Both the position numbers and the translations under genes were made by a program. From assembly GCA_964527185.1 (NCBI GenBank), contig CAZGOI010000001.1, positions 87,166-151,165 on the forward strand: a stretch of DNA of 64,000 nucleotides. Direction: 5' to 3'. This document shows positions 1 to 64,000 of the stretch, piece after piece; the stretch's first letter is position 1; the number at the start of each line of letters is the position of its first letter. Below the pieces are notes generated by a model that did no database searches, was not told where the DNA came from, and saw only the letters and a list, made by a program, of their open reading frames with translations. The stretch comes from an uncultured Candidatus Saccharibacteria bacterium (GTDB lineage: Bacteria; Patescibacteriota; Minisyncoccia; Phycocordibacterales; UBA9973).

Positions 1-345
1 CAAAAAGATTTTTGAAAAAAAATATCGGGTTTACTAAAATATCCCAGCTATTGAATCGCAGAAACCGGCCGAGATATATCCCAAATGAAGAAAATAAAAT
101 CACAGAAGCAACTGCGATTGATACTTGCTTGTTTGAATATTTTGATCGCAATATTTTTTCAATATATAAAATAGAATAGAAGCCAAAAAGCAACCCGACC
201 CAAGCGCAAGCGAAAAGCAAAAATGTGTCGTAGATCGGTAAGCCGCCGTGGGTGCGAGTGACATGCACAATGTCGGTCACGATGTATGGCGCGTTTGGCA
301 AAAGCAGGAGCCACAAAATCCCTAGTAATATTTTTTTTGTTGTAT
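1..345 (-). CDS. partial polytopic membrane protein (its C-terminal part lies beyond the window start)
   Basis: An open minus-strand frame runs off position 1. Translation: ..LLGILWLLLLPNAPYIVTDIVHVTRTHGGLPIYDTFLLFACAWVGLLFGFYS.., which is hydrophobic and helical. The start codon was not located. Confidence 0.3.
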
Positions 346-536
346 CTAGTTTATTGTGTTGGTAAAAATAATATATTAGTGAGCTTACAAGAAATGGAAG
401 CGTGGAGAGCGCAATATTAAACAGCAAATAGAGAAAATATGTCGATTGAAAAATTAGAACGCGAAGCAGGTTTAAAATAATTGCGAGCGCCGAAAGCCAA
501 AGTAATTCATTTGGAAAATAAAATTTCTTTTGCATG

Positions 537-1055
537 TTACTTTTTTAAATGTTTTGAATATGATTTTAGAAGATCTGACGAGCTTCTGACCTTGCCACCG
601 TGGCCAACATTGAAAACCATTTTTATTCCTAGTTTTTTACAAACCTTAAACTCTGGAATATTATCTGCAAATCTATCTCCGCCATTGGCAAAAATATCTG
701 GTTTGATTCTTGCTAGGTCTTTGGCGACGCTCATATCCTTTGGGTTTTTGGGGTGGCTCGAGATGGCTACTTTATCGACACAAGAAAGCGCTTCGATGAT
801 TTCTTTTCTTTCTTTTTCGTTCATAAATTCTTTACCTTTCTTTTTTCGCAGCCAATTGTCGTTGTTTAAAATAACTATCAGCCTATCACCCAGGGCTTTT
901 GCTTTTTGCATATATCTGATATGTCCGATGTGGATTGGGTCAAAACCACCACTGACGACTACTGTTTTTATATGTCTTTTTAGTTTATTATTATTTTTTT
1001 TAATTTTATTCACGTAAATTAAAATTACGAAAGAGTAGATGTACAAAAAGCGCAA
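537..1055 (-). CDS. cytidylyl/adenylyltransferase-family nucleotidyltransferase (TagD / RfaE-domain-II-like)
   Basis: VVVSGGFDPIHIGHIRYMQKAKALGDRLIVILNND matches the HxGH nucleotidyltransferase motif. The true start may be a GTG near 1013, which would avoid overlap with mscL. Confidence 0.6.
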   Translation of the reverse strand: MRFLYIYSFVILIYVNKIKKNNNKLKRHIKTVVVSGGFDPIHIGHIRYMQKAKALGDRLIVILNNDNWLRKKKGKEFMNEKERKEIIEALSCVDKVAISSHPKNPKDMSVAKDLARIKPDIFANGGDRFADNIPEFKVCKKLGIKMVFNVGHGGKVRSSSDLLKSYSKHLKK

Positions 1056-1426
1056 CGCTTAGCGTCTATTGGTATCTCACTTAGGCACTCCCCGCATTTC
1101 TTAGTTGTCGGGTCGATCGGGGCTTCTTTTCTTGTGCGAGAGATGAGAGCGTTGATCGGAACAATAACAAAGAAATATATGGCAAGTGAAACGAGTAGGA
1201 ATGAAATGAGGGCGTTTAAGAAATTGCCGTACATAAATTTGCTACCGTTTATGGTAAAAGATAAGTTAGAAAAATCTGGCGCTTTGACTATCGCCCCTAT
1301 CATTGGAGTCAGAATGTTTTCGACTAGGGCTTTGACGACTGCACCGAAGGCCGCGCCCATGACCACACCGACCGCCAGATCGATAACATTGCCGCGAAGA
1401 ATAAATTGCTTGAAACCTTTTATCAT
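1025..1426 (-). CDS. mscL: large-conductance mechanosensitive channel MscL with a C-terminal CxxC-x10-CxxC tail
   Basis: N-terminal FKQFILRGNVIDLAVGVVMGAAFGAVV is an MscL signature, followed by a second transmembrane segment. The C-terminus reads KKCGECLSEIPIDAKRCAFCTSTLS. Confidence 0.85.
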   Translation of the reverse strand: MIKGFKQFILRGNVIDLAVGVVMGAAFGAVVKALVENILTPMIGAIVKAPDFSNLSFTINGSKFMYGNFLNALISFLLVSLAIYFFVIVPINALISRTRKEAPIDPTTKKCGECLSEIPIDAKRCAFCTSTLS

Positions 1427-1560
1427 ATTTTTTATTTTAACTAATTCTAATTTTTAAAGTATAGCACTCAAGATAAAGATTTCCACTGATTTGACAATGA
1501 GTATAAAATGGATTATAATAAGAAAAAATAAAATTCAAAACAATTTAAAATTTAACGCTT

Positions 1561-2001
1561 ATGAAAATAGTTAGTAGTTTTGATCCTAAAGTCAGGATTT
1601 ATGAGACTCCCATGCCTAAATTCGGCATAGGAAAGTTGAGAACTTTTTGTAGATTGTTCCACATGGATCCAGAAAAAGATTTGTTGGTGGAAAAAACTGG
1701 AAGATATTTATTGCTTGGAAGAATCGTATTGTGTTTAATACCGGAAGTGGTAAAAAAAATAAAAAAAGAAAATCCAGACTTCCATCTCAACAACGTCCAC
1801 CGCATTGATCCATCTTATAGTAATGGGGGAGGTATCCAGGAAAACCTTAAAAACCCTATGTGCATTGATGATAACTTGCTTTTCAGAATCCAGAGAAAAT
1901 GCAGCCACAGAAACAATAGCGTTACCTCTGTGATAGAAATTTCACGAGATGGTTATATTGTTTTTGCGGGTACATTCATGTTGACTGAAAAAGCGGTGTG
2001 A
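1561..2001 (+). CDS. hypothetical protein
   Basis: 146-aa ORF with no recognisable motif. A hairpin terminator follows it. Confidence 0.4.
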   Translation: MKIVSSFDPKVRIYETPMPKFGIGKLRTFCRLFHMDPEKDLLVEKTGRYLLLGRIVLCLIPEVVKKIKKENPDFHLNNVHRIDPSYSNGGGIQENLKNPMCIDDNLLFRIQRKCSHRNNSVTSVIEISRDGYIVFAGTFMLTEKAV

Positions 2002-2020
2002 AATAATTAAATCCCTATGA

Positions 2021-2054
2021 TAAGCCCTGATTTATCTTTATCGGGGCTTTTTTT
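2021..2054. terminator. rho-independent terminator shared by convergent genes
   Basis: Hairpin agccctgat..atcggggct followed by a T-run (ttttttt). Confidence 0.5.
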
Positions 2055-2056
2055 AT

Positions 2057-2806
2057 TTATCTAAAACCAAAAATTAGTTTGAGGCCCAATACGGTCCCAA
2101 CGATAACAAACATGAGTTTGATAAATTTATTTCCTTTATATTTGGCGTAGCGCGAGCCGGCATAGCCACCGATGAGCGAGCCGAAAACAGCGGGTGCCAT
2201 GATAGCCGGGCTGTAGTAACCCTTGTATATATATAGTATGGTCGCAAATACTTCCCATGGGAAGGCGACTGAATAGTAGTAGCCTAGAGCATTTATAAAA
2301 TCAAAACCTCGGGTCTTGAGGCCGACAATTGCAAACATAATGCCGTTGCCAGAACCAAACAACGATTCATAGAACCCAAGTATCGGCGCAAAAATATAAG
2401 ATAGGGTTTTAGAAAATTTTGAATAAGTTTTCTCGACCTCCAGACCCATTTTTTTATCAAGCAGAGTGTATAAAACGAGTATCAATATGAGTATCCCAAT
2501 AAAAATTTCCATCGTCCGCTGGTTTAAGCGCAAAACAATAATAACCCCGAGATAAACACCGATCAGACCGATGGTGCTAAAGAGTGCCAAGAATTTCCAA
2601 TTGACAACCCGGTCTTTTAAATAATTTCTTGAAGCCGGCAGAACCCAAAAAATCGAAGAAAGTTTTTGGGTTGACATAGCCATCGGAAAAGAAATCCCGA
2701 GCCAGCGCATAACCGGAACCATAACAACCGAGGCTCCCCCGCCCGACATCGAGCTCAATAAGGTGGCAAAAATCGAAACCAAAAAAATTATCAGAGTGTG
2801 GAGCAT
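2057..2806 (-). CDS. TauE/SafE (DUF81) family sulfite/anion exporter membrane protein
   Basis: Polytopic membrane protein with repeated GGG/GxG segments: SMSGGGASVVMVPVM and FGSGNGIMF. Confidence 0.7.
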   Translation of the reverse strand: MLHTLIIFLVSIFATLLSSMSGGGASVVMVPVMRWLGISFPMAMSTQKLSSIFWVLPASRNYLKDRVVNWKFLALFSTIGLIGVYLGVIIVLRLNQRTMEIFIGILILILVLYTLLDKKMGLEVEKTYSKFSKTLSYIFAPILGFYESLFGSGNGIMFAIVGLKTRGFDFINALGYYYSVAFPWEVFATILYIYKGYYSPAIMAPAVFGSLIGGYAGSRYAKYKGNKFIKLMFVIVGTVLGLKLIFGFR

Positions 2807-2829
2807 TGTATTTTACTTTCTGTTTTTTT

Positions 2830-2893
2830 AATAATGAAAAATTGGCCGAACGTCTAACATTATAGCAATAAGAAATTTAAAATGATATTATAG
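2830..2893 (+). promoter_or_regulatory. copy A of a 64-bp near-identical intergenic element, putative promoter of the ECF sigma operon
   Basis: taataatgaaaaattggccgaacgtctaacattatagcaata..aaaatgatattata recurs at 4721..4784 with 2-3 mismatches. It is preceded by a T-run and ends 48 bp upstream of the sigma-factor ATG. Confidence 0.45.
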
Positions 2894-2941
2894 AACCACA
2901 ACAATTCTTGTAAGAATTTAAGCTATGAAACGTCTTAATAT

Positions 2942-3457
2942 ATGAGTGTAGAGATAGAAAAAGAATTTATAGAAGCCTGTGGAATTTATTCAGATGCCCT
3001 ATTCCGCTACGCCTTTTTCAAAACAAGGGACCGGGAGACTTCAAAGGACCTGGTCCAAGACACTTTCACAAAAACCTGGGACTATCTTAGGAAAGGTAAC
3101 AATATAGACAATCTAAAAGCTTTTTTCTACAAGACACTCTCGAATTTAATAATCGATTTTTATCGTAAAAATAAGCCTGAGCCACTCGAGTCAATCATCG
3201 AGGCTGGCATGGAACCAGGTTTTGATGGTGAAACTCAAATTACAGATAAAATAGATATAGGGCTGGCGCTCAAGTTGCTCGACCAAATTCCCAGAGAATA
3301 CAAAGATGTGCTAGTCCTTCGCTATGTTGAGGAATTATCAATTAAAGAAATTGCAAACATGCAGAACGAATCAGAGAATACTATAACGGTCAGAATCCAT
3401 CGGGGGGCAAAGAAGGTCAAGCAAATATTTAAAGATAAAACAAAAGGCTATGAATAA
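2942..3457 (+). CDS. ECF-type RNA polymerase sigma-70 family factor
   Basis: Region-2-like LVQDTFTKTWDYL..FFYKTLSNLIIDFYRK and region-4-like VLVLRYVEELSIKEIANMQNESENTITVRIHRGAKKV. Confidence 0.8.
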   Translation: MSVEIEKEFIEACGIYSDALFRYAFFKTRDRETSKDLVQDTFTKTWDYLRKGNNIDNLKAFFYKTLSNLIIDFYRKNKPEPLESIIEAGMEPGFDGETQITDKIDIGLALKLLDQIPREYKDVLVLRYVEELSIKEIANMQNESENTITVRIHRGAKKVKQIFKDKTKGYE

Positions 3458-4661
3458 AATTTTTAAAAAAATTACAGAGGAAATGAAAGGTGCATCTCTT
3501 AGACAAGACGAGAAGGATGTTCTTTTATCGAAAATATCATCATACATGAGAGAAAACCCTATAGAACAAGGGGTGGCTTCGCCATATATAGGCCCTGTAA
3601 TAAATACCGATCCTGTCCGTCATATAGAGTATAACAACGATTGGTCAAAGTTGTTTACATTATCAACATTAAAACAAAGAAAATTTATGCCGATTCTAAT
3701 AATACTTATGTTAGTGCTTGGGGGTGGCACATCGTTTGCTGCAAACTATGCCCTTCCGGGTGACGCTCTATATGGAGTTAAAACTCATGTCAATGAAAAT
3801 GTCAGATCGTTCCTAGCTTTTGGTGCCAATCAAAACGCAAAGGTCGAAGCTGATATTGCTCGTGAGAGACTCGAAGAAGCAGAGAAGCTTGCCATCAAGG
3901 GAACAATCAGTACGGATGTGAAGAATGAACTTGAAAATAATTTCAATCTTCATGCCGGTAATGTGAAAGCTCTTGTTGCAAAAATGGAGAGCAACGGGGA
4001 TCTCAATGGTGCTGCTCAAGTTAATTCTAATTTCGAAAACACGCTTGATGTCCACGACGCGATCTTGATCGCAATTGCAAAATCAGATCAAGAAGATAAA
4101 GATAAAATCGATGATCTCAAAGCCGACGTCGATGCACATCTCAAAACTACAGTTGAAGCTCGTGTAGAAAATGAACAGAAGGTAGTTGCTTCAGATAACG
4201 CAAATATTGAAGCAAAAGCCCAGGGTTCACTTAACGCTGCAAGCAATAAAATTGCTGAGGCTAAAAAGTATCTTGAAAACAATAGTTCTGATGTCAGTGC
4301 TGAAGCCAAAGCCGAAGCAACTGCTGAACTAAAATCAGCCGATGATTTGGTTGCCAGTGGTAAAGCCAAGCTTGAAGCAAAAGCATACGCTGACGCCTAT
4401 ATACTCTTTGACAAAGCTTTCAGGATGGCAGAGCATGCCAAGCTCATCTTAAACTCTGAGAATGACTTGAACATAAATACAGGCAACTTACTGAAAATAG
4501 ATTACCGCCAAGACATTAATGGTAATGATAATTCTGCTAGCGGAAATGGTGGTACAAAGGTCGAGACAAATATAAATTCACAAACTGGAGTACAAACCAA
4601 TTCTGGTACTAAGGTAGAAAACAAGACTAATGTCGGGGGCTCAATTAATTTAGGATTATAA
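3450..4661 (+). CDS. membrane-anchored coiled-coil protein, putative anti-sigma factor (DUF5667-like)
   Basis: Its start overlaps the sigma-factor stop by 8 nt. It has a short cytoplasmic N-terminus, one transmembrane segment (FMPILIILMLVLGGGTSFAA), and a long Ala/Lys/Glu-rich repetitive coiled-coil ectodomain. Confidence 0.45.
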   Translation: MNKIFKKITEEMKGASLRQDEKDVLLSKISSYMRENPIEQGVASPYIGPVINTDPVRHIEYNNDWSKLFTLSTLKQRKFMPILIILMLVLGGGTSFAANYALPGDALYGVKTHVNENVRSFLAFGANQNAKVEADIARERLEEAEKLAIKGTISTDVKNELENNFNLHAGNVKALVAKMESNGDLNGAAQVNSNFENTLDVHDAILIAIAKSDQEDKDKIDDLKADVDAHLKTTVEARVENEQKVVASDNANIEAKAQGSLNAASNKIAEAKKYLENNSSDVSAEAKAEATAELKSADDLVASGKAKLEAKAYADAYILFDKAFRMAEHAKLILNSENDLNINTGNLLKIDYRQDINGNDNSASGNGGTKVETNINSQTGVQTNSGTKVENKTNVGGSINLGL

Positions 4662-4690
4662 TAGAAATCCTAAAACTCTATCAATAAAAA

Positions 4691-4721
4691 GACTCGCCTA
4701 GGTGAGTCTTTTTATTTTTTT
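4691..4721 (+). terminator. rho-independent terminator after the sigma/anti-sigma operon
   Basis: gactcgcctaggtgagtc hairpin followed by ttttatttttttt. Confidence 0.55.
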
Positions 4722-4784
4722 AATAATGAAAAATTGGCCGAACGTCTAACATTATAGCAATAATAAATTCAAAATGATATTATA
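4721..4784 (+). promoter_or_regulatory. copy B of the 64-bp element, immediately upstream of the ankyrin gene
   Basis: Near-identical to 2830..2893. It ends 8 bp before the ATG at 4793. Confidence 0.45.
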
Positions 4785-4792
4785 AAAGCATA

Positions 4793-5341
4793 ATGACCGA
4801 GAAAAAATATTCACCAGATGGTAAAGGAGGAGGTGGTATTGCTCTGACAAAAGACATGCTTCAGGGTTTAGCTGATTTGGGCTATCCGAAAAGCATGAGA
4901 AATACTATTGATTATTGGAATGCTGAGGAAATAATAAAAAAACAATTATCATATAAAAAAATTGATATTGGGGTATCGGAAGAAGAAAAGACAGATGAAG
5001 TAAAAAAAGATATAGAAAAAGATTACAGGAGTATTGAGCACAGTGGTGCTGATAAATTTAAAGCGGTTTACAATTTGAAACCCGAGGATTTAGAAAAAGC
5101 TCTTGAGTTTGATGATAATGTAAATGAAAAAGATGACGGCGGCGATACGATGCTTCACATTGTTGTAAATATGGCTTTTGGAGATTTCAAAAATGCCAAA
5201 AGGATTATTGAGATGCTAAAGAAGAAAGGTGTAAATATTTTTCTTAAAAATATAGATGGATTGACAGCCATAGATATAGCCGAACGCAGATCAGAGAAAA
5301 CGCCTGAATATAAAGATATTGTTGATGAATTGAAAAATTAA
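4793..5341 (+). CDS. ankyrin-repeat protein
   Basis: DGGDTMLHIVVNMAFGDFKNAKRIIEMLKKKGVNIFLKNIDGLTAIDIAERR fits the ankyrin-repeat consensus (TxLH..A....G....LL..GA..N..D..G.TA.D.A). Confidence 0.55.
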   Translation: MTEKKYSPDGKGGGGIALTKDMLQGLADLGYPKSMRNTIDYWNAEEIIKKQLSYKKIDIGVSEEEKTDEVKKDIEKDYRSIEHSGADKFKAVYNLKPEDLEKALEFDDNVNEKDDGGDTMLHIVVNMAFGDFKNAKRIIEMLKKKGVNIFLKNIDGLTAIDIAERRSEKTPEYKDIVDELKN

Positions 5342-5393
5342 TTAAGTCACTTTAACTTACCTTTATGCGCTTCTATTGCAAATTCTGTCGCTT

Positions 5394-5969
5394 TTATAAA
5401 GCTCCTAGTTTCTTTAGCGCGTCTACCACAGGGCCAATAGGCAAACCTACTAAGGCAAAATAATCACCGTTAATTTTACTAACAAGCAATGCTCCTTTTT
5501 CTTGAATGGCATAAGCCCCGGCTCTATCTAGTGGTTCTCCCGTTGCAATATATTCATCTATTTCTTTTTCAGATAGCTTTTTAAAATAAACTTCTATGAC
5601 TTCTGCTTCAGATATAATTTCTCCATTTTTACAATTTATTAAACTATATCCAGTGATGACTTGGTGAATTTGTCCACTCAACATGTTTAGCATATCCTTG
5701 GCTTTTTCTTTTGTATGGGGTTTACCTAAAACTTTATCTTTGTACGATATAAATGTGTCGGAACCGATCACTACTACGTTCTCATCTTTATGTCTAGCGG
5801 CTACTGCCTCAGCTTTACCTAAGGATAAATATTTCGCAAGGTCAATAGGATGCATGTCTAGCGTCATATCTTCCTCATATGATGATGGTTCAGTATCAAA
5901 TTTAATTCCAATTTGCTCTAGCAATTGTTTTCTTCTTGGGGATGTGGATGCCAGAATAATCTTTTTCAT
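5394..5969 (-). CDS. maf: Maf-like nucleoside triphosphate pyrophosphatase
   Basis: MKKIILASTSPRRKQLLEQIGI..VIGSDT..GKP..GAYAIQ are Maf signatures. Confidence 0.85.
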   Translation of the reverse strand: MKKIILASTSPRRKQLLEQIGIKFDTEPSSYEEDMTLDMHPIDLAKYLSLGKAEAVAARHKDENVVVIGSDTFISYKDKVLGKPHTKEKAKDMLNMLSGQIHQVITGYSLINCKNGEIISEAEVIEVYFKKLSEKEIDEYIATGEPLDRAGAYAIQEKGALLVSKINGDYFALVGLPIGPVVDALKKLGAL

Positions 5970-6109
5970 AAATCTAGTATAGCAAAATTATGAAATAAAC
6001 TGATGTTAAATTATTTTCTTAAATTTAAAGGGGTGTTTTTAATTGCAAGGACCAAACTAATTCTCTCTTTCACTTGGTTTGGGTGGTATTAGGCGAGTCT
6101 TTTTATTTT

Positions 6110-6603
6110 TTATTGCGGATCAACACCTCGCCAGAGGTTGCTGGTATTTACAGAATGGTTACCAGATGCTTTTACATATAGAAATAGCTGCATTTTGTAT
6201 GCCACAAAATTTTTGAGAAGCGCAAGAAGGAAAAGGGCTTTAGATTGCGTCGTACCAAATCGAGTGATGACTTTGCTTAACTCTTCATCTGTAAATTTAT
6301 CAAAAAGTACTTTCATTTCTTTTTCTTCTTTTTCCATACGCTCGATGAAATTATCAAGAGTTGTAGCTTCCCTACTTTCTTTCAATTTTCTTTCAATTCA
6401 TCAAAAAGCTTTGGGTTGTCTTCGAGGGTCGCACGCATTGAAATCGTCCCCATCTCACTGAGATAGTGCAGGAGTTCCAGTGTTGTACGTTGTTTTTCTG
6501 TTGGCTTGTAATCTGATTTGCCGTGTGGAATCTTTTCGAACAAATGCTTTATAATCCGAATTTCATTTTCAAAAGACGCCCATATTTCTTCTCTTGTATA
6601 CAT
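6110..6603 (-). pseudogene. DinB/YfiT-like protein gene disrupted by an 11-bp tandem duplication
   Basis: Two adjacent ORFs (6382..6603 and 6110..6385) sit in different frames. The unit ttctttcaatt occurs twice in tandem at 6377..6398. Removing one copy fuses the frames into ..PKLFDELKESREATTLDNF.. (about 162 aa). Confidence 0.5.
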
Positions 6604-6637
6604 AATTTAATTTTGTTTATTAATAATTTTTTCTCTT

Positions 6638-6711
6638 GGGTGCCTACTGGGATTTGAACCCAGGCTGAGAGTTCCACAAACTCTAGTGCTAACCATTACA
6701 CTATAGGCACC
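6638..6711 (-). tRNA. tRNA-His (anticodon GTG) with G-1
   Basis: The reverse complement GGUGCCUAUAGUGUAAUGGUUAGCACUAGAGUUUGUGGAACUCU..GGUUCAAAUCC..AGGCACC folds as a cloverleaf with anticodon loop UUGUGGA. There is an extra 5' G opposite C73. CCA is not encoded. Confidence 0.8.
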
Positions 6712-6767
6712 ATGTGCGCCGCGAGGCGTGACAATGTTATACCAGAAAAACATTTATAAATCTAGTT

Positions 6768-7190
6768 CTAGCGGGCGACAAATAGGTGGATATATGAGAT
6801 AAGTCCGATCAGAAAAGATATAGCGGCCGAGAGCAGGCACCAGGTGCACCAGTGGCGCAAGACAAAGGCTTGCAGAGAAACCAAATAGATAGAAAAAAGT
6901 ATGGCGCACAAAGAGAGGCCAAATAAAAATATAGACAGCGGAGTCGACCAAAAACCAAACACATACGAGGCGCTATATACAAAACCGATGAAAAAATAAT
7001 AGAGCATGCCTAGTATTTCAACTCGAACCCCTAATATTTTTGAATAATCAGAGTGTATAACAGTATCACAGTCTGACTTCATCGGGCAGATCATTTTTTT
7101 CTTGCTCTTTTTCTTGGAAAAAATATAGAAAGACAAGATGAAACCAAATAGGCCAAGAAGACTAATTAGATTGATGAGTAGGTTATGCAT
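6768..7190 (-). CDS. vitamin K epoxide reductase (VKOR) family disulfide-bond-forming membrane protein
   Basis: A polytopic protein with the CxxC redox motif (HWCTWCLLSA) in a transmembrane helix, plus a loop Cys pair (CPMKSDC). It lies directly downstream of the large extracytoplasmic protein gene. Confidence 0.7.
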   Translation of the reverse strand: MHNLLINLISLLGLFGFILSFYIFSKKKSKKKMICPMKSDCDTVIHSDYSKILGVRVEILGMLYYFFIGFVYSASYVFGFWSTPLSIFLFGLSLCAILFSIYLVSLQAFVLRHWCTWCLLSAAISFLIGLISYIHLFVAR

Positions 7191-9317
7191 TTATTTACAA
7201 ACAGTCCCTGCAAGCGGAACTGTTATTTCCTTGGTTACTCCAGTGCTATCGGCGCAGAACGAAGTAGACAGCTTGCTCGAAAGCGGCGCCGACATCGCCC
7301 AGTTGATCGGCGTCGAGTAGCAAGACATAGCCCCGCCGGTAATATTTAGAATGTTGTTGATTGCGCTTGAGATATTGCCGACAGCATTAGATGCGCCCTT
7401 TGGGTGGCCGAGTGGCGAAAATAGCGAGCCGGGGTTTGGGTTGGTGCAACTGCCGTTTGGGTTGGTCCGGGCGCCAAATTTGCCGATCGCGTTGTGCAAG
7501 CCATCGGCCGATTGCTTGAAAGATGAAATTAGATTTTTTATCTGCATGTCGGTAACTGTTTTCATATAATCAGTCATCGCTATAGCAACCGGTGGCAGGT
7601 CGATATTATTCTTTACATTGAAATCATAGTAGGTGTTCTGCCAAGATAGGCTGACTGTATTACCGGCGATACCCTTGTCTTCAATACCTAAGATTTTAGA
7701 TAGCGGCACGCTTGCGCTAAAGCCGTATTGGGTGACATTGCCACTCGTCTCTCCTACCCAAATATCAAATTCGTCGAGTGTTGCAGAGCCAAGTACACTA
7801 TCGAGCGAAGATTGTTCATCGCTCGTAAGCCCAGAGACAAAAATATTAATAAAGTTTTTAAAAAGCATTTTAGTAGAGGCCGAGTCTGAGCTAAGCACGT
7901 AGTGGTATGAATCCTCGCCGTGAATATTCTCCGGCGCTTTTTCAACGACCGAAGAATTGCCGACAAACGCTCCGAGCGCGCTACTGGTCTGGCTCGTCGT
8001 ATAAGAAGGAAGGGTAATCGACAAGAGTTTATCGAGGTCGATTTTCGTTGCCCGCGAACTTACTATCTGGGGCAAGAGTGCAACGATCGAACCGAGCTCC
8101 TCTTTTTTAACCGTCACGATTGCGGGTGGTGGAGAATTTTCACCAAGTATACCAGAGAGATCCGGAGTGTGAACAAAAGTTTGGTTATAACCATAATCAA
8201 TTTCTGTATTTATATCTTGTTTGAAGAATGAACTTTTTATCGTTGCATCGTATTTAAAAAGTGGCAATTGGCCATCGCGGGCGACCTCGGCTTGCCCATC
8301 GAGCGATATAAAATCTTGGGATTCTGATGAATTTTTTTCGCCGCTGACTAGACCATTGGTGATATCGGCAAAAGTTGGTATTGAAATCTTTGCCCGAGTC
8401 AAAGATTTATATGAAGACATAGACATGAGTGTCTGTGAAGCGTTGTTTAGCAAAATTCTTGGATCTTTTTTGACAAAAGGTAAATTAAATTCGGGAAGTT
8501 TTATATAACCACGGGCAAAGGCAAAGACTCCACCGACCAGAGAACCTATTATCAAAATAACGACAAACCACTTCATTATTTTTTTAGATCTAATATTCGA
8601 CAGCTCTCCACTGCCACCTGAAGATGAGGAGAGTATTTTAGGATACGAGTGCAAAACAGCGTTCTGTGGAATTATTTGCGATGGGCTGATCTTGGGTAGA
8701 TTAGACGAGATGATGCTTGAAGCTGGGGAAGGTGGCTCGGTTAAATTTTTTGGTTTTAGCGTTGGGATAAGTTCCTGATTTTCTTGCTTTGGTATTAGAG
8801 GTTCACTTCTTATTATTGTTTTTACTGGCTCTGGCTTTTGTAAAATATTGGGGGTAATAATTGTTACCTTGGCGGGTTGGGGTTTGTATTGTGGTGGAGT
8901 TATCTCAACTATTTTTGGTCTCATGATGCCATAGTTTACCGATGTAGATTCCAGATTGTCATCTTCCTTTCTCGGAGTTTTTGTTATGTTATCTGGTATA
9001 TAGTAGGAGATGCTTGGGTCTTTGGTGTTGGCGGTGCTGAAGCTTGTCGCAAAAACAGGTTCTGTCGGCTTTTCTGTTTTTTCAATGGCAAGCGAGGTTG
9101 AGATATCTGGCAATTGGGCCCCAGTTAATTCTTTTTCTTGTGGAGTTATTTCTTGGGTCGTTATTTTTGGCGGCTCGGGCGGGGAAAGTTTTTTGAAAGC
9201 CTCGTCGATATCGGCTTCCCGCCAACCGGCCGACCTCAAGCGCGAGGCGATTGTATCTTTGCTCGTATTTTTTCGAAATTGATTTTGTATGTAGACTATC
9301 AAATCCTCGGTGATCAT
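7191..9317 (-). CDS. large membrane-anchored extracytoplasmic protein (hypothetical)
   Basis: A cytoplasmic N-terminal domain, a Pro/Thr-rich linker, one transmembrane segment (WFVVILIIGSLVGGVFAF), then a ~450-aa ectodomain. The C-terminal region contains several cysteines (SCTNPNPG..MSCYSTP..FCADSTG..GTVCK). Confidence 0.5.
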   Translation of the reverse strand: MITEDLIVYIQNQFRKNTSKDTIASRLRSAGWREADIDEAFKKLSPPEPPKITTQEITPQEKELTGAQLPDISTSLAIEKTEKPTEPVFATSFSTANTKDPSISYYIPDNITKTPRKEDDNLESTSVNYGIMRPKIVEITPPQYKPQPAKVTIITPNILQKPEPVKTIIRSEPLIPKQENQELIPTLKPKNLTEPPSPASSIISSNLPKISPSQIIPQNAVLHSYPKILSSSSGGSGELSNIRSKKIMKWFVVILIIGSLVGGVFAFARGYIKLPEFNLPFVKKDPRILLNNASQTLMSMSSYKSLTRAKISIPTFADITNGLVSGEKNSSESQDFISLDGQAEVARDGQLPLFKYDATIKSSFFKQDINTEIDYGYNQTFVHTPDLSGILGENSPPPAIVTVKKEELGSIVALLPQIVSSRATKIDLDKLLSITLPSYTTSQTSSALGAFVGNSSVVEKAPENIHGEDSYHYVLSSDSASTKMLFKNFINIFVSGLTSDEQSSLDSVLGSATLDEFDIWVGETSGNVTQYGFSASVPLSKILGIEDKGIAGNTVSLSWQNTYYDFNVKNNIDLPPVAIAMTDYMKTVTDMQIKNLISSFKQSADGLHNAIGKFGARTNPNGSCTNPNPGSLFSPLGHPKGASNAVGNISSAINNILNITGGAMSCYSTPINWAMSAPLSSKLSTSFCADSTGVTKEITVPLAGTVCK

Positions 9318-9338
9318 AAAAATATTATAACACCTAGA

Positions 9339-9902
9339 TTAGAATTCATAAATATAAATTTTTCGGGCGAGAGACATCGGGCTACGGGCGAGGTTTATTT
9401 CTTTTGTCGGCTGTTTTGCAGTGAATTTAAATGATGCCGAGACAAGCTTTGCCCCGGGCTTTAATTCCCTGTCGAGTTTTGGCAATAGATCGTCCATCGC
9501 GCTTGGGTAGAGATATGTGAAAATGTGCGTTGCATCACTTAGATTGTGGTTAAAAAAATCTGCTTTGATTATTTTAACCTCGCCTTTATAGAATTTTCTG
9601 TACCACCAAGCGCTAGCTCTTGCCATGAAAAATGGTAGTGGGTTATTTTCGATTCCTATATATTTTGCTTTTGGTTTTCTTTTGGCTGTATAGATGAGCA
9701 CTCGGCCCTCGCCACAGCCAAGGTCATATAGAGTGCTTTCATCATTTACCTCGAGAGCTTCATAGATATTTTTCAAAACAGCATTTGGCACTGGGACAAA
9801 TGGCACTTGGGAATTAAACCCGAGGATGGACCACAGAAAAAGAATTGTGAATGATATGATAAATAGAAAAATTAAAAAAATAACCAGTATGTATAAAATC
9901 AT
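9339..9902 (-). CDS. class I SAM-dependent methyltransferase with N-terminal membrane anchor
   Basis: Motif I LYDLGCGEGRVLIYTA, preceded by an N-terminal hydrophobic segment. Confidence 0.65.
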   Translation of the reverse strand: MILYILVIFLIFLFIISFTILFLWSILGFNSQVPFVPVPNAVLKNIYEALEVNDESTLYDLGCGEGRVLIYTAKRKPKAKYIGIENNPLPFFMARASAWWYRKFYKGEVKIIKADFFNHNLSDATHIFTYLYPSAMDDLLPKLDRELKPGAKLVSASFKFTAKQPTKEINLARSPMSLARKIYIYEF

Positions 9903-9910
9903 AGTTTATA

Positions 9911-10450
9911 CTAATCTTTCCAAGATATATGTTTATCTTCGCGGATAGCGCAGGTGCGATTGACGAAGCCTTCGCGACCGGAACCCTGGCGGTAGAGGCT
10001 GTAGTGAGTGGGGTTTTTCTCGGCATAATTTTGGTGGTATTCTTCAGCTTTGTAGAATGATTCTTTGGGCACGACCAAAACTGCGTGTGGCTTGTCGTAG
10101 ACGCCAGATTGGTCTAGTTCACTCAGAAGAGCGTTGGCGATTTCTTTTTCTTCCTCGTTTTCATAATATATAGCTGTCTTGTATGATTCGCCCCTGTCGC
10201 CAAATTGCCCGCCCGGGTCTGTTGGGTCGATGTGGTCGATGAAAAACTGCACGAGCTTTTTGAAATTTGTTTTTGTCTCGTCATACTCGACTTCGACAGC
10301 TTCTCTATAGCCACTATGGTTTTGATATGTCGGCGGGTTGTTGCTTGCCGGCCCAGCATAGCCAGAAATGGCGCTCTCGACCCCAGGCGCTTCTTTCAAA
10401 TCATGCTCGACGCACCAAAAACATCCTCCCGCAAAAATAATTTTTCTCAC
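9911..10450 (-). CDS. msrA: peptide methionine sulfoxide reductase MsrA
   Basis: FAGGCFWCVE..GYAGG motifs. The start is probably the GTG at 10450, because the long ORF in the track runs into the tRNA-Leu gene. Confidence 0.85.
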   Translation of the reverse strand: MRKIIFAGGCFWCVEHDLKEAPGVESAISGYAGPASNNPPTYQNHSGYREAVEVEYDETKTNFKKLVQFFIDHIDPTDPGGQFGDRGESYKTAIYYENEEEKEIANALLSELDQSGVYDKPHAVLVVPKESFYKAEEYHQNYAEKNPTHYSLYRQGSGREGFVNRTCAIREDKHISWKD

Positions 10451-10472
10451 GTCTATATTATATATTATTTTG

Positions 10473-10556
10473 TGCGCAGGGGGAGATTTGAACTCCCATA
10501 AGATTGCTCTCGCTACCACCTCAAGGTAGTGCGTCTACCAATTTCGCCACCTGCGC
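10473..10556 (-). tRNA. tRNA-Leu (anticodon GAG)
   Basis: The reverse complement GCGCAGGUGGCGAAAUUGGUAGACGCACUACCUUGAGGUGGUAG.. has a long variable arm and anticodon loop UUGAGGU. CCA is not encoded. Confidence 0.8.
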
Positions 10557-10597
10557 ATATTATCGAACGTGTCGAGTATACTATAATTATATCTTTT

Positions 10598-10628
10598 TTC
10601 AACAAAAAATCCCGTACAGGGATTTTTT
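10598..10628. terminator. bidirectional rho-independent terminator
   Basis: aaaaaatcccgtacagggatttttt, a palindromic hairpin with T-runs on both sides. It lies downstream of rplS. Confidence 0.5.
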
Positions 10629-10632
10629 GTTT

Positions 10633-11034
10633 CTATTCTTCTTTTTTTTCTGGTTTGTCGGCTTCTTCGTCTTCACTTAGAGTCACACTCTTTAACCTTC
10701 TTTTAACCTCTTTAACGGCTTTTGTTCTTATATAATAGAGTTTGTTTCGGCGGGTTTTAGACTGTCTCAAAACTTCGATCTTATCGATGTTTGGCGAATA
10801 GAGAGGGAAAATGCGTTCGACGCCAACCCCGAGTGTTACTTTTCGAACAGTAAATGTAGATCCGGCTTCAGTGCCATGCTTGCGGGCAAGGACCAGACCT
10901 TCGAATGCCTGAAGGCGAGTTTTGCCTTTTTCTTGAATCTTGCTCCAGACGCGAACTGTGTCGCCAGCTTTAAATTCTAGATTCTTTCGGGAAGCTTGGT
11001 CGACTGGAGTAAATTGTGATTTCGTTAATTCCAT
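10633..11034 (-). CDS. rplS: 50S ribosomal protein L19
   Basis: [43 protein letters not shown] is an L19 signature. There is a Lys/Glu-rich C-terminal tail. The start was set at the second Met (MELTKSQ); the ORF in the track extends to 11070. Confidence 0.85.
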
Positions 11035-11047
11035 AGGGCCTACTTTA

Positions 11048-11833
11048 TCATATAGAGTATGTTTTGACAACTTTTTTAAAATCAGCTGGCAGTGGCGCCT
11101 CGATCGTCTTTTCTGTGCCGTCTGGCATTTTAAATGTTATCGACAGTGCGTGTAGAGCCAGCCGCTTCATGCCGAGGGCTTTCTGGTGCGAGCCGCGATA
11201 GAGCGGGTCGCTGACAACCGGATGATTTATATACCGCAGATGAACTCGTATCTGGTGTGTCCGGCCAGTCTTTGGGTAGAGCTCGAGATAAGAGAATTGG
11301 TGGCTTGGGTCTTTGCTTTCTTTTTTGGTATCAAAAAATTTATTTAAAATTTTATATTCTGTTTTTGCTTCGCGCAATGGGTTTCGGGCGGCTCGTCCAG
11401 ATGTCCATGTTCTGATATCTCTCGGGCTGCGACCGATCGGCGCGTCGATCACCCCTTTTTTGCCGGTCGCGAGCGAAGCTTTTGGGTCTGAGACAAAGCC
11501 ATAAACAAGCGCGCGGTAAACTTTTTTTATCGTGTGATTTTTAAATTGCTCTTTCAAGAAATTAAAAGTCTTTTGATTCTTGGCGACCAGTAGCACGCCT
11601 GATGTTTCCCTGTCTAGGCGGTGGACGATTCCCGGTCGAGCTATTTCAAAAACTTTCCCCTCTTTGCGCGCCAGCATCGGTTCGCCAACTTTAGATATTT
11701 TTTTGTCGTGGGTTTTTATAAAATCGGCAAGGGTTTCATCGCCATCGTTTTTGCCGTCACCATGCACCGAAATACCGGCCGGCTTATCGACCGCAAGTAT
11801 ATTTTTATCTTCAAATAGAATATTTAGTTTCAT
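11048..11833 (-). CDS. RluA-family pseudouridine synthase
   Basis: [16 protein letters not shown] is the catalytic Asp motif, and the start region [14 protein letters not shown] matches the family. Confidence 0.8.
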
Positions 11834-11834
11834 G

Positions 11835-11906
11835 TGCCCCCGCGAGGAATCGAACCTCGAATTACGGCTTAGAAGTCCGCAGTTATATCCATTTAACTAC
11901 AGGGGC
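11835..11906 (-). tRNA. tRNA-Arg (anticodon TCT)
   Basis: The reverse complement GCCCCUGUAGUUAAAUGGAUAUAACUGCGGACUUCUAAGCCGUAAUUCGAGGUUCGAUUCCUCGCGGGGGCA has anticodon loop CUUCUAA, a 7-bp acceptor stem and a canonical T-arm. Confidence 0.75.
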
Positions 11907-12023
11907 ATTGGCCGACAAATCTACCATACCACTTTCCCGCCTATTTTAAAAGGGCTTATCGGCAAACCTATTGACTTTTATTGCAATTAATGTAGAATAC
12001 CAAAGAACCATAAAAATTAAGTA

Positions 12024-12632
12024 ATGAAAAAGATCTTCTATTACCTGGCTGTACTATTAGTGATAGTATTGGCCAGTTGCGGAACAGCAAAAAAATTACC
12101 TGTTACAAAGAAACCCGAGAAGGAAGTGGTGAATACCAGCCCCGAGAATCCGGTTATCCCATTCAACATTTCCTATATAGCAAGAATGAATGTCCCTGAT
12201 GTTCAAATCAAGACCACTCAATTCTACAACAGCCAGGAGATAACTCTGACTGCGAGCCTCAAAAGTTCAAGTGTAGAAGTCGTAGCTGGCCGGATGGTAT
12301 CATATGACAGCACAACTAATTTTGTAAAGAAAATTCCCAGGATGACACTCGGCAGATGTATTGGTATAAATAAAAGTGGCAATACCGTGACAGCATTACT
12401 CATATCATTTTCAACTACTGATCCGGTATATCAGCAATGGTATAAACTAAAACCCGGCGGCGGATTCCAACTCGACGGAGGTAGTGGTGAAAAATTGACC
12501 AGACTTGGTCAGGAGTACAGGGTCAACTCTGCTGGATACCCTGCACAACTAAATGAGTTGCTATTCGGTTATGATCAAACAAAATTCACTCAAAATTTAA
12601 CGGACAAAGCCGCCGGTGATCCGGTTCACTGA
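12024..12632 (+). CDS. lipoprotein (hypothetical)
   Basis: A signal peptide with lipobox LLVIVLASCG. A strong terminator follows. Confidence 0.5.
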   Translation: MKKIFYYLAVLLVIVLASCGTAKKLPVTKKPEKEVVNTSPENPVIPFNISYIARMNVPDVQIKTTQFYNSQEITLTASLKSSSVEVVAGRMVSYDSTTNFVKKIPRMTLGRCIGINKSGNTVTALLISFSTTDPVYQQWYKLKPGGGFQLDGGSGEKLTRLGQEYRVNSAGYPAQLNELLFGYDQTKFTQNLTDKAAGDPVH

Positions 12633-12650
12633 TCTTTCGTAAAAGAAAAA

Positions 12651-12692
12651 ATAAAATCCCCTCTCAACTACCAAGGCGAGGGGGATTTTTAT
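12651..12692 (+). terminator. rho-independent terminator
   Basis: aaaatcccctc..gagggggatttttat, a GC-rich hairpin followed by a T-run. Confidence 0.55.
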
Positions 12693-12732
12693 ACATTGAA
12701 ATACTTGGTAATTTAGTGTATAAATTAACCAC

Positions 12733-12805
12733 GCGCGATTAGCTCAGTTGGTAGAGCAACCCGTTTACACCGGGAAGGTCGGGGGTTCAAGTCCCTCATC
12801 GCGCA
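12733..12805 (+). tRNA. tRNA-Val (anticodon TAC)
   Basis: GCGCGAUUAGCUCAGUUGGUAGAGCAACCCGUUUACACCGGGAAGGUCGGGGGUUCAAGUCCCUCAUCGCGCA. The anticodon loop is UUUACAC. Confidence 0.8.
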
Positions 12806-12811
12806 CAAATT

Positions 12812-13138
12812 TTATAAACTCGGGTCTTTGTAGGTTGGTGGGTTTGTTTTGAGGTCGGATTCTTTTTTGGCTTTGGCGTCGAAAGTGGCAGTGACATTTT
12901 TAAGTGCATCGTCTCTAAGGGGTGTCGACGTTATATTGAGCGTCGGGCTTGCTTGGAATATTTCTTCGTTTTTTATTCTAAACAAAACATAGAAGCTAAG
13001 GAATATCAGGCAAACGATGACAGCAAGAAACACCCAAAGGGCGATAATCCAGTGCTTGTGCGGGTTGATCGAATCGTCGAGCGTCGTCTTGGCTTTTTTC
13101 TTAAAAATGTTTTTAAATTTTTGCAGGATTTTTTTCAT
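12812..13138 (-). CDS. small single-pass membrane protein (hypothetical, possibly a pilus-assembly accessory)
   Basis: One transmembrane segment (WIIALWVFLAVIVCLIFLSFYVLF). It lies directly downstream of the PilM/N/O-like genes. Confidence 0.4.
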   Translation of the reverse strand: MKKILQKFKNIFKKKAKTTLDDSINPHKHWIIALWVFLAVIVCLIFLSFYVLFRIKNEEIFQASPTLNITSTPLRDDALKNVTATFDAKAKKESDLKTNPPTYKDPSL

Positions 13139-13141
13139 ATT

Positions 13142-13702
13142 TTATGATGAAGTTAAGACATTGAAAGAAACCTCGAGTATCCACGAGAGTGTTGTGGGGG
13201 CTTTGGCTACTTTAACTTTTTGGTCGGTAGTAACTGGGGTGTCTACTTCACTTTTATCTAAATAGGCTCGGGTTATATTTAGCTTGTACGGCATATTCTC
13301 GACGAGCACGAGCAGGCGCATCATATTTACAAAAGAACCACTCGAAGATATTTTGACAGACAGAGTATTTTTAGAATTTTGCGGAATATCAAAACTCTCG
13401 ACTTTGACATCTGCCCCAAAACTAGAACCTAGACTCTCAATTGAGTTTATGAAGTTGATATCTTTTGGGTCGACAAAGTAACCATCGATAGTGTCTTTTA
13501 TACTACTGACTTCGTCAAATTTTTGCTTGAGTATCTGGGCGTTTTCTTTTTGAGCCATCCTGTCGGCCAGGGTGTTCATTAGAACTAGGGTGTGTTCATT
13601 TTTATTTTGAATCGCCCGGAAGAAAAAAATAAACACGAGCGCAGAAATTATGGTTGTGATGGCCGATCCTATGAGTACAAATTTTGTGTGGTTATCTTTC
13701 AT
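13142..13702 (-). CDS. PilO-like type IV pilus assembly protein (hypothetical)
   Basis: An N-terminal transmembrane segment, a coiled-coil stretch and a C-terminal domain, immediately downstream of the PilM-PilN gene. The start was set at the internal Met (MKDNHTKF) to avoid overlap; the track ORF extends to 13750. Confidence 0.4.
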   Translation of the reverse strand: MKDNHTKFVLIGSAITTIISALVFIFFFRAIQNKNEHTLVLMNTLADRMAQKENAQILKQKFDEVSSIKDTIDGYFVDPKDINFINSIESLGSSFGADVKVESFDIPQNSKNTLSVKISSSGSFVNMMRLLVLVENMPYKLNITRAYLDKSEVDTPVTTDQKVKVAKAPTTLSWILEVSFNVLTSS

Positions 13703-13703
13703 A

Positions 13704-15326
13704 TTATTTAAGTATGACCGATATGGCAAATTCGATGTTCGACTTTTCAATAAAATCAGATATCGGTAGATCTGTCGATGTGATGTTTGGGTTGTCGTCT
13801 AAACTTTTTTCAAAATCTCGAAGCGATGTTCGATCGGCGGCCTTGCCTTGCAGGTCGATAGTCTTGCCACCATTTGCAATTTGATTGTAGAGAATCTGCG
13901 AGATGGTTATTCCCTTTGGCAAATTGGTAAGGATGTTTTCATATATGACATCGCTCGGTAAAACTGGCTGGCTTTTAGAATATAGCAACCCGAGTTTAGT
14001 ATTTATTTGGCTAATAAATTTATCTATATTTGTTGTCGCGATGTCTGGGTTGGCAGCGTTAAAGGCTTCGAGCCTGGAAGTGGCAGCGTTTGATCTTGAT
14101 ACCGAGAAAAGATAGGAGGGCAAAAAGAGAAGAGTCGAAACAACTAGAGCGATTGAGGCAAAAGAAAGTATGACAGAGGAGAACCGCATCCAATATTCTC
14201 TTCGAAGTGAATTTTTTTCTTTGGGCGGTAGAACGTTTAGTATCGTTTGTGGTTTTTGTATATAGTCGGCGAGTGCGAGGCCGATGACTGTCACATAGCC
14301 GAACGATTGCTCATACGGAATCGATGGAACCGATGTTTTCATATCAGCAACGTTTGTCCAAGCGTTAGCGTCTTCGACTTTAACACCCATACTAGCCGAA
14401 AGATAGTTTGTCAGTCCCGTTAGATTGGCGTCGCCGCCACAGAGTATGATGCGGTCGAGGCTCTCGTGTTTAAAACCATCATCTTCGTGGGTCTTCCAGT
14501 ATATATAGTGTCGGTTTAATTCGTCACGCAAGACAGAGATGCCAGAGAGTATGGCTGGGAAAATATCGTCGGCGTTAGTAGCGCTCCCCACCCCATACGA
14601 GAGTTTCATCTTCTCGGCTTCTTCAAAAGAAATATTAAAATTTTTAGCGATCATGTTTGTGATCGACACGCCACCGATCTCGAGCGTTGTCGTGAAAAAT
14701 ACTTTTCCATTGTGGGCGATCGAGGCGCCGCTGCGAGACGAGCCGAAGTCGACAATCATGACTGGGCTCATATCGCCAAGTGGTATGACGGCGCGGGCGA
14801 TGGCTTGGGCTTCGAGTTCAAAAGATAGCGGCACGAGGCCAGCGCGCTTGAAAACCGACAGATAGCTTTCCATTGTGACGATGGCGATGGCGAGCACTTG
14901 GACGAAAATATTTTCGCTGTTTTCGGTTACAACTTCATAGTCAAATATCGTGTCGATAGCTTTGAGTGGGATATGTTCTTCGATTTGCAGGAGTATCGTC
15001 TCGTACAGATTATTGGCGGTCGACTTTGGTAGAGCCAGAGTAAAAAGGTACATCTGTTCTTCTGGTAAAGAAATGCGGACAAAGTGTAAATGCTCTCGGC
15101 GTGCTAAGCCACGGAGAATTTTTAACAATTCTTCTTCGTTTTCTATTTTTCCAGAGTTGATGATGCCGGCCGGAATTTTCTCGTGGCCAAACCGCCCGAG
15201 CCGCAGGCCGTGTGGCGTGGCAACTAGTTCGCCGTATTTTATCGATTGGTCAGAGATATCGAGCGCGCAAGAATTCATGGCCAGATATGATGGCGTAGGA
15301 AAATACCGGCTGTAAACTTGCTTCAT
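13704..15326 (-). CDS. pilM: type IV pilus assembly protein PilM (actin-like ATPase) fused to a PilN-like transmembrane C-terminal domain
   Basis: A ~360-aa actin/FtsA-like fold (ALDISDQSIKYGEL..MIVDFGSSRSGASIAHNGK..LCGGDANL). This is followed by a transmembrane segment (WMRFSSVILSFASIALVVSTLLFLPSYLF) and a ~130-aa periplasmic domain. Confidence 0.7.
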   Translation of the reverse strand: MKQVYSRYFPTPSYLAMNSCALDISDQSIKYGELVATPHGLRLGRFGHEKIPAGIINSGKIENEEELLKILRGLARREHLHFVRISLPEEQMYLFTLALPKSTANNLYETILLQIEEHIPLKAIDTIFDYEVVTENSENIFVQVLAIAIVTMESYLSVFKRAGLVPLSFELEAQAIARAVIPLGDMSPVMIVDFGSSRSGASIAHNGKVFFTTTLEIGGVSITNMIAKNFNISFEEAEKMKLSYGVGSATNADDIFPAILSGISVLRDELNRHYIYWKTHEDDGFKHESLDRIILCGGDANLTGLTNYLSASMGVKVEDANAWTNVADMKTSVPSIPYEQSFGYVTVIGLALADYIQKPQTILNVLPPKEKNSLRREYWMRFSSVILSFASIALVVSTLLFLPSYLFSVSRSNAATSRLEAFNAANPDIATTNIDKFISQINTKLGLLYSKSQPVLPSDVIYENILTNLPKGITISQILYNQIANGGKTIDLQGKAADRTSLRDFEKSLDDNPNITSTDLPISDFIEKSNIEFAISVILK

Positions 15327-15368
15327 GGTTTAATTATACGATACTTGCGAGTGTTATAAAAGGATATT

Positions 15369-15959
15369 TTATTTTTTAGCCATAAACCGAAGTGTTTTTA
15401 TGACAAACGGCGCAAAAGACAGGGCGACTGCCAGGGTGACGATCGGCAAGACGAATCGGTCTGGGTTTGGAATTATGCCGCCAAAATAGAACCCGAGGGT
15501 TGTGATGGCAAAAGTCCAAAGCGCGCCACCGATACTATTGTATACGACGAATCTTTTTTTATTCATCTTGGCGATGCTGGCAACGACCGGGGCAAACGTC
15601 CTTATGACGGGGATAAACCGAGCGATGACGATGGTCGCTTTGCCGTATTTTTCATAGAAATTTTGCGTCTTTAGCAATTGCTTTTTGCTGAAAAAAATTG
15701 AATCTTTTTTATCAAAAAATGCTTGGTCGAGCTTGAGACCAGACCAATAGCCGAGAAGCCCGCCTAGTATTGCCGCGACTGCGCATACTAATATAAGCAC
15801 GCCTAGGTTAAACAACCCTTGCGAAGCAAAAATGCCAGCCGAAAAAAGCAACGTGTCGCCCGGCAGAAAAAAACAGAAAAATAAACCCGACTCGGCAAAG
15901 ATGATCGACGCGATGCCGACGAGACCGGCTATTTTGATAATGTGGATTGGGTCTAGCAT
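15369..15959 (-). CDS. DedA/SNARE-associated family membrane protein
   Basis: FLPGDTLLFSAGIFASQG..ARFIPVIRTFAPVVASIAKM are DedA signatures. Confidence 0.75.
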   Translation of the reverse strand: MLDPIHIIKIAGLVGIASIIFAESGLFFCFFLPGDTLLFSAGIFASQGLFNLGVLILVCAVAAILGGLLGYWSGLKLDQAFFDKKDSIFFSKKQLLKTQNFYEKYGKATIVIARFIPVIRTFAPVVASIAKMNKKRFVVYNSIGGALWTFAITTLGFYFGGIIPNPDRFVLPIVTLAVALSFAPFVIKTLRFMAKK

Positions 15960-16294
15960 TAGCGAACTTTACTACCAGAGTTAACTTCAAATTCTGGCAT
16001 CAGAAATATTGGTTGCCCATCTTTGCCATCAACGGCCATGAGCATTCCTTGGCTTTCGACACCTTTGATCGTTCGCGGTTTTAGGTTTACTATATAGAGC
16101 ACCTGCTTGCCAATTAATTTTTGATACTCGGGGTAGTATTCATGGATACCAGAAACTATTTGCCGCAAACCCTCCTCGCCAAAATCGATCATGCATCTAA
16201 GGAGCTTGTCTGTCTCTGGCACCGGTTCGACTTCTCTGATAGTGCCCACTCGCATATCCATCTTCTTAAATTCTTCGTAGGTTATGTATTCCAT
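15959..16294 (-). CDS. tRNA-binding protein (CsaA/Trbp111, Myf domain)
   Basis: MDMRVGTIREVEPVPETDKLLRCMIDFGEE..IVSGI..LIGKQVLYIVNLKPRTIKGVESQGMLMA is the OB-fold tRNA-binding domain. Confidence 0.75.
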   Translation of the reverse strand: MEYITYEEFKKMDMRVGTIREVEPVPETDKLLRCMIDFGEEGLRQIVSGIHEYYPEYQKLIGKQVLYIVNLKPRTIKGVESQGMLMAVDGKDGQPIFLMPEFEVNSGSKVR

Positions 16295-16302
16295 AAAATT
16301 TA

Positions 16303-16689
16303 TTATACATTATTCTTTCTATCTAAATATCTTTGCAAAATGAGTGCGGCGGCAGAGGCGTCGACATTTTTTTCGTTATTTTTTCTGGCTTCGACTGTCG
16401 TCATAAATTCTTTTTCAAAATATATCGGCAGTTCGGTTTCAACTTCTAAGTTTTTTTTAAATTCTTCGATGCTGCCCATTATTTTGTTTGGCTCGCCAGA
16501 TAGATCGCGCGATTCGCCGAGGACAATTGCCGAAATATTTTCTGTGCCACAAATACTGTGCATGAGGTCAACAAGCTCCATATCGTTTTTCAAAACCCTG
16601 TATGGGAAAGCGAGCCTCCCCTCTTCGTCTGAAATCGAAAGCCCGACTCTTTTTGCTCCGTAATCAATTCCTAGATATCGCATGCACAC
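16303..16689 (-). CDS. ruvX: Holliday junction resolvase-like RuvX/YqgF
   Basis: MRYLGIDYGAKRVGLSISDEEGRLAFPYRVL. Confidence 0.85.
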   Translation of the reverse strand: MCMRYLGIDYGAKRVGLSISDEEGRLAFPYRVLKNDMELVDLMHSICGTENISAIVLGESRDLSGEPNKIMGSIEEFKKNLEVETELPIYFEKEFMTTVEARKNNEKNVDASAAALILQRYLDRKNNV

Positions 16690-16747
16690 AGTCTAACACA
16701 AAAGAAATCGCTTGAAAAAATATGAAAAATAAAGTAGTGTAGAGAGC

Positions 16748-16837
16748 GGAGGCGTGCCTGAGTGGTTGAAAGGAACAGTCTTGAAAACTGTCATCGGGGA
16801 AACTCGATCGTGAGTTCGAATCTCACCGCCTCCGCCA
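16748..16837 (+). tRNA. tRNA-Ser (anticodon TGA), CCA encoded
   Basis: GGAGGCGUGCCUGAGUGGUUGAAAGGAACAGUCUUGAAAACUGU..long variable arm..GUUCGAAUCUCACCGCCUCCGCCA. Confidence 0.85.
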
Positions 16838-16895
16838 GGACAATTTTTATCGGCATAAATCAAGTGGTTATGATAGCGGGGAGATCTATATACCT

Positions 16896-17375
16896 ATGGA
16901 AACAGTGCATTTTGTAAAAACAGAAGATATTGCAGACAGGGTTGAGGCTTTCTTTATATCTGAAAAACAGAAGTTGCTGGGTCTATTGCCAAAAGTAGAT
17001 ATTCAGCATGTCGGCGGCACATCCGTGCCTGGTTTAATCTCAAAAGGTGATCTGGATATCAATGTCCGTGTAGGGCAAAAAGATTTTCAAAGAGCCGTAG
17101 AAATCCTTAAAGAGCTTTACCAACTCAATCAGCCTGATAATTGGACTACTGAATTCGCCAGTTTTAAAGATGATGCTCGCGATCTTGGTATTCAATTAAC
17201 AGTGATTGGCTCGTCTGATGATTACTTCGTTGCTCAAAGAAGTTATTTGAAAAATCATCCTGAAAAAGTCATTGAACTAAATTCTTTGAAGGAAAAGTTT
17301 GAGGGCAAGGATATGGATGAGTATCGCAAAGAAAAAGGAAGATTCTTTGAAAGTCTTAACCCCTATATTTCTTAG
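16896..17375 (+). CDS. GrpB-family (UPF0157) nucleotidyltransferase-fold protein
   Basis: DIQHVGGTSVPGLISKGDLDINVRV is a GrpB signature. Confidence 0.7.
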   Translation: METVHFVKTEDIADRVEAFFISEKQKLLGLLPKVDIQHVGGTSVPGLISKGDLDINVRVGQKDFQRAVEILKELYQLNQPDNWTTEFASFKDDARDLGIQLTVIGSSDDYFVAQRSYLKNHPEKVIELNSLKEKFEGKDMDEYRKEKGRFFESLNPYIS

Positions 17376-17392
17376 CCCGAGTGTCCCGCATT

Positions 17393-17944
17393 TTATTTCT
17401 CATTATCCATAATCTGCCACAAGTGGAGCGCCAGGTGGGTGCGCAGGCCGGCGTGACGGCGCGCCAGGGCGAGCATTTTTTCTTCGCTTGGCAATTGCCG
17501 CAGGCCAAAGAATTTCATAAAGCCCTTGCGGATGGCTAGGTCGCCGGTCGGCAAGACGTCTGGCCGGCCAAGTGAGAATATCAAAAACATATGGGCCGTC
17601 CAAATGCCGACGCCTTTGACTTGGGTCAAGTGGTCGATGATTTCTTGGTCGGTCATATTGCTAAATTTTTTAGTTTCGATCGTGCCGTCGTCGAATTTCT
17701 TTGCCAAATCTTTTATATATAAAACTTTGCCACGCGATAGCCCGGCGGTACGAAGTTTGGCTGGCGAAATTTTGAGTACGTCTTTTGGCGTCGGAAATTT
17801 TTTCTCCGGCCAGAGGCCGACGAACCTACTATATATAGTGCCGGCGGCTCGGCCCGAGAGCTGCTGGTAGATGATAGACCGGGCTAGCGCTTGAAAATGG
17901 TTTTTTGTTTTTTTTAAGTTTCTTTTTTTGATATTTATTTTCAC
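17393..17944 (-). CDS. HhH-GPD superfamily DNA glycosylase (3-methyladenine glycosylase II / AlkA-like)
   Basis: QQLSGRAAGTIYSRF..GVGIWTAHMFLIFSLGRPDVLPTGDLAIRKG contains the helix-hairpin-helix and the catalytic Asp. The start was placed at an upstream GTG (about 17944); the track ORF extends to 18055, across the promoter of the divergent kinase gene. Confidence 0.7.
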   Translation of the reverse strand: MKINIKKRNLKKTKNHFQALARSIIYQQLSGRAAGTIYSRFVGLWPEKKFPTPKDVLKISPAKLRTAGLSRGKVLYIKDLAKKFDDGTIETKKFSNMTDQEIIDHLTQVKGVGIWTAHMFLIFSLGRPDVLPTGDLAIRKGFMKFFGLRQLPSEEKMLALARRHAGLRTHLALHLWQIMDNEK

Positions 17945-17987
17945 AAACAAAGTATAGCACCAAGTAAGTGCAAATTTGGTATAATCG

Positions 17988-18740
17988 GTGTGTATGGACG
18001 AACTCCAAAAACTCAAGACCGAAAATGAAAAATTAAAAAAATTAAACGCCGCCAAGACCGACTTGGTTTCTGTTTCGGCTCACCAGTTGCGCACCTCGCT
18101 GTCGGCCATCAAATGGATACTCAAAATGCTGATCGACAAAGACCTGGGCCCGCTGACCAACGAACAACAAGGTTTCATCGAGAAAGCTTTTGATAGCAAC
18201 GAGCGGATGATCGTCTCGGTCAACAATCTGTTGACCCTAAACCACACCGGTGAGTTTAATTTTGAAATGAAGATCGAAAAAGTTAATTTGCTAAAGATGG
18301 TCGAGCAAATTCTTTTTGAATTCTCGGGCGAGACATTCAATAAAGGCATCGAGCTGACGCTGCTGAAACCAAACAGTGCCCTGCCAGATGTAGTCTGCGA
18401 TAGCGAGATGATCCGGGTGGCTATTCAAAACCTGGTCGAGAACGCTATCAAATACAGCTATCCTCATGGCAAGATTATTGTTTCCGTTAGATACAAGAGC
18501 GAGGCAAAAGAAATCGAGGTGTCGGTGCATGACAACGGCATCGGCATCAGCCGCGAAAATCAAGAAAAAATATTTGAAAAGTTTTTCCGAGCTACGAGCG
18601 CCATCAAAAAAGAAACGACTGGTTCTGGTATTGGGCTATTTACGACTAAAAATATTGTCGATAAACATAAGGGTCGGGTTTGGTTTGAAAGCGCGCCAGA
18701 GAGCGGCACGACGTTTTTCATTGCATTGCCTATAGGCTAA
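17988..18740 (+). CDS. cytoplasmic sensor histidine kinase (HisKA + HATPase_c, no transmembrane or sensor domain)
   Basis: H-box SAHQLRTSLSAIKW, N-box VENAIKYS, and G-boxes HDNGIGIS and GSGIGL. The N-terminus is only a short coiled coil. Confidence 0.8.
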   Translation: MCMDELQKLKTENEKLKKLNAAKTDLVSVSAHQLRTSLSAIKWILKMLIDKDLGPLTNEQQGFIEKAFDSNERMIVSVNNLLTLNHTGEFNFEMKIEKVNLLKMVEQILFEFSGETFNKGIELTLLKPNSALPDVVCDSEMIRVAIQNLVENAIKYSYPHGKIIVSVRYKSEAKEIEVSVHDNGIGISRENQEKIFEKFFRATSAIKKETTGSGIGLFTTKNIVDKHKGRVWFESAPESGTTFFIALPIG

Positions 18741-18756
18741 TTGATATAATAGCTCT

Positions 18757-19125
18757 ATGAAAAAGATTTTAATAATCGAAGACGACAATTTTCTACAAGG
18801 ACTCGAGGCGGGCAAGCTAAAAAAGAGTGGTTACGATGTTACGACGGCAAAAGACGGTGAAGAGGGTATGCAGAAAATTTACGAGCCTAGCATCGACCTC
18901 ATACTGCTTGATATCATCTTGCCAAAATTCGACGGCTTCGAGATTTTGAAAAAAGTCAAAGAAACCGAGACGCTTAGAAAAATCCCGGTCATAGTTTTTT
19001 CTAACTTATCTGAAGAAAAAGACATAAAGAAGGCCAAGGAATTGGGCGCTGTTGATTTTATGGTCAAATCAAACTTCACGCTCGACGAGCTGGTGGCTCA
19101 CATAGAAGAGATTTTAAAAAAATAA
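18757..19125 (+). CDS. single-domain response regulator (CheY-like receiver only)
   Basis: ILIIEDD..DLILLDIILPKFDGFEIL..PVIVFSN..KAKELGAVDFMVK. There is no output domain. Confidence 0.8.
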   Translation: MKKILIIEDDNFLQGLEAGKLKKSGYDVTTAKDGEEGMQKIYEPSIDLILLDIILPKFDGFEILKKVKETETLRKIPVIVFSNLSEEKDIKKAKELGAVDFMVKSNFTLDELVAHIEEILKK

Positions 19126-19148
19126 TCCCCGAGTCGGGGTTTTATTTT
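19123..19148 (+). terminator. rho-independent terminator
   Basis: atccccgagtcggggttttattttg. Confidence 0.5.
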
Positions 19149-19299
19149 GCGTGCTATACTATTTTAATGAAAATGAGCGAAAATGCCCGGGCCATACTCC
19201 TCCTCATTATCTTGGTCGCTATCGGCGGGATAGTTTTGTATGGGCAAAACACCCCATGGGGCACGCATAAATACAAAGATTTCTGGCCAGAAAAATTCT

Positions 19300-21480
19300 A
19301 TGAATCTCGATGACAAGATTGCAAAACATTTTCGCCTGCAACAACCACAAGAGAGAGCCTTGGCCCGACTTGGGCTTCTTGATATCGGCGACCTGCTCTA
19401 CCACTTCCCCCACAGGTATACCGATATCTCGCAAATTAAATACATAAACACTCTCGAGCATGGCGAGACGGCAACGATCCTCGGAAAAATTTCTAAATTA
19501 AAAACAAAAAAAGGTTGGAAGAGTAAAATCCCGATGGGCCAAGCGATACTCGCGGATGCAACTGGCACGATAAATATCATCTGGTTCCACCAGCCATACT
19601 TGGCAAAGATGTTAAAAGATGGCGAGGTTGTGCGAATCACCGGCAAAGTCTCACAGAGTAAAACCTATGGCCTAACTTTAACCAACCCAGAATTCCAAAA
19701 GGGCGACACCTTGCCCGTTGACCTGCACGATTCGCTTTTTAAAAAGGATAGTGAGACTATTTATGGTGGTGGCTACCCCGTTTACGGCGAGACCAAGGGC
19801 ATAACTTCAAAGTGGTTCTACCACGCTATTTCAAAAATTTTGAAAGACGATTGCGTAAAAAATATTGTCGAATACATACCAAGAGAAATTCTTGATAAAT
19901 ACAAATTGCCGAGCCTGCACACGGCCCTCGTCTGGGTTCATATGCCAAAGAAAAAAGAGCACGCCGAGATTGCCCGCAAGCGATTTGCATTTGAAGAAAT
20001 TTTTTTCATCCAACTTTCGCGCCAGCGCGAGCGCAAAGAATATGAAGAAATGTTTTCATACAAGTTAAACATTTCGGCCAAAGATATTAGCGATTTTATT
20101 TCTCGCTTCCCTTTTGCTCCGACAAGGGCGCAGAGGAATGTGACCGACACAATACTCGAGGATTTAAAAAAGGGCAAACCGATGTCGCGCTTGGTCGAGG
20201 GTGATGTCGGCTCGGGCAAAACTTTTGTGGCAGCGACTGTTTCATATGCGGTCATCAAAAATCGCCCGGTGGGACAGGGCTTTGGCAACCTGCAAGTCGC
20301 CTACATGGCCCCAACCGAAGTCTTGGCGACCCAGCTTTATGAAAACTTTATCGAATATTTCGACCACACTGGCATTTCGATCGGCCTGGTCACTGGCAGC
20401 GGCTGCCGAAAGTTCCCTTCAAAGAGCGCCCATTGGGAAGGTGGCAAACAAGTTCGCACCTGGACACCGATCTCGCGCGCCCAGCTTTTGAAATGGGTAA
20501 AAAATGGCGAGATCCCGATAGTTGTCGGCACGCACGCCCTTATTCAAAAGTCTGTCGACTTCAAAGATTTAGGCCTTGTCGTTATCGACGAACAGCACCG
20601 CTTCGGGACCAACCAACGCATGAAACTTGCAAAGAAAGAAGGCCACGCCCCGCACTACCTTTCGATGACAGCCACCCCGATCCCAAGAACACTAGCGCTG
20701 ACTATATATGGCGACCTTGATCTTTCGATTCTTGATGAAATGCCGGTCGGTCGAAAAGAAATAATAACAAAAATTGTCGCGCCCGATAAAAGAGGCGAAG
20801 CCTATGAAGCCGTGCGGAGCGAATTAGAAAAAGGTAGGCAGGCGTATATAATTTGCCCAAGAATTTTTGACGCCGAAGTTAGCACTGCTTTTGAAACTAA
20901 ATCAGTAACCACTGAAGCCAAAAGACTTCAAAAAGAAGTTTTTCCAAAATATAGGATTGGTGTCATGCATTCAAAGATGTCTAAGCAGGCGAAAGAAGAA
21001 GTCATGCAGGATTTTAAAAATCATGATATAGATATTTTGGTTTCAACCTCGGTCGTCGAAGTCGGAGTCAACGTCGAAAATGCGACTTCGATCGTGATCG
21101 AGGGGGCCGAGCGGTTCGGCTTGGCCCAGCTGCACCAGCTTCGTGGCCGAGTTTTGCGCAGCAGCCACCAGGCATATTGCTATTTATTTGCCGAAGCCAA
21201 AACTGAAAAGACCATGGACAGGTTGAAGGCTCTGACAAAAACGAGCAATGGTTTTGAATTGGCCGAGCTCGACCTTTCGCTCCGCGGGGCTGGGTTACTC
21301 TCTGGTGACAAGCAGTGGGGTGTGACCGACCTTGGAATGGAAGCGATCAAAAATATAAAAATGGTCGAAGCGGCGCGAACCGAGGCGACCAGATTGGTAG
21401 AGCAAGACATCAATCTCAAAAAATATCCATTGCTTGCCAAAGAACTAGAAAAAAAGCATTTAGATTTACATTTTGAGTAG
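19300..21480 (+). CDS. recG: ATP-dependent DNA helicase RecG
   Basis: A wedge/OB N-terminal domain, the DEAH helicase motifs EGDVGSGKTFVA and VVIDEQHRFG, and the C-terminal helicase lobe. The start was set at MNLDDKIAKHF, a typical RecG N-terminus; the track ORF starts at 19240. Confidence 0.85.
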   Translation: MNLDDKIAKHFRLQQPQERALARLGLLDIGDLLYHFPHRYTDISQIKYINTLEHGETATILGKISKLKTKKGWKSKIPMGQAILADATGTINIIWFHQPYLAKMLKDGEVVRITGKVSQSKTYGLTLTNPEFQKGDTLPVDLHDSLFKKDSETIYGGGYPVYGETKGITSKWFYHAISKILKDDCVKNIVEYIPREILDKYKLPSLHTALVWVHMPKKKEHAEIARKRFAFEEIFFIQLSRQRERKEYEEMFSYKLNISAKDISDFISRFPFAPTRAQRNVTDTILEDLKKGKPMSRLVEGDVGSGKTFVAATVSYAVIKNRPVGQGFGNLQVAYMAPTEVLATQLYENFIEYFDHTGISIGLVTGSGCRKFPSKSAHWEGGKQVRTWTPISRAQLLKWVKNGEIPIVVGTHALIQKSVDFKDLGLVVIDEQHRFGTNQRMKLAKKEGHAPHYLSMTATPIPRTLALTIYGDLDLSILDEMPVGRKEIITKIVAPDKRGEAYEAVRSELEKGRQAYIICPRIFDAEVSTAFETKSVTTEAKRLQKEVFPKYRIGVMHSKMSKQAKEEVMQDFKNHDIDILVSTSVVEVGVNVENATSIVIEGAERFGLAQLHQLRGRVLRSSHQAYCYLFAEAKTEKTMDRLKALTKTSNGFELAELDLSLRGAGLLSGDKQWGVTDLGMEAIKNIKMVEAARTEATRLVEQDINLKKYPLLAKELEKKHLDLHFE

Positions 21481-21482
21481 GA

Positions 21483-23735
21483 TTATTTGAGTAATTCGTA
21501 TTTAAACAATTTTGGTGTTATATACTTTGCATAGTATATCTTTAATTTTTTCTTTAGATTTTCCAGTTCGCCATTTAATGTTGGATAATCATATTCTATT
21601 TTATTATTCTCGTCTTTTTTGTAAGTGTTTAATTCCATCTCAATTTGATATGGACCATAAGCTAATTTTTTGTCATATTTCTTTGTCTTTTTTGCCTCCT
21701 TTAAAACGCCCTCCCAAATTTTAATCAATTCTTTCTCTTCCGAATTTAATTTATATTTTTCAAGCTGTATACTTGCTAGTGTTTTTGCATCAAAACAAAG
21801 CTCGTTTTTATAAAATCGTTTGTCACTTCCTGTAAAAGAAAGACATTTATTATATCTGGAAAGACAAGTAAAGATAAAACATGATTTCAGGAAATCTTTA
21901 TCTTTTATATATTTGTCACCGCCATCTCCAGTAGTAAAATACACATCTTTTTCATACCAATTTTCTTGTGGGTAAAGTTTTGCAGCGAAAAGTGGCAGTT
22001 TCTCTAGAAAATTATCGGATCGTAAGTAAAAACCACGAGCGTTATAAAGTATTTGTCTTGTTAGGGAAAAATTTGATGGACCAATTAAGAATCCCTTTGC
22101 TGTCATGTAGCCCAGAATGTTTTTGTTGTATATAGATACTCCGTCACATTTTCTATGATTAGCTTCAGTACCGTCACTTTCGCACCAAACACTTGTTTTA
22201 ACATCATCCTTAAATTCTCTTTTTTCGAATAGTGGTAATAAAGTATTTTTAACTTTTTTTACTTCAACATTAATTTTAATATCCACGATTTTGTCGTCCT
22301 TTATGTCTGATGTTTTATTGTTATCAATATCAAAAGCTGGAAAAACAAAATTATCTTGTTCTTTATCTTTATTCTGCCACCAAATTACAGAAATAGAGCT
22401 TGGTGATGCGTGAAAATGTTGACGGTTGGCCAAAAAACCATTTTTAAAATACTTATTCACTAGACCTATACTTTTAAAATATTTAACAGGTGAAAATAGT
22501 ATGTAACTATCCGTTGGTTGTCTAAGGTAATATTTAAGACCAGACCAAATAAATAAATTTGTTATTTCGCGTGCTGAGGATATATTGCTATTATTTAGAC
22601 TTTCAAGTTCCTTTCGCATTTCTTGTGAGACATATTTATTTTTTCTATCAGTCTTTTTCTGCCCTTGCTCATCAGTAAACTCCACAGCAGAGGTATCACT
22701 ATATGGAGGATTTTCGAACAAAATTACCGTGCATTTTGGATTATCAATATATTGCTTAATAATTTCGTTTTCAACAAAATCTTTGCTTAAGGCATCTGCA
22801 TTTGTCACGAAACCTGCTGAAAATTCCACATTGTCTTCCGTTGGTGGAATGATGTGGCGGACACGTCCATTAAAACGCTCTAATAGGACTTTATACTCAT
22901 AATATTCCATTGTGCTCACAATGGTGTGAGATAGTTCTTCTTCTGAAAGTTCAGCCTGTAAGTTTCCAGTTCCAGCGCAACGGTCTAAAATTATATAATC
23001 ATTGCCTTTAGGTACGAGTTTTATTGCTTCGCGGACAAGTTCCACCGCTTTTCTAGCATATGCAGGTGGAGTAAAGAAAGCACCGAGCTCTTTTTTGATT
23101 AGATTATCATTCAATTTGTCCATCAAATACTTAAATTTGATGTTTGTTTTTTCTTTAAACGGTAAAATGTAAGCCTTAAATTTTATGGGTTTGCGAATTT
23201 CTCCGTCGTCTTTATCGTCAAGAAAATCACTTTTCTTTGCTGTTGGATTTTCTCGATAAAATTTTTCTGCCCAACCGACAATACAATCTTCATCTATTTT
23301 TATTTTTGTAAAATTATTCTCTTTGAGTAGTTTTAAAACTTTGTCCGCATCAGACATATTAGAATAATTGTATTCTTTCGGTTGTTTTTTTATCGCGAAC
23401 CCCTCATTATTCTTACTAGCTCCGCCATAATAGATCTGATGAATCTCATCGAAATAATCTCCACTGTCAAAGACATAAACCTTGCCTTGATTTAATGATA
23501 CGAGAAGAATGTTTTTTGGTACTGGGTGACCAGTTATTCTTAATCTTGAAAGATATTTAATAGCTTGAAAAAGTACTTGTTGTGTATTGTTGATACTTAA
23601 TTTAAATTCAAAAATGTTTCCATTATATACACCATCAGTGTTCGCAATAAGAACATTATTCTCATCAAGTTTAATCCCAAAATTTTTGAAAAAATGGAGT
23701 TGACCTTCTCGTTCGGTTGTAAAGTTATTATGCAT
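21483..23735 (-). CDS. Type IIG (MmeI-like) single-polypeptide restriction-modification enzyme: N-terminal PD-(D/E)xK nuclease, gamma-class N6-adenine methyltransferase, C-terminal target-recognition domain
   Basis: N-terminal D-x8-ExK (NTDGVYNGNIFEFKLS). Methyltransferase motifs in gamma order: X LGAFFTPPAYARKAVELV, I ILDRCAGTGNL, IV ILFENPPYSD. This is followed by a ~330-aa C-terminal region. The gene is visibly more AT-rich than its neighbours. Confidence 0.6.
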   Translation of the reverse strand: MHNNFTTEREGQLHFFKNFGIKLDENNVLIANTDGVYNGNIFEFKLSINNTQQVLFQAIKYLSRLRITGHPVPKNILLVSLNQGKVYVFDSGDYFDEIHQIYYGGASKNNEGFAIKKQPKEYNYSNMSDADKVLKLLKENNFTKIKIDEDCIVGWAEKFYRENPTAKKSDFLDDKDDGEIRKPIKFKAYILPFKEKTNIKFKYLMDKLNDNLIKKELGAFFTPPAYARKAVELVREAIKLVPKGNDYIILDRCAGTGNLQAELSEEELSHTIVSTMEYYEYKVLLERFNGRVRHIIPPTEDNVEFSAGFVTNADALSKDFVENEIIKQYIDNPKCTVILFENPPYSDTSAVEFTDEQGQKKTDRKNKYVSQEMRKELESLNNSNISSAREITNLFIWSGLKYYLRQPTDSYILFSPVKYFKSIGLVNKYFKNGFLANRQHFHASPSSISVIWWQNKDKEQDNFVFPAFDIDNNKTSDIKDDKIVDIKINVEVKKVKNTLLPLFEKREFKDDVKTSVWCESDGTEANHRKCDGVSIYNKNILGYMTAKGFLIGPSNFSLTRQILYNARGFYLRSDNFLEKLPLFAAKLYPQENWYEKDVYFTTGDGGDKYIKDKDFLKSCFIFTCLSRYNKCLSFTGSDKRFYKNELCFDAKTLASIQLEKYKLNSEEKELIKIWEGVLKEAKKTKKYDKKLAYGPYQIEMELNTYKKDENNKIEYDYPTLNGELENLKKKLKIYYAKYITPKLFKYELLK

Positions 23736-23779
23736 ATTTAAATACTGTCATATTATTATATTTTTTCCAAATTTAGAAC

Positions 23780-23853
23780 TGGTGGACCCACGGGGAATCG
23801 CACCCCGGACTCGTCCATGCCATGGACGCGTGTTACTACTATACTATGGGCCC
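23780..23853 (-). tRNA. atypical tRNA-Ala-like gene (anticodon GGC, G3:U70, encoded CCA) with a degenerate D-arm
   Basis: The reverse complement GGGCCCAUAGUAUAGUAGUAACACGCGUCCAUGGCAUGGACGAGUCCGGGGUGCGAUUCCCCGUGGGUCCACCA has a perfect 7-bp acceptor stem with G3:U70, an anticodon stem-loop (AUGGCAU), and a canonical T-arm plus CCA. The D-region lacks G18G19 and a proper D-stem. It could be a functional minimal tRNA, a pseudogene, or a remnant of an integration site. Confidence 0.5.
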
Positions 23854-24039
23854 AGAAGGCATATTATTTGTCTCGTATGAATCTCGATTACTGCCATGGG
23901 TACATGTCATCACGAATAATTTCTCGCCGTCGCTCGAAAATTTCGCGATCCCGGCTCGTGGTTTTGCGCACTCGCAAAACATCACTCCGCCCCGGGCAAG
24001 TGAACAAAAAAGATAAACTTTCATCTTTTTTGTTCCTTG

Positions 24040-24112
24040 TCCGCTCGGCAGGAATCGAACCTGCGACCATCTCCTTAAAAGGGAGCTGCTCTACCGACTG
24101 AGCTACGAGCGG
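24040..24112 (-). tRNA. tRNA-Lys (anticodon TTT)
   Basis: The reverse complement CCGCUCGUAGCUCAGUCGGUAGAGCAGCUCCCUUUUAAGGAGAUGGUCGCAGGUUCGAUUCCUGCCGAGCGGA has anticodon loop CUUUUAA and a D-arm typical of tRNA-Lys. Confidence 0.8.
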
Positions 24113-24340
24113 ATTACACAAAAGTACCATATTCTAAGGATAAAATCAATTTATCCACACGATGTTTTGAAAAAAAATTTCAGACGATATATAATGTACG
24201 TAAGTTTCGTTTTGTTAACTTCTATCTGCACCCAAAGATATTGGGAAATAAAAATTGAGGAAGTATTTTAACAATCATAGTTGTTTCAGTCGCATCTTTT
24301 TTATTATAGGGTGCGCGTGTTCTTTATCTAAAGGCTAGAA

Positions 24341-24397
24341 AGGCCTAGGAGTCAGTTCTCGAATCTCGAGGTTTGACTCCTAGGCCTTTTATTTTTG
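24341..24397. terminator. strong 14-bp-stem hairpin with T-run (terminator-like), with a nested palindrome in the loop
   Basis: aggcctaggagtca..(loop gttctcgaatctcgaggtt)..tgactcctaggcct followed by tttatttttg. The loop itself contains the palindrome ctcga-atc-tcgag. Confidence 0.5.
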
Positions 24398-24408
24398 TCT
24401 CAAGAATT

Positions 24409-25050
24409 TTATTTGTTTAAATTACTTAAAATAAACTGCTCGAGCCCAATCGTAAAATCAAGCTCGCCCAAGTGGGCATCGTGATAGAGCGAGACTATTT
24501 TTTTAGATTGGTTTTTAAGCTCGGCCTCGGTAAAGTTCTTGCTGCCTGCTATTAGCATATTTTTTATCTTCCAGAAAAGCATACCAGATATAGCCTCGGG
24601 CTCGGCTCCAGATTCTACGGCTTCTAGATAAAGCACCCAAGTGCCAATCTTGTCGCGGTTGCCAAAAGAATTTGCAATGGCAAAGGTGTTTGGTTTTGGC
24701 GCGGTGATGATTTTCTTTTCTTCAAATTTTTCAATGGTTGCGAGTTTGGTGTACTTTTTTTCTGTGGCGGCCAAGAGTTTGTCTTCGAGGAAGGTAAAAA
24801 TAGTTTCAGAGTTTTTAAGAGTTGCGAGCTCGTCTTTAGAGAAATCAATTTCTGCTTCCTTAAAAGCGCCGTCGATGATTGCGATTGATTTTTCACCAAA
24901 GAGATTTTCATCTTGGGCAAGCGACATGATCGCAGAACTTGAAACATCGCTTGCAAAAAGTCGCGTAACATTGCGCCCCTCTGCTAGTTTGTCGAGGTAA
25001 GCCTTTCTTTTTTTAAAATCGTTGCCAGAGAGAATGTATATCATATCCAA
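24409..25050 (-). CDS. holA: short DNA polymerase III delta subunit-like protein (HolA-like)
   Basis: N-terminal MIYILSGNDFKKRKAYLDKL and C-terminal GMLFWKIKNMLIA..SLYHDAHLGELDF resemble HolA N- and C-terminal regions. At 213 aa it is shorter than the canonical protein. Confidence 0.5.
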   Translation of the reverse strand: MDMIYILSGNDFKKRKAYLDKLAEGRNVTRLFASDVSSSAIMSLAQDENLFGEKSIAIIDGAFKEAEIDFSKDELATLKNSETIFTFLEDKLLAATEKKYTKLATIEKFEEKKIITAPKPNTFAIANSFGNRDKIGTWVLYLEAVESGAEPEAISGMLFWKIKNMLIAGSKNFTEAELKNQSKKIVSLYHDAHLGELDFTIGLEQFILSNLNK

Positions 25051-25550
25051 GTGCCAACTTCTTTTTTATATTCTTCATATGGGGCGCCATATTTTTTCAT
25101 TAAAAGTTTTTCTTCTTGGCGCAAGAAATATAATTTTGTCACGAGCGAGGCAACAACAACTAGTATAACCGAGAAGAGCGAGTTGAGGACAAACGCCAGG
25201 CCGAGTGTCATGATAGAGAGCCCAATGTGCGTTGGGTTGCGAGAATATTTGTACGGCCCGGAAGCAAAATTGCGAGTCCCACCAGATTTTTCAAGATCTT
25301 TTTTTGTTGCACCCGAAGTAGACTGCGCCCAGTAGATAAGGATCGAGCCCAAGATGACCATGGCGATGCCAACATATTGGTAAATGTAATTCGAAAAAAT
25401 ATCAATTGGGATAAAAATGTCAAGGACGAGACCAAATATAACCGCAAGAAAAAACACCATATAAGAGTGCGACAGTATGAAATGCACCATGCCGTCTTGG
25501 CTTATTGGTTTTCCTATTTGCGTTGTTGATTCTGGTTTGTTTTCGTTCAT
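25041..25550 (-). CDS. isoprenylcysteine carboxyl methyltransferase (ICMT/PEMT) family membrane methyltransferase
   Basis: A polytopic protein with the C-terminal motif RNFASGPYKYSRNPTHIG..EE..L...YG..Y..Y. Confidence 0.65.
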   Translation of the reverse strand: MNENKPESTTQIGKPISQDGMVHFILSHSYMVFFLAVIFGLVLDIFIPIDIFSNYIYQYVGIAMVILGSILIYWAQSTSGATKKDLEKSGGTRNFASGPYKYSRNPTHIGLSIMTLGLAFVLNSLFSVILVVVASLVTKLYFLRQEEKLLMKKYGAPYEEYKKEVGTWI

Positions 25551-25581
25551 ATAATAATCCTATCACTAGAAAGATAGATGT

Positions 25582-28014
25582 CTAGTCTTTCAAATCGCCC
25601 CACGTTTTACCTGAGCTCGAAGAAACTTCGAGTGGTACTTCTTCTAGGTTGGCTAAAAATTCTCTGGGGATCGCATGCTTCATAGCGCTCTCGATTACCC
25701 GCGTTGCTTGGTCGACTTTGTCTTCCTTTATTTCATAGATCAATTCGTCGTGGACCTGCAGTACCAGCCGGCAATCCTCTAAAATGCCTTCTTTTTTTAA
25801 ACGACTTTCGGCATTTTTCATTCCGATTTTAATAATGTCGGCAGTGGCCGTGCCCTGAATCGGGGCGTTGATGGCCATGCGCTCGGCCATAGCGCGGATA
25901 TATGGTATCGGCGATTTGATTGCGGGGAAGTGTCGGCGTCGGCCAAAGAGGGTCTCGGTGTAACCATGCTTTTTGGCAAAATTTTTTATACTGTCTAGAT
26001 AAGCAACGATATTTGGAAATTGCGAAAAATAATTATCATAAAAAGCCTGTGCTTCTTTTCTATCGGTGCCAATGTTTTGCCGTAGAGCATTGACCCCCAT
26101 GCCATAGAGCATACCAAAATTTATAACTTTGGCTTGGCGGCGCATGTTGTGGGTGACTTCATTTTCTTTAACACCAAAAACTTTCATGGCAACGGCGGCG
26201 TGAATGTCTCTACCTTCTCTAAAGACTTCGATAAAGTATGGGTCCTGCGACATCAGGGCGGCAATGCGGAGCTCGATCTGCGAGTAATCAAACGATGCGA
26301 GTTTGTAGCCGGGCTCGGCTACAAATGCATGGCGAATATTTTTCCCTTTTTCTGATTTGATTGGAATATTTTGCATGTTTGGGTTACTCGAAGAAAATCT
26401 GCCGGTGCTCGAACCTGTCTGGGTAAATTTTGCGTGTAGCCTTCCATCGCTTGCCACTTGAGTGGGTATGGTGTCGATATATGTCGAGAGTAATTTTTGC
26501 AGTTCGCGGTATTTTAAGATCTGTTCGATGATCGGGTGGTGGTCGCGAAGTTTTTCTAGTTCTGATTCTTTGGTCGAACGAGCGCCGCCAGCAGTTTTTT
26601 TCATTTTTCTTTTCGAACTTTCCTCGCCCAAATCTTGTATTTTAAGTTCATCGAAAATTATTTCGCCCAATTGTTTCGGGGAATTAATATTAAACTCGCG
26701 GCCAGCTAATTTCCAAATATTTTTTTCTATCGCATCGAGGTCTTTATGGTATTGAGATGATAATTTCTTTAAATAATCGGTGTCGACCTTGATACCAACT
26801 TCTTCCATGTTTTTGATGATTGGTATAATAGGTATCTCAATCTCCTTGTAAATATAGGTTAATTTGTCTTTTTCGATGTCAGCCTCGAGTTTTTCTAGGG
26901 CTTCATTTAAGTTGTGGCTGCCTTTATAGCCGGCGACTTCGCTCGGGTCTGGGTCGGTCTTGTCTGAATTTATGAGCCAGTAGGCAATCTTTGCTTTCTC
27001 GAGCTTCTCTGGATCGAGGGTTTGAAATTTTTGTTTTGTGTCGTCTCCTTTTTTATTTTCAGCTTCATTTTCATTTTTTGTTTCATTTTTTTCTCCGATC
27101 AAATTTAAAAACCTAGTTTGTAGACTTTTAAACTCGACTTCTTTGAAAAAACTTATGGCTTTTTCTTTGTCGATACTCTCCTGCCAGGTTTGTGCTGGTA
27201 GCTTGAAATCGATCGGCGCATCTTTGCGGATAGTTGCAAGTGTTTTTGAAAAAATAGCCTCTTCTTCTCCTTCTTCTAAAAGCTTTAAAATGCGCTCGCT
27301 GATGCCAAGTTTACCAAGAACCTTAGCGTCTTTTTTTATTTCTTTATACATGTTCTCGATCGTCCCAAATTTTTCGATCAGGATCGTCGCTGTTTTCTCG
27401 CCGATTCCTTTGATACCGATGATATTGTCTGATGGGTCGCCACGCAGACCTTTGTAGTCGGGTAAAAATTTTGGAACAAAACCAAAACGCTCTTTTACTT
27501 TTTCTTCGTCGTATAAAATTGTATCGTTCAATCCTTTTTTAAGTGTATAGACTCTGATTTTCTCATCGTCGACTAGTTGCAGGGTATCCATATCGCCCGA
27601 AGCGATGATCGTATCTATATTTTTTTGCTTTAGAGTTTTGTCTGCAATTGTTCCGAGTAAATCATCGGCTTCAAAACCTTCGCATTGGTAAATTGGAATT
27701 GAAAAAGATTTAAAGAAATCTCGTGATCGCTCGATCTGGGCTACGAGCGCGTCATCGGTCTTGGCTCGGCCGGCTTTGTAGGCATCGTATGATTCGTGAC
27801 GAAATGTTGGCTTGGGTAAATCGTAACAGGCTACTATATAGTCGGGTTTGAACTCGGTAATTATTTTAAAAATCATCGTCGAGAGGCCATAGAGCGCGCC
27901 AGTCGGCTCGCCTCGGGAATTAGAAAAATCTGGCAGGGCGTGATAGGCCCGGTGTATGATGGCGTGAGTATCAAGTAAAATAAGCCTTTTTTTCGAATTT
28001 TGAGCCTTCGGCAT
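25582..28014 (-). CDS. polA: DNA polymerase I (5'-3' exonuclease plus polymerase domains)
   Basis: N-terminal 5'-nuclease (LILLDTHAIIHRAYHAL..GIKGIGEKTA), polymerase motif A (DYSQIELRI), motif B (RRQAKVINFGMLYG) and motif C (VHDELIYE). No clear 3'-5' exonuclease motifs. Confidence 0.9.
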   Translation of the reverse strand: MPKAQNSKKRLILLDTHAIIHRAYHALPDFSNSRGEPTGALYGLSTMIFKIITEFKPDYIVACYDLPKPTFRHESYDAYKAGRAKTDDALVAQIERSRDFFKSFSIPIYQCEGFEADDLLGTIADKTLKQKNIDTIIASGDMDTLQLVDDEKIRVYTLKKGLNDTILYDEEKVKERFGFVPKFLPDYKGLRGDPSDNIIGIKGIGEKTATILIEKFGTIENMYKEIKKDAKVLGKLGISERILKLLEEGEEEAIFSKTLATIRKDAPIDFKLPAQTWQESIDKEKAISFFKEVEFKSLQTRFLNLIGEKNETKNENEAENKKGDDTKQKFQTLDPEKLEKAKIAYWLINSDKTDPDPSEVAGYKGSHNLNEALEKLEADIEKDKLTYIYKEIEIPIIPIIKNMEEVGIKVDTDYLKKLSSQYHKDLDAIEKNIWKLAGREFNINSPKQLGEIIFDELKIQDLGEESSKRKMKKTAGGARSTKESELEKLRDHHPIIEQILKYRELQKLLSTYIDTIPTQVASDGRLHAKFTQTGSSTGRFSSSNPNMQNIPIKSEKGKNIRHAFVAEPGYKLASFDYSQIELRIAALMSQDPYFIEVFREGRDIHAAVAMKVFGVKENEVTHNMRRQAKVINFGMLYGMGVNALRQNIGTDRKEAQAFYDNYFSQFPNIVAYLDSIKNFAKKHGYTETLFGRRRHFPAIKSPIPYIRAMAERMAINAPIQGTATADIIKIGMKNAESRLKKEGILEDCRLVLQVHDELIYEIKEDKVDQATRVIESAMKHAIPREFLANLEEVPLEVSSSSGKTWGDLKD

Positions 28015-28045
28015 GGGTCTATTATAGCAAAAAAGCGGGACGATT

Positions 28046-29224
28046 TTACGCCCTCGCTTTTTTTCTTATCTTTCTGTTTTTTCTTTTTTCTTTTTTAATC
28101 CTCTTTTTTTCAAACATGTGATACCTGTAAACTTTATCCATCAATAATTGGGTTTCGTCTAAGAGTTCACTTGGTGTTTTTCCTTTTGATGATATGGGTT
28201 TACAGTATATAACTTTTGCAAATGTTGGGTTAATTCCAGTCATATAATACTGTTTTGCAAAAGACAAGAATTTGTTTAGAAAATTACTTTTTTTGTCTTT
28301 GTTGTTGCTTTTATCCTGCTCACCAGGGCGCCTCCATTTATTCGTGTTTAGTAGGACAACTGGAACAATTTTTAAACCGAGGTCGCAAGCTATTTTAAAA
28401 GCACCAATTTTCATTCCTCTTATACCTTCTTCGGGTACTCTTTCCCTTGTACTTTGAGAAAACACTCCTATGATTCCTTTTTTATTTGATGATAAGAAAG
28501 TTTTTGAGATTGAAATAGCTTCAGCTCTTTTCTTCTCTGCTCCTTCTTCTCTATTTATAGGAACTCCTACTAAGTCAAAAAACCAGCTTAGAAAGGGATT
28601 TTTCCACAAATTAGTTCCTATCATAATTCTCCAGTTCCTGAAAAGTGCTAGCACTGCTGCAAGGAAATAGTCTCCTGAGCTTAGGTGGTTAATAACAAAT
28701 ACGGCTTGTCTTATATTCCTAGCTGTTCTTACATTTCCAGCTTCTACAACAAATAAAAAGTTAGCGAACATTACCATTGCTGATAACATGGATGTTATTG
28801 TGCAGGCAAACATAGAATTCTTAATCCTCGCTTTTGTTTTTTCGCCAGAAATATTGCCGAACCATTTTTGAATCCCAATTATAGCCAAGCCGATTAGAGC
28901 TAGTGGAAGAATTGGAAGAGAAAGTACCGTTGCCTGAATGGCAAAGAAAAATTTTACCCACCAAGTCCTTTCAAAACCAATCGCGGCAACTATGAAACCA
29001 CCAATAAATGATAGCGTGATGAGCCCAATGAAAACAGCATATGCAATGATTGCATTGTGGATGCTATTGTATGGCTTTATTAACCATGAAAAGAAGCGGA
29101 ATGACAAAAAATTAATAACTATAGGAATAACATAGAGGATAAACCCTACGAGTATTCCTTTTCTGCTGATACGCATAGAATTTATATTTATGTTATTGCA
29201 AAATCGCAAAGATCTTTCCGCCAA
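28046..29224 (-). CDS. membrane-anchored lysophospholipid acyltransferase (PlsC family)
   Basis: An N-terminal polytopic region, then the acyltransferase HxxxxD motif (NHLSSGDYF) and FPEGT-like region (VPEEGIRG). The C-terminal tail is Lys-rich. Confidence 0.55.
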   Translation of the reverse strand: MAERSLRFCNNININSMRISRKGILVGFILYVIPIVINFLSFRFFSWLIKPYNSIHNAIIAYAVFIGLITLSFIGGFIVAAIGFERTWWVKFFFAIQATVLSLPILPLALIGLAIIGIQKWFGNISGEKTKARIKNSMFACTITSMLSAMVMFANFLFVVEAGNVRTARNIRQAVFVINHLSSGDYFLAAVLALFRNWRIMIGTNLWKNPFLSWFFDLVGVPINREEGAEKKRAEAISISKTFLSSNKKGIIGVFSQSTRERVPEEGIRGMKIGAFKIACDLGLKIVPVVLLNTNKWRRPGEQDKSNNKDKKSNFLNKFLSFAKQYYMTGINPTFAKVIYCKPISSKGKTPSELLDETQLLMDKVYRYHMFEKKRIKKEKRKNRKIRKKARA

Positions 29225-29253
29225 ATACTACCACAGGGCCTAGAAAAATCAAG

Positions 29254-29688
29254 CTAGAATTTTATTTTGCGGGTTTCTTCGTCTTTGTGATCAAGTTTAA
29301 TATTGAGGGCGTGTTCTGGAATGGCCCCGGGTACTTGTTCTGGCCACTCTACGATGACGAGGTTGTTTTGGTCAGTAAGTAATTCCTGCCAGCCGAGAAT
29401 ACGTAGCTCGTTGCTGTTTTTTAGTCGATATAGGTCGATGTGTATCAATCTTAGCCATTTATATTTTTTATTATTTATTTTGTATTTTTTCATAATCACA
29501 AATGTCGGCGAAATAATACTCTCTGTCACGCCAAGTATCTTGCCTATCTCTTGGCTAAGTGTGGTCTTCCCTGCTCCGAGTGTGCCAGAGAGTGTAAGTA
29601 GAGTGGCGCTATTATTTTTTTTAATTTTTTCTGCTTTAGATAAAATTTCTCTGGCTATATTTTCTAATTCTTGAATTTTAACTTCCAT
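29254..29688 (-). CDS. tsaE: tRNA threonylcarbamoyladenosine biosynthesis protein TsaE
   Basis: LSGTLGAGKTTLSQEIGKILGV..SPTFVIMKKY..HIDLYRL. Confidence 0.8.
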   Translation of the reverse strand: MEVKIQELENIAREILSKAEKIKKNNSATLLTLSGTLGAGKTTLSQEIGKILGVTESIISPTFVIMKKYKINNKKYKWLRLIHIDLYRLKNSNELRILGWQELLTDQNNLVIVEWPEQVPGAIPEHALNIKLDHKDEETRKIKF

Positions 29689-29753
29689 GCATATATCCTA
29701 ACACAGAACACCCCGCATATGCGGGGTGTTTTGGTTATAATTAATCAATCTAA

Positions 29754-31988
29754 TTAATAGTGTGTCGTAGTCGTTGTTCCAGTTGGAGTCGTGACGTGAA
29801 CTGTTGATTTCTTATTGTATCTGCGAGCAAGAAGAATTATTAGCAGAATGAGGGTAACTAGTAGCAACCAACCTAGGAGTGTCGATGGGAAGAAACCGAG
29901 GAAGAATGCGGCTGCACCAAGATTGTTATCGGTCGTTGCGGGAGCAGTAAATCTTGGGGTGTTAAGTACATAGGCAATTGCGTTTTCTTGTGCGTTGTTT
30001 GGGTTTGTGTAAACAAGTATTGCTGTCGTTACTATTTGGGCAGTATTTGAGGTTATCGATACCGCTTGGCCTTCTAGATAGATGACACCTTCATCCCCAG
30101 GCCGTAAATCTTCGATTGGTACAGTTAGAGTGTTTGTGTCTGTAGAATATGTGCCAGCAGAAGAATTTGTAATGTTTATACCGCGAGGAACTATAACCTG
30201 AACAACTGGGTTTGTAAGCAGAGATTTGCCGATATTTTTGTATGTGACTGTATAGTCAACTGTGTCGCCGATACCGATAGACTGGTAGCGATCTTCTATT
30301 CTAAGCATGATTGGAGACGATGTCCCAATAACAGTTGTTCCTTGAATAATGATTGGGTGAATAACTTGGTTTGCAAGTGTATCGAGGAATTCGACTGTGC
30401 CCCTGTTTGTCGAACCATTACAATCAGCAACGGCTCGGAAGTAATATATAGTATCTGGGATGAGACCTGTGATGGTTGCGTAGTATGAACCACTGGTTGT
30501 CTGTGAAGGGGTTCTGAGGTTTAGATTGTCTGCTGACTGACCGTATTCGAAGTACGCATTATTTGAAGTACCAGAACTGATGATTCCGTTTAGTTGAGCA
30601 GATGTTCGTGTAACGCTTGTTGCCACACTAGTAACCGCACATGCGTTGTAAATCGGTCCACCGTTTACATTGATTGTAAGCGATTGGCTTGGGCTACCAC
30701 CATATGAACTGTAGGCATTGAGTGTGTAGACTGTAGTTGTTGTTGGATAAACAATTTGGTTATATGAAGCCGATAGGTTGTAGCCAACATTTGAAATACT
30801 AACCGATGTACAACCAGTAGTATTCCACGTTAGAGTTACCGGCTGGCCAGAAGTAATATTATTTTGACTTGCGTAGAATGAATTGATAACACAATTGTTA
30901 TATTGATTGTTATTAACATTCACATAGACACTTTGTGTTTGGTTACCACCACCGTTGCCGTAGGCATTGATGGTGTAGGTGCCAGAGTATTGAGGATATA
31001 GAGTTTGGTTACCACTGTAACTATTACTGTTGATGCTTGGACCAGAAACTGTGACTGAAGTACAGCCAGTCGTACTCCAAGCGAGGTTGACAGAATTGCC
31101 GGCTTGAATAGTGACGGTGTTTTGGCCATTTACTGTGAAATAGTTTATGTAGCAATTATTGTATTGGTAGTTGTTAACATATACAGAAGTATTTTGAGTT
31201 ATCTGTTGACCGGTTGAACTTGTTGCTGTGAGAGTATAGTTATTAGAACCAATATTTGTCGGGTAAACAGTAGCAGGACCATTTAAGTTGTTACTAACTG
31301 TTCCGTTTGGGCCAGTTATTACAGCCGATGCACAACCAGATGTATTCCAATTTAATGTTGATGAGCTACCTTGGTTTATATATGTTGGATTAGCACTGAG
31401 ACTTGATGTAATTGTACAATTTGAACCACCACCGTTATTGCTAATGTTGAAAGAGAAAACAATTGCCCCCCAATCATTATTTGGTATTGTACCTAAAGAT
31501 AAACTTCCATTAAATGCTTCTGCGCCTGTCTGGCCACTAGGAAATGATGTTGGGTTATATGAACCATTTTGATACCACCTTGCTTGGCTAAATGTAAGAG
31601 TTTCGTTTGTTGAAATATTTGCAGTAACTTGTGAGAGTGGCAAACTACCAGCGCTAGAATTTAGATTGCCAGAGAATGAAAAGTTTGTGCTTGAACCAGT
31701 TGAAGGAGATTTGGTTAAACTTATATTTGTATTATTTGCATCTACGCCATTGGTGTTGTCGTAGAAAACTTTGACATTAATAATTTGGCCTGATGTTGCT
31801 GAAACATTTGTTAGGTTCCAACAAGAACCAGGGTTGATGCCTGCTCCGGTAGTATAGTTACCAATATTTATAGCAGGACAATCACCAGGGTATTGATTCC
31901 AGCCTGATGCATTTGCGCTGTTAACACCACTAAGCAAAAAACCTAGTGATAGAATTCCGACTATTATTTTTTTCATAAAATTTTTCAT
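29754..31988 (-). CDS. repetitive cysteine-containing surface protein with a signal peptide, ~90-aa Ig-like repeats, a DUF11-like domain and a C-terminal transmembrane anchor
   Basis: Signal MKNFMKKIIVGILSLGFLLSGVNSANA. At least three repeats with the pattern C.IN.F......I..G..V.L.W.T.GCTSV.ISGP. A DUF11-like TVDYTVTYKNIGKS..VIYLEGQAVS segment. A C-terminal hydrophobic anchor LLGWLLLVTLILLIILLARRY. Confidence 0.55.
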   Translation of the reverse strand: MKNFMKKIIVGILSLGFLLSGVNSANASGWNQYPGDCPAINIGNYTTGAGINPGSCWNLTNVSATSGQIINVKVFYDNTNGVDANNTNISLTKSPSTGSSTNFSFSGNLNSSAGSLPLSQVTANISTNETLTFSQARWYQNGSYNPTSFPSGQTGAEAFNGSLSLGTIPNNDWGAIVFSFNISNNGGGSNCTITSSLSANPTYINQGSSSTLNWNTSGCASAVITGPNGTVSNNLNGPATVYPTNIGSNNYTLTATSSTGQQITQNTSVYVNNYQYNNCYINYFTVNGQNTVTIQAGNSVNLAWSTTGCTSVTVSGPSINSNSYSGNQTLYPQYSGTYTINAYGNGGGNQTQSVYVNVNNNQYNNCVINSFYASQNNITSGQPVTLTWNTTGCTSVSISNVGYNLSASYNQIVYPTTTTVYTLNAYSSYGGSPSQSLTINVNGGPIYNACAVTSVATSVTRTSAQLNGIISSGTSNNAYFEYGQSADNLNLRTPSQTTSGSYYATITGLIPDTIYYFRAVADCNGSTNRGTVEFLDTLANQVIHPIIIQGTTVIGTSSPIMLRIEDRYQSIGIGDTVDYTVTYKNIGKSLLTNPVVQVIVPRGINITNSSAGTYSTDTNTLTVPIEDLRPGDEGVIYLEGQAVSITSNTAQIVTTAILVYTNPNNAQENAIAYVLNTPRFTAPATTDNNLGAAAFFLGFFPSTLLGWLLLVTLILLIILLARRYNKKSTVHVTTPTGTTTTTHY

Positions 31989-32056
31989 AATAAATTATTA
32001 ATTAAACTTACAATTTTAAACCTTCAATATTTTATAAAACATTGAAGACTTAAAAA

Positions 32057-32100
32057 AGTAAGGGAGTAGAAGTTAAACTTTTTCCTCCCTACTTATGATT
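32057..32100 (-). terminator. putative rho-independent terminator after the 32116..32850 gene
   Basis: On the minus strand, aagtagggagg..ctcccttactt forms a hairpin followed by tttttt. Confidence 0.35.
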
Positions 32101-32115
32101 ATTAGCCCATAATCT

Positions 32116-32850
32116 TTATCCTCCGAGTCCACGCGGATCCCATCTGCCTTGATGAGGATTTATTGTCCCATTTCCTCCGGGATCGTAACGACGACCAGAA
32201 GGAGCAGGATACCAACCTCTTATTGGGGGTTGTGATCCGCCACCGCCACTAAAAATTATTCTGATTAGTGATGGCGATCTCCGAACTGTAGGTTCAACAA
32301 CAACTTCTCTTTGGATAATTGTTTTTACTACCGTAGGACCTTGAGCGTCTTTAGTTGGCTGATTTTCATCCCCCTCAGTCATTGAAGGTAGTGTCTCGTT
32401 GTTAACAACCTTGGTGTTATTTACGACGGAGTCTTTATATGTTATCCGTAAAACTAAACTGTCTTTGGTTTCTATTTTTACAATTTTGACAGCATTTACG
32501 GGTTTCATATAAACAACTTGGTTTCCGCAGATAGCAGCATAATAATTTCCTTTTTTTTCATATATTTTCTCTCCTTTTGGGAAGACGATATAATTACGAT
32601 CCAGATTATTATGCTCATTGTCGGCAAAACGAACGAAGTAGTCACTTGGCAAAGTATAAACAGTAACTCCGAGGGGTTCTGACCCCTCATATACCATTTT
32701 TGCTTCGGGCCTTTCAGACCAATAAGCGCCCTTGGTTATGTGTTCAAAACCATCGTAACGGACAGTTCCTGTTTGGATTTCATCTTTTTGGGCTTTGGAT
32801 TGCTGGCCAAATGAAAGGACGGCAATCACAATTACAATGAACTTTTTCAT
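32116..32850 (-). CDS. secreted hypothetical protein with a Gly/Pro/Arg-rich C-terminus
   Basis: Signal peptide MKKFIVIVIAVLSFGQQSKAQ. The C-terminus reads GGGGSQPPIRGWYPAPSGRRYDPGGNG. Confidence 0.4.
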   Translation of the reverse strand: MKKFIVIVIAVLSFGQQSKAQKDEIQTGTVRYDGFEHITKGAYWSERPEAKMVYEGSEPLGVTVYTLPSDYFVRFADNEHNNLDRNYIVFPKGEKIYEKKGNYYAAICGNQVVYMKPVNAVKIVKIETKDSLVLRITYKDSVVNNTKVVNNETLPSMTEGDENQPTKDAQGPTVVKTIIQREVVVEPTVRRSPSLIRIIFSGGGGSQPPIRGWYPAPSGRRYDPGGNGTINPHQGRWDPRGLGG

Positions 32851-32991
32851 TTGGATTGTTTTTATTTGTTATATCAAAACCCCAATAAACTCATAAGTTT
32901 TGAGGATCTAATATAACAAATAGAAACTAACCCATCTGGCCGAATCCTATCATATTTATGACAAGTTGTCAAGTATAGGATACTAGATTTT

Positions 32992-34713
32992 GTGCGATAT
33001 AATAAGGCTATTATGACTATTAAATTTGATGACGAGAAAGAAGAGAAAGAGCTGGGTGACTTGCGCCGACAAGAAGAAGAAGATTTGGTTCAAGCTCTAG
33101 CCGAATCTAGGTACGGCATCGCACCGATAAACCTAGCTACTATCCCCATAGACAACGACGCCTTACGTTCGATACCAGAAGAAGATGCTATAAAAGAAGA
33201 AGTTGCCCCATTTAAAGTCCTTGGCAAGGATATCCATGTTGCTGTTCGTTCACCGCAAAAAGAAAAGCTGGCTAGTCTCAAGGAATATTTTGAAAATCAT
33301 GGGTATGTTCCCCATTTTTATATGGCATCACTTGCAAGTTTAAATAAAGCATGGGAACGATATAAAGAAATTTCATACGCTTCGGAATCAAAAGCAGGCA
33401 GTATCGCGATTTCAGGTGAGACGCTAAAAAAATTGATGGTTGATTTGAAAAATATTGAAGATGTCAAAAAAGCTATAGTCGCCGCCGAAGAAGAAAAAAT
33501 TCACTCGACGTCGCACATACTCGAGATTGCGCTCGCTGGCGCGATCGCAATCGACGCTTCAGATTTACACTTTGAACCCGAAGAAGAAACTGTGCGTTTG
33601 CGCTTTCGTCTAGATGGTGTGTTGCATACGGTCATGGATATTCCGCCTGCGGTCCACCGGTTTATAAATTCGAGAATAAAATTGCTGGCAGGTCTTAAAA
33701 TAACCAATTCATCAGTTGCCCAAGATGGTCGCTTTAGTATTTTCCTTGACCAAGATGAGATTAGCCTGCGCGTCTCGCTTATACCCGGGGCATATGGCGA
33801 ATCGATTGTCATGAGAATATTAAACCCGAAGTCTATCAGAGTAAAACTCGAGGATATGGGTATCGAGCCGAACATGTATGAAATATTTATGCGCGAGATC
33901 AAAAAACCAAACGGTATGATACTTTTAACTGGCCCAACTGGCTCTGGTAAAACGACGACGCTCTATTCGTTCCTGCAGAAAATTTATTCAACAGAAATTA
34001 AAATAATCACAATCGAAGACCCGATCGAATACCACCTGCCCGGCATAACCCAAACACAAACAGACGACGAGAAGGGGTATACATTTCTCGAGGGGTTGCG
34101 TTCAGCCCTGCGCCAAGACCCAGATGTCATAATGGTCGGGGAAATTCGAGACGCTGAAACTGCAAAGATTGCTGTTGAGTCGGCCTTGACTGGCCACTTG
34201 GTTTTTTCGACACTCCACACCAATAACGCTGCGGGTGTGATACCGCGTTTGATCGATCTTGAAGTCAACCCAAAAATTCTTGTCTCGGCATTGTCACTCT
34301 CAATTGCTCAGCGCTTGGTCCGCAAGCTCTGCCAAAATTGCAAAAAAGAAAAACAAATAACTGATGAAGAGATGAGGGTTATGAAAAAAATTATTGACAA
34401 TGCCAAATCTAACGGTAAAGATTTTTCTAGCTATGGCGTCTATGTTGGCGCAAAATTTAAAATATACAGCCCTGTTGGTTGCCTAGAATGCAACAACACT
34501 GGCTACAGGGGCCGTATTGGAATATTTGAAGCTATTCACAACAATGCCGAGATCGAAGCGATTATTCCCAAAAATCCGAGCGAGCGAGAGATTAAAGAAA
34601 TTGCCGCTCATCAAGGCATGCTCGATATGGCCGAAGATGGAGTAGTAAAAATATTGAGGGGTATTACTTCATACGAAGAAGTTGCCTCGGTTGTTGATTT
34701 CTACGAGGAATAG
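32992..34713 (+). CDS. pilB: type IV pilus assembly ATPase PilB (GspE family)
   Basis: Walker A LLTGPTGSGKTTTLYS, Asp box, Walker B/His box (MVGEIRDAETA..ALTGHLVFSTLHTN), and the tetracysteine zinc motif CQNC..CLEC. Confidence 0.85.
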   Translation: MRYNKAIMTIKFDDEKEEKELGDLRRQEEEDLVQALAESRYGIAPINLATIPIDNDALRSIPEEDAIKEEVAPFKVLGKDIHVAVRSPQKEKLASLKEYFENHGYVPHFYMASLASLNKAWERYKEISYASESKAGSIAISGETLKKLMVDLKNIEDVKKAIVAAEEEKIHSTSHILEIALAGAIAIDASDLHFEPEEETVRLRFRLDGVLHTVMDIPPAVHRFINSRIKLLAGLKITNSSVAQDGRFSIFLDQDEISLRVSLIPGAYGESIVMRILNPKSIRVKLEDMGIEPNMYEIFMREIKKPNGMILLTGPTGSGKTTTLYSFLQKIYSTEIKIITIEDPIEYHLPGITQTQTDDEKGYTFLEGLRSALRQDPDVIMVGEIRDAETAKIAVESALTGHLVFSTLHTNNAAGVIPRLIDLEVNPKILVSALSLSIAQRLVRKLCQNCKKEKQITDEEMRVMKKIIDNAKSNGKDFSSYGVYVGAKFKIYSPVGCLECNNTGYRGRIGIFEAIHNNAEIEAIIPKNPSEREIKEIAAHQGMLDMAEDGVVKILRGITSYEEVASVVDFYEE

Positions 34714-34728
34714 AGGAATAAAAGAAAA

Positions 34729-34875
34729 GACATAAATCTCTAAACAATCCTTTGAAAGCGTGCGCGATCAAAGTAACGCGTGGTTGCAGGATAACCCCAG
34801 TAAATAATAAATTAAAACCAGAATGTCCTACGTACAAACGTAGAGCACGGGGCCGATTGCTTAGAGATTTATGTC
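34729..34875. repeat. 147-bp element bounded by 21-bp near-perfect inverted repeats (MITE-like, or a long-stem structured RNA)
   Basis: gacataaatctctaaacaatc (34729..34749) against gattgcttagagatttatgtc (34855..34875), with 20 of 21 bases complementary. The 105-nt interior has internal hairpins (cctacgtacaaacgtagag, ggataacccc..acggggcc). Confidence 0.5.
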
Positions 34876-34946
34876 GTCTCTATAGTAAATGATATAATTG
34901 CCATGTATCTAAAATTCTTTAGCTAATATATCATATTTACGTAGCA

Positions 34947-35936
34947 ATGTCAAGCACAAAACAAACAACTAAAGACGAGGGATTTTTGGACCAAACGCTG
35001 CGCCCGAGCGCTTGGGTCGAGTATATTGGCCAAGAAAATATTAAGGCGAATTTAAAAATACTGCTTCAAGCGGCCGAAGAGCGCTCGCATCCGGCCGAGC
35101 ATATATTATTTTATGGTCCGCCAGGTTTAGGGAAAACAACTCTGGCTCATTTGATAGCTAAAGAAACTGGTCGGCAGATAAAAATAACATCTGGGCCAGC
35201 CATAGAAAAAGTTGGTGACCTAGCATCAATCCTGACAAATCTTTCATCTGGAGATATAGTTTTCATAGACGAAATTCATCGATTAAATAAAATGGTCGAA
35301 GAAGTTCTCTACCCTGCCATGGAAAGTGGCGTGCTTGATATCATCATCGGCAAGGGTCCGTCGGCTAGAACAATACAGCTCGAACTGCCACCGTTTACGC
35401 TCATCGCTGCAACTACTCGTATCGCGCTTCTCTCGTCGCCATTGCGATCGAGGTTCTCTGGTGGAGTTTTTCGTTTGGAATTTTATACACAAGAGGAAAT
35501 AAAAAAAATATTAAAGAGGTCGGCAAAGATTTTGGGTGTGGTACTCGATGAAGCGGCGCTCGACGAAATCGCCAAACGAGCACGCTTTACACCAAGGACT
35601 GCAAATTATTTCCTAAAACGCTGTCGAGACTATGCCCAAGTTCATAAATTGCCACTGTCAAAAGAAGCGGTGAAAAAAGCTCTTGATTTGCTTGAGATTG
35701 ACGAGCTCGGTTTGTCTTCGTCTGACCGAAGAATAATAGAAGTTGTAATAGAAAAATTTGGTGGCGGGCCAGTCGGCCTCAAAACTATAGCTGCGGCAGT
35801 TAGCGAAGAAGAGGCAACGATCGAAGAAGTTATCGAGCCATATTTAATTCAACTTGGTTTACTCGAACGCACACCTCGCGGCCGAACAGTCACAGAAGCT
35901 GGATATAAACATTTGGGTTTTGATTATAAAAAATAA
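34947..35936 (+). CDS. ruvB: Holliday junction branch migration helicase RuvB
   Basis: Walker A GPPGLGKTTLAHLIA and Walker B VFIDEIHRL. A sigma-70 -10-like TATAAT lies at 34893..34898. Confidence 0.9.
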   Translation: MSSTKQTTKDEGFLDQTLRPSAWVEYIGQENIKANLKILLQAAEERSHPAEHILFYGPPGLGKTTLAHLIAKETGRQIKITSGPAIEKVGDLASILTNLSSGDIVFIDEIHRLNKMVEEVLYPAMESGVLDIIIGKGPSARTIQLELPPFTLIAATTRIALLSSPLRSRFSGGVFRLEFYTQEEIKKILKRSAKILGVVLDEAALDEIAKRARFTPRTANYFLKRCRDYAQVHKLPLSKEAVKKALDLLEIDELGLSSSDRRIIEVVIEKFGGGPVGLKTIAAAVSEEEATIEEVIEPYLIQLGLLERTPRGRTVTEAGYKHLGFDYKK

Positions 35937-35939
35937 ATT

Positions 35940-36419
35940 ATGAGAATACTTGCGATCGATCCAGGTTTTGAGCGAGTCGGCATAGCTGTTTTAGAAAAAA
36001 TAGATGGTGGCAAGGAAACACTAATTTATTCAGGTTGCTTTAAAACAAAAAAATTATTTCACTTTTCAAAAAGGCTTAACTTAATAGGTCAAGAGGTTGA
36101 GATGGTTGTAAAAAAATATAAACCAAAAGTTTTGGCCATAGAGAAACTTTACTTAAATACAAACCAAAAGACGGTCATGGGTGTGGCAGAGGCTCGTGGT
36201 GTGATTTTATATGTTGCTTCGATGAGCGGTTTAGATATTTTTGAATATTCTCCACCACAGATAAAGTTGGCAGTGACGGGCTATGGCCGGGCAACAAAAG
36301 ACATGGTTATAAGGATGATTCCTAGGCTTATAAAAGTAGGTGGTGGGGTAAGTTCAGATGATGAACTCGACGCTATAGCTGTCGGGCTTACTTGTTTTGC
36401 CTGTGAAAGGTTTAAATAG
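35940..36419 (+). CDS. ruvC: crossover junction endodeoxyribonuclease RuvC
   Basis: MRILAIDPGFERVGIAVL..AIEKLYL..DELDAIAVGL. Confidence 0.85.
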   Translation: MRILAIDPGFERVGIAVLEKIDGGKETLIYSGCFKTKKLFHFSKRLNLIGQEVEMVVKKYKPKVLAIEKLYLNTNQKTVMGVAEARGVILYVASMSGLDIFEYSPPQIKLAVTGYGRATKDMVIRMIPRLIKVGGGVSSDDELDAIAVGLTCFACERFK

Positions 36420-36521
36420 GGGGTTTTAGTTTTCATAGTTTTCCACAGGTTAAATATTGTTGCAAAGAAAATAATATTTTGATACAAATAATGCATTATT
36501 ATATTTTATATTTTTTAAAAT

Positions 36522-36692
36522 ATGAGTTATAACGACGAAGATGAATTTAAAATGAGTGACCCCGATGACGATGAGGAAGAAACTGATGATTTCGAGCATG
36601 AGAATGCTGAACCATTAGATGACGATCTTGCCGATGATGGTTTTGCCGACGATGAGGAGGGGGTGGCAAGCCTTGATGGAAGTGCTTATTAA
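36522..36692 (+). CDS. unannotated 56-aa highly acidic small protein (hypothetical)
   Basis: MSYNDEDEFKMSDPDDDEEETDDFEHENAEPLDDDLADDGFADDEEGVASLDGSAY, roughly half Asp/Glu. A bidirectional terminator follows directly. It falls below the 60-aa cutoff of the ORF track. Confidence 0.35.
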   Translation: MSYNDEDEFKMSDPDDDEEETDDFEHENAEPLDDDLADDGFADDEEGVASLDGSAY

Positions 36693-36726
36693 AACAAAAC
36701 CCCGATTTTATATCGGGGTTTTGTTA
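36693..36726. terminator. bidirectional rho-independent terminator (acidic ORF / tyrS)
   Basis: aaaacaaaaccccgattttatatcggggttttgtt. Confidence 0.6.
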
Positions 36727-37920
36727 TTTAACATCAATTTTACAAAATCTCATTTTACCTATTTTATAGACTCCGTTTTTTACCCGCTCGTTGTATGAGG
36801 TTATTTTTTCATCCAAATCAAGATTTGCTATAGCTCGCTCGTCGACTAGTCTTTTAAAATCGCTTTTTGATGTAACAATGTTTTCTTTAAGTAGAATATC
36901 GGAAAGTAGGGATCCGGAGTTGACTGAAATTTTTATAATATTTTCTGGTATTTCATTTTTTTGGAATGTTTGTATAAATTGTGCTTCGGCTTTTTTGGTA
37001 TCTTCGTTTTTATGAAATACAGAGATTATGTTGCGGGCTAGTTTCATTTTTAAATCTCGTGGATTTATTTCTAGAGAGGCTATGTCTCTGGCGATTTTTT
37101 CGATTTCAAGCATTGACACATCTGTACAGAGTTCAAAAGCTGGTATTATAAGTGAGTCATTCCAGCTCATTATTTTGCCGTACATGGTATATGCATCATC
37201 TGATAGTGAAATCATATTGCCTTCGGTCTTACCCATTTTTTTACCAGAATTATCTTCCAGTAATTTCATGGTTATGACAAATTTTTCTTTGTTTTTAAAA
37301 ATTTTCAATAGATTTCTACCGGTCAACATATTAAATGTCTGGTCGTTACCTCCTACTTCACCGTCGACATTCATTGCTACACTATCATATCCCTGCATAA
37401 GTGGGTAAAAAAATTCGTGGAGGTAGATACTTTTGCCTTCTTTAAACCTTTTGTCGAACATATCTCGTTCGAGCATTTGGCTGACTGTCATTTTTGAGGC
37501 AAGACCAAGAATATCTTCAAATTTCATCTTGCTCAACCATTTTGAGTTGAATTTAATTTCGGCTTTATTTTTTCCAGTAAATTTTAATAGTTTACCTGCT
37601 TGCTTTTTATAATTTTTTAAATTTTCAAGAACTTGTTTATGTGTCAGTGCTATTCGAGTTGCGTCTTTGTCTGACGGGTCGCCAATCATTGCGGTAAAAT
37701 CCCCCATAAGGAGTATTACTTTGTGTCCAGCTTTCTGGAATTCGGCGAGTTTGCGAATAGCAATTGTGTGACCTATGTGGAGAGTCGGGCCTGTTGGATC
37801 AATACCTAAATAAATTGTTAGTTTTTGGCCTTTTGCTAGTTTTTGAGAAATGAATTCTTTAGATGGGTATAGATTGGAAACTCCTCTCTCGAGCAATGAT
37901 TCATTTTTACTTTCTATCAT
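36724..37920 (-). CDS. tyrS: tyrosyl-tRNA synthetase
   Basis: HIGH motif (GPTLHIGHTIA), KMSKS motif (KMGKT), and a C-terminal S4-like domain. Confidence 0.9.
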   Translation of the reverse strand: MIESKNESLLERGVSNLYPSKEFISQKLAKGQKLTIYLGIDPTGPTLHIGHTIAIRKLAEFQKAGHKVILLMGDFTAMIGDPSDKDATRIALTHKQVLENLKNYKKQAGKLLKFTGKNKAEIKFNSKWLSKMKFEDILGLASKMTVSQMLERDMFDKRFKEGKSIYLHEFFYPLMQGYDSVAMNVDGEVGGNDQTFNMLTGRNLLKIFKNKEKFVITMKLLEDNSGKKMGKTEGNMISLSDDAYTMYGKIMSWNDSLIIPAFELCTDVSMLEIEKIARDIASLEINPRDLKMKLARNIISVFHKNEDTKKAEAQFIQTFQKNEIPENIIKISVNSGSLLSDILLKENIVTSKSDFKRLVDERAIANLDLDEKITSYNERVKNGVYKIGKMRFCKIDVK

Positions 37921-37986
37921 ATGAAGAATTGTAACACATAAAAATACCTTTGTCCGCAGGGTGTTTGGGTATGATATGATAGTATT

Positions 37987-40524
37987 GTGATGGAAAAAAT
38001 GTCAAAGCACTTGGCTTCTTTAAAAAAATCAATCTTAAAACATTCATTGAGAAATTGGATTTTGGGTTTCCTTGGTCTTTTTATAATAGCATTTGGGTGC
38101 CTCGTTATTTGGGTCAGCACCCTTAAATTGCCAGATTTCAAATCTTTTAATGAGCGCAAAATACAAAGCTCGACAAAAATATATGATCGAACTGGCAAAA
38201 TACTCCTCTATGATGTACACCAAGATATCAAGCGGACGATTATTCCCTATGAAGCGATGGGGGTCAATATAAAAAATGCGACGGTTGCAATAGAAGATTC
38301 TGAATTTTATCAACACAACGGTATAAGGATTACCTCTATTATTCGTGGAACAATTTGGGCGTTTTTGACTGGTAAAAAAATCCAGGGTGGTTCGACCATA
38401 ACCCAACAACTCATCAAAAATACACTCCTCAATCAAGACAGAACTATATCTAGAAAAATTAAAGAGTGGATCTTGGCGCTTAAACTTGAAAAGGTTATGA
38501 GCAAAGAAGATATTTTGGCACTTTATTTAAATGAGGCGCCGTATGGTGGAAATATCTATGGTGTTGAGGAAGCTTCTCGAGCATTTTTTGGTAAAGAACC
38601 AAAAGATATGACACTCGCCGAGTCGGCCTATATGGCAGCTATTCCAAATGCGCCGACATACTATTCCCCGTACGGTAAAAATAAAAAAGAACTCGATTCT
38701 CGAAAAAATTTGGTTTTAAAAAGAATGCTTGATCTAAAATTTATTAATCAAGATGATTACAACAAGGCGATAGCCGAGAGTGTGGTTTTCCTTCCGTCTC
38801 AACCGCTTCACATCGCCGCTCCGCATTTTGTTTTCTTTATACAAGATTATCTATTAAAAAAATATGGTCAAGAAGCACTTGATTCTGGTGGTTTGAATGT
38901 TATAACAACCCTTGATTATGACCTTGAAACCAAAGCCGAGGCTATTGCGCTTGCACGGGCAAAGGATAATGAGAAGAATTGGAGTGGTAAAAATGCCGCG
39001 GTTGTTGTGATCGACCCGCGCAATGGCCAGATACTTGCAATGGTTGGTTCAAGGAATTATTTTGATAAAACAATTGATGGTAATTTCAACGTTGCAACAG
39101 CACCTAGGCAACCTGGTTCTTCGTTTAAACCAATAGTCTATGCAGAGGCTTTTAAAGAAGGCTATACCGAGGATACAACGCTTTTTGACCTTAAAACAGA
39201 ATTCAATTCATCTTGCAGCCCAGCTGGAGCGCCGCTACCTGGACACAAAAATGCAAAGTGTTATATGCCGAGCAATTATGACAATGGTTTCCGTGGGCCG
39301 ATGACTTTGAAAAATGCATTGGCTCAATCGATAAACGTCGTAGCTGTAAAACTTCTTTATTTGGTTGGCGTACCCGATGCACTTAAAATGGCGCATGATC
39401 TTGGTATCACAACACTCAATGACCCAACACGTTATGGTTTGTCGCTTGTGATCGGTGGTGGAGAGACGACCTTGCTTGACATGACCTCAGCTTATAGTGT
39501 ATTTGCAGGTGATGGGGTCAGACATCCATACCAAGCAATACTTTCTGTTACAGACTCAAGTGGTAATATACTCGAAAGTTATGAAGATAAACCATATCAA
39601 GTAATAGATTCAAATATAGCTAGAACAATATCGGATGTTCTTTCAGACAACGTCGCGCGAACTCCAACATTTGGAGCCAATTCAAGTTTAGTAGTTCCTG
39701 GTCGCAATGTCGCCGTTAAAACTGGTACGACTAATGACAACAAAGATGCTTGGACCATAGGTTATACACCATCGGTTGTAGTTGGTGTTTGGGTTGGCAA
39801 TAATAATAATATGCCGATGAAAAAAGGTGGCGCCGCTTTGGCTGGACCAATATGGAATGATGTAATTAGAGAGGCCTTAAAAAATTTGCCAGTTGAATCT
39901 TTTGGCCGACCGAATCCAATAGACCAAGGCCTACCCCCAATAATGCGGGGGCTTTGGCAGGGTAATGAAACTTTTACAATAGACACAATTTCTGGTGGTT
40001 TAGCTACAGAATTCACTCCTATTGAAACAAGAAAGGAAGAGTCTGTAACTGATGTTCATGATATTTTATATTGGATAGACAAGAGCAACCCACTTGGACC
40101 AAAACCACAAAACCCAGATAATGACCCACTGTATAAAAATTGGGAGTATGGGGTAGACAAGTGGTGGAGTATAAATAAGGGAAATTATAAAACAATAACC
40201 GAGGCAGATAAACCAACATTTTATGATAATATTCACACAACACTAAATAAAATAAGTCTTTCTATTGTTGGATTAAGTGGTGATTATAAAAAAACAGATG
40301 TTGTTACATTTTCTGTTGCGCCCTCAGTTCAAAACGTAATTCAAAAAATTGATGTTTTTGTTAATGATACTTATATAAAATCTATACAAACAACACCATA
40401 TACTGTAAGCCTATCACCTAGCGATCTAGGAAATATTTCAACCAATAATACAATAAAAATAATTGGCTATGATAGTCTTGGTAATAGTACTCAATCCATA
40501 GCTTCTTTTAATATTTCTAATTAG
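37987..40524 (+). CDS. class A penicillin-binding protein (PBP1A: transglycosylase plus transpeptidase) with a ~250-aa C-terminal extension
   Basis: An N-terminal transmembrane segment. Transglycosylase motifs (EDSEFYQHNGI, GGSTITQQL). Transpeptidase motifs SxxK (SSFKP), SxN (SIN) and KTG (KTGTTND). A long Asn/Thr-rich C-terminal tail. Confidence 0.85.
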   Translation: MMEKMSKHLASLKKSILKHSLRNWILGFLGLFIIAFGCLVIWVSTLKLPDFKSFNERKIQSSTKIYDRTGKILLYDVHQDIKRTIIPYEAMGVNIKNATVAIEDSEFYQHNGIRITSIIRGTIWAFLTGKKIQGGSTITQQLIKNTLLNQDRTISRKIKEWILALKLEKVMSKEDILALYLNEAPYGGNIYGVEEASRAFFGKEPKDMTLAESAYMAAIPNAPTYYSPYGKNKKELDSRKNLVLKRMLDLKFINQDDYNKAIAESVVFLPSQPLHIAAPHFVFFIQDYLLKKYGQEALDSGGLNVITTLDYDLETKAEAIALARAKDNEKNWSGKNAAVVVIDPRNGQILAMVGSRNYFDKTIDGNFNVATAPRQPGSSFKPIVYAEAFKEGYTEDTTLFDLKTEFNSSCSPAGAPLPGHKNAKCYMPSNYDNGFRGPMTLKNALAQSINVVAVKLLYLVGVPDALKMAHDLGITTLNDPTRYGLSLVIGGGETTLLDMTSAYSVFAGDGVRHPYQAILSVTDSSGNILESYEDKPYQVIDSNIARTISDVLSDNVARTPTFGANSSLVVPGRNVAVKTGTTNDNKDAWTIGYTPSVVVGVWVGNNNNMPMKKGGAALAGPIWNDVIREALKNLPVESFGRPNPIDQGLPPIMRGLWQGNETFTIDTISGGLATEFTPIETRKEESVTDVHDILYWIDKSNPLGPKPQNPDNDPLYKNWEYGVDKWWSINKGNYKTITEADKPTFYDNIHTTLNKISLSIVGLSGDYKKTDVVTFSVAPSVQNVIQKIDVFVNDTYIKSIQTTPYTVSLSPSDLGNISTNNTIKIIGYDSLGNSTQSIASFNISN

Positions 40525-40784
40525 TGAATTTTATATATTTTTTTATTTTGTAAAATGTTATTTAGATCACTTAAAATTCCGTCTTTGTGTATTAGGATTT
40601 CGTTTCTAAGCGCTGGCGAACCTTGTATATAAATATCAAATCCTTTGACTTTTATTGACCCTTCGTCTATTTGTATAGTTGTGTGTTTGTTTATAATAAT
40701 AACTATTGTTTTTACTTCTTCTTCTTTTTGAAGAAAAATCTTTTTAAACTTATCTAAAAAATTATCGATTCGATTAAAATCCAT
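40521..40784 (-). CDS. small DUF721-like protein (DciA-like) downstream of dnaN
   Basis: An 87-aa protein in the position DUF721 usually occupies near dnaN, with matching pattern IQIDEGSIKVKGFDIYIQGSPALRNEIL. Confidence 0.35.
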   Translation of the reverse strand: MDFNRIDNFLDKFKKIFLQKEEEVKTIVIIINKHTTIQIDEGSIKVKGFDIYIQGSPALRNEILIHKDGILSDLNNILQNKKIYKIH

Positions 40785-41882
40785 CTATTTATTCATTGGC
40801 ATAACAAGATACATAAACGATTGGTCACCAACGGGTTTTATAATCATTGCTTTATTACCACCAGAGAACTCTAAACTAATACTGTCTTCAGAAATTGATT
40901 GGAAGCAATCTAATATATACTTGTAATTAAAATTAGCTATAACCACTTCGCCAGATAGAGCGCCAGAAACAAATGTGCTATTTTCTCCTATATCAGTATT
41001 TTTCGATTCTATTTCAAAAAATTTTTCTTGTGGTCTTACCGAGAGTGAGATTTGGTTGAATTTATCAGAAAAAATATTTGATATTTTTAGGGAGGATAGT
41101 AGGTCTTGTTTTAAAACAATAGCTTTTGTTGTTGGGTTTTTGGGAATTATCTGTTTATAGTCTGGGAAGGATCCATCTATAATTCTTGAGGTTAGATATA
41201 TACTATCTGTGGTTATAGATATTTGGCTTTTTTGAATAGTGAGTTTTATATCTTCATCTAGTGTTTCAAGTATTTTTATAATTTCTATACTGTTTTTAAA
41301 TGGTAGTAAAATATTTGAAAATGATAGTTTTTGTTTTATTTTTATTTTTTTCTCAGCCAACCTAAAAGAGTCTGTGGCCACAAAAACAAGCATGTCTTCG
41401 TCTGGATATATATTTATACTACCGATTTCTGGTTTTATTTCAGAAGTAGACGAGCTGTAGTAGACAGATTTTAACCCTTCAAGTAGTTTTTTACTTGGGA
41501 TTGATACTGTTTCCCCTTTAATTATTGGAATTGTTGGGAAATCTTCATATGGAACACTTTTAAGAAGTATTGTGTTGTGTTTGGTTTTTACCGATAAATT
41601 ATTGTTTATAGATTCAAAATAAACATTTCCATCATTTGAAATTTGGGAAAATAGCGACGATAGCACGTCTCCTCGAATAGCCATGACGCCACTTTTTTCT
41701 ATTTTAGCAGGCACAGTAACTTCTATACCGATACTTAGATTGGTTGATCGTAGTTTTAGGTTTTTATCATTAACCACCCAAAGTATAGATCCTAAAACTG
41801 GGAGAGTTAGGTTTCTACCAGTTAACCTCTCAACTAATATCAGTGCATTTTTTATTTTACTAACTTGGCATTCTAATTTCAT
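40785..41882 (-). CDS. dnaN: DNA polymerase III beta sliding clamp
   Basis: MKLECQVSKIKNALILVERLTGRNLTLPVLGSILW, with a three-domain length of 365 aa. Confidence 0.85.
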   Translation of the reverse strand: MKLECQVSKIKNALILVERLTGRNLTLPVLGSILWVVNDKNLKLRSTNLSIGIEVTVPAKIEKSGVMAIRGDVLSSLFSQISNDGNVYFESINNNLSVKTKHNTILLKSVPYEDFPTIPIIKGETVSIPSKKLLEGLKSVYYSSSTSEIKPEIGSINIYPDEDMLVFVATDSFRLAEKKIKIKQKLSFSNILLPFKNSIEIIKILETLDEDIKLTIQKSQISITTDSIYLTSRIIDGSFPDYKQIIPKNPTTKAIVLKQDLLSSLKISNIFSDKFNQISLSVRPQEKFFEIESKNTDIGENSTFVSGALSGEVVIANFNYKYILDCFQSISEDSISLEFSGGNKAMIIKPVGDQSFMYLVMPMNK

Positions 41883-42087
41883 ACTATTCTAATTAATTAC
41901 TTATATAAATCTATTATTAATATTATATCTGTTGATATGTTGATTGTCTTAATTAATCATATATATAAAGCTATTTTCAGATAATCCCATCTAACAACCC
42001 ACCCCTAATTGTTAATTATTTTATATAACTTAAAAATCTTGTAATTTTTCCACACTAATTAAAAAATTAAACACTCTTTATTCACAA
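41883..42087. promoter_or_regulatory. candidate oriC in the AT-rich dnaA-dnaN intergenic spacer
   Basis: A spacer more than 80% A+T. It contains DnaA-box-like 9-mers TTTTCCACA and TTATTCACA, each one mismatch from TTATCCACA, and long A/T tracts suited to unwinding. Confidence 0.4.
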
Positions 42088-43437
42088 CTATTTAAACATC
42101 ACCCTAATCTTTTCTATCTCTTGTAATAACGACGGATCTGTTTTTAAATCATCTTTGATTTTTAAATGAGAGTGAATTACTGTTGTATGGTCTCGTCCAC
42201 CAAGTTTTTGCCCTATAAGTGGGTAAGAAATACTAAAATCCTCTCTCAATATATACATGGCCACCTGTCGCGCACGAACAATTTCCTTCCTTCTTGTTTT
42301 TTCATAAATAACATCCTCTGAAATTCCATATTGGTCAGCAATTATTTTTACAATATCTTTTATGGCTACTGTTTTCTTTGGTTTAATATTGTTTTTAATC
42401 AAAGTTTTAACCTCGTTTAATGTTAAAACCCTATTCTTTAACTGAGATTGATATATAACAATATTTAAACTACCCTCGAGCTCCCTTATATTTCCTTCTA
42501 ATGATTCTGCTAAATAAGCGATAACCTCTGGTTCTATTATGCAATTTGTAGATTCAAATTTAGCTTTTATAATAGCAATTCTTGATTCATAATCTGGCTC
42601 AACAACCTGCACAATCATACCGGAAGAAAACCTCGATTGCAATCGTTCTTCTAACCCCTGAATAAAGTTTGGGTGTTTATCAGAAGAAAAAACTATTTGT
42701 TTATTACTCTCATATAGGGTATTGAAAAGATGAAACAATTCTTCTTGTGTTTTATCTTTTCCAGAAATAAATTGAATGTCGTCCATGATAATTACATCAT
42801 ATTTTCTATATTTTTCTTTAAATGAATTTGGGTTTTTATTTTGAATCGAGTTTATATAGTCGACTGCAAACTTTTCAAGACTAACATAGTAAACTTTTTT
42901 ACTAGAGTGTTTGGTTTTTATTGTGTTACCAATCGCTTGTATTATGTGTGTTTTACCAAGACCAGTGCCACCATATATAAAAAATGGATTATAATTTTGC
43001 CCGGGATTATTAACAACCGCTTGAGCAACAGCATATGCAAGCTCATTAAATGGTCCAACAACAAAAGAGTTAAAAGTGTATCTAGGGTTTAAATTATCAT
43101 CTTTATTTATATATAAATCAGAAAGCGGCAATTCTTTATTTACAGAAACAACTTGTTTTACCACTTCAACACGACCCTTATCTATATTTTCATGCTTTGA
43201 AATTATATATTCTATTCCACGAACACTATCTTCGTGGGAAATAATAGTTTTTAATATTAATTTATGGAATTTATTATACAGCCAATCCTTTACGAATTCA
43301 TTTGGCACTCCGACATAAAGTGTGCCAGAATCCTCCTTAACTATATAAGTATTTCTAAACCAAGTAGAGAAATTAGCCTTAGAAATACTGAGTTCTATCT
43401 CAGCAAGACAGTTATCCCACAACTCCTTAGTATTCAT
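42088..43437 (-). CDS. dnaA: chromosomal replication initiator DnaA
   Basis: AAA+ Walker A GGTGLGKTHIIQAIGN, Walker B VIIMDDIQF, and the C-terminal DNA-binding helix-turn-helix (VAMYILRE). Confidence 0.9.
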   Translation of the reverse strand: MNTKELWDNCLAEIELSISKANFSTWFRNTYIVKEDSGTLYVGVPNEFVKDWLYNKFHKLILKTIISHEDSVRGIEYIISKHENIDKGRVEVVKQVVSVNKELPLSDLYINKDDNLNPRYTFNSFVVGPFNELAYAVAQAVVNNPGQNYNPFFIYGGTGLGKTHIIQAIGNTIKTKHSSKKVYYVSLEKFAVDYINSIQNKNPNSFKEKYRKYDVIIMDDIQFISGKDKTQEELFHLFNTLYESNKQIVFSSDKHPNFIQGLEERLQSRFSSGMIVQVVEPDYESRIAIIKAKFESTNCIIEPEVIAYLAESLEGNIRELEGSLNIVIYQSQLKNRVLTLNEVKTLIKNNIKPKKTVAIKDIVKIIADQYGISEDVIYEKTRRKEIVRARQVAMYILREDFSISYPLIGQKLGGRDHTTVIHSHLKIKDDLKTDPSLLQEIEKIRVMFK

Positions 43438-43569
43438 AGTGCGTATTATACTCTCTTTTATAAAACGACCAACAATAAAAAACCTTGATTAACCTGTTAA
43501 TAATATGTGTATATCTAAACCACCACAAACTCTATTGCCTAAGCTATAAATTTAGTATATATTTTCTTT

Positions 43570-43710
43570 ATGTCTAGAACATATAAACCCAATAAAAGAA
43601 AGAGAGCAAAAACTCACGGGTTTCTTGCTCGTTCAAAAAAAGTTGGTGGACGCAATGTTACCCAAGCTCGCCGACGCAAGGGTCGCAAAAAAGTTTCTAT
43701 AAGAAAATAA
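43570..43710 (+). CDS. rpmH: 50S ribosomal protein L34
   Basis: [46 protein letters not shown]. It falls below the ORF-track cutoff and sits in the classic rpmH-rnpA position. Confidence 0.85.
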
Positions 43711-43711
43711 C

Positions 43712-44026
43712 ATGCTTCCAAAAGGAAAGCGTATAGAAAAAGATCTATTTCAAAAAACAACAAACTCCAACAAGGTTATATCGACCCCGCTTTTTGTTTT
43801 TAAATTTATAAAAAACAACAAACCAAAATATTCTTTTGTGGCGCCAAAAGCGATTTTTAAACTTGCGACAAAAAGAAATAAATTTAAAAGAATCGGCTAT
43901 AACACCCTAAGAAATGAAAGGTTACCAAGCTATACCGGTATTTTTATTTTTAAAAAATCAACCCTAACATCAAACAAAAAAGATATCGAATTAAGTATTG
44001 TAGAAATAATAAAGAAATTGAGATGA
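43712..44026 (+). CDS. rnpA: RNase P protein component
   Basis: A small basic protein directly after rpmH with the conserved RnpA pattern (LPKGKRIEKD..FKR). Confidence 0.8.
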   Translation: MLPKGKRIEKDLFQKTTNSNKVISTPLFVFKFIKNNKPKYSFVAPKAIFKLATKRNKFKRIGYNTLRNERLPSYTGIFIFKKSTLTSNKKDIELSIVEIIKKLR

Positions 44027-44235
44027 GTATGAAAAAAGCAGTGTTATGGCTCATAAACATATACCAGAAAATCCCAACTCGATCACACTCATCCTGTGTT
44101 TTCATCCCAACCTGCTCTGAATACACTAAAGAGGCGATAAAAAAACACGGCTTAATTAATGGTATAGCAGAAGGATTTTTGCGGATTTGTAGGTGTCACC
44201 CATGGCAAAAAAACCACTACGACCCAATATTATAA
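44023..44235 (+). CDS. yidD: membrane protein insertion efficiency factor YidD
   Basis: YQK.P......C.F.PTCSEY...AI...G...G......RICRCHPW. It overlaps rnpA by 4 nt. Confidence 0.75.
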   Translation: MSMKKAVLWLINIYQKIPTRSHSSCVFIPTCSEYTKEAIKKHGLINGIAEGFLRICRCHPWQKNHYDPIL

Positions 44236-44276
44236 GGGTATTTTGGATTTAGGGTATTTTAAGTTACAATGGGTGG

Positions 44277-45005
44277 ATGCACGCGCTCTGGAACACACTT
44301 CTATATCAGCCGATATACAACTGTCTAATTTTTATCATAAAATACATAACCTTTGGTGATGTTGGTTTTGGAATTATAATCCTTACAATTTTTATAAAAT
44401 TTATCTTATTTCCACTTACTAAGAGATCGATCAAAAGTCAGATACTCATGAAGCGTCTTGAACCAGAACTCAAGCAAATTAAAAAAGATTTTCCAAACAA
44501 AGAAGAACAAGCTAAAAAAACATTTGAACTATATAAAAAATATGGGACCAGCCCGTTTTCTGGCTGTTTGGTGGTTTTATTACAACTTCCAGTTATTTTT
44601 GCACTCTACTATGTTTTTTACAGGGGTATAACACTTAGCACTGGCCCACTCTACCCGTTCTTACAAGCCCCAAGTAATTTACATACCATGTTTCTTGGGG
44701 CTATAGATGTCCATACCAAAAGCATCACCCTTGCATTTCTAGCGGGGTTGTCACAATTTATACAGGGTTACTTAGCCTCCCCTATTAAAAATAAAAAAGA
44801 AAAAAATAGCACCGAGCAAAAAACATTTCAAGAACAGATGGCTGATAGTATGCAAATGAATGTAAAATATTTTTTGCCGATATTTGTGGCCTTGATTGCA
44901 TATAGAATATCGGCCGCGGTTGCATTATATTGGATTACCAGTAATATATTTACTATCGCTCAAGAGTGGTATATAAGAAAAAAATTAGCTCAAAACCCTA
45001 TATAA
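44277..45005 (+). CDS. yidC: YidC/Oxa1-family membrane insertase (short form)
   Basis: Five transmembrane segments, with a conserved transmembrane-1 region (ILTIFIKFILFPLTKRS) and C-terminal region (ALYWITSNIF). Confidence 0.8.
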   Translation: MHALWNTLLYQPIYNCLIFIIKYITFGDVGFGIIILTIFIKFILFPLTKRSIKSQILMKRLEPELKQIKKDFPNKEEQAKKTFELYKKYGTSPFSGCLVVLLQLPVIFALYYVFYRGITLSTGPLYPFLQAPSNLHTMFLGAIDVHTKSITLAFLAGLSQFIQGYLASPIKNKKEKNSTEQKTFQEQMADSMQMNVKYFLPIFVALIAYRISAAVALYWITSNIFTIAQEWYIRKKLAQNPI

Positions 45006-45009
45006 ATAT

Positions 45010-45483
45010 ATGCAAGACAAGGTAAAAAAAACAATTGAAGAGATGTTTTCACGCACAGCATCTGAAATAACCAAGATTGAATTTTCTAATGAAGGAGGAA
45101 TGCTCTGGTGTCTAATTGAAACCCCAGATTCAAGATTTATGATTGGCAAAGATGGTGAAACACTGAGATCTATAAACCACCTTGTCCAAAAGATAATTGA
45201 AAAAGATCTCCCAACAGAGGATAGCACAGTAAAAATTCTTGTTGATATTAATGGCTATCAAAAGAAAAGATTTGATAATCTAAAAAATATTGCCCATATG
45301 ATGGCTGAGCGAGCAAGATATTTCAAAAGCAATATCGAAGTCGACCCAATGCCGGCATATGAAAGACGCATCGTTCACATGTTTCTAGAAGGCGCCCCAG
45401 ATATAAAAACAGAATCGGAAGGCGAAGGGCAAAATCGCCGAGTGGTTATAAAATACATTAACCCAAGCGAAAAAATTATTTGA
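45010..45483 (+). CDS. Jag/KhpB-like RNA-binding protein (KH plus R3H domains)
   Basis: It lies downstream of yidC and has the R3H motif (RRIVHMFLEGAPDIKTESEGEG). Confidence 0.75.
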   Translation: MQDKVKKTIEEMFSRTASEITKIEFSNEGGMLWCLIETPDSRFMIGKDGETLRSINHLVQKIIEKDLPTEDSTVKILVDINGYQKKRFDNLKNIAHMMAERARYFKSNIEVDPMPAYERRIVHMFLEGAPDIKTESEGEGQNRRVVIKYINPSEKII

Positions 45484-46795
45484 GATCTAGGCTCCATAGA
45501 GTGGAGTCTTTTTTATTTATGAAAAATAAAGAACTCTCGTCTTTATTTAAGAAAAGATTTGTCGCGTCAACCGCTGTTTCATCTAAAGAATCAGCTACCT
45601 GGTTTATGACACCATCTTTTGTGTTTATTTTTATAAAATGATCATCGAAAGACACCAAACCTTGATACCAAATATCCGGATAGCCACCATTTGTCATTGA
45701 ATTTGGAACCGCGCAATAGATATTTATATTATCACTACTCCAAATACACTTTTCTGGCAAGCTGTAAATATTTAAACTCTGGTTTGTATGACTTGAGATA
45801 TTGAATAATTCCAAGGTCGAACTTATGCCATCTGAAGAATTATATAAAACAAGAGACCCATCGCCATTTGCAAGCGTTGTCAGACCATCTACCCCACCAA
45901 AAACCTTTGTCACTACGTCATTTGCACTATTTAAAACAAATAAACTTCCTTGTGTTTGGGCAGATGGTTTGGTTGTAAGAAATATTTTTCCTGTGGAAGC
46001 CCACTGTGACAGCCACTCAGAATACGACGAGTTAAATAATTGCGAAACTTTTGCATCACTAAACGATCTTGTGCTACCAACTATTCCATTTACTGTTTTT
46101 ATTAAATAGAAAAATTTTGTTTTGTCAGGCGATATGCTCAAATCCTCAATATTATTTGGCAAAAATTCACCCTTTTGTTTACCCAAGCTTGCCATATAGC
46201 TCGTTATAGTTTTGTTGTCATCTGCCAAATATCTATATATCACAGTCTGAGCTTTTCCATCCCAAGTTGCATCGTGAACGCCTGGAATAGTTGAATTTGA
46301 TATCTCACCCTCTGTTTTATTGTCTAGATACATTTCATATATATGTCCAGTCGCCCGCTCGACATACCGCAACGCTGGCACGACTTCAACTTTTGGAACT
46401 AGAGCTTTTTTAGTCGCGGCCTTTTTACCATTCACTATAGCCGTGTTGTCGACGACAGGCCCAGATTGCGCTATCGGTCGAGTTTCGTCAAAATATACTG
46501 CTCCAGCAACTGCAAAATTAGTTATCGGGTGGAATTTTGTTACAGTGGTAGAAGATGTATCTCCTGTTTGTGTTTGACCCCCAGTACTATTATTTGCATT
46601 GTTCACACTATTGCCATTAGTTTGATTTGTATTTTGAGAATTATTATTACCAAAAGGGTTGAAAGAATTGTAACCACTAGTAGAAGAATTATTATTGCTC
46701 ACACCGCCTGATTTATTAGAATAGTAATAATAAAATATTACACCCACAACGATTATAAATACTACTATAAAAATGATTAATCTTTTTTTAAACAT
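45476..46795 (-). CDS. membrane-anchored hypothetical protein with an N/S/T/Q-rich linker and a beta-rich C-terminal domain
   Basis: An N-terminal transmembrane segment (LIIFIVVFIIVVGVIFYYYY) and a low-complexity linker. It is the last gene of the T4SS-like block. Confidence 0.4.
   Translation of the reverse strand: MFKKRLIIFIVVFIIVVGVIFYYYYSNKSGGVSNNNSSTSGYNSFNPFGNNNSQNTNQTNGNSVNNANNSTGGQTQTGDTSSTTVTKFHPITNFAVAGAVYFDETRPIAQSGPVVDNTAIVNGKKAATKKALVPKVEVVPALRYVERATGHIYEMYLDNKTEGEISNSTIPGVHDATWDGKAQTVIYRYLADDNKTITSYMASLGKQKGEFLPNNIEDLSISPDKTKFFYLIKTVNGIVGSTRSFSDAKVSQLFNSSYSEWLSQWASTGKIFLTTKPSAQTQGSLFVLNSANDVVTKVFGGVDGLTTLANGDGSLVLYNSSDGISSTLELFNISSHTNQSLNIYSLPEKCIWSSDNINIYCAVPNSMTNGGYPDIWYQGLVSFDDHFIKINTKDGVINQVADSLDETAVDATNLFLNKDESSLFFINKKDSTLWSLDLK
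45489..45519 (+). terminator. rho-independent terminator after jag
   Basis: ggctccatagagtggagtc hairpin followed by ttttttattt. Confidence 0.5.
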
Positions 46796-46808
46796 AAATA
46801 ATACTTAA

Positions 46809-47963
46809 TTAAAGCGCTGAACGCAAATAATTTACAGCTTCGACACCCTCCCCAGGTCTATCATCTAATTGCCTATGACAATATATATCAGATTTTGTTA
46901 TGTTTGGAAAAATCGATTGAAGCCTTTTTATTAATTTAACCAATGAATCTTTCTGGGGTTGTGTTAATGTTTGCCAATTATTATTTTTATCAGCCCGCAA
47001 TACCATCTCTATGCCAAGTGTATTACTATTAGAAAAACCAGCTGGAGCTTTGACTGGTGTAATATCAACAGGCGTTAGGCTAACTTGATTTAAATGAGTA
47101 TAGCTAAAATGATTAGCCCTCATATTTATTCTAACGACTTGCCAAACACTCCCATCTCTATCAATAATAAAATGAGCACCATTATCATTACAAGTAGCAC
47201 TACCATTATCTGTATGATTTTTACCACACAGTGCTTTACTAGGTGTGTCTGTGTTGTGGTCTATCCATGTGTACAAAGAATCTTGGGCTCTATAACCCTC
47301 GGTTCCGTGTATAACTATGGCTTTTACATCCTGTAAACCTGGCTTTTCAACGACATTAGTTATTTTATTTACTATCCAATTATCGGTAAGCACCCCTGAA
47401 CCAGATGTTTTTCCAACCTCAACATTAAATTTATTATCTGAAGCTGTGCTCATAATTTGATTAATTTGATTGCTAGTTAATGGTACTGGACTACTTTCAG
47501 CTACATCTTGATCTATATCTACACTCACCTGATCAATCGTCAGCCCATTTTGGCCTGTTAAGTCTGGATTTATTGTATATAGCAATGCATATGCGCCGAG
47601 GGCTATGAAAAGCCCAAGTATAGCAGCAAATATTCTTCCCTTAGCTTCCGTTTTTCCAAAAACAGACTCGGTTCCCATGTACTGCACCCCGCCGATGACG
47701 ATCATTATGACAGCCAGAACCCCACAGAGGCCTATCGCTACCAAAAATATTTTATTAAAATAATCCCCTATGCTATTAGTTTGAACAGTTGTCCCGAGCC
47801 CAGGGATTGGCGCAAGTAGTGTATAGCTATTTAAATCTGTACTCGGGCTCGCTCCAGGGCTTAATGGCACAGTTTTATCTCCATCTCCAGCTAAAACAAC
47901 CAATGGCAATAATAAGATTAGAAGTATCAAGCTCGGAATTAAATTTTCTATGAATTTCTTCAT
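46809..47963 (-). CDS. T4SS-pilin-like (VirB2/TrbC-like) N-terminal module fused to an N-acetylmuramoyl-L-alanine amidase (amidase_2/PGRP) domain
   Basis: A signal peptide, then YTLLAPIPGLGTT..NSIGDYFNKIFLVAIGLCGVLAVIMIVIGGVQYM..RIFAAILGLFIALGAYALLYTINPDL (two transmembrane segments, pilin-like). The C-terminal region HGTEGYRAQDSLYTWIDH..NGAHFIIDRDG..CHRQLDD carries zinc-amidase His, His and Cys ligands. Confidence 0.5.
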   Translation of the reverse strand: MKKFIENLIPSLILLILLLPLVVLAGDGDKTVPLSPGASPSTDLNSYTLLAPIPGLGTTVQTNSIGDYFNKIFLVAIGLCGVLAVIMIVIGGVQYMGTESVFGKTEAKGRIFAAILGLFIALGAYALLYTINPDLTGQNGLTIDQVSVDIDQDVAESSPVPLTSNQINQIMSTASDNKFNVEVGKTSGSGVLTDNWIVNKITNVVEKPGLQDVKAIVIHGTEGYRAQDSLYTWIDHNTDTPSKALCGKNHTDNGSATCNDNGAHFIIDRDGSVWQVVRINMRANHFSYTHLNQVSLTPVDITPVKAPAGFSNSNTLGIEMVLRADKNNNWQTLTQPQKDSLVKLIKRLQSIFPNITKSDIYCHRQLDDRPGEGVEAVNYLRSAL

Positions 47964-47968
47964 TTTAT

Positions 47969-48964
47969 TTATAAAGACAATTTAATTTGTGCGCTGGCTG
48001 TTTGGAAAAAAGCATTTAAATTTTCTAATACTAAACTAATGGTTGCATAACCACCGCGAGAAGTCGGCTGAACAGTCAATTCGGTTTTTTTAGTCGGGGT
48101 GTCTATATCCTCGCCATTTATTTGCCATTTGTAACTAAAATCCTTTTCATTTCCAGAGATAGCTAGGAAGTAGGGTTCGGCCACAATTGTAATTTCATTT
48201 TCACTCAGAAATGTATTGTCGGTTAAAGCGTTGTTGTATAACACACCCTCGGTCGGCGATTTTTTATAGAAAAGAATTTTTGGGCTGGTTATAGGTATGC
48301 TGATTTCTTTTGTTGTGTCATAGCCGCCATTTACTGTTGAGGCATTAACCGAAATATTTTCACTTTTATTAAGCTCACTATTTGCAAATATATAAGAATC
48401 TTTATTATATCCTGAAGCATCTTGCACAGAGTTGTCGGAATTTTTCCAATTATAAACTGCGTTTACCCTCCCGCCCTTGGTTGTTGTCGGCATTGCTACA
48501 GCTTTTATGACGCCACCACTTGAGATAAACGATTTGCCTTTATAAAAAGGCGGAGTATATGAATCAACTCCTTCCCAAAATATTTCTATTTCCGATGGGT
48601 TAATTCTTATCTCCTTGGTTATTTTATCGAGCGATCCCTCTGGTGTGATTGTCGCTGTAATGTCAGAAACGACATTTGGCCCAAGGGTTTTAAACGAATA
48701 ACTGATTTTACCAATACCCGAGAGCACCACCTTGTTACCACTTTGCCAGACTATCATTGCTTTGTTTAAATCCGTAGCATAGCTTGACAGGGTTGCTGTT
48801 ACGTCCTGATACGGCTCTGGGCTATCAGGGACAGTTGCTATATCGACGTCGCTATCTTGTAGGACAACGTCAGACAACGCCATAGATATTTTAGGCAGAC
48901 AAACTATGGCCAAAATAAAAATTAGAGAAAATAAGATTTTTTTGTGAGAAGCTACCACAACCAT
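47969..48964 (-). CDS. secreted hypothetical protein
   Basis: Signal peptide (ILFSLIFILAIVCLPKISMALS) and a beta-rich sequence, located inside the T4SS-like block. Confidence 0.4.
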   Translation of the reverse strand: MVVVASHKKILFSLIFILAIVCLPKISMALSDVVLQDSDVDIATVPDSPEPYQDVTATLSSYATDLNKAMIVWQSGNKVVLSGIGKISYSFKTLGPNVVSDITATITPEGSLDKITKEIRINPSEIEIFWEGVDSYTPPFYKGKSFISSGGVIKAVAMPTTTKGGRVNAVYNWKNSDNSVQDASGYNKDSYIFANSELNKSENISVNASTVNGGYDTTKEISIPITSPKILFYKKSPTEGVLYNNALTDNTFLSENEITIVAEPYFLAISGNEKDFSYKWQINGEDIDTPTKKTELTVQPTSRGGYATISLVLENLNAFFQTASAQIKLSL

Positions 48965-48999
48965 ATTATATGATATAGAGAATATATTGCCAATTAAAA

Positions 49000-50856
49000 T
49001 TATTTCTGGGCTTGGGTTACTTGGCTACTTTCTTGTGCCACCAGGTCGTCTTTTGCTTTCTTGATTGCCAATATTTGAGATGGATCAGAGGTTATTATCT
49101 GGTCTTCGGTATATGAGGCGATAGTTTTAACTGCTACATGCTTTAACCCAGCAAAGAATATTCCCTCGCCGACATTTGCCTCGAGCAACAAATATTTTTC
49201 CTCATCGGTTAAGTTAAAAGTTTTCTGCAGGACATCGACAGTCGAAGGCGACTGCTTTAATAGTAGCTGGATAGAAGAGTTTGTAACAATCGGCACACCA
49301 TAGGGGCTGCGCATAAAGTCACCCACGTCTTGGGTGATGGTTGCAAGACCGAGGTAGTATTTGCGCCCGCGCTTGGCTATCGAATAGAGAAATGATGCCG
49401 TATCTTCTGATTTCATCATCCACCAAGCCTCGTCTACCACGAGCAATCTCTTTTTAATATTTTTTCGAATTGCGTTCCAGATATAATGCGTGACGATATA
49501 CATAGCAACTGGTTTGAGTTCGTCTTCCATGTCTCGCACTGAGAAAACAACAAATTTTCTATTGATATCGACATTCGAAGGCTGGTCGAGGAACGATGCC
49601 CACGAACCATGAGTGAATTTTGCCAAACGTTGAATCAGCGATGCGCTGCCTTCCATGCCAGCCAAGACCATTTCGAAATCAGTCAGAAGCGGTGGCTCTA
49701 TATTTCTAAAATCAGATTCAGCCGTGATGTCTTTGAGCGCATATGTTTCGGTGATCGCTCGATCGATAATAGAGTCTTCTTCTGGTGTTAGGCCGCCAAG
49801 CATAATTCTGAAAAGACCCACGAGGTTTATAGTATTTGCGCGCAAAACATCGGCTGGTGTTTCATCTGAAGCAGGGATTGGCAAGTCGAACGGGTTGATA
49901 TGGTGATCTGAAGAAAGAGAAATATTAAAATATCTGCCACCGACAGCCTCTGAAAGGTATTCGTATTCTCGCTCTGGGTCTATGACGATGACCTCGGTGT
50001 CAAACATGAGCGTGCGAATGATTTCGAGTTTTGTCGCGTAAGATTTACCGGCGCCAGAAGTTGCGAACGTTATCGAGTTGTAATTTGGAAGTGAGAATCT
50101 GTCAAATATTATAAGGCTAGAATTGTGGCGGTTGACCCCATAGAGAATCCCTTTATCTGAGGTCAGATCAAATGAAACAAATGGAAAAAGACTCGAAAGA
50201 GGCTCGGTATTTAATTTTTGATGTATTCCGAGCAAGTCTGTGTCAAGCGGAATGATGCTCTTAAACGCCTCTACTTGCTGAAAAAGCGCTGGCTTTAAGT
50301 AAATTAATTTTGACTCAAGGAGCGATTTAATCTCATTTTCAATTTTAAACAAATCTCCCTCGCTGTCTGCGTAGATAGTGATGTATAGACCAACATCAAA
50401 CATTTTTTCTTGAGCCTGCATTAGATTGTCGCGCAAATCTTCTAGATCTTTATATGCTGTATCGAGCATTGGGTCACGGACAAGACCTTTTGACTCGCGG
50501 ATAGATATCTGGCTCTGAACCTCGGCGACTTTTTTCTGAAATGATCGCAATATATCTGCGGTATCGATCGGGTGAATAAAAATAGACACATCGAAAACCT
50601 TGTCGAGGTTTATTATTGGCGAAAACCAATTGTCGGTTAGATATCTTGGGTATGATATGACAAAAAAAGTTCTAGCGATTTTGTCGCCGAGATTTAGCCC
50701 TTTTGGTGTAATCTGTAGGGCCGATGGTGCGATGATGTCTTGCAGCTCGAGCGTCGCCGCCTTGTATATCTCAGACGGAATAACTGGCATCACAAGTTTA
50801 CTTTTTGATTTATCTACCGTGCTACCACCACCAAAAATTTTTGAAAATACGCTCAT
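49000..50856 (-). CDS. VirB4/TraC/PrgJ-family type IV secretion ATPase (ATPase domain)
   Basis: Walker A TSGAGKSYAT and Walker B LLVVDEAWWMM, with the conserved C-terminal region (GLATITQDVGDF). The VirB4 N-terminal domain is missing from this ORF. Confidence 0.75.
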   Translation of the reverse strand: MSVFSKIFGGGSTVDKSKSKLVMPVIPSEIYKAATLELQDIIAPSALQITPKGLNLGDKIARTFFVISYPRYLTDNWFSPIINLDKVFDVSIFIHPIDTADILRSFQKKVAEVQSQISIRESKGLVRDPMLDTAYKDLEDLRDNLMQAQEKMFDVGLYITIYADSEGDLFKIENEIKSLLESKLIYLKPALFQQVEAFKSIIPLDTDLLGIHQKLNTEPLSSLFPFVSFDLTSDKGILYGVNRHNSSLIIFDRFSLPNYNSITFATSGAGKSYATKLEIIRTLMFDTEVIVIDPEREYEYLSEAVGGRYFNISLSSDHHINPFDLPIPASDETPADVLRANTINLVGLFRIMLGGLTPEEDSIIDRAITETYALKDITAESDFRNIEPPLLTDFEMVLAGMEGSASLIQRLAKFTHGSWASFLDQPSNVDINRKFVVFSVRDMEDELKPVAMYIVTHYIWNAIRKNIKKRLLVVDEAWWMMKSEDTASFLYSIAKRGRKYYLGLATITQDVGDFMRSPYGVPIVTNSSIQLLLKQSPSTVDVLQKTFNLTDEEKYLLLEANVGEGIFFAGLKHVAVKTIASYTEDQIITSDPSQILAIKKAKDDLVAQESSQVTQAQK

Positions 50857-50859
50857 ATA

Positions 50860-51513
50860 TTATTCTAATTTTATGCCTTGGCTAATGTCGCCCGGGTTAA
50901 ATGTCTTGTAGAAAAGTTCGACAATTTCTTCAGTATTTAATTGGGTGCTGCGAATACCTAGACCTCCTAGCCCAGAAGTAATAACCCCGACACGTTGATC
51001 TAGCTGACTGCGCTTTTCTTCAAAGTCCGCCATATCCATGGATTTTTTTGTATTTGCGATCATTTGCTTTTCGGCTTTGCCGCCTAAAATCTTGTCGACC
51101 ACACCCTCAGTTGCCTTGATCGCGGTTGGGCTATACGGGACGACAACAAAAAAAGTTTTTGTCATGATATTCACTTGGTCGGTAAAAGATTTTATGAAAT
51201 CTATATACTCTCTCGTTTGGATTTTTAGCAATTTTTCATTCTGCTCTTTTTCTCGAGCTTCTAGAGTCAAGAGGTATGGCCTGATATCGAGACGGCGGGA
51301 TTGCACAACAATCTGAGTTGAAAAATCTAGCCCATTTAGAAAAGATTGAAACTGGCTGATAACAGCCTCTTGTTCCTCGCTTGATTTAAGCGACAAGTTA
51401 ATAGATGAAGCGATTAAAACAGCCCGAAGCCCGCCATCTTTGAGTACTATGACGCCATTGCGGATCTCTTTTATTGGCACAAATTCTTGCGCAGCCCGAG
51501 CGTTTAAAGCCAT
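50860..51513 (-). CDS. VirB4 N-terminal domain encoded as a separate ORF (split VirB4)
   Basis: EFVPIKEIRNGVIVLKDGGLRAVL matches the start of Gram-positive VirB4 homologues such as PrgJ and TcpF. It ends 3 nt before the ATPase ORF, in a different frame. Confidence 0.5.
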   Translation of the reverse strand: MALNARAAQEFVPIKEIRNGVIVLKDGGLRAVLIASSINLSLKSSEEQEAVISQFQSFLNGLDFSTQIVVQSRRLDIRPYLLTLEAREKEQNEKLLKIQTREYIDFIKSFTDQVNIMTKTFFVVVPYSPTAIKATEGVVDKILGGKAEKQMIANTKKSMDMADFEEKRSQLDQRVGVITSGLGGLGIRSTQLNTEEIVELFYKTFNPGDISQGIKLE

Positions 51514-51530
51514 TTAAATATTATATCACA

Positions 51531-51944
51531 CTAAATATTCTCTTTCTCTTGTATGTCTAAGCTCCAAGCCAGATCTTTGAGCGAACTTTTTGGCGCAGTA
51601 ACCGGCAAAACAGAAATTTGCCCTGCTTCGGCCTCCTCGCCTGATTTTTTATCAGATGGTTTTACTAGGCGTTGTTTCCAGACATAGAGTTTACTTGAAA
51701 TCAAGTAATTTATTCCAGCTTGCAAGTAGTAGATGAAAGGTTTGTTGTTTATCTTGTAAAAAACTAAAAGGGCGGTGAGTATGCCGACGGGGATTATGAT
51801 TAGAATTGCGATCCAAAACGGCAATAAACTATAGATAACATAGATCATACCCGCCCCACCAACCATATAGACAAATTGTCGGAAAGTGAAAGGCCCAAAG
51901 AGCTTGTCTTCGACATCGATAAACTGTGGGACTCTAAATTGCAT
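51531..51944 (-). CDS. PrgI/VirB3-like small T4SS membrane protein
   Basis: VPQFIDVEDKLFGPFTFRQFVYMVGGAGMIYVIYSLLPFWIAILIIIPVGI has the typical PrgI N-terminal motif and two transmembrane segments. It lies immediately upstream of VirB4. Confidence 0.5.
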   Translation of the reverse strand: MQFRVPQFIDVEDKLFGPFTFRQFVYMVGGAGMIYVIYSLLPFWIAILIIIPVGILTALLVFYKINNKPFIYYLQAGINYLISSKLYVWKQRLVKPSDKKSGEEAEAGQISVLPVTAPKSSLKDLAWSLDIQEKENI

Positions 51945-51962
51945 AATATTATTCTAACACAA

Positions 51963-53024
51963 CTATTCTATAGATTCCCTGTATGGGTCGCTTGATTTTG
52001 GGGTCTGTGTTGCAGCGGGCGGAGGAGTTGCCGGCGCGGTAGGAGAACTGACTTTTGGAGTTGAATGGTCGCTCGCAACTTGCTTGCTTGCCGTCGGCGC
52101 AGTCAACTTGCTCTTTATTATGTCGTGCATTAGATCGCCTGAATCTTCTTTACCATCATCAACCATTTCAATTCCTGTCTGTTTATAAATATTTTGTTCT
52201 AGTGTTGTTGGCGCCGGTGCAGATCTTACCCCAACTTCTTCTTTTTGAGGCATAGGGGTAACTACAGTAGCAGGCTTAATTTCGCCACCACTCATGTTCT
52301 GCAGATACGGAGGAATCGGGACTTCATCTTCATGTGCACTGCTCTTGGTTCCATCTCTATTACCCCAGTGAGTTTTTAAAATCTCCCTAATATTTTTCAA
52401 AATATTCTCATTTACTGAATCAACCAACTCGTTTACAGTTTCATCGGGCAAAGAAATTTTTGCCTTAAGTTCCGTCACGTATTTATCTGGGTGAATTATT
52501 CCAAGCAAGACTTTATTTGTCACCTCCTCAAAGACACCCATCTGCTCTATGGAAATTTTTTTACTCTCGGCGATATTGTACAGTTTCGACTGGTAGTTAG
52601 ATTCTACTATTGCATCTTGGACTTCTTTCGGTAATTTTGAAAATCTTTCATCTAGTTTATTTACATCTCCGTATTTTTCTTCTATCAAGTTCTGAACATT
52701 TGAAACAAATGTTTTCTCTAGATCTGGCCTAATATTTTTTAATATATTTTCATTTATCTCAACTACTATTTTATCAACAACATCTTTTGGCATATTCAAC
52801 TCACTAATCAAATTAGATTCATAATCTTCTGGGTGAACGATACCAAGAAGAACCAAGGTTGTTTCTGTGCCAAGATTTTCTATTTGTGTATCTTTCAAGC
52901 CATATCGCACACCTATACTTCGTAAAGTTTCCAGCCAAGACATACTTGAAAATGCCTGTTGAACGCTGCTCGGAAGTTTTGAATAATATAAAGCTATTTG
53001 TTGTTGTAATTGTGTTTTATCCAT
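51963..53024 (-). CDS. hypothetical protein with an internal tandem duplication of a ~55-aa domain and a Pro/Thr/Ala-rich C-terminus
   Basis: Repeat 1 is GTETTLVLLGIVHPEDYESNLISELNMPKDVVDKIVVEINENILKNIRPDL. Repeat 2 is GVFEEVTNKVLLGIIHPDKYVTELKAKISLPDETVNELVDSVNENILKNIREIL. Confidence 0.4.
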   Translation of the reverse strand: MDKTQLQQQIALYYSKLPSSVQQAFSSMSWLETLRSIGVRYGLKDTQIENLGTETTLVLLGIVHPEDYESNLISELNMPKDVVDKIVVEINENILKNIRPDLEKTFVSNVQNLIEEKYGDVNKLDERFSKLPKEVQDAIVESNYQSKLYNIAESKKISIEQMGVFEEVTNKVLLGIIHPDKYVTELKAKISLPDETVNELVDSVNENILKNIREILKTHWGNRDGTKSSAHEDEVPIPPYLQNMSGGEIKPATVVTPMPQKEEVGVRSAPAPTTLEQNIYKQTGIEMVDDGKEDSGDLMHDIIKSKLTAPTASKQVASDHSTPKVSSPTAPATPPPAATQTPKSSDPYRESIE

Positions 53025-53036
53025 AATAATTATTTT

Positions 53037-55814
53037 TTAATGATGCCCTCCTCCACTTGCCTTACCGCTCCCACTACTATTATGATCTACTTTGACATCA
53101 ACATTTATTGATTTTAAGGAGTCACTAAGTATGCCACTCAAATCTTTAAAGAAATCTTTTTGTGCTGTTCCATGGTCGATGCCACTTAAACCACTCTTAA
53201 GCCCTTTTTTAATTGCACTTGATGCACTAGCGGCCATCGCAAGACCAAATACTGGTAGGATTCCTCCCATCCCCGCCATCGCAAGACCACCAGCCGTTAA
53301 CCAGCCACTTGGTTTGGTTTTAGCAAGTTCGCGTATGTCGTAACTACCTTTTCTTAATGATCTCACGAATTCACCAACAGCAGTACCTGCTTCTAAGGCC
53401 GCCTTCATATCTCCTGCAGTATGAATATACTCACCTCTCGTAGCTGCGTTACCTCGAGCAATTTCAGCTGCATGAGCAAAATTACCACTTGGATCAGCTG
53501 TAAATATTCCAGTTGCTGCATCATAATAACCCTTCATTCCATCAACAATTCCTCTTTGTGCAACATCGAGTTTTTCATAAACTTTGTTAAAGGTGTCCTT
53601 TGAATATATATCTCGATCAATTCTATCTTGTGCTAATTGTTTTTGGTCATCAGTAAGATCCTTATAGGTTGAATCATCCTTGCCAGTAATTTTTTGCGCA
53701 GACTGGTTTAATTCGTGTTCTGCATGAGCTTTATCATCAACACCCATTTCCCTTCTTTGGAACCAATTTGTTGTTTTACCAGTAATAGGGTCTGTTTTTT
53801 GTCCTACTTTATTAAATCCTGCCGCTATTCCTGCCATACTAGCTTTGCCTGTACTGGTAACAGCCTTTCTGGCGAGATTTAAGTATGCAAATGGATTAAT
53901 GATATTCGCACCCCTTATTTTACTTGCAGCATCTCTGACATCTTGAAATCGTAAAGCATTTTTTCTTGCTCCATCATTTTGCGTATACTTCGCAACTGCC
54001 CCAACTGTTTGTCTTCCAGTAAATGCAGTAGTCAATGCAGCCCCACCAATAGCCAAGCCTCCGCCAACAACCGCCGCTTTTGTAACTGCGCTACCAACAT
54101 AACCAGCAAATTCCACTGCTAACCTTTTAGCCATATTCAGAAGTATGATGATGAATGCAAATGGCACAATAATTGAGATTATTAGGTCTAAACCACTTCG
54201 ACCGCTTATATCTAGGAATGAAGACGAACATTCGGTTACACTAGGATCGCAAGCATTTGTTCCCAAAAATGCTATTATTAGGTACATAAAGAAGATGAAA
54301 ATTGGAGCCAAGAATGCAAATTTAAAAAGATTTGGCCACCACTTCTTCCACCCAATCATGTTGACATTTTGTATTACTGGCACTGCGTAAGAAAAGAATG
54401 CAAATGGCGCAAATATCATAGTAAGCCAGAGCCCAATAACCCGCGAGACAAATATCAAACCAACAGTAAAAAAGACAAATAGCCCCACAATATTAGTAAC
54501 ACTTGCAAGAATTGTTACTAATATAAATGTCCAAGTATCTATACCCTTAGTATTAGTAGTCGAAGCACCAGCTTGCCCTCCCGTATCTCTGGCAACATTA
54601 CCAACTTTGGCAGCATCTAGGATTAACCTCTGGGGATTTACCTTTTTGACGATAGCAACTGAAAGCGGAATTACGCCATTGTTGTCATTTGAATTATTAT
54701 TTGTTTGATTTGTTTGCTGCCCCGTCGCCGATTTATTTGGTAATGTATTTACTATAATAGAACTTGAATTATAAAAAACCCTGGCCAAAATATTTGAAGT
54801 ATCTATGATAACCTGCGTCGCGAAAAGACTGAAGTTTATTAAAAGACCAATGATAACAACATTGATGATCATTTCTTTGGTTTTAAATCCATGAATCCGC
54901 AGGATCGTCGAAAAAGCAATGTATAAAAGGACGAATATGAAAAACATATTCACAAAATCCTTGACTATTTTCCAACCTTGCAAAACAAAAGCGCTACGAT
55001 ATGATGTATCTGTTATAGAATACTTGAAAGTAAAATCAAAAAACTTACCGGCAATCCCAAACAATGCAGATGTTGGAACAAAGAAGAGCGAGTATATCAC
55101 TTGAGCTATACACCCCGGAACACTGATAAAACCATTTGTGAACCCAAGCCAACACGACGGCATATAGCCGTCTTGGCCTATCGATCTAGAAATTGGTTGT
55201 GTATTTTTCGAGTTATCAATAGTTTTTCCAGTATCAGCTGTTGTGACTGGAATATTTGTCTGTAGAACTGTCCCATCGGCTGTAGTACCACTAAATCCAA
55301 AATAACTGACATAATAAGTTTTGTTTGCAATTAAATTATTTTGTATAGTAACTGGTTTTTGAACAGGTGTACCATCATCTTTTAATGCCAAGCCACTAGT
55401 AAAATAATTTTGATCCAAAAAATGAGTATTTGCTGGTACGGAAAATAATTTTGTATAATCAAGTTTAGGATAACCCCCACTACCCTCAAGAAGTTTTGTA
55501 AGACGTTGTGCCCCTATTTCAGTATATAGTTCATTTAAACCTGCATTACTCATAGAAACTTGGTTGTCTGTAACGATGTAAAACAACCCATGATTCTCTG
55601 TAGTCGTGTACCTGGTTACATCAAATCTTATATCAATAGAATGGTCTGTAGAACTCAACCAATAAAGACTCAAATCAAAATCCCCAGCCTCTGCTACAGA
55701 TTTTTGAACGACCGGTGTGCTGTCTTTGATATCTAAGCTAAACGGTACAAACAAGTTTGCAAAGATGAGGGCTATTAGAACTGGTGGTAGAATTTTTTTA
55801 ATCATTTTTACCAA
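53037..55814 (-). CDS. 925-aa polytopic membrane protein, VirB6/TrbL-like candidate
   Basis: A signal peptide and large N-terminal ectodomain. At least six transmembrane segments mid-protein (..FAPFAFFSYAVPVIQN.. resembles the VirB6 conserved region). A ~400-aa Ala/Gly/Lys-rich C-terminal domain. Confidence 0.4.
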   Translation of the reverse strand: MVKMIKKILPPVLIALIFANLFVPFSLDIKDSTPVVQKSVAEAGDFDLSLYWLSSTDHSIDIRFDVTRYTTTENHGLFYIVTDNQVSMSNAGLNELYTEIGAQRLTKLLEGSGGYPKLDYTKLFSVPANTHFLDQNYFTSGLALKDDGTPVQKPVTIQNNLIANKTYYVSYFGFSGTTADGTVLQTNIPVTTADTGKTIDNSKNTQPISRSIGQDGYMPSCWLGFTNGFISVPGCIAQVIYSLFFVPTSALFGIAGKFFDFTFKYSITDTSYRSAFVLQGWKIVKDFVNMFFIFVLLYIAFSTILRIHGFKTKEMIINVVIIGLLINFSLFATQVIIDTSNILARVFYNSSSIIVNTLPNKSATGQQTNQTNNNSNDNNGVIPLSVAIVKKVNPQRLILDAAKVGNVARDTGGQAGASTTNTKGIDTWTFILVTILASVTNIVGLFVFFTVGLIFVSRVIGLWLTMIFAPFAFFSYAVPVIQNVNMIGWKKWWPNLFKFAFLAPIFIFFMYLIIAFLGTNACDPSVTECSSSFLDISGRSGLDLIISIIVPFAFIIILLNMAKRLAVEFAGYVGSAVTKAAVVGGGLAIGGAALTTAFTGRQTVGAVAKYTQNDGARKNALRFQDVRDAASKIRGANIINPFAYLNLARKAVTSTGKASMAGIAAGFNKVGQKTDPITGKTTNWFQRREMGVDDKAHAEHELNQSAQKITGKDDSTYKDLTDDQKQLAQDRIDRDIYSKDTFNKVYEKLDVAQRGIVDGMKGYYDAATGIFTADPSGNFAHAAEIARGNAATRGEYIHTAGDMKAALEAGTAVGEFVRSLRKGSYDIRELAKTKPSGWLTAGGLAMAGMGGILPVFGLAMAASASSAIKKGLKSGLSGIDHGTAQKDFFKDLSGILSDSLKSINVDVKVDHNSSGSGKASGGGHH

Positions 55815-56656
55815 ATATTAATTGCTTGCTCTAGGTCGCTAAAGTTTGGCAGATAAAACGCTCCTGGTGTTGTGTTTGGGTCGCTGTAATATGGATTGTC
55901 TTTAACTGTCTGTGGGCCAGTGTATCCTGGGTCGGCTTTTTGGGCTAGGCACTGTGTCGTCAGTTCTGTTGCTTGGTCGATGAGAGATTGGTTTGAAATA
56001 ATATCATTGTCAACCAAAGTTACATCGTCTTCAGTTTTAAGACTTGGCGCGATTAGATAATATTGTTGCAATAAATCATCCAACTGTTTTTTCTCACTCT
56101 CGGTAAAGACGAGAGGGTCATCGATCTGGCAGATTTTTGTTGGTGCAGGTGCGGGTACTGGTGGCCCACTAGGTCCACCACCAACCGTACCACCTGTTCC
56201 AGTTGTACCCGTGTTTGTCAGACCCCAACTTCCTGGAGGTGGAATAGGGTTAAACTGTGGAGTTATAGCGTTGAAATTATTATTGTTTGCAAAACTTCCA
56301 GTAGAACCAAAAGTACCACTTTGGCCAAAACTTCCACTTGAATTTAAATTCCCAGAATTAAGACTACCGCTAGCACTAGAATTGTTACCCGCGGCTATCG
56401 AGTTACTATTTTGCCCACCTATCGTTGATGTCGAACTAGTATTGTTTGTGGTTTGACTATTATTTAACGCGTTCAAGTCTTTTGCTTTAGATGAACCAAG
56501 GAGTGGCGAAAAAGTTTTTGTTATGTTTTCGGAATTTTTTGTGCCAAACAACTGGTTACCATTTTTGAAAATAAAATAGGCTGCCACAACAAGCACAACA
56601 ACAGCCACGATTGTGATGATTAATGCTCTGCTTTTTTTAGGGTTATGATCGTCCAT
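55808..56656 (-). CDS. membrane-anchored low-complexity (N/S/T/G-rich) hypothetical protein
   Basis: An N-terminal transmembrane segment (ALIITIVAVVVLVVAAYFIF), a low-complexity linker, and a Pro-rich segment (PSGPPVPAPAP). Confidence 0.35.
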   Translation of the reverse strand: MDDHNPKKSRALIITIVAVVVLVVAAYFIFKNGNQLFGTKNSENITKTFSPLLGSSKAKDLNALNNSQTTNNTSSTSTIGGQNSNSIAAGNNSSASGSLNSGNLNSSGSFGQSGTFGSTGSFANNNNFNAITPQFNPIPPPGSWGLTNTGTTGTGGTVGGGPSGPPVPAPAPTKICQIDDPLVFTESEKKQLDDLLQQYYLIAPSLKTEDDVTLVDNDIISNQSLIDQATELTTQCLAQKADPGYTGPQTVKDNPYYSDPNTTPGAFYLPNFSDLEQAINIW

Positions 56657-56659
56657 AGA

Positions 56660-58576
56660 TTATTTTATAGTGTCACCATCTTTATATGTGACCCTCTCCA
56701 TTAGTAAGCAAGACGCTTTATATGCTGGCAGGCCAGCGGCAACTCTTTTTGCATTTCTTCTGTCTTGAGCGGCGATCATGATGGTGTTGACTTTGTCTTT
56801 AATGATTTTTAATTTCGCCATATTAGAATTGGTTTGGGCAAGCGCATCTGTGTAATCACTCTTTGCTTGGTTAATATTTTCCTCATCTGTTGTTATATCT
56901 TTTGTTAAAGCTAAACCATCAGGCGACATCGCTAGGTACCCACCACCACTTGATGGGTCTTGCATTGACCCGTAGGTAGTGTCGATAGCACTTTGGTAAT
57001 CATTTAATTTCTGATCTAAAGTTGCAGGGTCGATCGGCCCTGGATTGCCAGTTGAAAGCGAATTTATATATGCGGTTATAGAATCGGCAGAATTGTTTCT
57101 CCAATTTGAATTTGGTCCTGGTATGCAGTAATCGAGTTTGCCAAGAGTTGGCAAAATTTTATCTACAACATCCATAGATTTCTTCAGATCATTTATATAA
57201 TTGACTTGGATTTGTATAACACCATTTTTAATAATCTTGCCATCGTCATAGGTATTGCCGAGATCTTTTGTTAAATCAAAAGATCCACCGCTTGCGCTAA
57301 AACCACCAGAACCACCAGCGCCACCGATACCACTAACCCCACCCGTATTTCCTGCCCCACCATTGTTATTATCAGACAACCAAATAGGTACTCCATTTGG
57401 GAATAAATTAGAACTACTGCTAGGGTTTAAACCTTCAAGGCCTTGTTTTTGAAATTTTGAAAGCAAAGCCGAAAACAAAGCATTCAAAGCATCGTTGACC
57501 GTCTTAACCATTTCAAGTTGTCGCTCAGGAGAGTTTATATAAGTTGCAATTTTATCTTTAATGGTACTACCAGGAGTTATCGTTTGTTGTTTTATACATA
57601 TATCTGTTGGTGTACCAGTTGTTGAAGTTTTCTCGGTCCCATCTTCATTATATTCAGGCTGATTGTTTGCATCGACAGTTTGCCACTCGACACATTTTTG
57701 CTGATCAATATAACCACCATTTCTATTTATCTGATCAGTTGTTTGTTGGACAGCAGTAGCTTGTTCATCTGATATATGTTGCGACCAGCGATATGTAGAA
57801 CCCAGAGGATTATTTTTATCATCTTGTGTTAAACCAAACCAACCTTCCCAACCACCAGCTGCAAAATCCTGAGAAAAATCTTGAATAGTTTGTCCTGGTT
57901 GGAGATAATTGGTAGTTAAATCCTGGGTCATCGATTGAGAAAAATTTCTGACAGATTGCTGAGCATTTATTGCACCCTGAGCAAAAGTTCTACCATATGG
58001 ATAATCAATTGAAGCATTTGTTCCTTTGAACAAACCAGTCTCTTTTTGAAGGATTTTATTTGTAATACTGTCCATGAATGAATTTACATTCTGAACATAA
58101 AGCGGGTCGCCGTTGAATCCAGTATTGATCCAATTCATTGTGTACTTTGTCATGGCTGTTAACTGGTTTTTTGCAAGTTGTATCGCTATGCCACTCAAAC
58201 AATCAGTGCTAAATTTTGCAGAATCTAATTTTGCTTGCGTTGTAGCATCACTAACCTGGACTTTTTCTTTTATATTTAATAAATTGTTTATCCCTTTTAT
58301 TATTGCAGTTTGTAATTTTGTTGCCGCCTTCTCTATTACACCAGTTAAGCCAGTACAACCAACCACACTTGTCAAAAGCCCTGCACTTAAAACACCCCTG
58401 AGTGATATTTTGTATGGGTTATTACCGTTTTGATTTGGGTTGTCATAGTTTAGAGGGCTAGAGGTCGTACCAGCCAAAGCTATCGGTATTGATTGTGTTG
58501 AAACCAAAGATAAAACAATCATCACCGAGATTATTGCTTTTGAAGTAGGTTTCTTTTTCATATAATACGCAAACAT
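56660..58576 (-). CDS. secreted hypothetical protein with a Gly-rich internal region
   Basis: Signal peptide (AIISVMIVLSLVSTQSIPIALAGT) and a GGAGNTGGVSGIGGAGGSGGFSASGG segment. Confidence 0.4.
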   Translation of the reverse strand: MFAYYMKKKPTSKAIISVMIVLSLVSTQSIPIALAGTTSSPLNYDNPNQNGNNPYKISLRGVLSAGLLTSVVGCTGLTGVIEKAATKLQTAIIKGINNLLNIKEKVQVSDATTQAKLDSAKFSTDCLSGIAIQLAKNQLTAMTKYTMNWINTGFNGDPLYVQNVNSFMDSITNKILQKETGLFKGTNASIDYPYGRTFAQGAINAQQSVRNFSQSMTQDLTTNYLQPGQTIQDFSQDFAAGGWEGWFGLTQDDKNNPLGSTYRWSQHISDEQATAVQQTTDQINRNGGYIDQQKCVEWQTVDANNQPEYNEDGTEKTSTTGTPTDICIKQQTITPGSTIKDKIATYINSPERQLEMVKTVNDALNALFSALLSKFQKQGLEGLNPSSSSNLFPNGVPIWLSDNNNGGAGNTGGVSGIGGAGGSGGFSASGGSFDLTKDLGNTYDDGKIIKNGVIQIQVNYINDLKKSMDVVDKILPTLGKLDYCIPGPNSNWRNNSADSITAYINSLSTGNPGPIDPATLDQKLNDYQSAIDTTYGSMQDPSSGGGYLAMSPDGLALTKDITTDEENINQAKSDYTDALAQTNSNMAKLKIIKDKVNTIMIAAQDRRNAKRVAAGLPAYKASCLLMERVTYKDGDTIK

Positions 58577-58588
58577 ATTATATCATTT

Positions 58589-59479
58589 CTACTTTATTTT
58601 GTCTGATAATTGGCCCATATCTACCACGAGCGCATCGCTATAATTCTTGTAATTGACGATTGCCTTCATTGCTATAATCGGGTCATCGAAAACTTTTCCT
58701 AGATCATCTATGGTTTTTGCCATCTTATCGTAATCATTGGCCAAATGCAGGTTGCTCGACACAAAATCTATTGGTACTTCGACTTTCATCAAATCACTGC
58801 CGAGCGATCTGTATACCCCGGCTACTAGACTCATCTGTTTTAAGGCTCCAGTGTCGTTGTCTCTTAAAGCAGTCGCTAAAAAGTTTAACTCATTGCCCAT
58901 GTTTTTGTTTTGGTATTTATCATAGATAGCCTTTAGGGATTTATAATATTTTACCGAAGAAGCCGAATCGCTACCCCTTGCAATTGTGACCATGTCTTTT
59001 GTGTATGAATCAGGAAGTGGTGTGGCGGTAATTTGCTCGCCGATAGAATCGGAAATAGCCCCGAGCGATGCGTCGTCCAAGTTTCCACTTTGTTCAAGCG
59101 ACATGAGGACGGCGAAAAATTCTCGAGAAAGAGTTTCGTTGTTGTTGACCGGTGCGCCACTTGCCAAGACCTCTGCATCGGTTGCGCTTGGATCAGCGTT
59201 TGACAGTGCCCTCCTTCTGGCCAAAATGTATTCTTTGTTCTCGGGGCCATTTTTTGTTGGGTCTAGCCCCCAAAGATTTTCTTCCCAGTCTGGTATACCG
59301 TTTGCATTGCTATCTTTTTGAACCAATTCTTTAACTTCAATTTTTTTTGCCGTTTCAATATCTTTACCTGTTTGATAATTTTTTATCAAAATAGAAACCA
59401 AAACTACAACTACAACACCTATTATGATAGCCGCGACTTTAAACAAAAATTTTTTACTCGGTAAATAATTTACTGCCAT
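58589..59479 (-). CDS. membrane-anchored hypothetical protein
   Basis: An N-terminal transmembrane segment (FKVAAIIIGVVVVVLVSILI). Confidence 0.35.
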   Translation of the reverse strand: MAVNYLPSKKFLFKVAAIIIGVVVVVLVSILIKNYQTGKDIETAKKIEVKELVQKDSNANGIPDWEENLWGLDPTKNGPENKEYILARRRALSNADPSATDAEVLASGAPVNNNETLSREFFAVLMSLEQSGNLDDASLGAISDSIGEQITATPLPDSYTKDMVTIARGSDSASSVKYYKSLKAIYDKYQNKNMGNELNFLATALRDNDTGALKQMSLVAGVYRSLGSDLMKVEVPIDFVSSNLHLANDYDKMAKTIDDLGKVFDDPIIAMKAIVNYKNYSDALVVDMGQLSDKIK

Positions 59480-59480
59480 A

Positions 59481-59987
59481 CTATTGTCCTATTTGTAAAC
59501 TTTGATTTGTGCTAACGCCATAATTATCTGTTGTTTTAAAAACTGGTATTGGTATTTGGGCGGGGCCAGCTGTGATGTAACAAGTTTTTAGATCTGGTAT
59601 TAATTTTTCATTGCCAAGAATTTGTTTACCTGGAATTGGCACCTTGCGCGGATTTGTTGTGTACGTAGGTATCATTTTATATATACCAGCAGCTATCCTA
59701 ATAGCCTTTGATTTTGATGGAGCACTAGCTGCGGACTTGGCTATGTCAATTAAACCAGATATGTTGCTAGTCAATAACGTACTTTTACCAATACCTGTGC
59801 ATTTTATAAAAGGAATGGGAGCTAAAATTATTGTTCCACCAAAAGATTTTAAAAGTGGAGAGCTAGCCCTGACCGTACCAGATAGTGTTACAGCCCAAGT
59901 TTCTCTGGTGAAAAGCAAAAAAAAGACTAAAATCAAAAGAGAAAATGATATTTTTGAATAATTACTAGTCACACCATGATTATACAA
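59481..59987 (-). CDS. small secreted hypothetical protein carrying a LAPIP motif (possible pilin-like subunit)
   Basis: An N-terminal hydrophobic segment. TIILAPIPFIKCTG echoes the LLAPIPGLGTT motif of the pilin-like protein at 46809..47963. Confidence 0.35.
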   Translation of the reverse strand: MYNHGVTSNYSKISFSLLILVFFLLFTRETWAVTLSGTVRASSPLLKSFGGTIILAPIPFIKCTGIGKSTLLTSNISGLIDIAKSAASAPSKSKAIRIAAGIYKMIPTYTTNPRKVPIPGKQILGNEKLIPDLKTCYITAGPAQIPIPVFKTTDNYGVSTNQSLQIGQ

Positions 59988-59996
59988 CTTGGTAGG

Positions 59997-60803
59997 CTAA
60001 TTTCCTATATATTTAGATAGATATTTATTCATTTCAAGCCATGTATCTAAGCTTAAATCTTCGGCTCGAGTATTCTCTTTAATTTTTAAGTATTCAAACA
60101 TCGATTTGATTGATTCTTTACTTATTAAACCTTCTAAATTTTTCCTTAACACTTTTCTTTTGTGGGCGAACCCAAGTTTTAAAATATCAAAAAACAATTT
60201 TTCTGATTTTTTATCGGTAAAGTTTTCATCAGAAATATTTTTGATTGCAATAATAGCTGAATCGACTTTTGGTATCGGCGAAAAATATTTTTTACTAACC
60301 TTCATTATGTATTTTGGTTGCCCATAGGCCTTGACCGAAAGCGACAAAATACTCTCTTTGCCATCCCGCGCGACGATCCGTTCAGCTACTTCTTTTTGTA
60401 CAAGCATTACCATGAATATGGGTTTAATATCGCTTGATAAAAATTTTTTAAATATTGCGCCGGTTATGTTGTATGGAATATTTGCGACAATCTTCCAATT
60501 ATCTTTTCTTGAAAAATATTTTTCAACTTCAAATTCGAGTGCATCGCCTTCTATCAATCGCAATTTTTTATTCTTTATTTCAACTTCAAATTTTTTAGAA
60601 AGTATTTTTACAAGTTCTCGATCTTTTTCAATGGCAATTACTTCCACGTTATTTTCAAGAAGTTTCTCTGTTAGCGCTCCTTTGCCGGGGCCAATTTCCA
60701 AAACAATGTCTTTGCCCGTCAACTCGGCTGCGGTGCACATTGCATTTAATGCAAGTTTCGACTTTAAAAAATTTTGACCCAATGATTTTTTTGCCTTATG
60801 CAT
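59997..60803 (-). CDS. rsmA: 16S rRNA (adenine1518/1519-N6)-dimethyltransferase RsmA/KsgA
   Basis: KKSLGQNFL..VLEIGPGKGALT..ANIPYNIT. Confidence 0.85.
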   Translation of the reverse strand: MHKAKKSLGQNFLKSKLALNAMCTAAELTGKDIVLEIGPGKGALTEKLLENNVEVIAIEKDRELVKILSKKFEVEIKNKKLRLIEGDALEFEVEKYFSRKDNWKIVANIPYNITGAIFKKFLSSDIKPIFMVMLVQKEVAERIVARDGKESILSLSVKAYGQPKYIMKVSKKYFSPIPKVDSAIIAIKNISDENFTDKKSEKLFFDILKLGFAHKRKVLRKNLEGLISKESIKSMFEYLKIKENTRAEDLSLDTWLEMNKYLSKYIGN

Positions 60804-60805
60804 AT

Positions 60806-62743
60806 TTATATATAGACTATTTTTTCACCGCTTCGCGAATGCCCTTGGTCGAAGCTCGTCAAATGCTCTGGAATGTCATATATGAATTCACTCGGCGTAT
60901 TGACTTGCCGTGAACCAAAAATTGTTCGCAGTGTTGCGTAGGTTAAAAATAATTTTTCTCGCGCTCGGGTGATCGCCACATAAAAAAGTCGGCGTTCTTC
61001 CTCGGCGTCTTCTTTTGTTTTTCTTCCATTTGAATAATCATCTCTCTCGTGCGGGAAAAGGTCTTGTTCCATGCCAGTCACAAAAACATATTTAAATTCA
61101 AGACCCTTTGAAGCATGGACGGTCATCAACCTAACACCTTGGCCTTTGTGCATCAGGCTGTCTTGATCGCTTGCTAAACTTGCGTCTTCCAACAATTTCT
61201 CTAAGCCCTCGCCTTGGGCTAAAAGGTCGTATTTTTTTGCCAGGGTTACCAATTCTTTCATATTTTCCAATCTTTCTAAGTCGTCGCTCGTTCCCCTACT
61301 CAACTCTTCCTCGAGCCCGCTTTCCCTTATGACATATTTTATAAGTTCGGCTGGCGTGTGGTCTTCGCTATATTTTTTTATTTTATCTAAAAGATCGTAA
61401 AATCTTGCAATTTTTTGTTGCATTGTTTGTGGCAAGCTGAGTGTATCTCTGGCAAAAAGTTTTGCAATCGTCACCTTGCCGATGCCGCGGGCTGGAGTAT
61501 TTATAATTCTTTTTATATCGCTCAGGCTCTGTCTGTTTAAGCTCGCCCGAATATACGACAGCATATCCTTGACTTCTTTACGCTCAAAGAATTTTGTCCC
61601 GAGCACTTGATATGGAATTCTTCGGCCAAGCAAGGCCTCTTCTAAAACGCGTGATTGAAAATTTGCCCGATACAGCACTGCGATATCTTCTGGCTTTTCT
61701 TTTTTTAATAATTCTTCTATGGTGCCCGCAACAAATTCTGCTTCGACGGCTTCATCATAGGCTTCATAGACTAAGATCGTTTCGCCCTGACCCTTGTTTG
61801 TAAATAATGTTTTGTCTATCCTGAATTGGTTTTTCTTTATAATATGATTTGCTGCCTCGATTATGTTTTTTGTTGAGCGGTAATTTTCTTCTAGGGTTAC
61901 AATTTTTGCCCGAGGGTAATCTTTCTCAAAATTGAGCATGTTTTTAATATTTGCCCCGCGCCAACTGTAAATATTTTGGTCGGTATCGCCAACGACGCAA
62001 ATATTTTCATTTTTATCAACCAAAAGTTTGACTAGCTCATACTGCACTTCGTTTGTATCTTGGTATTCGTCGATATGAATATACTTCCAGCGCTCTTGGT
62101 ACCCTATCCTAACTTCTGGGTAATTTTTCAAAATAAAAACTGTTTTTATCAACAGGTCATCAAAATCAAGCGCGCCTTCATCGCGCAGATTTTTCTCATA
62201 ATCTCTCCAAATTAGGCTCGTGATGCTTTGAATATTGCTCGTGACATTTTCTGTAAATGCATCGACGGTTACAAAATCATTTTTTGCTTTTGATATTATG
62301 CTTTTAATTTTCCTCGGCTCGTACTGCTTTTGGTCGATGTCTCTTGCTTTCATGATATCTTTAATCACGGCAAGCGAATCATGTTCATCGGCAATTGTAA
62401 AATGCCTAGTTAATCCTAGCAGATGAGCATTTTCTTTTATGATATAAACTCCGAGCGAATGAAATGTCAAAACAAAAGGCATGGATTCTTGCTTGCCGTG
62501 CAAGGGTTCGCGCAAGATATCAATCACTCTATCCCTCATTTCTTTAGCAGCTTTATTAGTGAAAGTCAGGGCAAGGATAGACTCTGGAGCTATGCCCATA
62601 TGTATCAGGTGAGCGATGCGATAAGTTATAGTCTTTGTCTTTCCAGCACCAGCACCAGCCACAATTAAAAGAGGTCCTTCGGTCGAAAGGACAGCCTCTT
62701 TTTGTTTGTCATTTAAGGACTCCAAGTAATTCATGAGCCCCAT
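60806..62743 (-). CDS. pcrA: UvrD/PcrA-family ATP-dependent DNA helicase
   Basis: Motif I LLIVAGAGAGKTKTITYRIAHL, motif II (HIDEYQDTN), and motif VI (YVAITRARE). Confidence 0.85.
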   Translation of the reverse strand: MGLMNYLESLNDKQKEAVLSTEGPLLIVAGAGAGKTKTITYRIAHLIHMGIAPESILALTFTNKAAKEMRDRVIDILREPLHGKQESMPFVLTFHSLGVYIIKENAHLLGLTRHFTIADEHDSLAVIKDIMKARDIDQKQYEPRKIKSIISKAKNDFVTVDAFTENVTSNIQSITSLIWRDYEKNLRDEGALDFDDLLIKTVFILKNYPEVRIGYQERWKYIHIDEYQDTNEVQYELVKLLVDKNENICVVGDTDQNIYSWRGANIKNMLNFEKDYPRAKIVTLEENYRSTKNIIEAANHIIKKNQFRIDKTLFTNKGQGETILVYEAYDEAVEAEFVAGTIEELLKKEKPEDIAVLYRANFQSRVLEEALLGRRIPYQVLGTKFFERKEVKDMLSYIRASLNRQSLSDIKRIINTPARGIGKVTIAKLFARDTLSLPQTMQQKIARFYDLLDKIKKYSEDHTPAELIKYVIRESGLEEELSRGTSDDLERLENMKELVTLAKKYDLLAQGEGLEKLLEDASLASDQDSLMHKGQGVRLMTVHASKGLEFKYVFVTGMEQDLFPHERDDYSNGRKTKEDAEEERRLFYVAITRAREKLFLTYATLRTIFGSRQVNTPSEFIYDIPEHLTSFDQGHSRSGEKIVYI

Positions 62744-62756
62744 TGTAGCATTTTAA

Positions 62757-63062
62757 TTAACCTATATCTGCCATTATTTCAGTTGCTTCATTTCGAATTT
62801 TTTCTGCTTCCTCGCCGACTATCTGGTCGATGTTTGGTATTTTTTCTACTAAAAATCCGAACATTGCCTCGGGGTCGGGATTTTCGTCTATGAGTTTCTC
62901 GAAAGCATCTTTATCTTCTTCACTCAAAATATCAAGCACTCGCAACATGACTTCTTGGTAGACTATCGCCCCGAGTCGTTCTATAGCCTCCCTCTGTTTT
63001 TCGGGTGGCAGAGAATCTATGCCTAGAGTTTTTATTACATTTTCATTTATTTTATTAAACAT
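62757..63062 (-). CDS. small acidic hypothetical protein (DUF5663-like)
   Basis: A 101-aa helical, Glu/Asp-rich protein. Confidence 0.4.
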   Translation of the reverse strand: MFNKINENVIKTLGIDSLPPEKQREAIERLGAIVYQEVMLRVLDILSEEDKDAFEKLIDENPDPEAMFGFLVEKIPNIDQIVGEEAEKIRNEATEIMADIG

Positions 63063-63094
63063 ATTTTATTTTTATATTATAGCACTAATTTTAA

Positions 63095-63994
63095 TTAATG
63101 TGTCCACCTATTGTTTCTAAATATTTGATCCATAATATTATTCACTGCTCGACGAGCAATTTCCCCAGATGAGTAATAATCACCAGTGTTCCAGACACCG
63201 TACCTTGGGTAGATATTTCCACTCGATGAAATATTTCCAGTGTTATGGATCAATCTAGTATAATTGCCATCAAAAGTTCCCCCATTTTTAAAACCATAGA
63301 GCGTTCCATCGTCTGTTTGAAAAACCTTTTTGGTAATTCTAGCCACATAGTCTTCGATCGTTTCATTGCCGATTGGTCTATCGTTAGCCAAGGCCTGTTC
63401 AACTTTTGGTACAAGTTTTTTGTAAACTCCAGACAATTTTTCTAGATCGTCATGGTGGGTGTATGTGTAGTGGTGTACTACCGAGCTGCCAGTGTTGCTA
63501 GCTTGGTCGTGTAGAACTCCGCCAGAAACCAAAGTGTTTATATTGTCCTGCGATAAATCGTTGCCATCGACAAGATGCACTTGGTCAAAATTATTGTCGA
63601 TGAAATACTTGGCTGGGATCTTACTGGCGACTTGCCACTCTGGCGCGTCGCGAAAATATGTCGTGCTAATTACATTTTCATTCTGCCCGAGGTCTTTGAC
63701 GTACTCGATACTTTTTTCGCTATGGCCAAAAAGTTCTTGCAACTCTCTTTCTTTATTGAAATCTTCGTATGAAGCAAATTTAACACCCTTGGCATCAAAC
63801 ATATTGTTTGTGGCAGTATTCCAATCTTTTGTTTTAATACCATCTATATTATCGTGGTCTGGCTTTTCAACCACTACGTCCCTTTTGCCAAAAAATTCGT
63901 GGACTTGGCGTGTGTCTACCAAGTGTCTTGGGTCTTTTTCTATATCATCGATGTTGCTTGCGTGGTGGACGTGCTCTAGCGAACCAACCTTCAA
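63095..63994 (-). CDS. hypothetical protein (its N-terminus lies at the window edge)
   Basis: A 299-aa ORF with no recognisable motif. The start is within 6 nt of the window end and may be truncated. Confidence 0.4.
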   Translation of the reverse strand: MKVGSLEHVHHASNIDDIEKDPRHLVDTRQVHEFFGKRDVVVEKPDHDNIDGIKTKDWNTATNNMFDAKGVKFASYEDFNKERELQELFGHSEKSIEYVKDLGQNENVISTTYFRDAPEWQVASKIPAKYFIDNNFDQVHLVDGNDLSQDNINTLVSGGVLHDQASNTGSSVVHHYTYTHHDDLEKLSGVYKKLVPKVEQALANDRPIGNETIEDYVARITKKVFQTDDGTLYGFKNGGTFDGNYTRLIHNTGNISSSGNIYPRYGVWNTGDYYSSGEIARRAVNNIMDQIFRNNRWTH

Positions 63995-64000
63995 AGAGTG

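Follow-up and report, generated by a model that had tools for sequence, protein, structure and literature searches.

The minus-strand gene block beside the replication-origin genes is best explained as a chromosomal T4SS of the type typical of Patescibacteria, carried by a Paceibacteria (Nomurabacteria-like) genome and, judging by its sequence features, descended from monoderm conjugation machinery (MPF-FATA). We put the probability of this reading at roughly 0.85. Profile matches indicate that the block is a real T4SS locus, formed by a run of co-directional ORFs with intergenic gaps of 1–35 nt or short overlaps and with a GC content (0.37–0.41) like that of the rest of the window (the whole 64-kb stretch of DNA analysed). 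An earlier note on this DNA had counted twelve consecutive minus-strand genes in positions 46809–59987; the co-directional run is indeed present, but this range contains 11 ORFs. The adjoining 439-aa gene, syntenic and matched in 66 of 80 related loci, is the twelfth conserved gene of the block (Table 1).

Table 1 Features of the T4SS block and neighbouring genes in the window.
Feature	Coordinates	Strand	Basis
dnaN	40785–41882		
dnaA	42088–43437		
rnpA	43712–44026		
g439, membrane-anchored envelope protein, 439 aa, last gene of block	45476–46795	-	transmembrane segment, synteny
T4SS_pilin hairpin and Amidase_2 fusion, 384 aa, signal peptide	46809–47963	-	Pfam, NCBIfam, transmembrane prediction
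g331, secreted/anchored protein, 331 aa, directly downstream of virB4	47969–48964	-	hydrophobic segment, weak Ig-type matches
VirB4 ATPase, 618 aa, without the usual N-terminal domain	49000–50856	-	NF045971, Pfam, Walker motifs
TrsD/TraD-family protein, 217 aa, homologous to VirB4 N-terminal domain	50860–51513	-	NF041427, PF26593
PrgI/VirB3-like membrane protein, 137 aa	51531–51944	-	Pfam PrgI, TcpE
g353, protein without signal peptide or transmembrane segment, 353 aa	51963–53024	-	sequence repeat, synteny
g925, extended VirB6-like polytopic protein, 925 aa	53037–55814	-	predicted fold
g282, bitopic protein, 282 aa	55808–56656	-	transmembrane prediction
g638, secreted mostly helical protein, 638 aa	56660–58576	-	hydrophobic N-terminus, homologues
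g296, bitopic protein, 296 aa, TSP3-like motif DSNANGIPDWEE	58589–59479	-	transmembrane prediction, motif
Small secreted protein, 168 aa, variable optional family	59481–59987	-	hydrophobic N-terminus
ksgA	59997–60803		

The VirB4 ATPase and the PrgI/VirB3-like protein, both named in the earlier note, were borne out by profile searches. VirB4 matches NCBIfam NF045971 (CD1110 family) with 364 bits against a cutoff of 325, covering profile positions 183–732 of 752, as well as Pfam P-loop_TraG (84.5 bits) and AAA_10; the monoderm CD1110 type is its best-scoring VirB4 family, and weak NCBIfam matches to CedB and CedD were also seen. Both Walker motifs, A and B, can be read in the sequence as GAGKS and VVDEAW, and the protein is a catalytically plausible ATPase. 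It is 74–94% identical to VirB4 of 80 Paceibacteria/Nomurabacteria genomes (561 relatives were found) versus 27–36% to the best plasmid VirB4s, and by these identities it very likely belongs to the Patescibacteria VirB4 clade. The PrgI/VirB3-like protein scores 40.8 bits with Pfam PrgI, above the cutoff, and 31.7 bits with TcpE. Its hydrophobic stretch spans residues 27–67, it is matched in 75 of the 80 loci, and it is the likely membrane tether for VirB4.

VirB4 had previously been described as encoded by two ORFs, an account that holds for the ATPase but not for a split gene, as the two ORFs represent a conserved trsD gene and a virB4 gene. The TrsD protein, encoded directly upstream of virB4, matches NF041427 (TrsD; E 6.9e-10), positions 2–119 of the CD1110 VirB4 profile and, among precomputed Pfam matches, PF26593 (TraC-like). 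It aligns with residues 72–141 of an unsplit 804-aa plasmid VirB4, while VirB4 itself is 31% identical over 557 columns to residues 222–770, so that the pair is collinear with the unsplit protein. TrsD is matched in 79 of 80 related loci, and at every junction open to measurement the two genes are separate: they lie about 1–486 nt apart, apparently with a short overlap in two cases, and all three relative frames occur. At the junction studied here, TAA is followed by one codon and then ATG in the same frame; this shared frame is a coincidence. A frameshift or pseudogene was rejected on the basis of the conserved two-gene arrangement and its occurrence in all three frames.

A canonical VirB2/TrbC pilin consists of a signal peptide and a two-helix hairpin in about 70–130 aa, which the pilin-type protein encoded two genes after virB4 does not fit, given its length of 384 aa and its 249-aa C-terminal enzymatic extension. 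The fusion of a T4SS-pilin-like part to Amidase_2 that the earlier note had recognised is supported by a match of 60.7 bits to Amidase_2, an N-acetylmuramoyl-L-alanine amidase domain (Pfam; residues 211–366, extracytoplasmic and C-terminal to the hairpin), by a T4SS_pilin match of 24.9 bits, just below the cutoff of 26.6, with the hairpin at residues 47–135 or so, and by the NCBIfam Mbov_0395 pilin-like family (E 2.5e-4). Transmembrane segments are placed at 3–32, 67–98 and 109–133. The T4SS_pilin family is matched at E≤0.001 by 59 of 73 positional orthologs, and a pilin core is found at the same position in 69/80 loci. More than 100 aa extend beyond the hairpin in 66 of the 73 orthologs, median length is 457 aa among the 149 nearest cluster representatives, and diverse peptidoglycan-active enzymes are fused to the hairpin in most relatives. 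From its domain content, the protein probably fills the VirB1 (wall-opening) role.

The remaining recognisable part is g925, annotated as 922 aa in public records. Its layout comprises an FN3/Ig-like ectodomain (about 25–212), a helical membrane core (about 232–590) and a helical C-terminal domain (about 596–830), and the core is predicted by modelling to be VirB6-like. No match to VirB8, PrgL or TcpC was found by profile searches of the block proteins and their orthologs. VirB8 is mostly undetectable in Patescibacteria (PMC12102498), and the bitopic proteins g296 and g282 are candidates for it. In g296, a transmembrane segment (6–38) is followed by the bacterial TSP3-like calcium-binding motif and then a helical domain; the protein is matched in 33/80 loci, adjoining ksgA. 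In g282, the segment (6–34) is followed by an extended low-complexity stretch of Asn, Ser, Gly and Thr, and the protein ends in a short C-terminal domain. This protein is poorly conserved, being detected in only 8 of 80 loci, and has no family match in profile searches.

Seven proteins beyond the recognisable parts, g296 and g282 included, are positionally conserved without a named family; six are envelope or secreted proteins and one is probably cytoplasmic. Five proteins had earlier been said to have no recognisable homologue; the lack of a named family stands, but hundreds of positional orthologs exist in Paceibacteria. The protein g439 has an N-terminal transmembrane helix (residues 1–28), an Asn/Ser/Thr low-complexity linker and a C-terminal part that is probably a TolB-like beta-propeller (weak TolB match against the PDB, E 0.26), and it always adjoins the pilin gene. 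When the g331 and g439 orthologs were pooled (91 in all), PD40 repeats were matched in 3 and PG_binding_1 in 5; the output does not specify the family, and we assign both to g439. The g331 protein has an N-terminal hydrophobic segment and, together with its orthologs, weak aBig_2, Ig_3 and PKD_3 matches, suggesting that it is probably built of Ig-like domains; it is matched in 78/80 loci within a narrow length range (311–386 aa for 73 of 74 ORFs). For g353, the absence of a signal peptide and transmembrane segment indicates a probably cytoplasmic protein. It contains two copies of a helical repeat of ~90 aa and a Pro/Thr-rich tail, has no family match in Pfam or NCBIfam profile searches, and is matched in 44 of the 80 loci, where it sits between g925 and prgI. 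A consensus built jointly from g296, g353 and g282 orthologs ends in a DPYxE motif, which was attributed to the g353 family since g353 ends in DPYRESIE; likewise, TSP3_bac matches in 5 of these 81 pooled orthologs were assigned to the g296 family because of its own TSP3-like motif.

The secreted protein g638 (620 aa in public records) carries an N-terminal hydrophobic segment, conserved cysteines and a Gly-rich linker. It has 194 homologues, none of them named, and a fixed position in 47/80 loci. Its AlphaFold2 model consists of long helices (mean pLDDT 64) with no significant match in the PDB by fold or sequence, and it is possibly a stalk or tip component across the wall. The 168-aa ORF follows the pattern signal peptide ... 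FGG ... Cys ... YG-S. Five related loci (L001, L002, L013, L032 and L058) have similar small secreted ORFs in the ksgA-proximal slot, and many others have nothing there; the ORF belongs to a small, fast-evolving secreted family present in only some relatives. It had been listed earlier as a second small LAPIP-motif T4SS part. The letters LAPIP are present, but with an N-terminal hydrophobic segment only, no transmembrane hairpin and no family match in profile searches, pilin families included, it is not a pilin.

Mobility genes were sought by scanning the window's 37 largest ORFs with Pfam for relaxases and coupling proteins, a set that excludes ORFs of <180 aa and six of 180–202 aa. Consistent with what the earlier note had reported for the block, profile and repeat searches found no relaxase, no coupling protein (VirD4/TcpA) in the block or among these 37 ORFs, and no oriT-like repeat in the block, where only short, imperfect repeats occur. 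There is also no integrase among the window ORFs scanned, and no flanking repeats or GC shift. With neither a relaxase nor a coupling protein among the ORFs scanned, the locus probably does not conjugate. VirD4-like genes often lie far from virB4 in Patescibacteria (PMC12102498) and 64 kb are visible here, so a distant coupling protein could still exist.

Conservation was assessed across 80 related Paceibacteria/Nomurabacteria loci, a synteny comparison that the earlier note had called for. The order ksgA-g296-g638-(g282)-g925-g353-prgI-trsD-virB4-g331-pilin-g439, then jag/yidC/rnpA and dnaA-dnaN, is found in essentially all full-length related loci, and linkage to dnaA/dnaN/rnpA/yidC/jag on one side and ksgA/uvrD on the other is kept across dozens of Paceibacteria genomes. 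This recurrence indicates that the locus is vertically inherited, chromosomal and not mobile. In all 47 genome pairs compared, VirB4 exceeds DnaA in conservation, by a mean of 15 points, and in the same comparison the envelope parts are only 27–41% identical. These values suggest purifying selection on VirB4 and fit an essential motor with fast-evolving surface parts.

The locus can be placed among known systems. Quiñonero-Coronel et al. (2025, Microbial Genomics) described a monoderm-type, relaxase-free Patescibacteria T4SS clade with TrsD, PrgI, VirB6 and VirB2-like parts, whose position beside dnaA, dnaN, rnpA and ksgA is typical of Paceibacteria (PMC12102498). The present locus shares with it VirB4 with adjoining TrsD, PrgI/VirB3, VirB6-like and VirB2-like pilin proteins, the lack of a relaxase or nearby coupling protein, and that same genomic position. 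In Southlakia epibionticum, the sole species tested, Wang et al. (2023, Cell) found the T4SS (SEML1_0006-0019) to be essential for epibiotic growth (PMC10633639), and it too has no relaxase or coupling protein (PMC10633639, PMC12857230). Unlike the Southlakia array of six, there is one pilin-domain gene here, fused to Amidase_2; arrays of 2–11 are most abundant in Saccharimonadia and Microgenomatia (PMC12102498). The Paceibacteria-specific accessory genes g439, g331, g353, g638 and g296 are not characterised in either study (PMC12102498, PMC10633639), and function in the present lineage, unlike that of the Southlakia system, is assigned by homology. The system had been called poorly described, a view that these two papers overtake, as they already contain the same system and its essentiality.

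The monoderm MPF-FATA features of the locus are the CD1110-type VirB4 with intact Walker motifs and a dedicated, predicted peptidoglycan hydrolase. In the pGO1/pIP501 subclass of MPF-FATA, the gene order is TrsC-TrsD-TrsE-TrsF-TrsG. A separate TrsD before VirB4 is reported for only this subclass (PMC12102498), and the locus shares with it the order VirB3-like, TrsD, VirB4, one gene, cell-wall hydrolase and the lack of an outer-membrane core. It differs in that a relaxase, a coupling protein, a topoisomerase and a surface adhesin are all absent, in a hydrolase anchored by a pilin-type hairpin, and in being chromosomal and non-mobile. With the CD1110-type Firmicutes module it shares its VirB4 family and the order PrgI, VirB4, peptidoglycan hydrolase; in its example on Brevibacillus borstelensis plasmid NZ_CP144923, VirB4 is a single 804-aa protein and the hydrolase a large NlpC/P60 protein. 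No matches to VirB5, VirB7, VirB8, VirB9, VirB10 or VirB11 of VirB/Trw-type systems (R388 Trw, Agrobacterium VirB) were seen in the block, and in contrast to those diderm systems the cell is monoderm and the pilin has large extra domains.

All recognisable parts are homologous to conjugation proteins, and the nearest relatives of VirB4 on plasmids belong to conjugative modules: on the Brevibacillus borstelensis plasmid, PrgI-VirB4-NlpC/P60 has MobC, a relaxase and a VirD4 (CD1115 family) no more than 8 kb away. Relaxases are present in a few Patescibacteria (PMC12102498). The block could then be an integrative conjugative element or its decayed remnant, with relaxase, coupling protein and integrase lost or outside the window. 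We consider this highly improbable and largely refuted by synteny, as the order is fixed between ksgA and jag/yidC/rnpA/dnaA in dozens of species-level genomes whose neighbouring genes diverged in step; none of the mobility signs sought above was seen, and a VirB4 more constrained than DnaA is unlike a decaying remnant. An importer of DNA or other nucleic acids resembling Helicobacter ComB or archaeal Ced, feeding a cell unable to make nucleotides, is an unlikely reading. VirB4-based importers exist, the window VirB4 has its weak CedB/CedD matches, Patescibacteria lack nucleotide synthesis, and a 2026 preprint ties the acquisition of macromolecules by an RNA-feeding parasite to VirB4; the window also encodes RecG, RuvB, PolA and UvrD, although these repair genes are ordinary housekeeping genes. 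Profile searches revealed no recognisable DNA-binding or nuclease component in the block. Southlakia competence requires comEC and type IV pili; a comEC deletion removes competence but leaves viability unaffected, whereas the cells cannot do without the T4SS (PMC12857230). DNA uptake, one of the roles suggested earlier, is thus disfavoured as the essential one.

The hairpin fusions, the Ig-like, probable TolB-like and probable PG-binding partners, and the lack, among the ORFs scanned, of a coupling protein to recruit substrates would also suit an envelope-remodelling or attachment organelle, in which VirB4 would drive the insertion or extrusion of peptidoglycan enzymes and adhesins with a pilin anchor, without any cargo entering the host. 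However, the predicted VirB6-like channel protein is retained, and a translocation motor would account just as well for the strict conservation of VirB4, TrsD and PrgI. No VirB4 system is known to act solely in this manner, and we regard this reading, too, as improbable. The VirB4 family, the lack of a relaxase and coupling protein among the ORFs scanned, and the synteny support a chromosomal, non-conjugative, Gram-positive-style VirB4 apparatus as suggested for episymbiotic CPR bacteria, in agreement with the earlier note.

In such a T4SS, PrgI and TrsD would dock a VirB4 hexamer at the membrane, and the VirB6-like protein would form the membrane channel. The amidase, kept at the assembly site by the pilin hairpin, would open the cell's own peptidoglycan, while the Ig-like, beta-propeller and helical secreted proteins may build the wall-crossing, host-contacting part. 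Macromolecules, whether proteins or others, would be moved between epibiont and host, as proposed for the Southlakia epibionticum system; by analogy, such transport is the more likely function. Tubular structures, possibly T4SS pili, are described at a parasite-host interface in a 2026 preprint.

The locus illustrates well a system already known from descriptions of 2023 and 2025, to which the fusion of a pilin to a wall enzyme adds a further detail. The almost constant fusion of the hairpin to interchangeable peptidoglycan-active domains, here and in the wider subfamily, is possibly new. A more speculative and rather doubtful extension is that the Paceibacteria VirB2-like hairpin, rather than being a mere pilus subunit, serves as a conserved anchoring or delivery module for swappable enzymes, which could be carried on the T4SS or along its length, breaching or remodelling the host wall as well. 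The interchangeable set comprises amidase, NlpC/P60, VanY/M15, YkuD, SLT and CHAP enzymes. If true, this would amount to a polymorphic-toxin-like arrangement on a T4SS pilin, in which enzyme swapping tracks host wall chemistry.

An unbroken run of minus-strand ORFs, separated by gaps of 1-35 nt or overlapping slightly, occupies 45476-59987 of the window. The earlier note had counted twelve genes in 46809-59987; that range holds 11 ORFs, and the twelfth gene of the block is the 439-aa ORF that begins 13 nt downstream of it. Block proteins without a family name are designated here by their length in amino acids (g168 to g925). On the side away from its housekeeping neighbours, the block is convergent with jag, yidC and rnpA, and since dnaA and dnaN lie beyond these, it is an immediate neighbour of the replication-origin genes. 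At 0.37-0.41, the GC content of the block is similar to that of the rest of the window.

Features of the block and of the window around it, with the number of 80 related loci matched by tblastn for the proteins without a family name
Feature	Position	Strand or placement	Loci matched (of 80)
Type IV pilus genes (PilM-like protein, PilB/T2SSE-type ATPase)	13704-15326 and 32992-34713
708-aa ORF	7191-9317
750-aa ORF	21483-23735
744-aa ORF	29754-31988
dnaN	40785-41882	beyond jag/yidC/rnpA
dnaA	42088-43437	beyond jag/yidC/rnpA
g439	45476-46795	minus, block	66
Pilin-amidase fusion (384 aa)	46809-47963	minus, block
g331		minus, block	78
VirB4 (618 aa)	49000-50856	minus, block
TrsD (217 aa)	50860-51513	minus, block
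PrgI (137 aa)	51531-51944	minus, block
g353	51963-53024	minus, block	44
g925 (VirB6-like candidate)	53037-55814	minus, block	60
g282		minus, block	8
g638		minus, block	47
g296		minus, block	33
g168		minus, block	1
ksgA/rsmA (housekeeping)	59997-60803	minus, upstream of block
UvrD/PcrA helicase (housekeeping)	60806-62743	minus, second gene upstream of block
DUF5663 protein	62757-63062	minus, upstream of block

The motor of the block is readily identified. VirB4 scores 364 bits against an NCBIfam cutoff of 325 for the CD1110 family of VirB4-like conjugal ATPases, matches P-loop_TraG and AAA_10 in Pfam, and has both Walker A (GAGKS) and Walker B (VVDEAW) motifs. Its CD1110 match is restricted to profile positions 183-732 of 752, and TrsD, encoded just upstream, matches positions 2-119 of the same profile as well as the TrsD/TraD family (E 6.9e-10). 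When the unsplit 804-aa VirB4 of a Brevibacillus plasmid serves as reference, VirB4 aligns to residues 222-770 (31% identity, E 1e-79) and TrsD to residues 72-141 (E 8e-4); the two genes are collinear with an ordinary VirB4. By Pfam match, the 137-aa protein is of the PrgI/TcpE (VirB3) type.

In the window, trsD and virB4 are in the same frame, and their junction reads TAA, one codon, ATG. In the related loci the two are always separate: gaps run from ~1 to 486 nt, a short overlap is apparent in two cases, and each of the three relative frames occurs. The arrangement as two genes is therefore ancestral: the earlier note was right that there are two ORFs, and these are TrsD and VirB4 rather than one ATPase in pieces. 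The occurrence of every frame, with gaps of up to 486 nt, rules out read-through, recoding or an assembly error at the intervening stop, and an alternative genetic code is ruled out by the long ORFs under table 11 and by the TAA stop codon.

Relatives of VirB4 number 561 in a scan of one genome per species. The best 80 of these (74-94% identity) come from Paceibacteria, Nomurabacteria or Parcubacteria metagenome-assembled genomes, some loosely labelled Saccharibacteria. Their loci share the order ksgA, g296, g638, (g282), g925, g353, prgI, trsD, virB4, g331, pilin, g439, followed by jag/yidC/rnpA on the opposite strand and then dnaA and dnaN; this order from ksgA to dnaN is kept in essentially every full-length related locus. 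Such a fixed order marks the block as a core chromosomal locus passed on vertically and not as a mobile element, and bears out the chromosomal, non-mobile reading proposed earlier. VirB4 identity exceeds DnaA identity in 47/47 measurable genome pairs (median 79% versus 64%, 15 points on average); the related loci were picked by VirB4 similarity, which inflates the absolute VirB4 identity. The envelope proteins of the block are just 27-41% identical, among the fastest-evolving genes of the region. Within pairs, the comparison with DnaA still indicates that the motor is strongly constrained and that the surface parts evolve fast.

Conjugation functions were sought across the 64 kb. No relaxase, coupling protein or integrase was found by Pfam among 37 of the window's largest ORFs (those of at least 180 aa, except six of 180-202 aa), and no repeats resembling oriT or attachment sites turned up in a repeat search, in keeping with what had been claimed for the block on all these points except integrase and attachment sites, which are added here. 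In Patescibacteria, VirD4-like genes often lie far from virB4 (PMC12102498). Unlike the window, the Brevibacillus plasmid with the related VirB4 carries MobC, a relaxase and VirD4 within 8 kb of its PrgI-VirB4-NlpC/P60 genes.

The block matches point by point the Patescibacteria T4SS described by Quiñonero-Coronel et al. (2025; PMC12102498). In that survey, the VirB4 carried by most Patescibacteria is monophyletic and related to the MPF-FATA class of monoderms. Its commonest gene neighbour is TrsD, and PrgI/VirB3, VirB6 and VirB2-like pilins also occur near it; VirB8 can hardly ever be detected, relaxases are absent in nearly all cases, T4CP genes seldom lie close by, and the Paceibacteria locus adjoins dnaA, dnaN, rnpA and ksgA. 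A homologous cluster of Southlakia epibionticum, with pilins and without coupling protein or relaxase, is essential for growth on the host by Tn-seq (Wang et al. 2023; PMC10633639). Thus the block is a real, well-delimited feature that the earlier note rightly interpreted as a Gram-positive-style VirB4 apparatus of the CPR kind, and it belongs to a published system, not to a poorly described one as that note had supposed.

The 384-aa pilin-amidase protein has a signal peptide and two TM helices followed by an Amidase_2 domain (60.7 bits). Its hairpin scores 24.9 bits for T4SS_pilin, just below the cutoff, and also matches a Mycoplasma ICE pilin-like family. Given the Lys/Arg-rich loop between the TM helices, the positive-inside rule would place the amidase outside the membrane. 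With the amidase domain as sole query, phmmer gave no relative in the PDB. Among 73 complete positional orthologs at the pilin slot, 66 continue for >100 aa after the hairpin; the slot rarely holds a small pilin. An independent hairpin-only search against 1.84 billion cluster representatives returned 14,666 relatives, the best 149 of which have a median length of 457 aa, with three <200 aa. A Pfam scan covered 108 of these 149; going by the summed family counts, roughly two thirds of the 108 appear to carry a cell-wall enzyme domain.

Pfam domains of pilin-slot orthologs and of hairpin-search representatives; counts are proteins matched per domain, a blank cell marks a domain not listed for that set, and rows overlap since one protein may match several related families
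Domain	Positional orthologs (of 73)	Cluster representatives (of 108)
T4SS_pilin	59	93
NlpC/P60	13	10
VanY	7	41
YkuD	4	9
SLT	2	8
SLT_2	2	2
SLT_4	1	
Amidase_5	3	1
Amidase_2	2	2
Peptidase_M15		2
Peptidase_M15_4	1	1
3D	1	
CHAP		1

The variety of fused enzymes shows the architecture to be a conserved hairpin joined to a swappable peptidoglycan-active enzyme, of which the Amidase_2 version is a rare variant. The closest related locus, L001 (pilin-slot ORF at L001:12899-14488), has an SLT-like motif, read by eye, in place of the window's amidase. The N-terminal extension of pilin-slot proteins is also variable and at times bears Ig, TIG or filamin-type domains. Two cluster representatives of ~615 aa each, P0242 and P0243, contain four separate stretches matching the pilin-hairpin query, and each resembles a pilin array merged into one chain; P0242 has an SLT domain as well. 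Pilin-enzyme fusions are not mentioned in PMC12102498, and a literature search of limited reach found no other paper describing them; the pattern may be new.

None of the eight proteins designated by length matches a named family. The earlier note had seen proteins without homologues, yet most are real, conserved genes with tblastn matches in many of the 80 loci, and the low counts for genes distant from virB4 arise because many related loci are incomplete. g331 looks Ig-like, with weak aBig_2, Ig_3 and PKD_3 matches, and g439 is membrane-anchored. Pooled g331 and g439 orthologs gave Pfam matches to PD40 (TolB-type propeller) repeats in 3 members and to PG_binding_1 in 5, which we assigned to g439, the pooled output carrying no family labels. 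g296 bears a bacterial TSP3-type motif, and TSP3_bac is matched by 5 members of the pooled g296/g353/g282 ortholog set. g353 has neither signal peptide nor TM segment; it consists of an internal duplication (two ~90-aa helical units), a Pro/Thr-rich tail and a C-terminal DPYxE, which closes both the pooled ortholog consensus and g353 itself. As probably the sole cytoplasmic accessory protein of the block, it could serve as an adaptor for VirB4. g638 is a secreted, mostly helical protein whose model is of low confidence (pLDDT 64).

Foldseek searches of the PDB with the g925 model and this g638 model gave no significant match, profile searches of the PDB with the g925, g638, g331 and g439 families gave nothing below E 0.08, and an hhalign comparison of this family with a hypothetical protein of a Brevibacillus plasmid, encoded two genes upstream of its prgI, was negative for g925. 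PF19590, which we take to be a TrbL/VirB6-like family, is a precomputed match on some g925 homologues; it was set aside, as hmmscan gave no match even at E<=10. The exact 925-aa and 638-aa proteins are present in public databases (P0001, P0121). g168, proposed as a second pilin-like protein for its LAPIP string, has no hairpin and no pilin match; it aligns with small secreted proteins in the same slot of a minority of relatives, which have in common FGG, one Cys and YG-S.

Several features of the surrounding DNA were also recorded. Within 40001-44000, GC falls to ~0.30 around dnaN, dnaA and rnpA, and the GC-skew sign flips near 42-44 kb. The dnaA-dnaN interval has only two DnaA boxes, each with one mismatch, and a search of the window found no overall enrichment of such boxes. 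If the origin lies at dnaA-rnpA, transcription of the whole T4SS run heads toward it and opposes replication head-on. At 45476-45509 the 3' ends of g439 and jag overlap by 8 nt, and a terminator-like hairpin and T-run, positioned to serve jag, falls inside the final codons of g439. A pair of similar AT-rich 32-nt stretches with near-consensus -35/-10 hexamers (48958-48993 and 58570-58605) end right before the start codons of g331 and g638, respectively, and could be internal promoters for leaderless or near-leaderless transcripts. Promoter and terminator scans gave site numbers no higher than in shuffled sequence, and an Rfam search returned tRNAs only.

Elsewhere, the window encodes RecG, PolA, RuvB, a class I (Trp/Tyr-type) tRNA synthetase, a histidine kinase and, called by eye from sequence, a probable penicillin-binding protein. 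The 708-, 750- and 744-aa ORFs, which have no Pfam match or a DUF11 repeat only, are possibly surface proteins. With pilus genes and the T4SS in one window, the organism has both surface machines reported essential in Saccharibacteria.

From the observed parts list, membrane topology, conservation and genomic context, a mechanism can be proposed whose steps follow general T4SS knowledge. A VirB4 hexamer would be tethered to the membrane by PrgI and TrsD, with the VirB6-like protein as the channel; the hairpin-anchored amidase would open the cell wall locally; and secreted Ig-like, propeller and helical proteins would build the wall-spanning, host-contacting part. A 2026 preprint reports tubular structures at a parasite-host interface, possibly T4SS pili. 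With coupling protein and relaxase not in view, the cargo is probably something other than conjugative DNA.

Other readings of the block fare less well. PcrA helps relaxase-driven unwinding in some Gram-positive ICEs, and a UvrD/PcrA gene lies close by; its adjacency to ksgA and the T4SS is kept in relatives, and it is most simply a housekeeping copy. That the block is an ICE remnant is essentially excluded, as the conserved synteny speaks against it. A nucleic-acid importer is improbable: deletion of comEC abolishes competence and leaves viability intact (2025 review, PMC12857230), which means that the essential role is not ComEC-dependent DNA uptake. A pure envelope or attachment organelle, with wall-active and surface proteins of the kind seen here, likewise seems a long shot.

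Patescibacteria account for a large part of bacterial diversity and lead a life attached to other cells, and their T4SS is among the few machines shown to be essential for this lifestyle. The window adds no new system; it provides a clean and complete example from Paceibacteria, a class of which hardly any member has been cultured, with 12 genes that form a defined set and keep their positions. The single thread worth following is the pilin-enzyme fusion pattern. If confirmed, these fusions would account for the apparent absence of separate VirB1 genes from most such loci and would offer a testable handle on how the machine passes through one or two cell walls.

Follow-up and report, generated by a model that had tools for sequence, protein, structure and literature searches.

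A predicted pilin-like membrane hairpin fused to interchangeable peptidoglycan enzymes in a type IV secretion operon of Paceibacteria-type genomes

The type IV secretion systems (T4SSs) of Patescibacteria are chromosomal, are devoid of recognisable conjugation proteins and have proved essential in the only species put to the test, which is a Saccharibacterium (PMC10633639, PMC11665869, PMC12857230). A VirB2 pilin is absent from ordinary Gram-positive T4SSs, and those of Patescibacteria are the known exception (PMC12102498, PMC12857230); their published VirB2-type pilins are small proteins, often found as divergent tandem arrays (PMC12102498, PMC10633639). Gram-positive T4SSs need a hydrolase (PMC12102498); most VirB2-bearing Patescibacteria have no recognised VirB1, and a survey concluded that pilus biogenesis apparently has no need of it (Quinonero-Coronel et al. 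2025, PMC12102498). Where VirB1 homologues are recognised, they cluster with virB4 in Paceibacteria but not in the other classes (PMC12102498). In the Gram-positive systems the hydrolases, i.e., PrgK (pCF10), TraG (pIP501), CwlT (ICEBs1) and TcpG (pCW3), are membrane-anchored, extracytoplasmic and encoded in a monoderm-type T4SS operon, like the protein that we describe here, and they combine a plain N-terminal anchor with fixed SLT plus CHAP/NlpC or LytM domains.

The gene studied here is located inside a chromosomal, oriC-adjacent, monoderm-type T4SS operon within a stretch of 64,000 nucleotides (the window; Table 1). The location near dnaA, rnpA and ksgA, with virB4, prgI and a split VirB4 N-terminal part, matches the description given for Paceibacteria (PMC12102498). 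The ATPase scored 364 bits (cut-off 325) against the NCBIfam VirB4-like CD1110 family, the 217-aa ORF of the VirB4 N-terminal part gave TrsD and VirB4 N-terminal matches, and the VirB4 of the window was 91–94% identical to its orthologues across species. The rest of the operon was found as a same-order gene set in eight related loci (L001–L008). Just upstream, the gene of a 331-aa protein ends 5 nt ahead of the start codon of the fusion gene; a gene of similar size (about 320–355 aa) occupied this position in every locus examined, and the protein shared 54–66% identity with the corresponding proteins of L001, L007, L011, L014 and L020. Profile searches for another hydrolase in the operon and the window gave none, leaving the fusion as the only recognisable wall enzyme of the operon. 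PBP1 and a division-related oriC neighbourhood are close to the operon.

Table 1. Position of the fusion gene, its parts and the neighbouring operon genes in the window. Coordinates of the individual amidase residues were checked by translation.
Feature	Position (nt)	Strand	Residues (aa)	Remarks
Whole fusion gene	46809..47963	-	384 aa	Hairpin + Amidase_2; stop codon 46809-46811
Signal peptide	47889..47963	-	1-25	MKKFIEN + hydrophobic core, ends VLA followed by GD; cleavage site placed by eye
N-terminal variable segment	47832..47888	-	26-44	Very short here
VirB2/T4SS_pilin-like module	47514..47831	-	45-150	Conserved
Y-x-LLAP beta-hairpin		-	46-61	Part of pilin-like module
TM helix 1	47685-47753	-	about 71-93	Pilin-like module
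Cytoplasmic loop QYMGxESxFGKTEAK	47634-47684	-	94-110	Pilin-like module; near-invariant
TM helix 2	47571-47633	-	about 111-131	Pilin-like module
TINPxLxG..G..I.QV tail		-	after TM helix 2	Pilin-like module; conserved
Acidic linker	47349..47513	-	151-205	One predicted helix, 164-176
AmpD-like Amidase_2 (N-acetylmuramoyl-L-alanine amidase)	46812..47348	-	206-384	
His219	47307-47309	-	219	Amidase_2 key residue
His264	47172-47174	-	264	Amidase_2 key residue
Glu319	47007-47009	-	319	Amidase_2 key residue
His363	46875-46877	-	363	Amidase_2 key residue
Glu372	46848-46850	-	372	Amidase_2 key residue
Downstream operon gene	45476..46795	-	439 aa	Membrane-anchored; PG_binding_1 absent here
Upstream operon gene	47969..48964	-	331 aa	Secreted, Ig-like; weak aBig_2 match
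Split VirB4 ATPase	49000..51513	-		ATPase part 49000-50856; TrsD/TraC-like N-terminal part 50860-51513
PrgI/TcpE (VirB3-like) small membrane protein	51531..51944	-		PF12666 40.8 bits, PF12648 31.7 bits
Rest of co-directional operon	51963..59987	-		925-aa polytopic protein + five proteins without family match
Polytopic membrane protein	53037-55814	-	925 aa	VirB6-like by position only

The initial annotation had placed a pilin-like module and an amidase_2 domain in a single protein; this reading has held, and the coordinates given for it are correct to the nucleotide. The gene is one uninterrupted ORF with zero internal stops, an in-frame stop precedes its ATG by 6 codons only, and the Pfam profile scan located the PF18895-type and Amidase_2 domains within one chain, made of signal peptide, two-helix hairpin, linker and AmpD-like amidase. 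A merged-gene artefact, in which a pilin gene and an amidase gene were joined through a mistake in sequencing or assembly or through a missed frameshift, has no point in its favour that we could find, and the evidence against it is of several kinds. The ORF is continuous, as are the syntenic genes of L001 and L003; the protein recurs unchanged in an NCBI assembly and in one made independently from a read set; the architecture is shared by the seven closest relatives that bear the amidase; and the same fusion is found in 14 clusters at 50% identity and in independent samples. We have therefore rejected this explanation and take its probability to be practically nil.

In the AF2 model of the fusion protein (mean pLDDT 83.2) the signal-peptide region forms a helix (aa 2–24), overlapping a hydrophobic span (aa 3–32). 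The blocks covering aa 141–160, around the start of the linker, averaged a pLDDT of 57, and the linker helix lies inside a block averaging 92; similarity to the non-amidase relatives stops at this linker. A PDB sequence search with the full-length protein gave zero matches.

The secreted N-terminus with two transmembrane segments that had been called pilin-like is borne out by profile scores, hydropathy and the modelled helices. The whole fusion protein scored 24.9 bits against T4SS_pilin PF18895, just below the cut-off of 26.6, and the module alone (aa 42–146) passed it with 28.9 bits (E=1.2e-6). All 20 related modules searched (20/20) matched both PF18895 and TrbC/VirB2 PF04956, with best E values of 5e-9 and 1e-4, respectively, and PF18895 was matched by 99 of the 116 full-length relatives. 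Besides the signal-peptide region, hydropathy gave two spans (aa 67–98 and 109–133) that fit the hairpin helices of the AF2 model (aa 65–97 and 101–131). The loop between them has a charge of +1 and the outer segments of -3 and -6, the latter being that of aa 132–160, so that the layout is the one of a pilin: signal peptide, two hydrophobic helices, a short basic loop and both ends predicted outside. Fourteen residues of the module are invariant (Y47, L50, A51, P52, Y68, V85, M96, S100, G117, L118, A121, L128, T130 and P133). However, the protein is not a small mature pilin consisting of a hairpin only, given that 244 aa follow the hairpin. The structure searches gave no discrimination of this hairpin from any other helical hairpin: Foldseek with the full model recovered the amidase fold and no pilin, and the PDB profile search with the hairpin as query found no pilin and matched only a spurious designed protein. 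The label “pilin-like” is to be read as coming from weak profile matches (E about 1e-6). A search of the window for a second pilin-like gene found only the fusion gene.

The identification of the C-terminal domain as an amidase_2/PGRP enzyme was also confirmed. Pfam Amidase_2 PF01510 matched aa 211–366 with 60.7 bits (E=2.4e-16, cut-off 26), and the best Foldseek match was AmpD (2y2b, E=7e-7, TM 0.66–0.69), with further matches to Ts2631 endolysin, AmpDh3 and T7 lysozyme. PDB profile matches were AmpDh2, AmpD, AmiD and T7 lysozyme (E=8e-10 to 1e-4). Most of the domain was modelled at pLDDT >90, the exceptions being the loops at aa 241–260 and 291–310 (about 50–70); aa 244–258 are an insertion specific to the window that contains two Cys. 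The zinc ligands had been proposed to be His, His and Cys, and here only the two histidines stand. His219 and His363 align with the zinc-ligand histidines of T7 lysozyme (His17 and His122 as numbered in the literature). Cys362, directly before His363, is not conserved, whereas Glu372 falls within one residue of the AmpD zinc ligand Asp164 in the alignment, at a third position that has neither Cys nor Asp. The third ligand is thus most likely Glu372, as the equivalent of Asp164, and not a Cys. Glu319, in a G-I-E motif, aligns with the IGIE of AmpD and AmpDh2 (AmpD Glu116). Among 150 representatives of the subfamily, His219 and Glu319 were conserved in all (150/150 each), His363 in 149/150 and Glu372 in 129/150, where the exceptions were mostly gaps at that column. 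Judging from these alignments, the catalytic residues His219, Glu319, His363 and Glu372 are intact. The fold, both zinc His and the catalytic Glu of GIE are shared with AmpD, AmpDh2, AmpDh3 and AmiD (PDB 2y2b, 4bj4, 4bxd and 2bh7), although these solved structures are only 14–19% identical to the window amidase, have Asp or Cys as third ligand instead of the Glu in an E-G motif found here, and belong to soluble proteins or lipoproteins rather than to an enzyme on a membrane hairpin.

That this is more than one odd fusion is seen from the orthologous slot of the operon in related Paceibacteria-type genomes, for which we compared the lengths of 120 homologues and scanned the domains of 116 full-length relatives. 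The conserved hairpin was always the same and the C-terminal enzyme differed: VanY, NlpC/P60, YkuD, SLT types (SLT, SLT_2), Amidase_2, 3D and CHAP, plus about seven types that went unrecognised, about 15 classes in total, of which the recognisable ones were peptidoglycan enzymes without exception. BLAST single-linkage clustering had lumped VanY and YkuD, which dedicated HMMs split. In L001–L008, with identical gene order, the C-domain was Amidase_2, YkuD, VanY, SLT or NlpC/P60, and in all eight of these loci, the ones whose order was read, the gene was enclosed by VirB4 on one side and the final gene of the operon on the other; the module and a full-length VirB4 occurred together in 75 of 89 loci. 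At least 158 aa followed the hairpin in 118/120 homologues. A classifiable C-terminal domain was found in 79 of 83 genes (80 species-level loci); two of the other four were cut by contig ends, one had masked sequence and one (L080) truly lacks the enzyme domain, its protein stopping 57 aa past the hairpin. Tandem pairs join a glycan cutter to a peptide cutter (e.g., 3D + CHAP in L076), which mirrors the bifunctional hydrolases of Gram-positive T4SSs. The N-terminal extension was also variable (median 154 aa, range 7–325), some of its domains being TIG/Ig-like (TIG in 9 of 116 relatives).

The replacement of these domains must be fast. Two genomes with VirB4 99.1% identical carried VanY and YkuD, respectively; their flanking DNA was 93–97% identical and both variable regions were wholly different. 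No DNA similarity was detected in the N-terminal variable segment between otherwise near-identical loci, and DNA identity returned at the stop codon, reaching 97% downstream in the comparison of L031 and L023. The nearest VirB4 neighbour had the same type of C-domain in only 10 of 64 loci, i.e., type and VirB4 phylogeny are almost uncorrelated. Hairpin and flanking genes, both of them conserved, could act as homology arms for exchange of the cassettes by recombination, and tblastn across the 64-kb window found no silent or donor cassette of any C-domain class. For the amidase itself, a word-indexed search with the C-terminal 248 aa alone returned only the query, and the subfamily relatives came from an exhaustive profile search. 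The pilin plus Amidase_2 combination accounts for the 14 clusters mentioned above, and the same subfamily also forms the C-terminal tip of Rhs/DUF6443 polymorphic toxins. The amidase is only one among about 15 C-domains that replace one another on the conserved hairpin at orthologous loci, and this, together with the hypervariability of both flanks of the hairpin, would point beyond a fusion that simply targets the enzyme. The downstream gene was orthologous across C-domain types and no immunity-like gene co-varying with the enzyme was found. PG_binding_1, present in 24 of 78 orthologues of the downstream gene, was considered as a partner or immunity signal and discarded, since its presence does not track the enzyme type.

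It is plausible that the fusion would direct wall lysis to the secretion machine, given the position in the operon and the absence of another recognisable hydrolase from it. The protein is predicted to be an N-out, C-out membrane protein in which an acidic linker of about 55 aa holds the amidase on the outer side. The explanation that we favour, to which we would give about even chances, is that the hairpin acts as a tether between the T4SS and an exchangeable wall-cutting enzyme, and that this replaces the missing VirB1/PrgK-type hydrolase. The hairpin would dock onto the membrane core of the T4SS with its near-invariant cytoplasmic loop facing the very highly conserved VirB4/VirB3, and the enzyme would therefore cut or remodel peptidoglycan, by hydrolysis of the MurNAc-L-Ala bond in the window protein, exactly where the machine crosses the wall. 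It would substitute for the VirB1/PrgK/TraG/CwlT-type hydrolase absent from the operon, although it has none of their catalytic domains (transglycosylase/lysozyme-like, CHAP or NlpC-P60) and only Amidase_2. Relatives at the slot do share SLT, NlpC/P60, CHAP and 3D with the Gram-positive hydrolases, sometimes as glycosidase and peptidase pairs; the differences are the VirB2-like hairpin as anchor and a catalytic class that is not fixed in the family. The initial annotation had contrasted the fusion with a pilin and a hydrolase that are separate proteins in Gram-positive T4SSs. This does not apply; no VirB2 pilin is found there, so that two separate proteins joined is the wrong comparison (PMC12102498, PMC12857230). 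Against the tether, a housekeeping role in assembly alone leaves the rate of cassette replacement unexplained, and VanY and YkuD belong to the enzymes that remodel the wall, not to those that cut holes in it.

These same enzymes are typical of housekeeping, and one could think of a general autolysin with the hairpin as mere anchor, acting in growth, division or wall turnover and sitting in the operon for historical reasons. The few wall enzymes of reduced genomes and the nearby PBP1 and division-related neighbourhood would fit. We nevertheless consider this quite improbable, in view of the position between VirB4 and the end of the operon, fixed in the eight loci read, the co-occurrence with VirB4, the specifically VirB2-like anchor and the switch of catalytic class between near-identical genomes, unexpected for a housekeeping enzyme.

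The place where similarity between different cassettes ends, the motif after the second helix, deserves separate consideration. T130, P133, L135, G137 and G140 are invariant or near-invariant, and the protein could be a membrane-bound pro-form whose cleavage near TINPxLxG would yield a small mature pilin and a freely secreted hydrolase. RP4 TrbC and VirB2 do undergo C-terminal processing, and an enzyme-less natural variant exists in L080. Yet profile searches of the operon identified no protease gene, the motif may be a mere helix cap and recombination joint, and the long acidic linker is what would be expected of a tether; we regard this release model as unlikely.

The recurrence of the amidase subfamily as the toxic tip of Rhs proteins points instead towards action on the wall of another cell. 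The T4SS might extract the hairpin from the membrane for polymerisation, either within a pilus or conduit or at its tip. In pilins of the VirB2 family both termini lie at the surface of the pilus, and so the variable N-terminal adhesin-like domain and the C-terminal enzyme would face outward and attack the wall of a host or partner cell. The cassettes would then be determinants of host range or of an arms race, analogous to evolved VgrG/PAAR spikes and phage tail lysins. This host-directed reading is possible, though less likely than the tether. It accounts for the replacement of both exposed regions between genomes 93–97% identical in DNA, for the near lack of correlation with VirB4 phylogeny and for the fusion being the only VirB2-like gene in the locus. 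Amidase, NlpC/P60, YkuD, VanY/M15 and SLT are, moreover, the repertoire of wall-targeting effectors. In Saccharibacteria the T4SS and pilins are essential for epibiotic growth (PMC10633639, PMC12857230), and parasitic Paceibacteria express the genes of T4SS pilin-domain proteins at some of their highest levels (PMC10936435). On the other hand, no immunity-like gene changes along with the enzyme, and an extra 25–60 kDa on every subunit would be hard to fit sterically around a pilin core of about 10 kDa. Archaea, besides, have no peptidoglycan. The cultured hosts described for Paceibacteria are methanogenic archaea (PMC10936435), and a pilus has been shown for no Patescibacteria T4SS (PMC12857230).

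Other families in which a conserved carrier with a junction motif receives swapped C-domains are Rhs/YD, CdiA, evolved VgrG/PAAR and the antibacterial wall-degrading T4SS effectors of Xanthomonas. The fast replacement of the C-domain between close relatives is as in polymorphic toxins, some of which (Rhs) the same amidase subfamily caps. In contrast to them, no cognate immunity gene that changes with the enzyme type follows downstream here, the N-terminal region is variable too, and what is conserved is a mid-protein membrane hairpin instead of a trafficking domain at the N-terminus. FlgJ of Salmonella (flagellar rod cap plus muramidase) and phage tail-associated lysins are also machine parts joined to a hydrolase that open the wall at the point of passage, but they are unrelated proteins of unrelated machines, with an enzyme class that stays the same and genes that are not hypervariable. 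The published Patescibacteria VirB2-like pilins have in common with the window protein the Pfam family (PF18895), the signal peptide and the two hydrophobic helices (PMC12102498, PMC10633639); they differ from its single, highly conserved hairpin with a wall-enzyme domain of 160–250 aa and, usually, an N-terminal domain too. In the parts of the survey available to us, neither the text and supplementary files mention pilin-enzyme fusions nor the supplementary tables VanY, Amidase_2 or T4SS_pilin (PMC12102498), and the literature searched contained no description of a hairpin with swappable enzymes. At present the fusion genes are annotated from the C-terminal domain only, e.g., as “D-alanyl-D-alanine carboxypeptidase family protein”, which hides their membership of the T4SS.

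In a large clade of Paceibacteria, then, a pilin-like protein carries the wall enzyme itself, so that the hydrolase would not be missing after all. Hypervariability in this machine, very conserved otherwise, is concentrated in the two exposed parts of the one gene, and it is therefore likely that the protein meets the wall, the host or phages there. A bolder view, which we consider less likely than not, is that the hairpin is a true T4SS pilin turned into a display scaffold, forming or capping an extracellular structure that shows the host a swappable adhesin and a swappable wall-breaching enzyme. Were it true, the cassettes, recombined across hairpin and flanks, would set which hosts have an envelope that this ultra-small epibiont is able to open, such an evolved pilin would be a class of T4SS component new to description, and there would be a concrete molecular lead to the function of the T4SS in Patescibacteria.

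The initial annotation had proposed that a pilin-like part and an amidase are joined in a single protein, and both Pfam domains were found in the one open reading frame of the fusion gene. Amidase_2 (PF01510) matched aa 211–366 (E = 2.4e-16, 60.7 bits, cut-off 26). T4SS_pilin (PF18895) matched aa 63–128 of the whole protein with 24.9 bits, slightly under its cut-off of 26.6, and scored 28.9 bits with the isolated module (aa 42–146). All 20 related modules tested matched both PF18895 and PF04956 (TrbC/VirB2), and a Mycoplasma "pilin-like conjugal transfer protein" family (NCBIfam) matched the fusion protein weakly. Judged by profile scores, both domain matches are well above chance level. A gap of 5 nt separates the start codon from the upstream gene, and an in-frame stop lies only six codons upstream of the ATG; a frameshift artefact behind the fusion was excluded. 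Hydropathy gave a signal-peptide-like span (aa 3–32) followed by two more hydrophobic spans (67–98 and 109–133). The loop between them has a net charge of +1 and the outer segments of −3 and −6, so both hairpin ends are predicted to lie outside, whether the signal peptide is cleaved or not. The AlphaFold2 model (88-sequence alignment, mean pLDDT 83.2) placed a beta-hairpin (aa 46–61), two helices (65–97 and 101–131) and a partly disordered linker before a globular C-terminal domain, most of which, two loops excepted, was modeled with high confidence. Release of the enzyme through cleavage at the TINPxLxG junction, a conserved motif, seems improbable.

The closest structure to the globular domain in the PDB (Foldseek) was AmpD (2y2b, E = 7e-7, target TM 0.66–0.69), followed by Ts2631 endolysin, AmpDh3 and T7 lysozyme; in sequence profile comparisons, the seven closest amidase domains matched AmpDh2 (8e-10), then AmpD, AmiD, AmpDh3, T7 lysozyme and XlyA. 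An exhaustive profile search collected 7964 representatives at E ≤ 1e-3. Over the best 150 of these, His219, Thr221 and Glu319 were kept in all, His363 in 149, His264 in 143 and Glu372 in 129, the remainder being mostly gaps in that column. In the alignments, His219 and His363 occupy the positions of the two T7 lysozyme zinc histidines and Glu319 that of the IGIE-motif catalytic Glu of AmpD and AmpDh2, and the AmpD zinc ligand Asp164 falls within one residue of Glu372. By its residues the domain looks catalytically intact, with a putative His/His/Glu site. The Cys ligand first suggested was not borne out: Cys362 sits before His363, at a position where A, N, P, R, T or G is found in relatives. 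A 15-residue insertion, ALCGKNHTDNGSATC (aa 244–258, window 47190–47234), is specific to the window and modeled with low confidence; its two Cys might pair in an extracellular disulfide.

The fusion gene is part of a same-strand operon bordered by jag, yidC, yidD, rnpA and then dnaA and dnaN on one side, and by ksgA and uvrD on the other (see table). GC drops to 0.30 around window positions 40000–45500. The operon probably adjoins the replication origin, in agreement with the description of an oriC-adjacent, relaxase-less, monoderm-type T4SS in Patescibacteria (PMC12102498), and it is that system. A housekeeping role of the fusion protein independent of the T4SS is not the reading we favor, and we consider it very unlikely. 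There was no second pilin-like ORF in the 64-kb window, and the other operon proteins gave no match to wall hydrolase families. VirB4 is split into a TrsD/TraC-like N-terminal ORF and an ATPase ORF in the window and in all eight related loci read for gene order (L001–L008). Two of these loci hold a small PF05635 gene inside the operon, directly upstream of prgI, that is not present in the window.

Features of the window and of related T4SS loci
Feature	Sequence	Position	Strand	Remark
Several genes without family match, one of them for a polytopic membrane protein of 925 aa	window			far end of operon
PrgI/TcpE (VirB3-like)	window	51531-51944	-	
VirB4 N-terminal part, TrsD/TraC-like	window	50860-51513	-	
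VirB4 ATPase	window	49000-50856	-	CD1110 family, 364 bits
Ig-like protein, 331 aa	window			between VirB4 ATPase and fusion gene
Fusion gene	window	46809-47963	-	one ORF, 384 aa, ATG start
Membrane protein, 439 aa	window	45476-46795	-	downstream of fusion gene
rnpA, yidD, yidC, jag	window	43712-45483	+	
dnaA	window	42088-43437	-	assigned from size and synteny with annotated relatives
dnaN	window	40785-41882	-	assigned from size and synteny with annotated relatives
PF05635 gene	L006	3521-3871		23S_rRNA_IVP, four-helix-bundle
PF05635 gene	L008	3507-3857		23S_rRNA_IVP, four-helix-bundle
Tandem hairpin-enzyme copies	L035	8842-12493		unknown class and NlpC/P60
Tandem hairpin-enzyme copies	L042	6275-9972		SLT-like and VanY
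Tandem hairpin-enzyme copies	L076	5813-7797		3D and CHAP
Hairpin gene without enzyme	L080	8545-9474		N-terminal Ig-like region and hairpin, 57 aa after hairpin

The homologue search returned 309 proteins with hairpins 55–74% identical and differing C-terminal domains. Among the 120 homologues listed, the hairpin was followed by at least 158 aa in 118 (median 175), and N-terminal extensions ranged from 7 to 325 aa. A Pfam rescan of 116 of these found T4SS_pilin in 99, VanY in 58, NlpC/P60 in 11, YkuD and TIG in 9 each, Amidase_2 in 7, SLT in 5, and SLT_2, SLT_3 and Peptidase_M15_4 in one each. The pilin-amidase combination itself is kept in relatives, forming 14 clusters at 50% identity. Gene order was identical in the neighborhoods of six relatives with five C-domain types (Amidase_2 in two loci, YkuD, VanY, SLT and NlpC/P60), and therefore the slot at which the domains differ is orthologous. 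Scanning one genome for each species yielded 240 matching stretches; the 80 loci retrieved from them are all from Paceibacteria-, Nomurabacteria- or Parcubacteria-type MAGs. Many of these records (TPA assemblies) are titled "uncultured Candidatus Saccharibacteria bacterium"; their T4SS genes group with Paceibacteria/Nomurabacteria MAGs (VirB4 at least 70% identical in all pairs), and the titles look generic, not taxonomic. In 79 of the 83 hairpin genes the C-terminal domain had sufficient length for classification; of the four exceptions, two were cut by contig ends, masked sequence interrupts a third, and L080 is a natural variant truly without enzyme. Clustering gave about 15 C-domain classes. 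Among representatives of the unlabeled classes, 3D and CHAP were clear and SLT-type families marginal (E 0.02–0.06); for five, no Pfam family reached E ≤ 0.1, and two of these show LAS-metallopeptidase-like H..D / HxH motifs by eye.

Both ends of the protein are hypervariable around this hairpin. Over 64 non-redundant loci, mean pairwise identity was 85% for VirB4 and 60% for the hairpin, and in only 10 of the 64 did the C-domain class agree with that of the nearest locus by VirB4. The sharpest case is the pair L031 and L023, with VirB4 99.1% and hairpin 97.8% identical, yet carrying VanY and YkuD respectively. Their DNA is 93–97% identical through the flanking genes until about 20 nt inside the fusion gene, loses detectable similarity in the N-terminal region, recovers to 92.6% in the hairpin, loses it again in the C-domain and is 97% identical from the stop codon onward. 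In nine more pairs (among them the window with L011, L014 and L007) flanks and hairpin could be aligned and the C-domain could not; the N-terminal region was also unalignable in eight of them, and in L015/L006 similarity continues without a break from the upstream genes to the end of the hairpin. Compared with orthologues in other species-level genomes, the window VirB4 is 91–94% identical in amino acids and the other operon proteins 35–84% (PrgI 66–76%, the two genes neighboring the fusion gene 42–66%), and only the hairpin of the fusion protein aligns, over roughly 100–130 aa, except with the amidase-type locus L001 (35% identical overall). Three loci have two tandem copies with differing enzymes; in L035 and L042 the unit of fusion gene plus a downstream gene of about 455 aa appears duplicated. 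A search of the rest of the 64-kb window for spare cassettes gave none.

Such a rate of cassette replacement, together with the effector-like set of domains, would fit a hairpin that still acts as a pilin and shows both cassettes outward to a host wall. The next-closest members of the amidase subfamily after the fusions point the same way, since they include Rhs C-terminal tips. Four relatives of aa 206–384 (P0132, P0146, P0155 and P0183) all combine N-terminal DUF6443, RHS_repeat and Amidase_2, and "RHS repeat-associated protein" is the JGI name of P0128 and P0132. Of 135 relatives without the pilin module, about one in four has Rhs-core-end-like motifs, by a loose pattern, ahead of the amidase, and about 31 relatives are stand-alone domains. 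From these sequences, the subfamily (H..E..H..E-G) serves elsewhere as a putative polymorphic-toxin warhead. However, the appended domains are bulky for a pilin and an immunity-like partner is absent, and we regard the outward display, the chief alternative to our preferred reading, as possible but less likely. No downstream gene varying together with the enzyme was found. PG_binding_1 occurs in 24 of 78 downstream orthologues (aa 117–176), those of L005–L008 among them, and is not tied to enzyme class; the window protein and all seven amidase-type loci are without it.

Patescibacteria T4SS loci are already known to encode VirB2-like pilins (PMC12102498, PMC10633639, PMC12857230), hydrolases encoded by Gram-positive T4SSs are known as well, and Amidase_2 enzymes are well characterized. 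In a non-exhaustive search of the full-text literature, PMC12102498 and its supplementary files, neither the fusion nor the double-cassette variability was found described, and homologues in public databases are annotated by their C-terminal domain only. Assigned by its domains, the protein is a predicted VirB2-like family member in its module and an Amidase_2 member in its enzyme; although its sequence does not place it in the VirB1/PrgK family, it probably works like a hydrolase of that type. Our preferred reading, to which we give about an even chance, is that the hairpin docks to the membrane core of the T4SS. The 17-residue loop on its cytoplasmic side hardly varies among relatives and would face VirB4, itself exceptionally conserved. 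Recombination between the hairpin and the flanking genes, both conserved, would account for the clean cassette boundaries. The tethered wall-active enzyme would be held at the point where the machine crosses the peptidoglycan, and the fusion protein may in this way fill the role of the hydrolase that monoderm T4SSs need and that a published survey reported missing next to VirB2 (PMC12102498).
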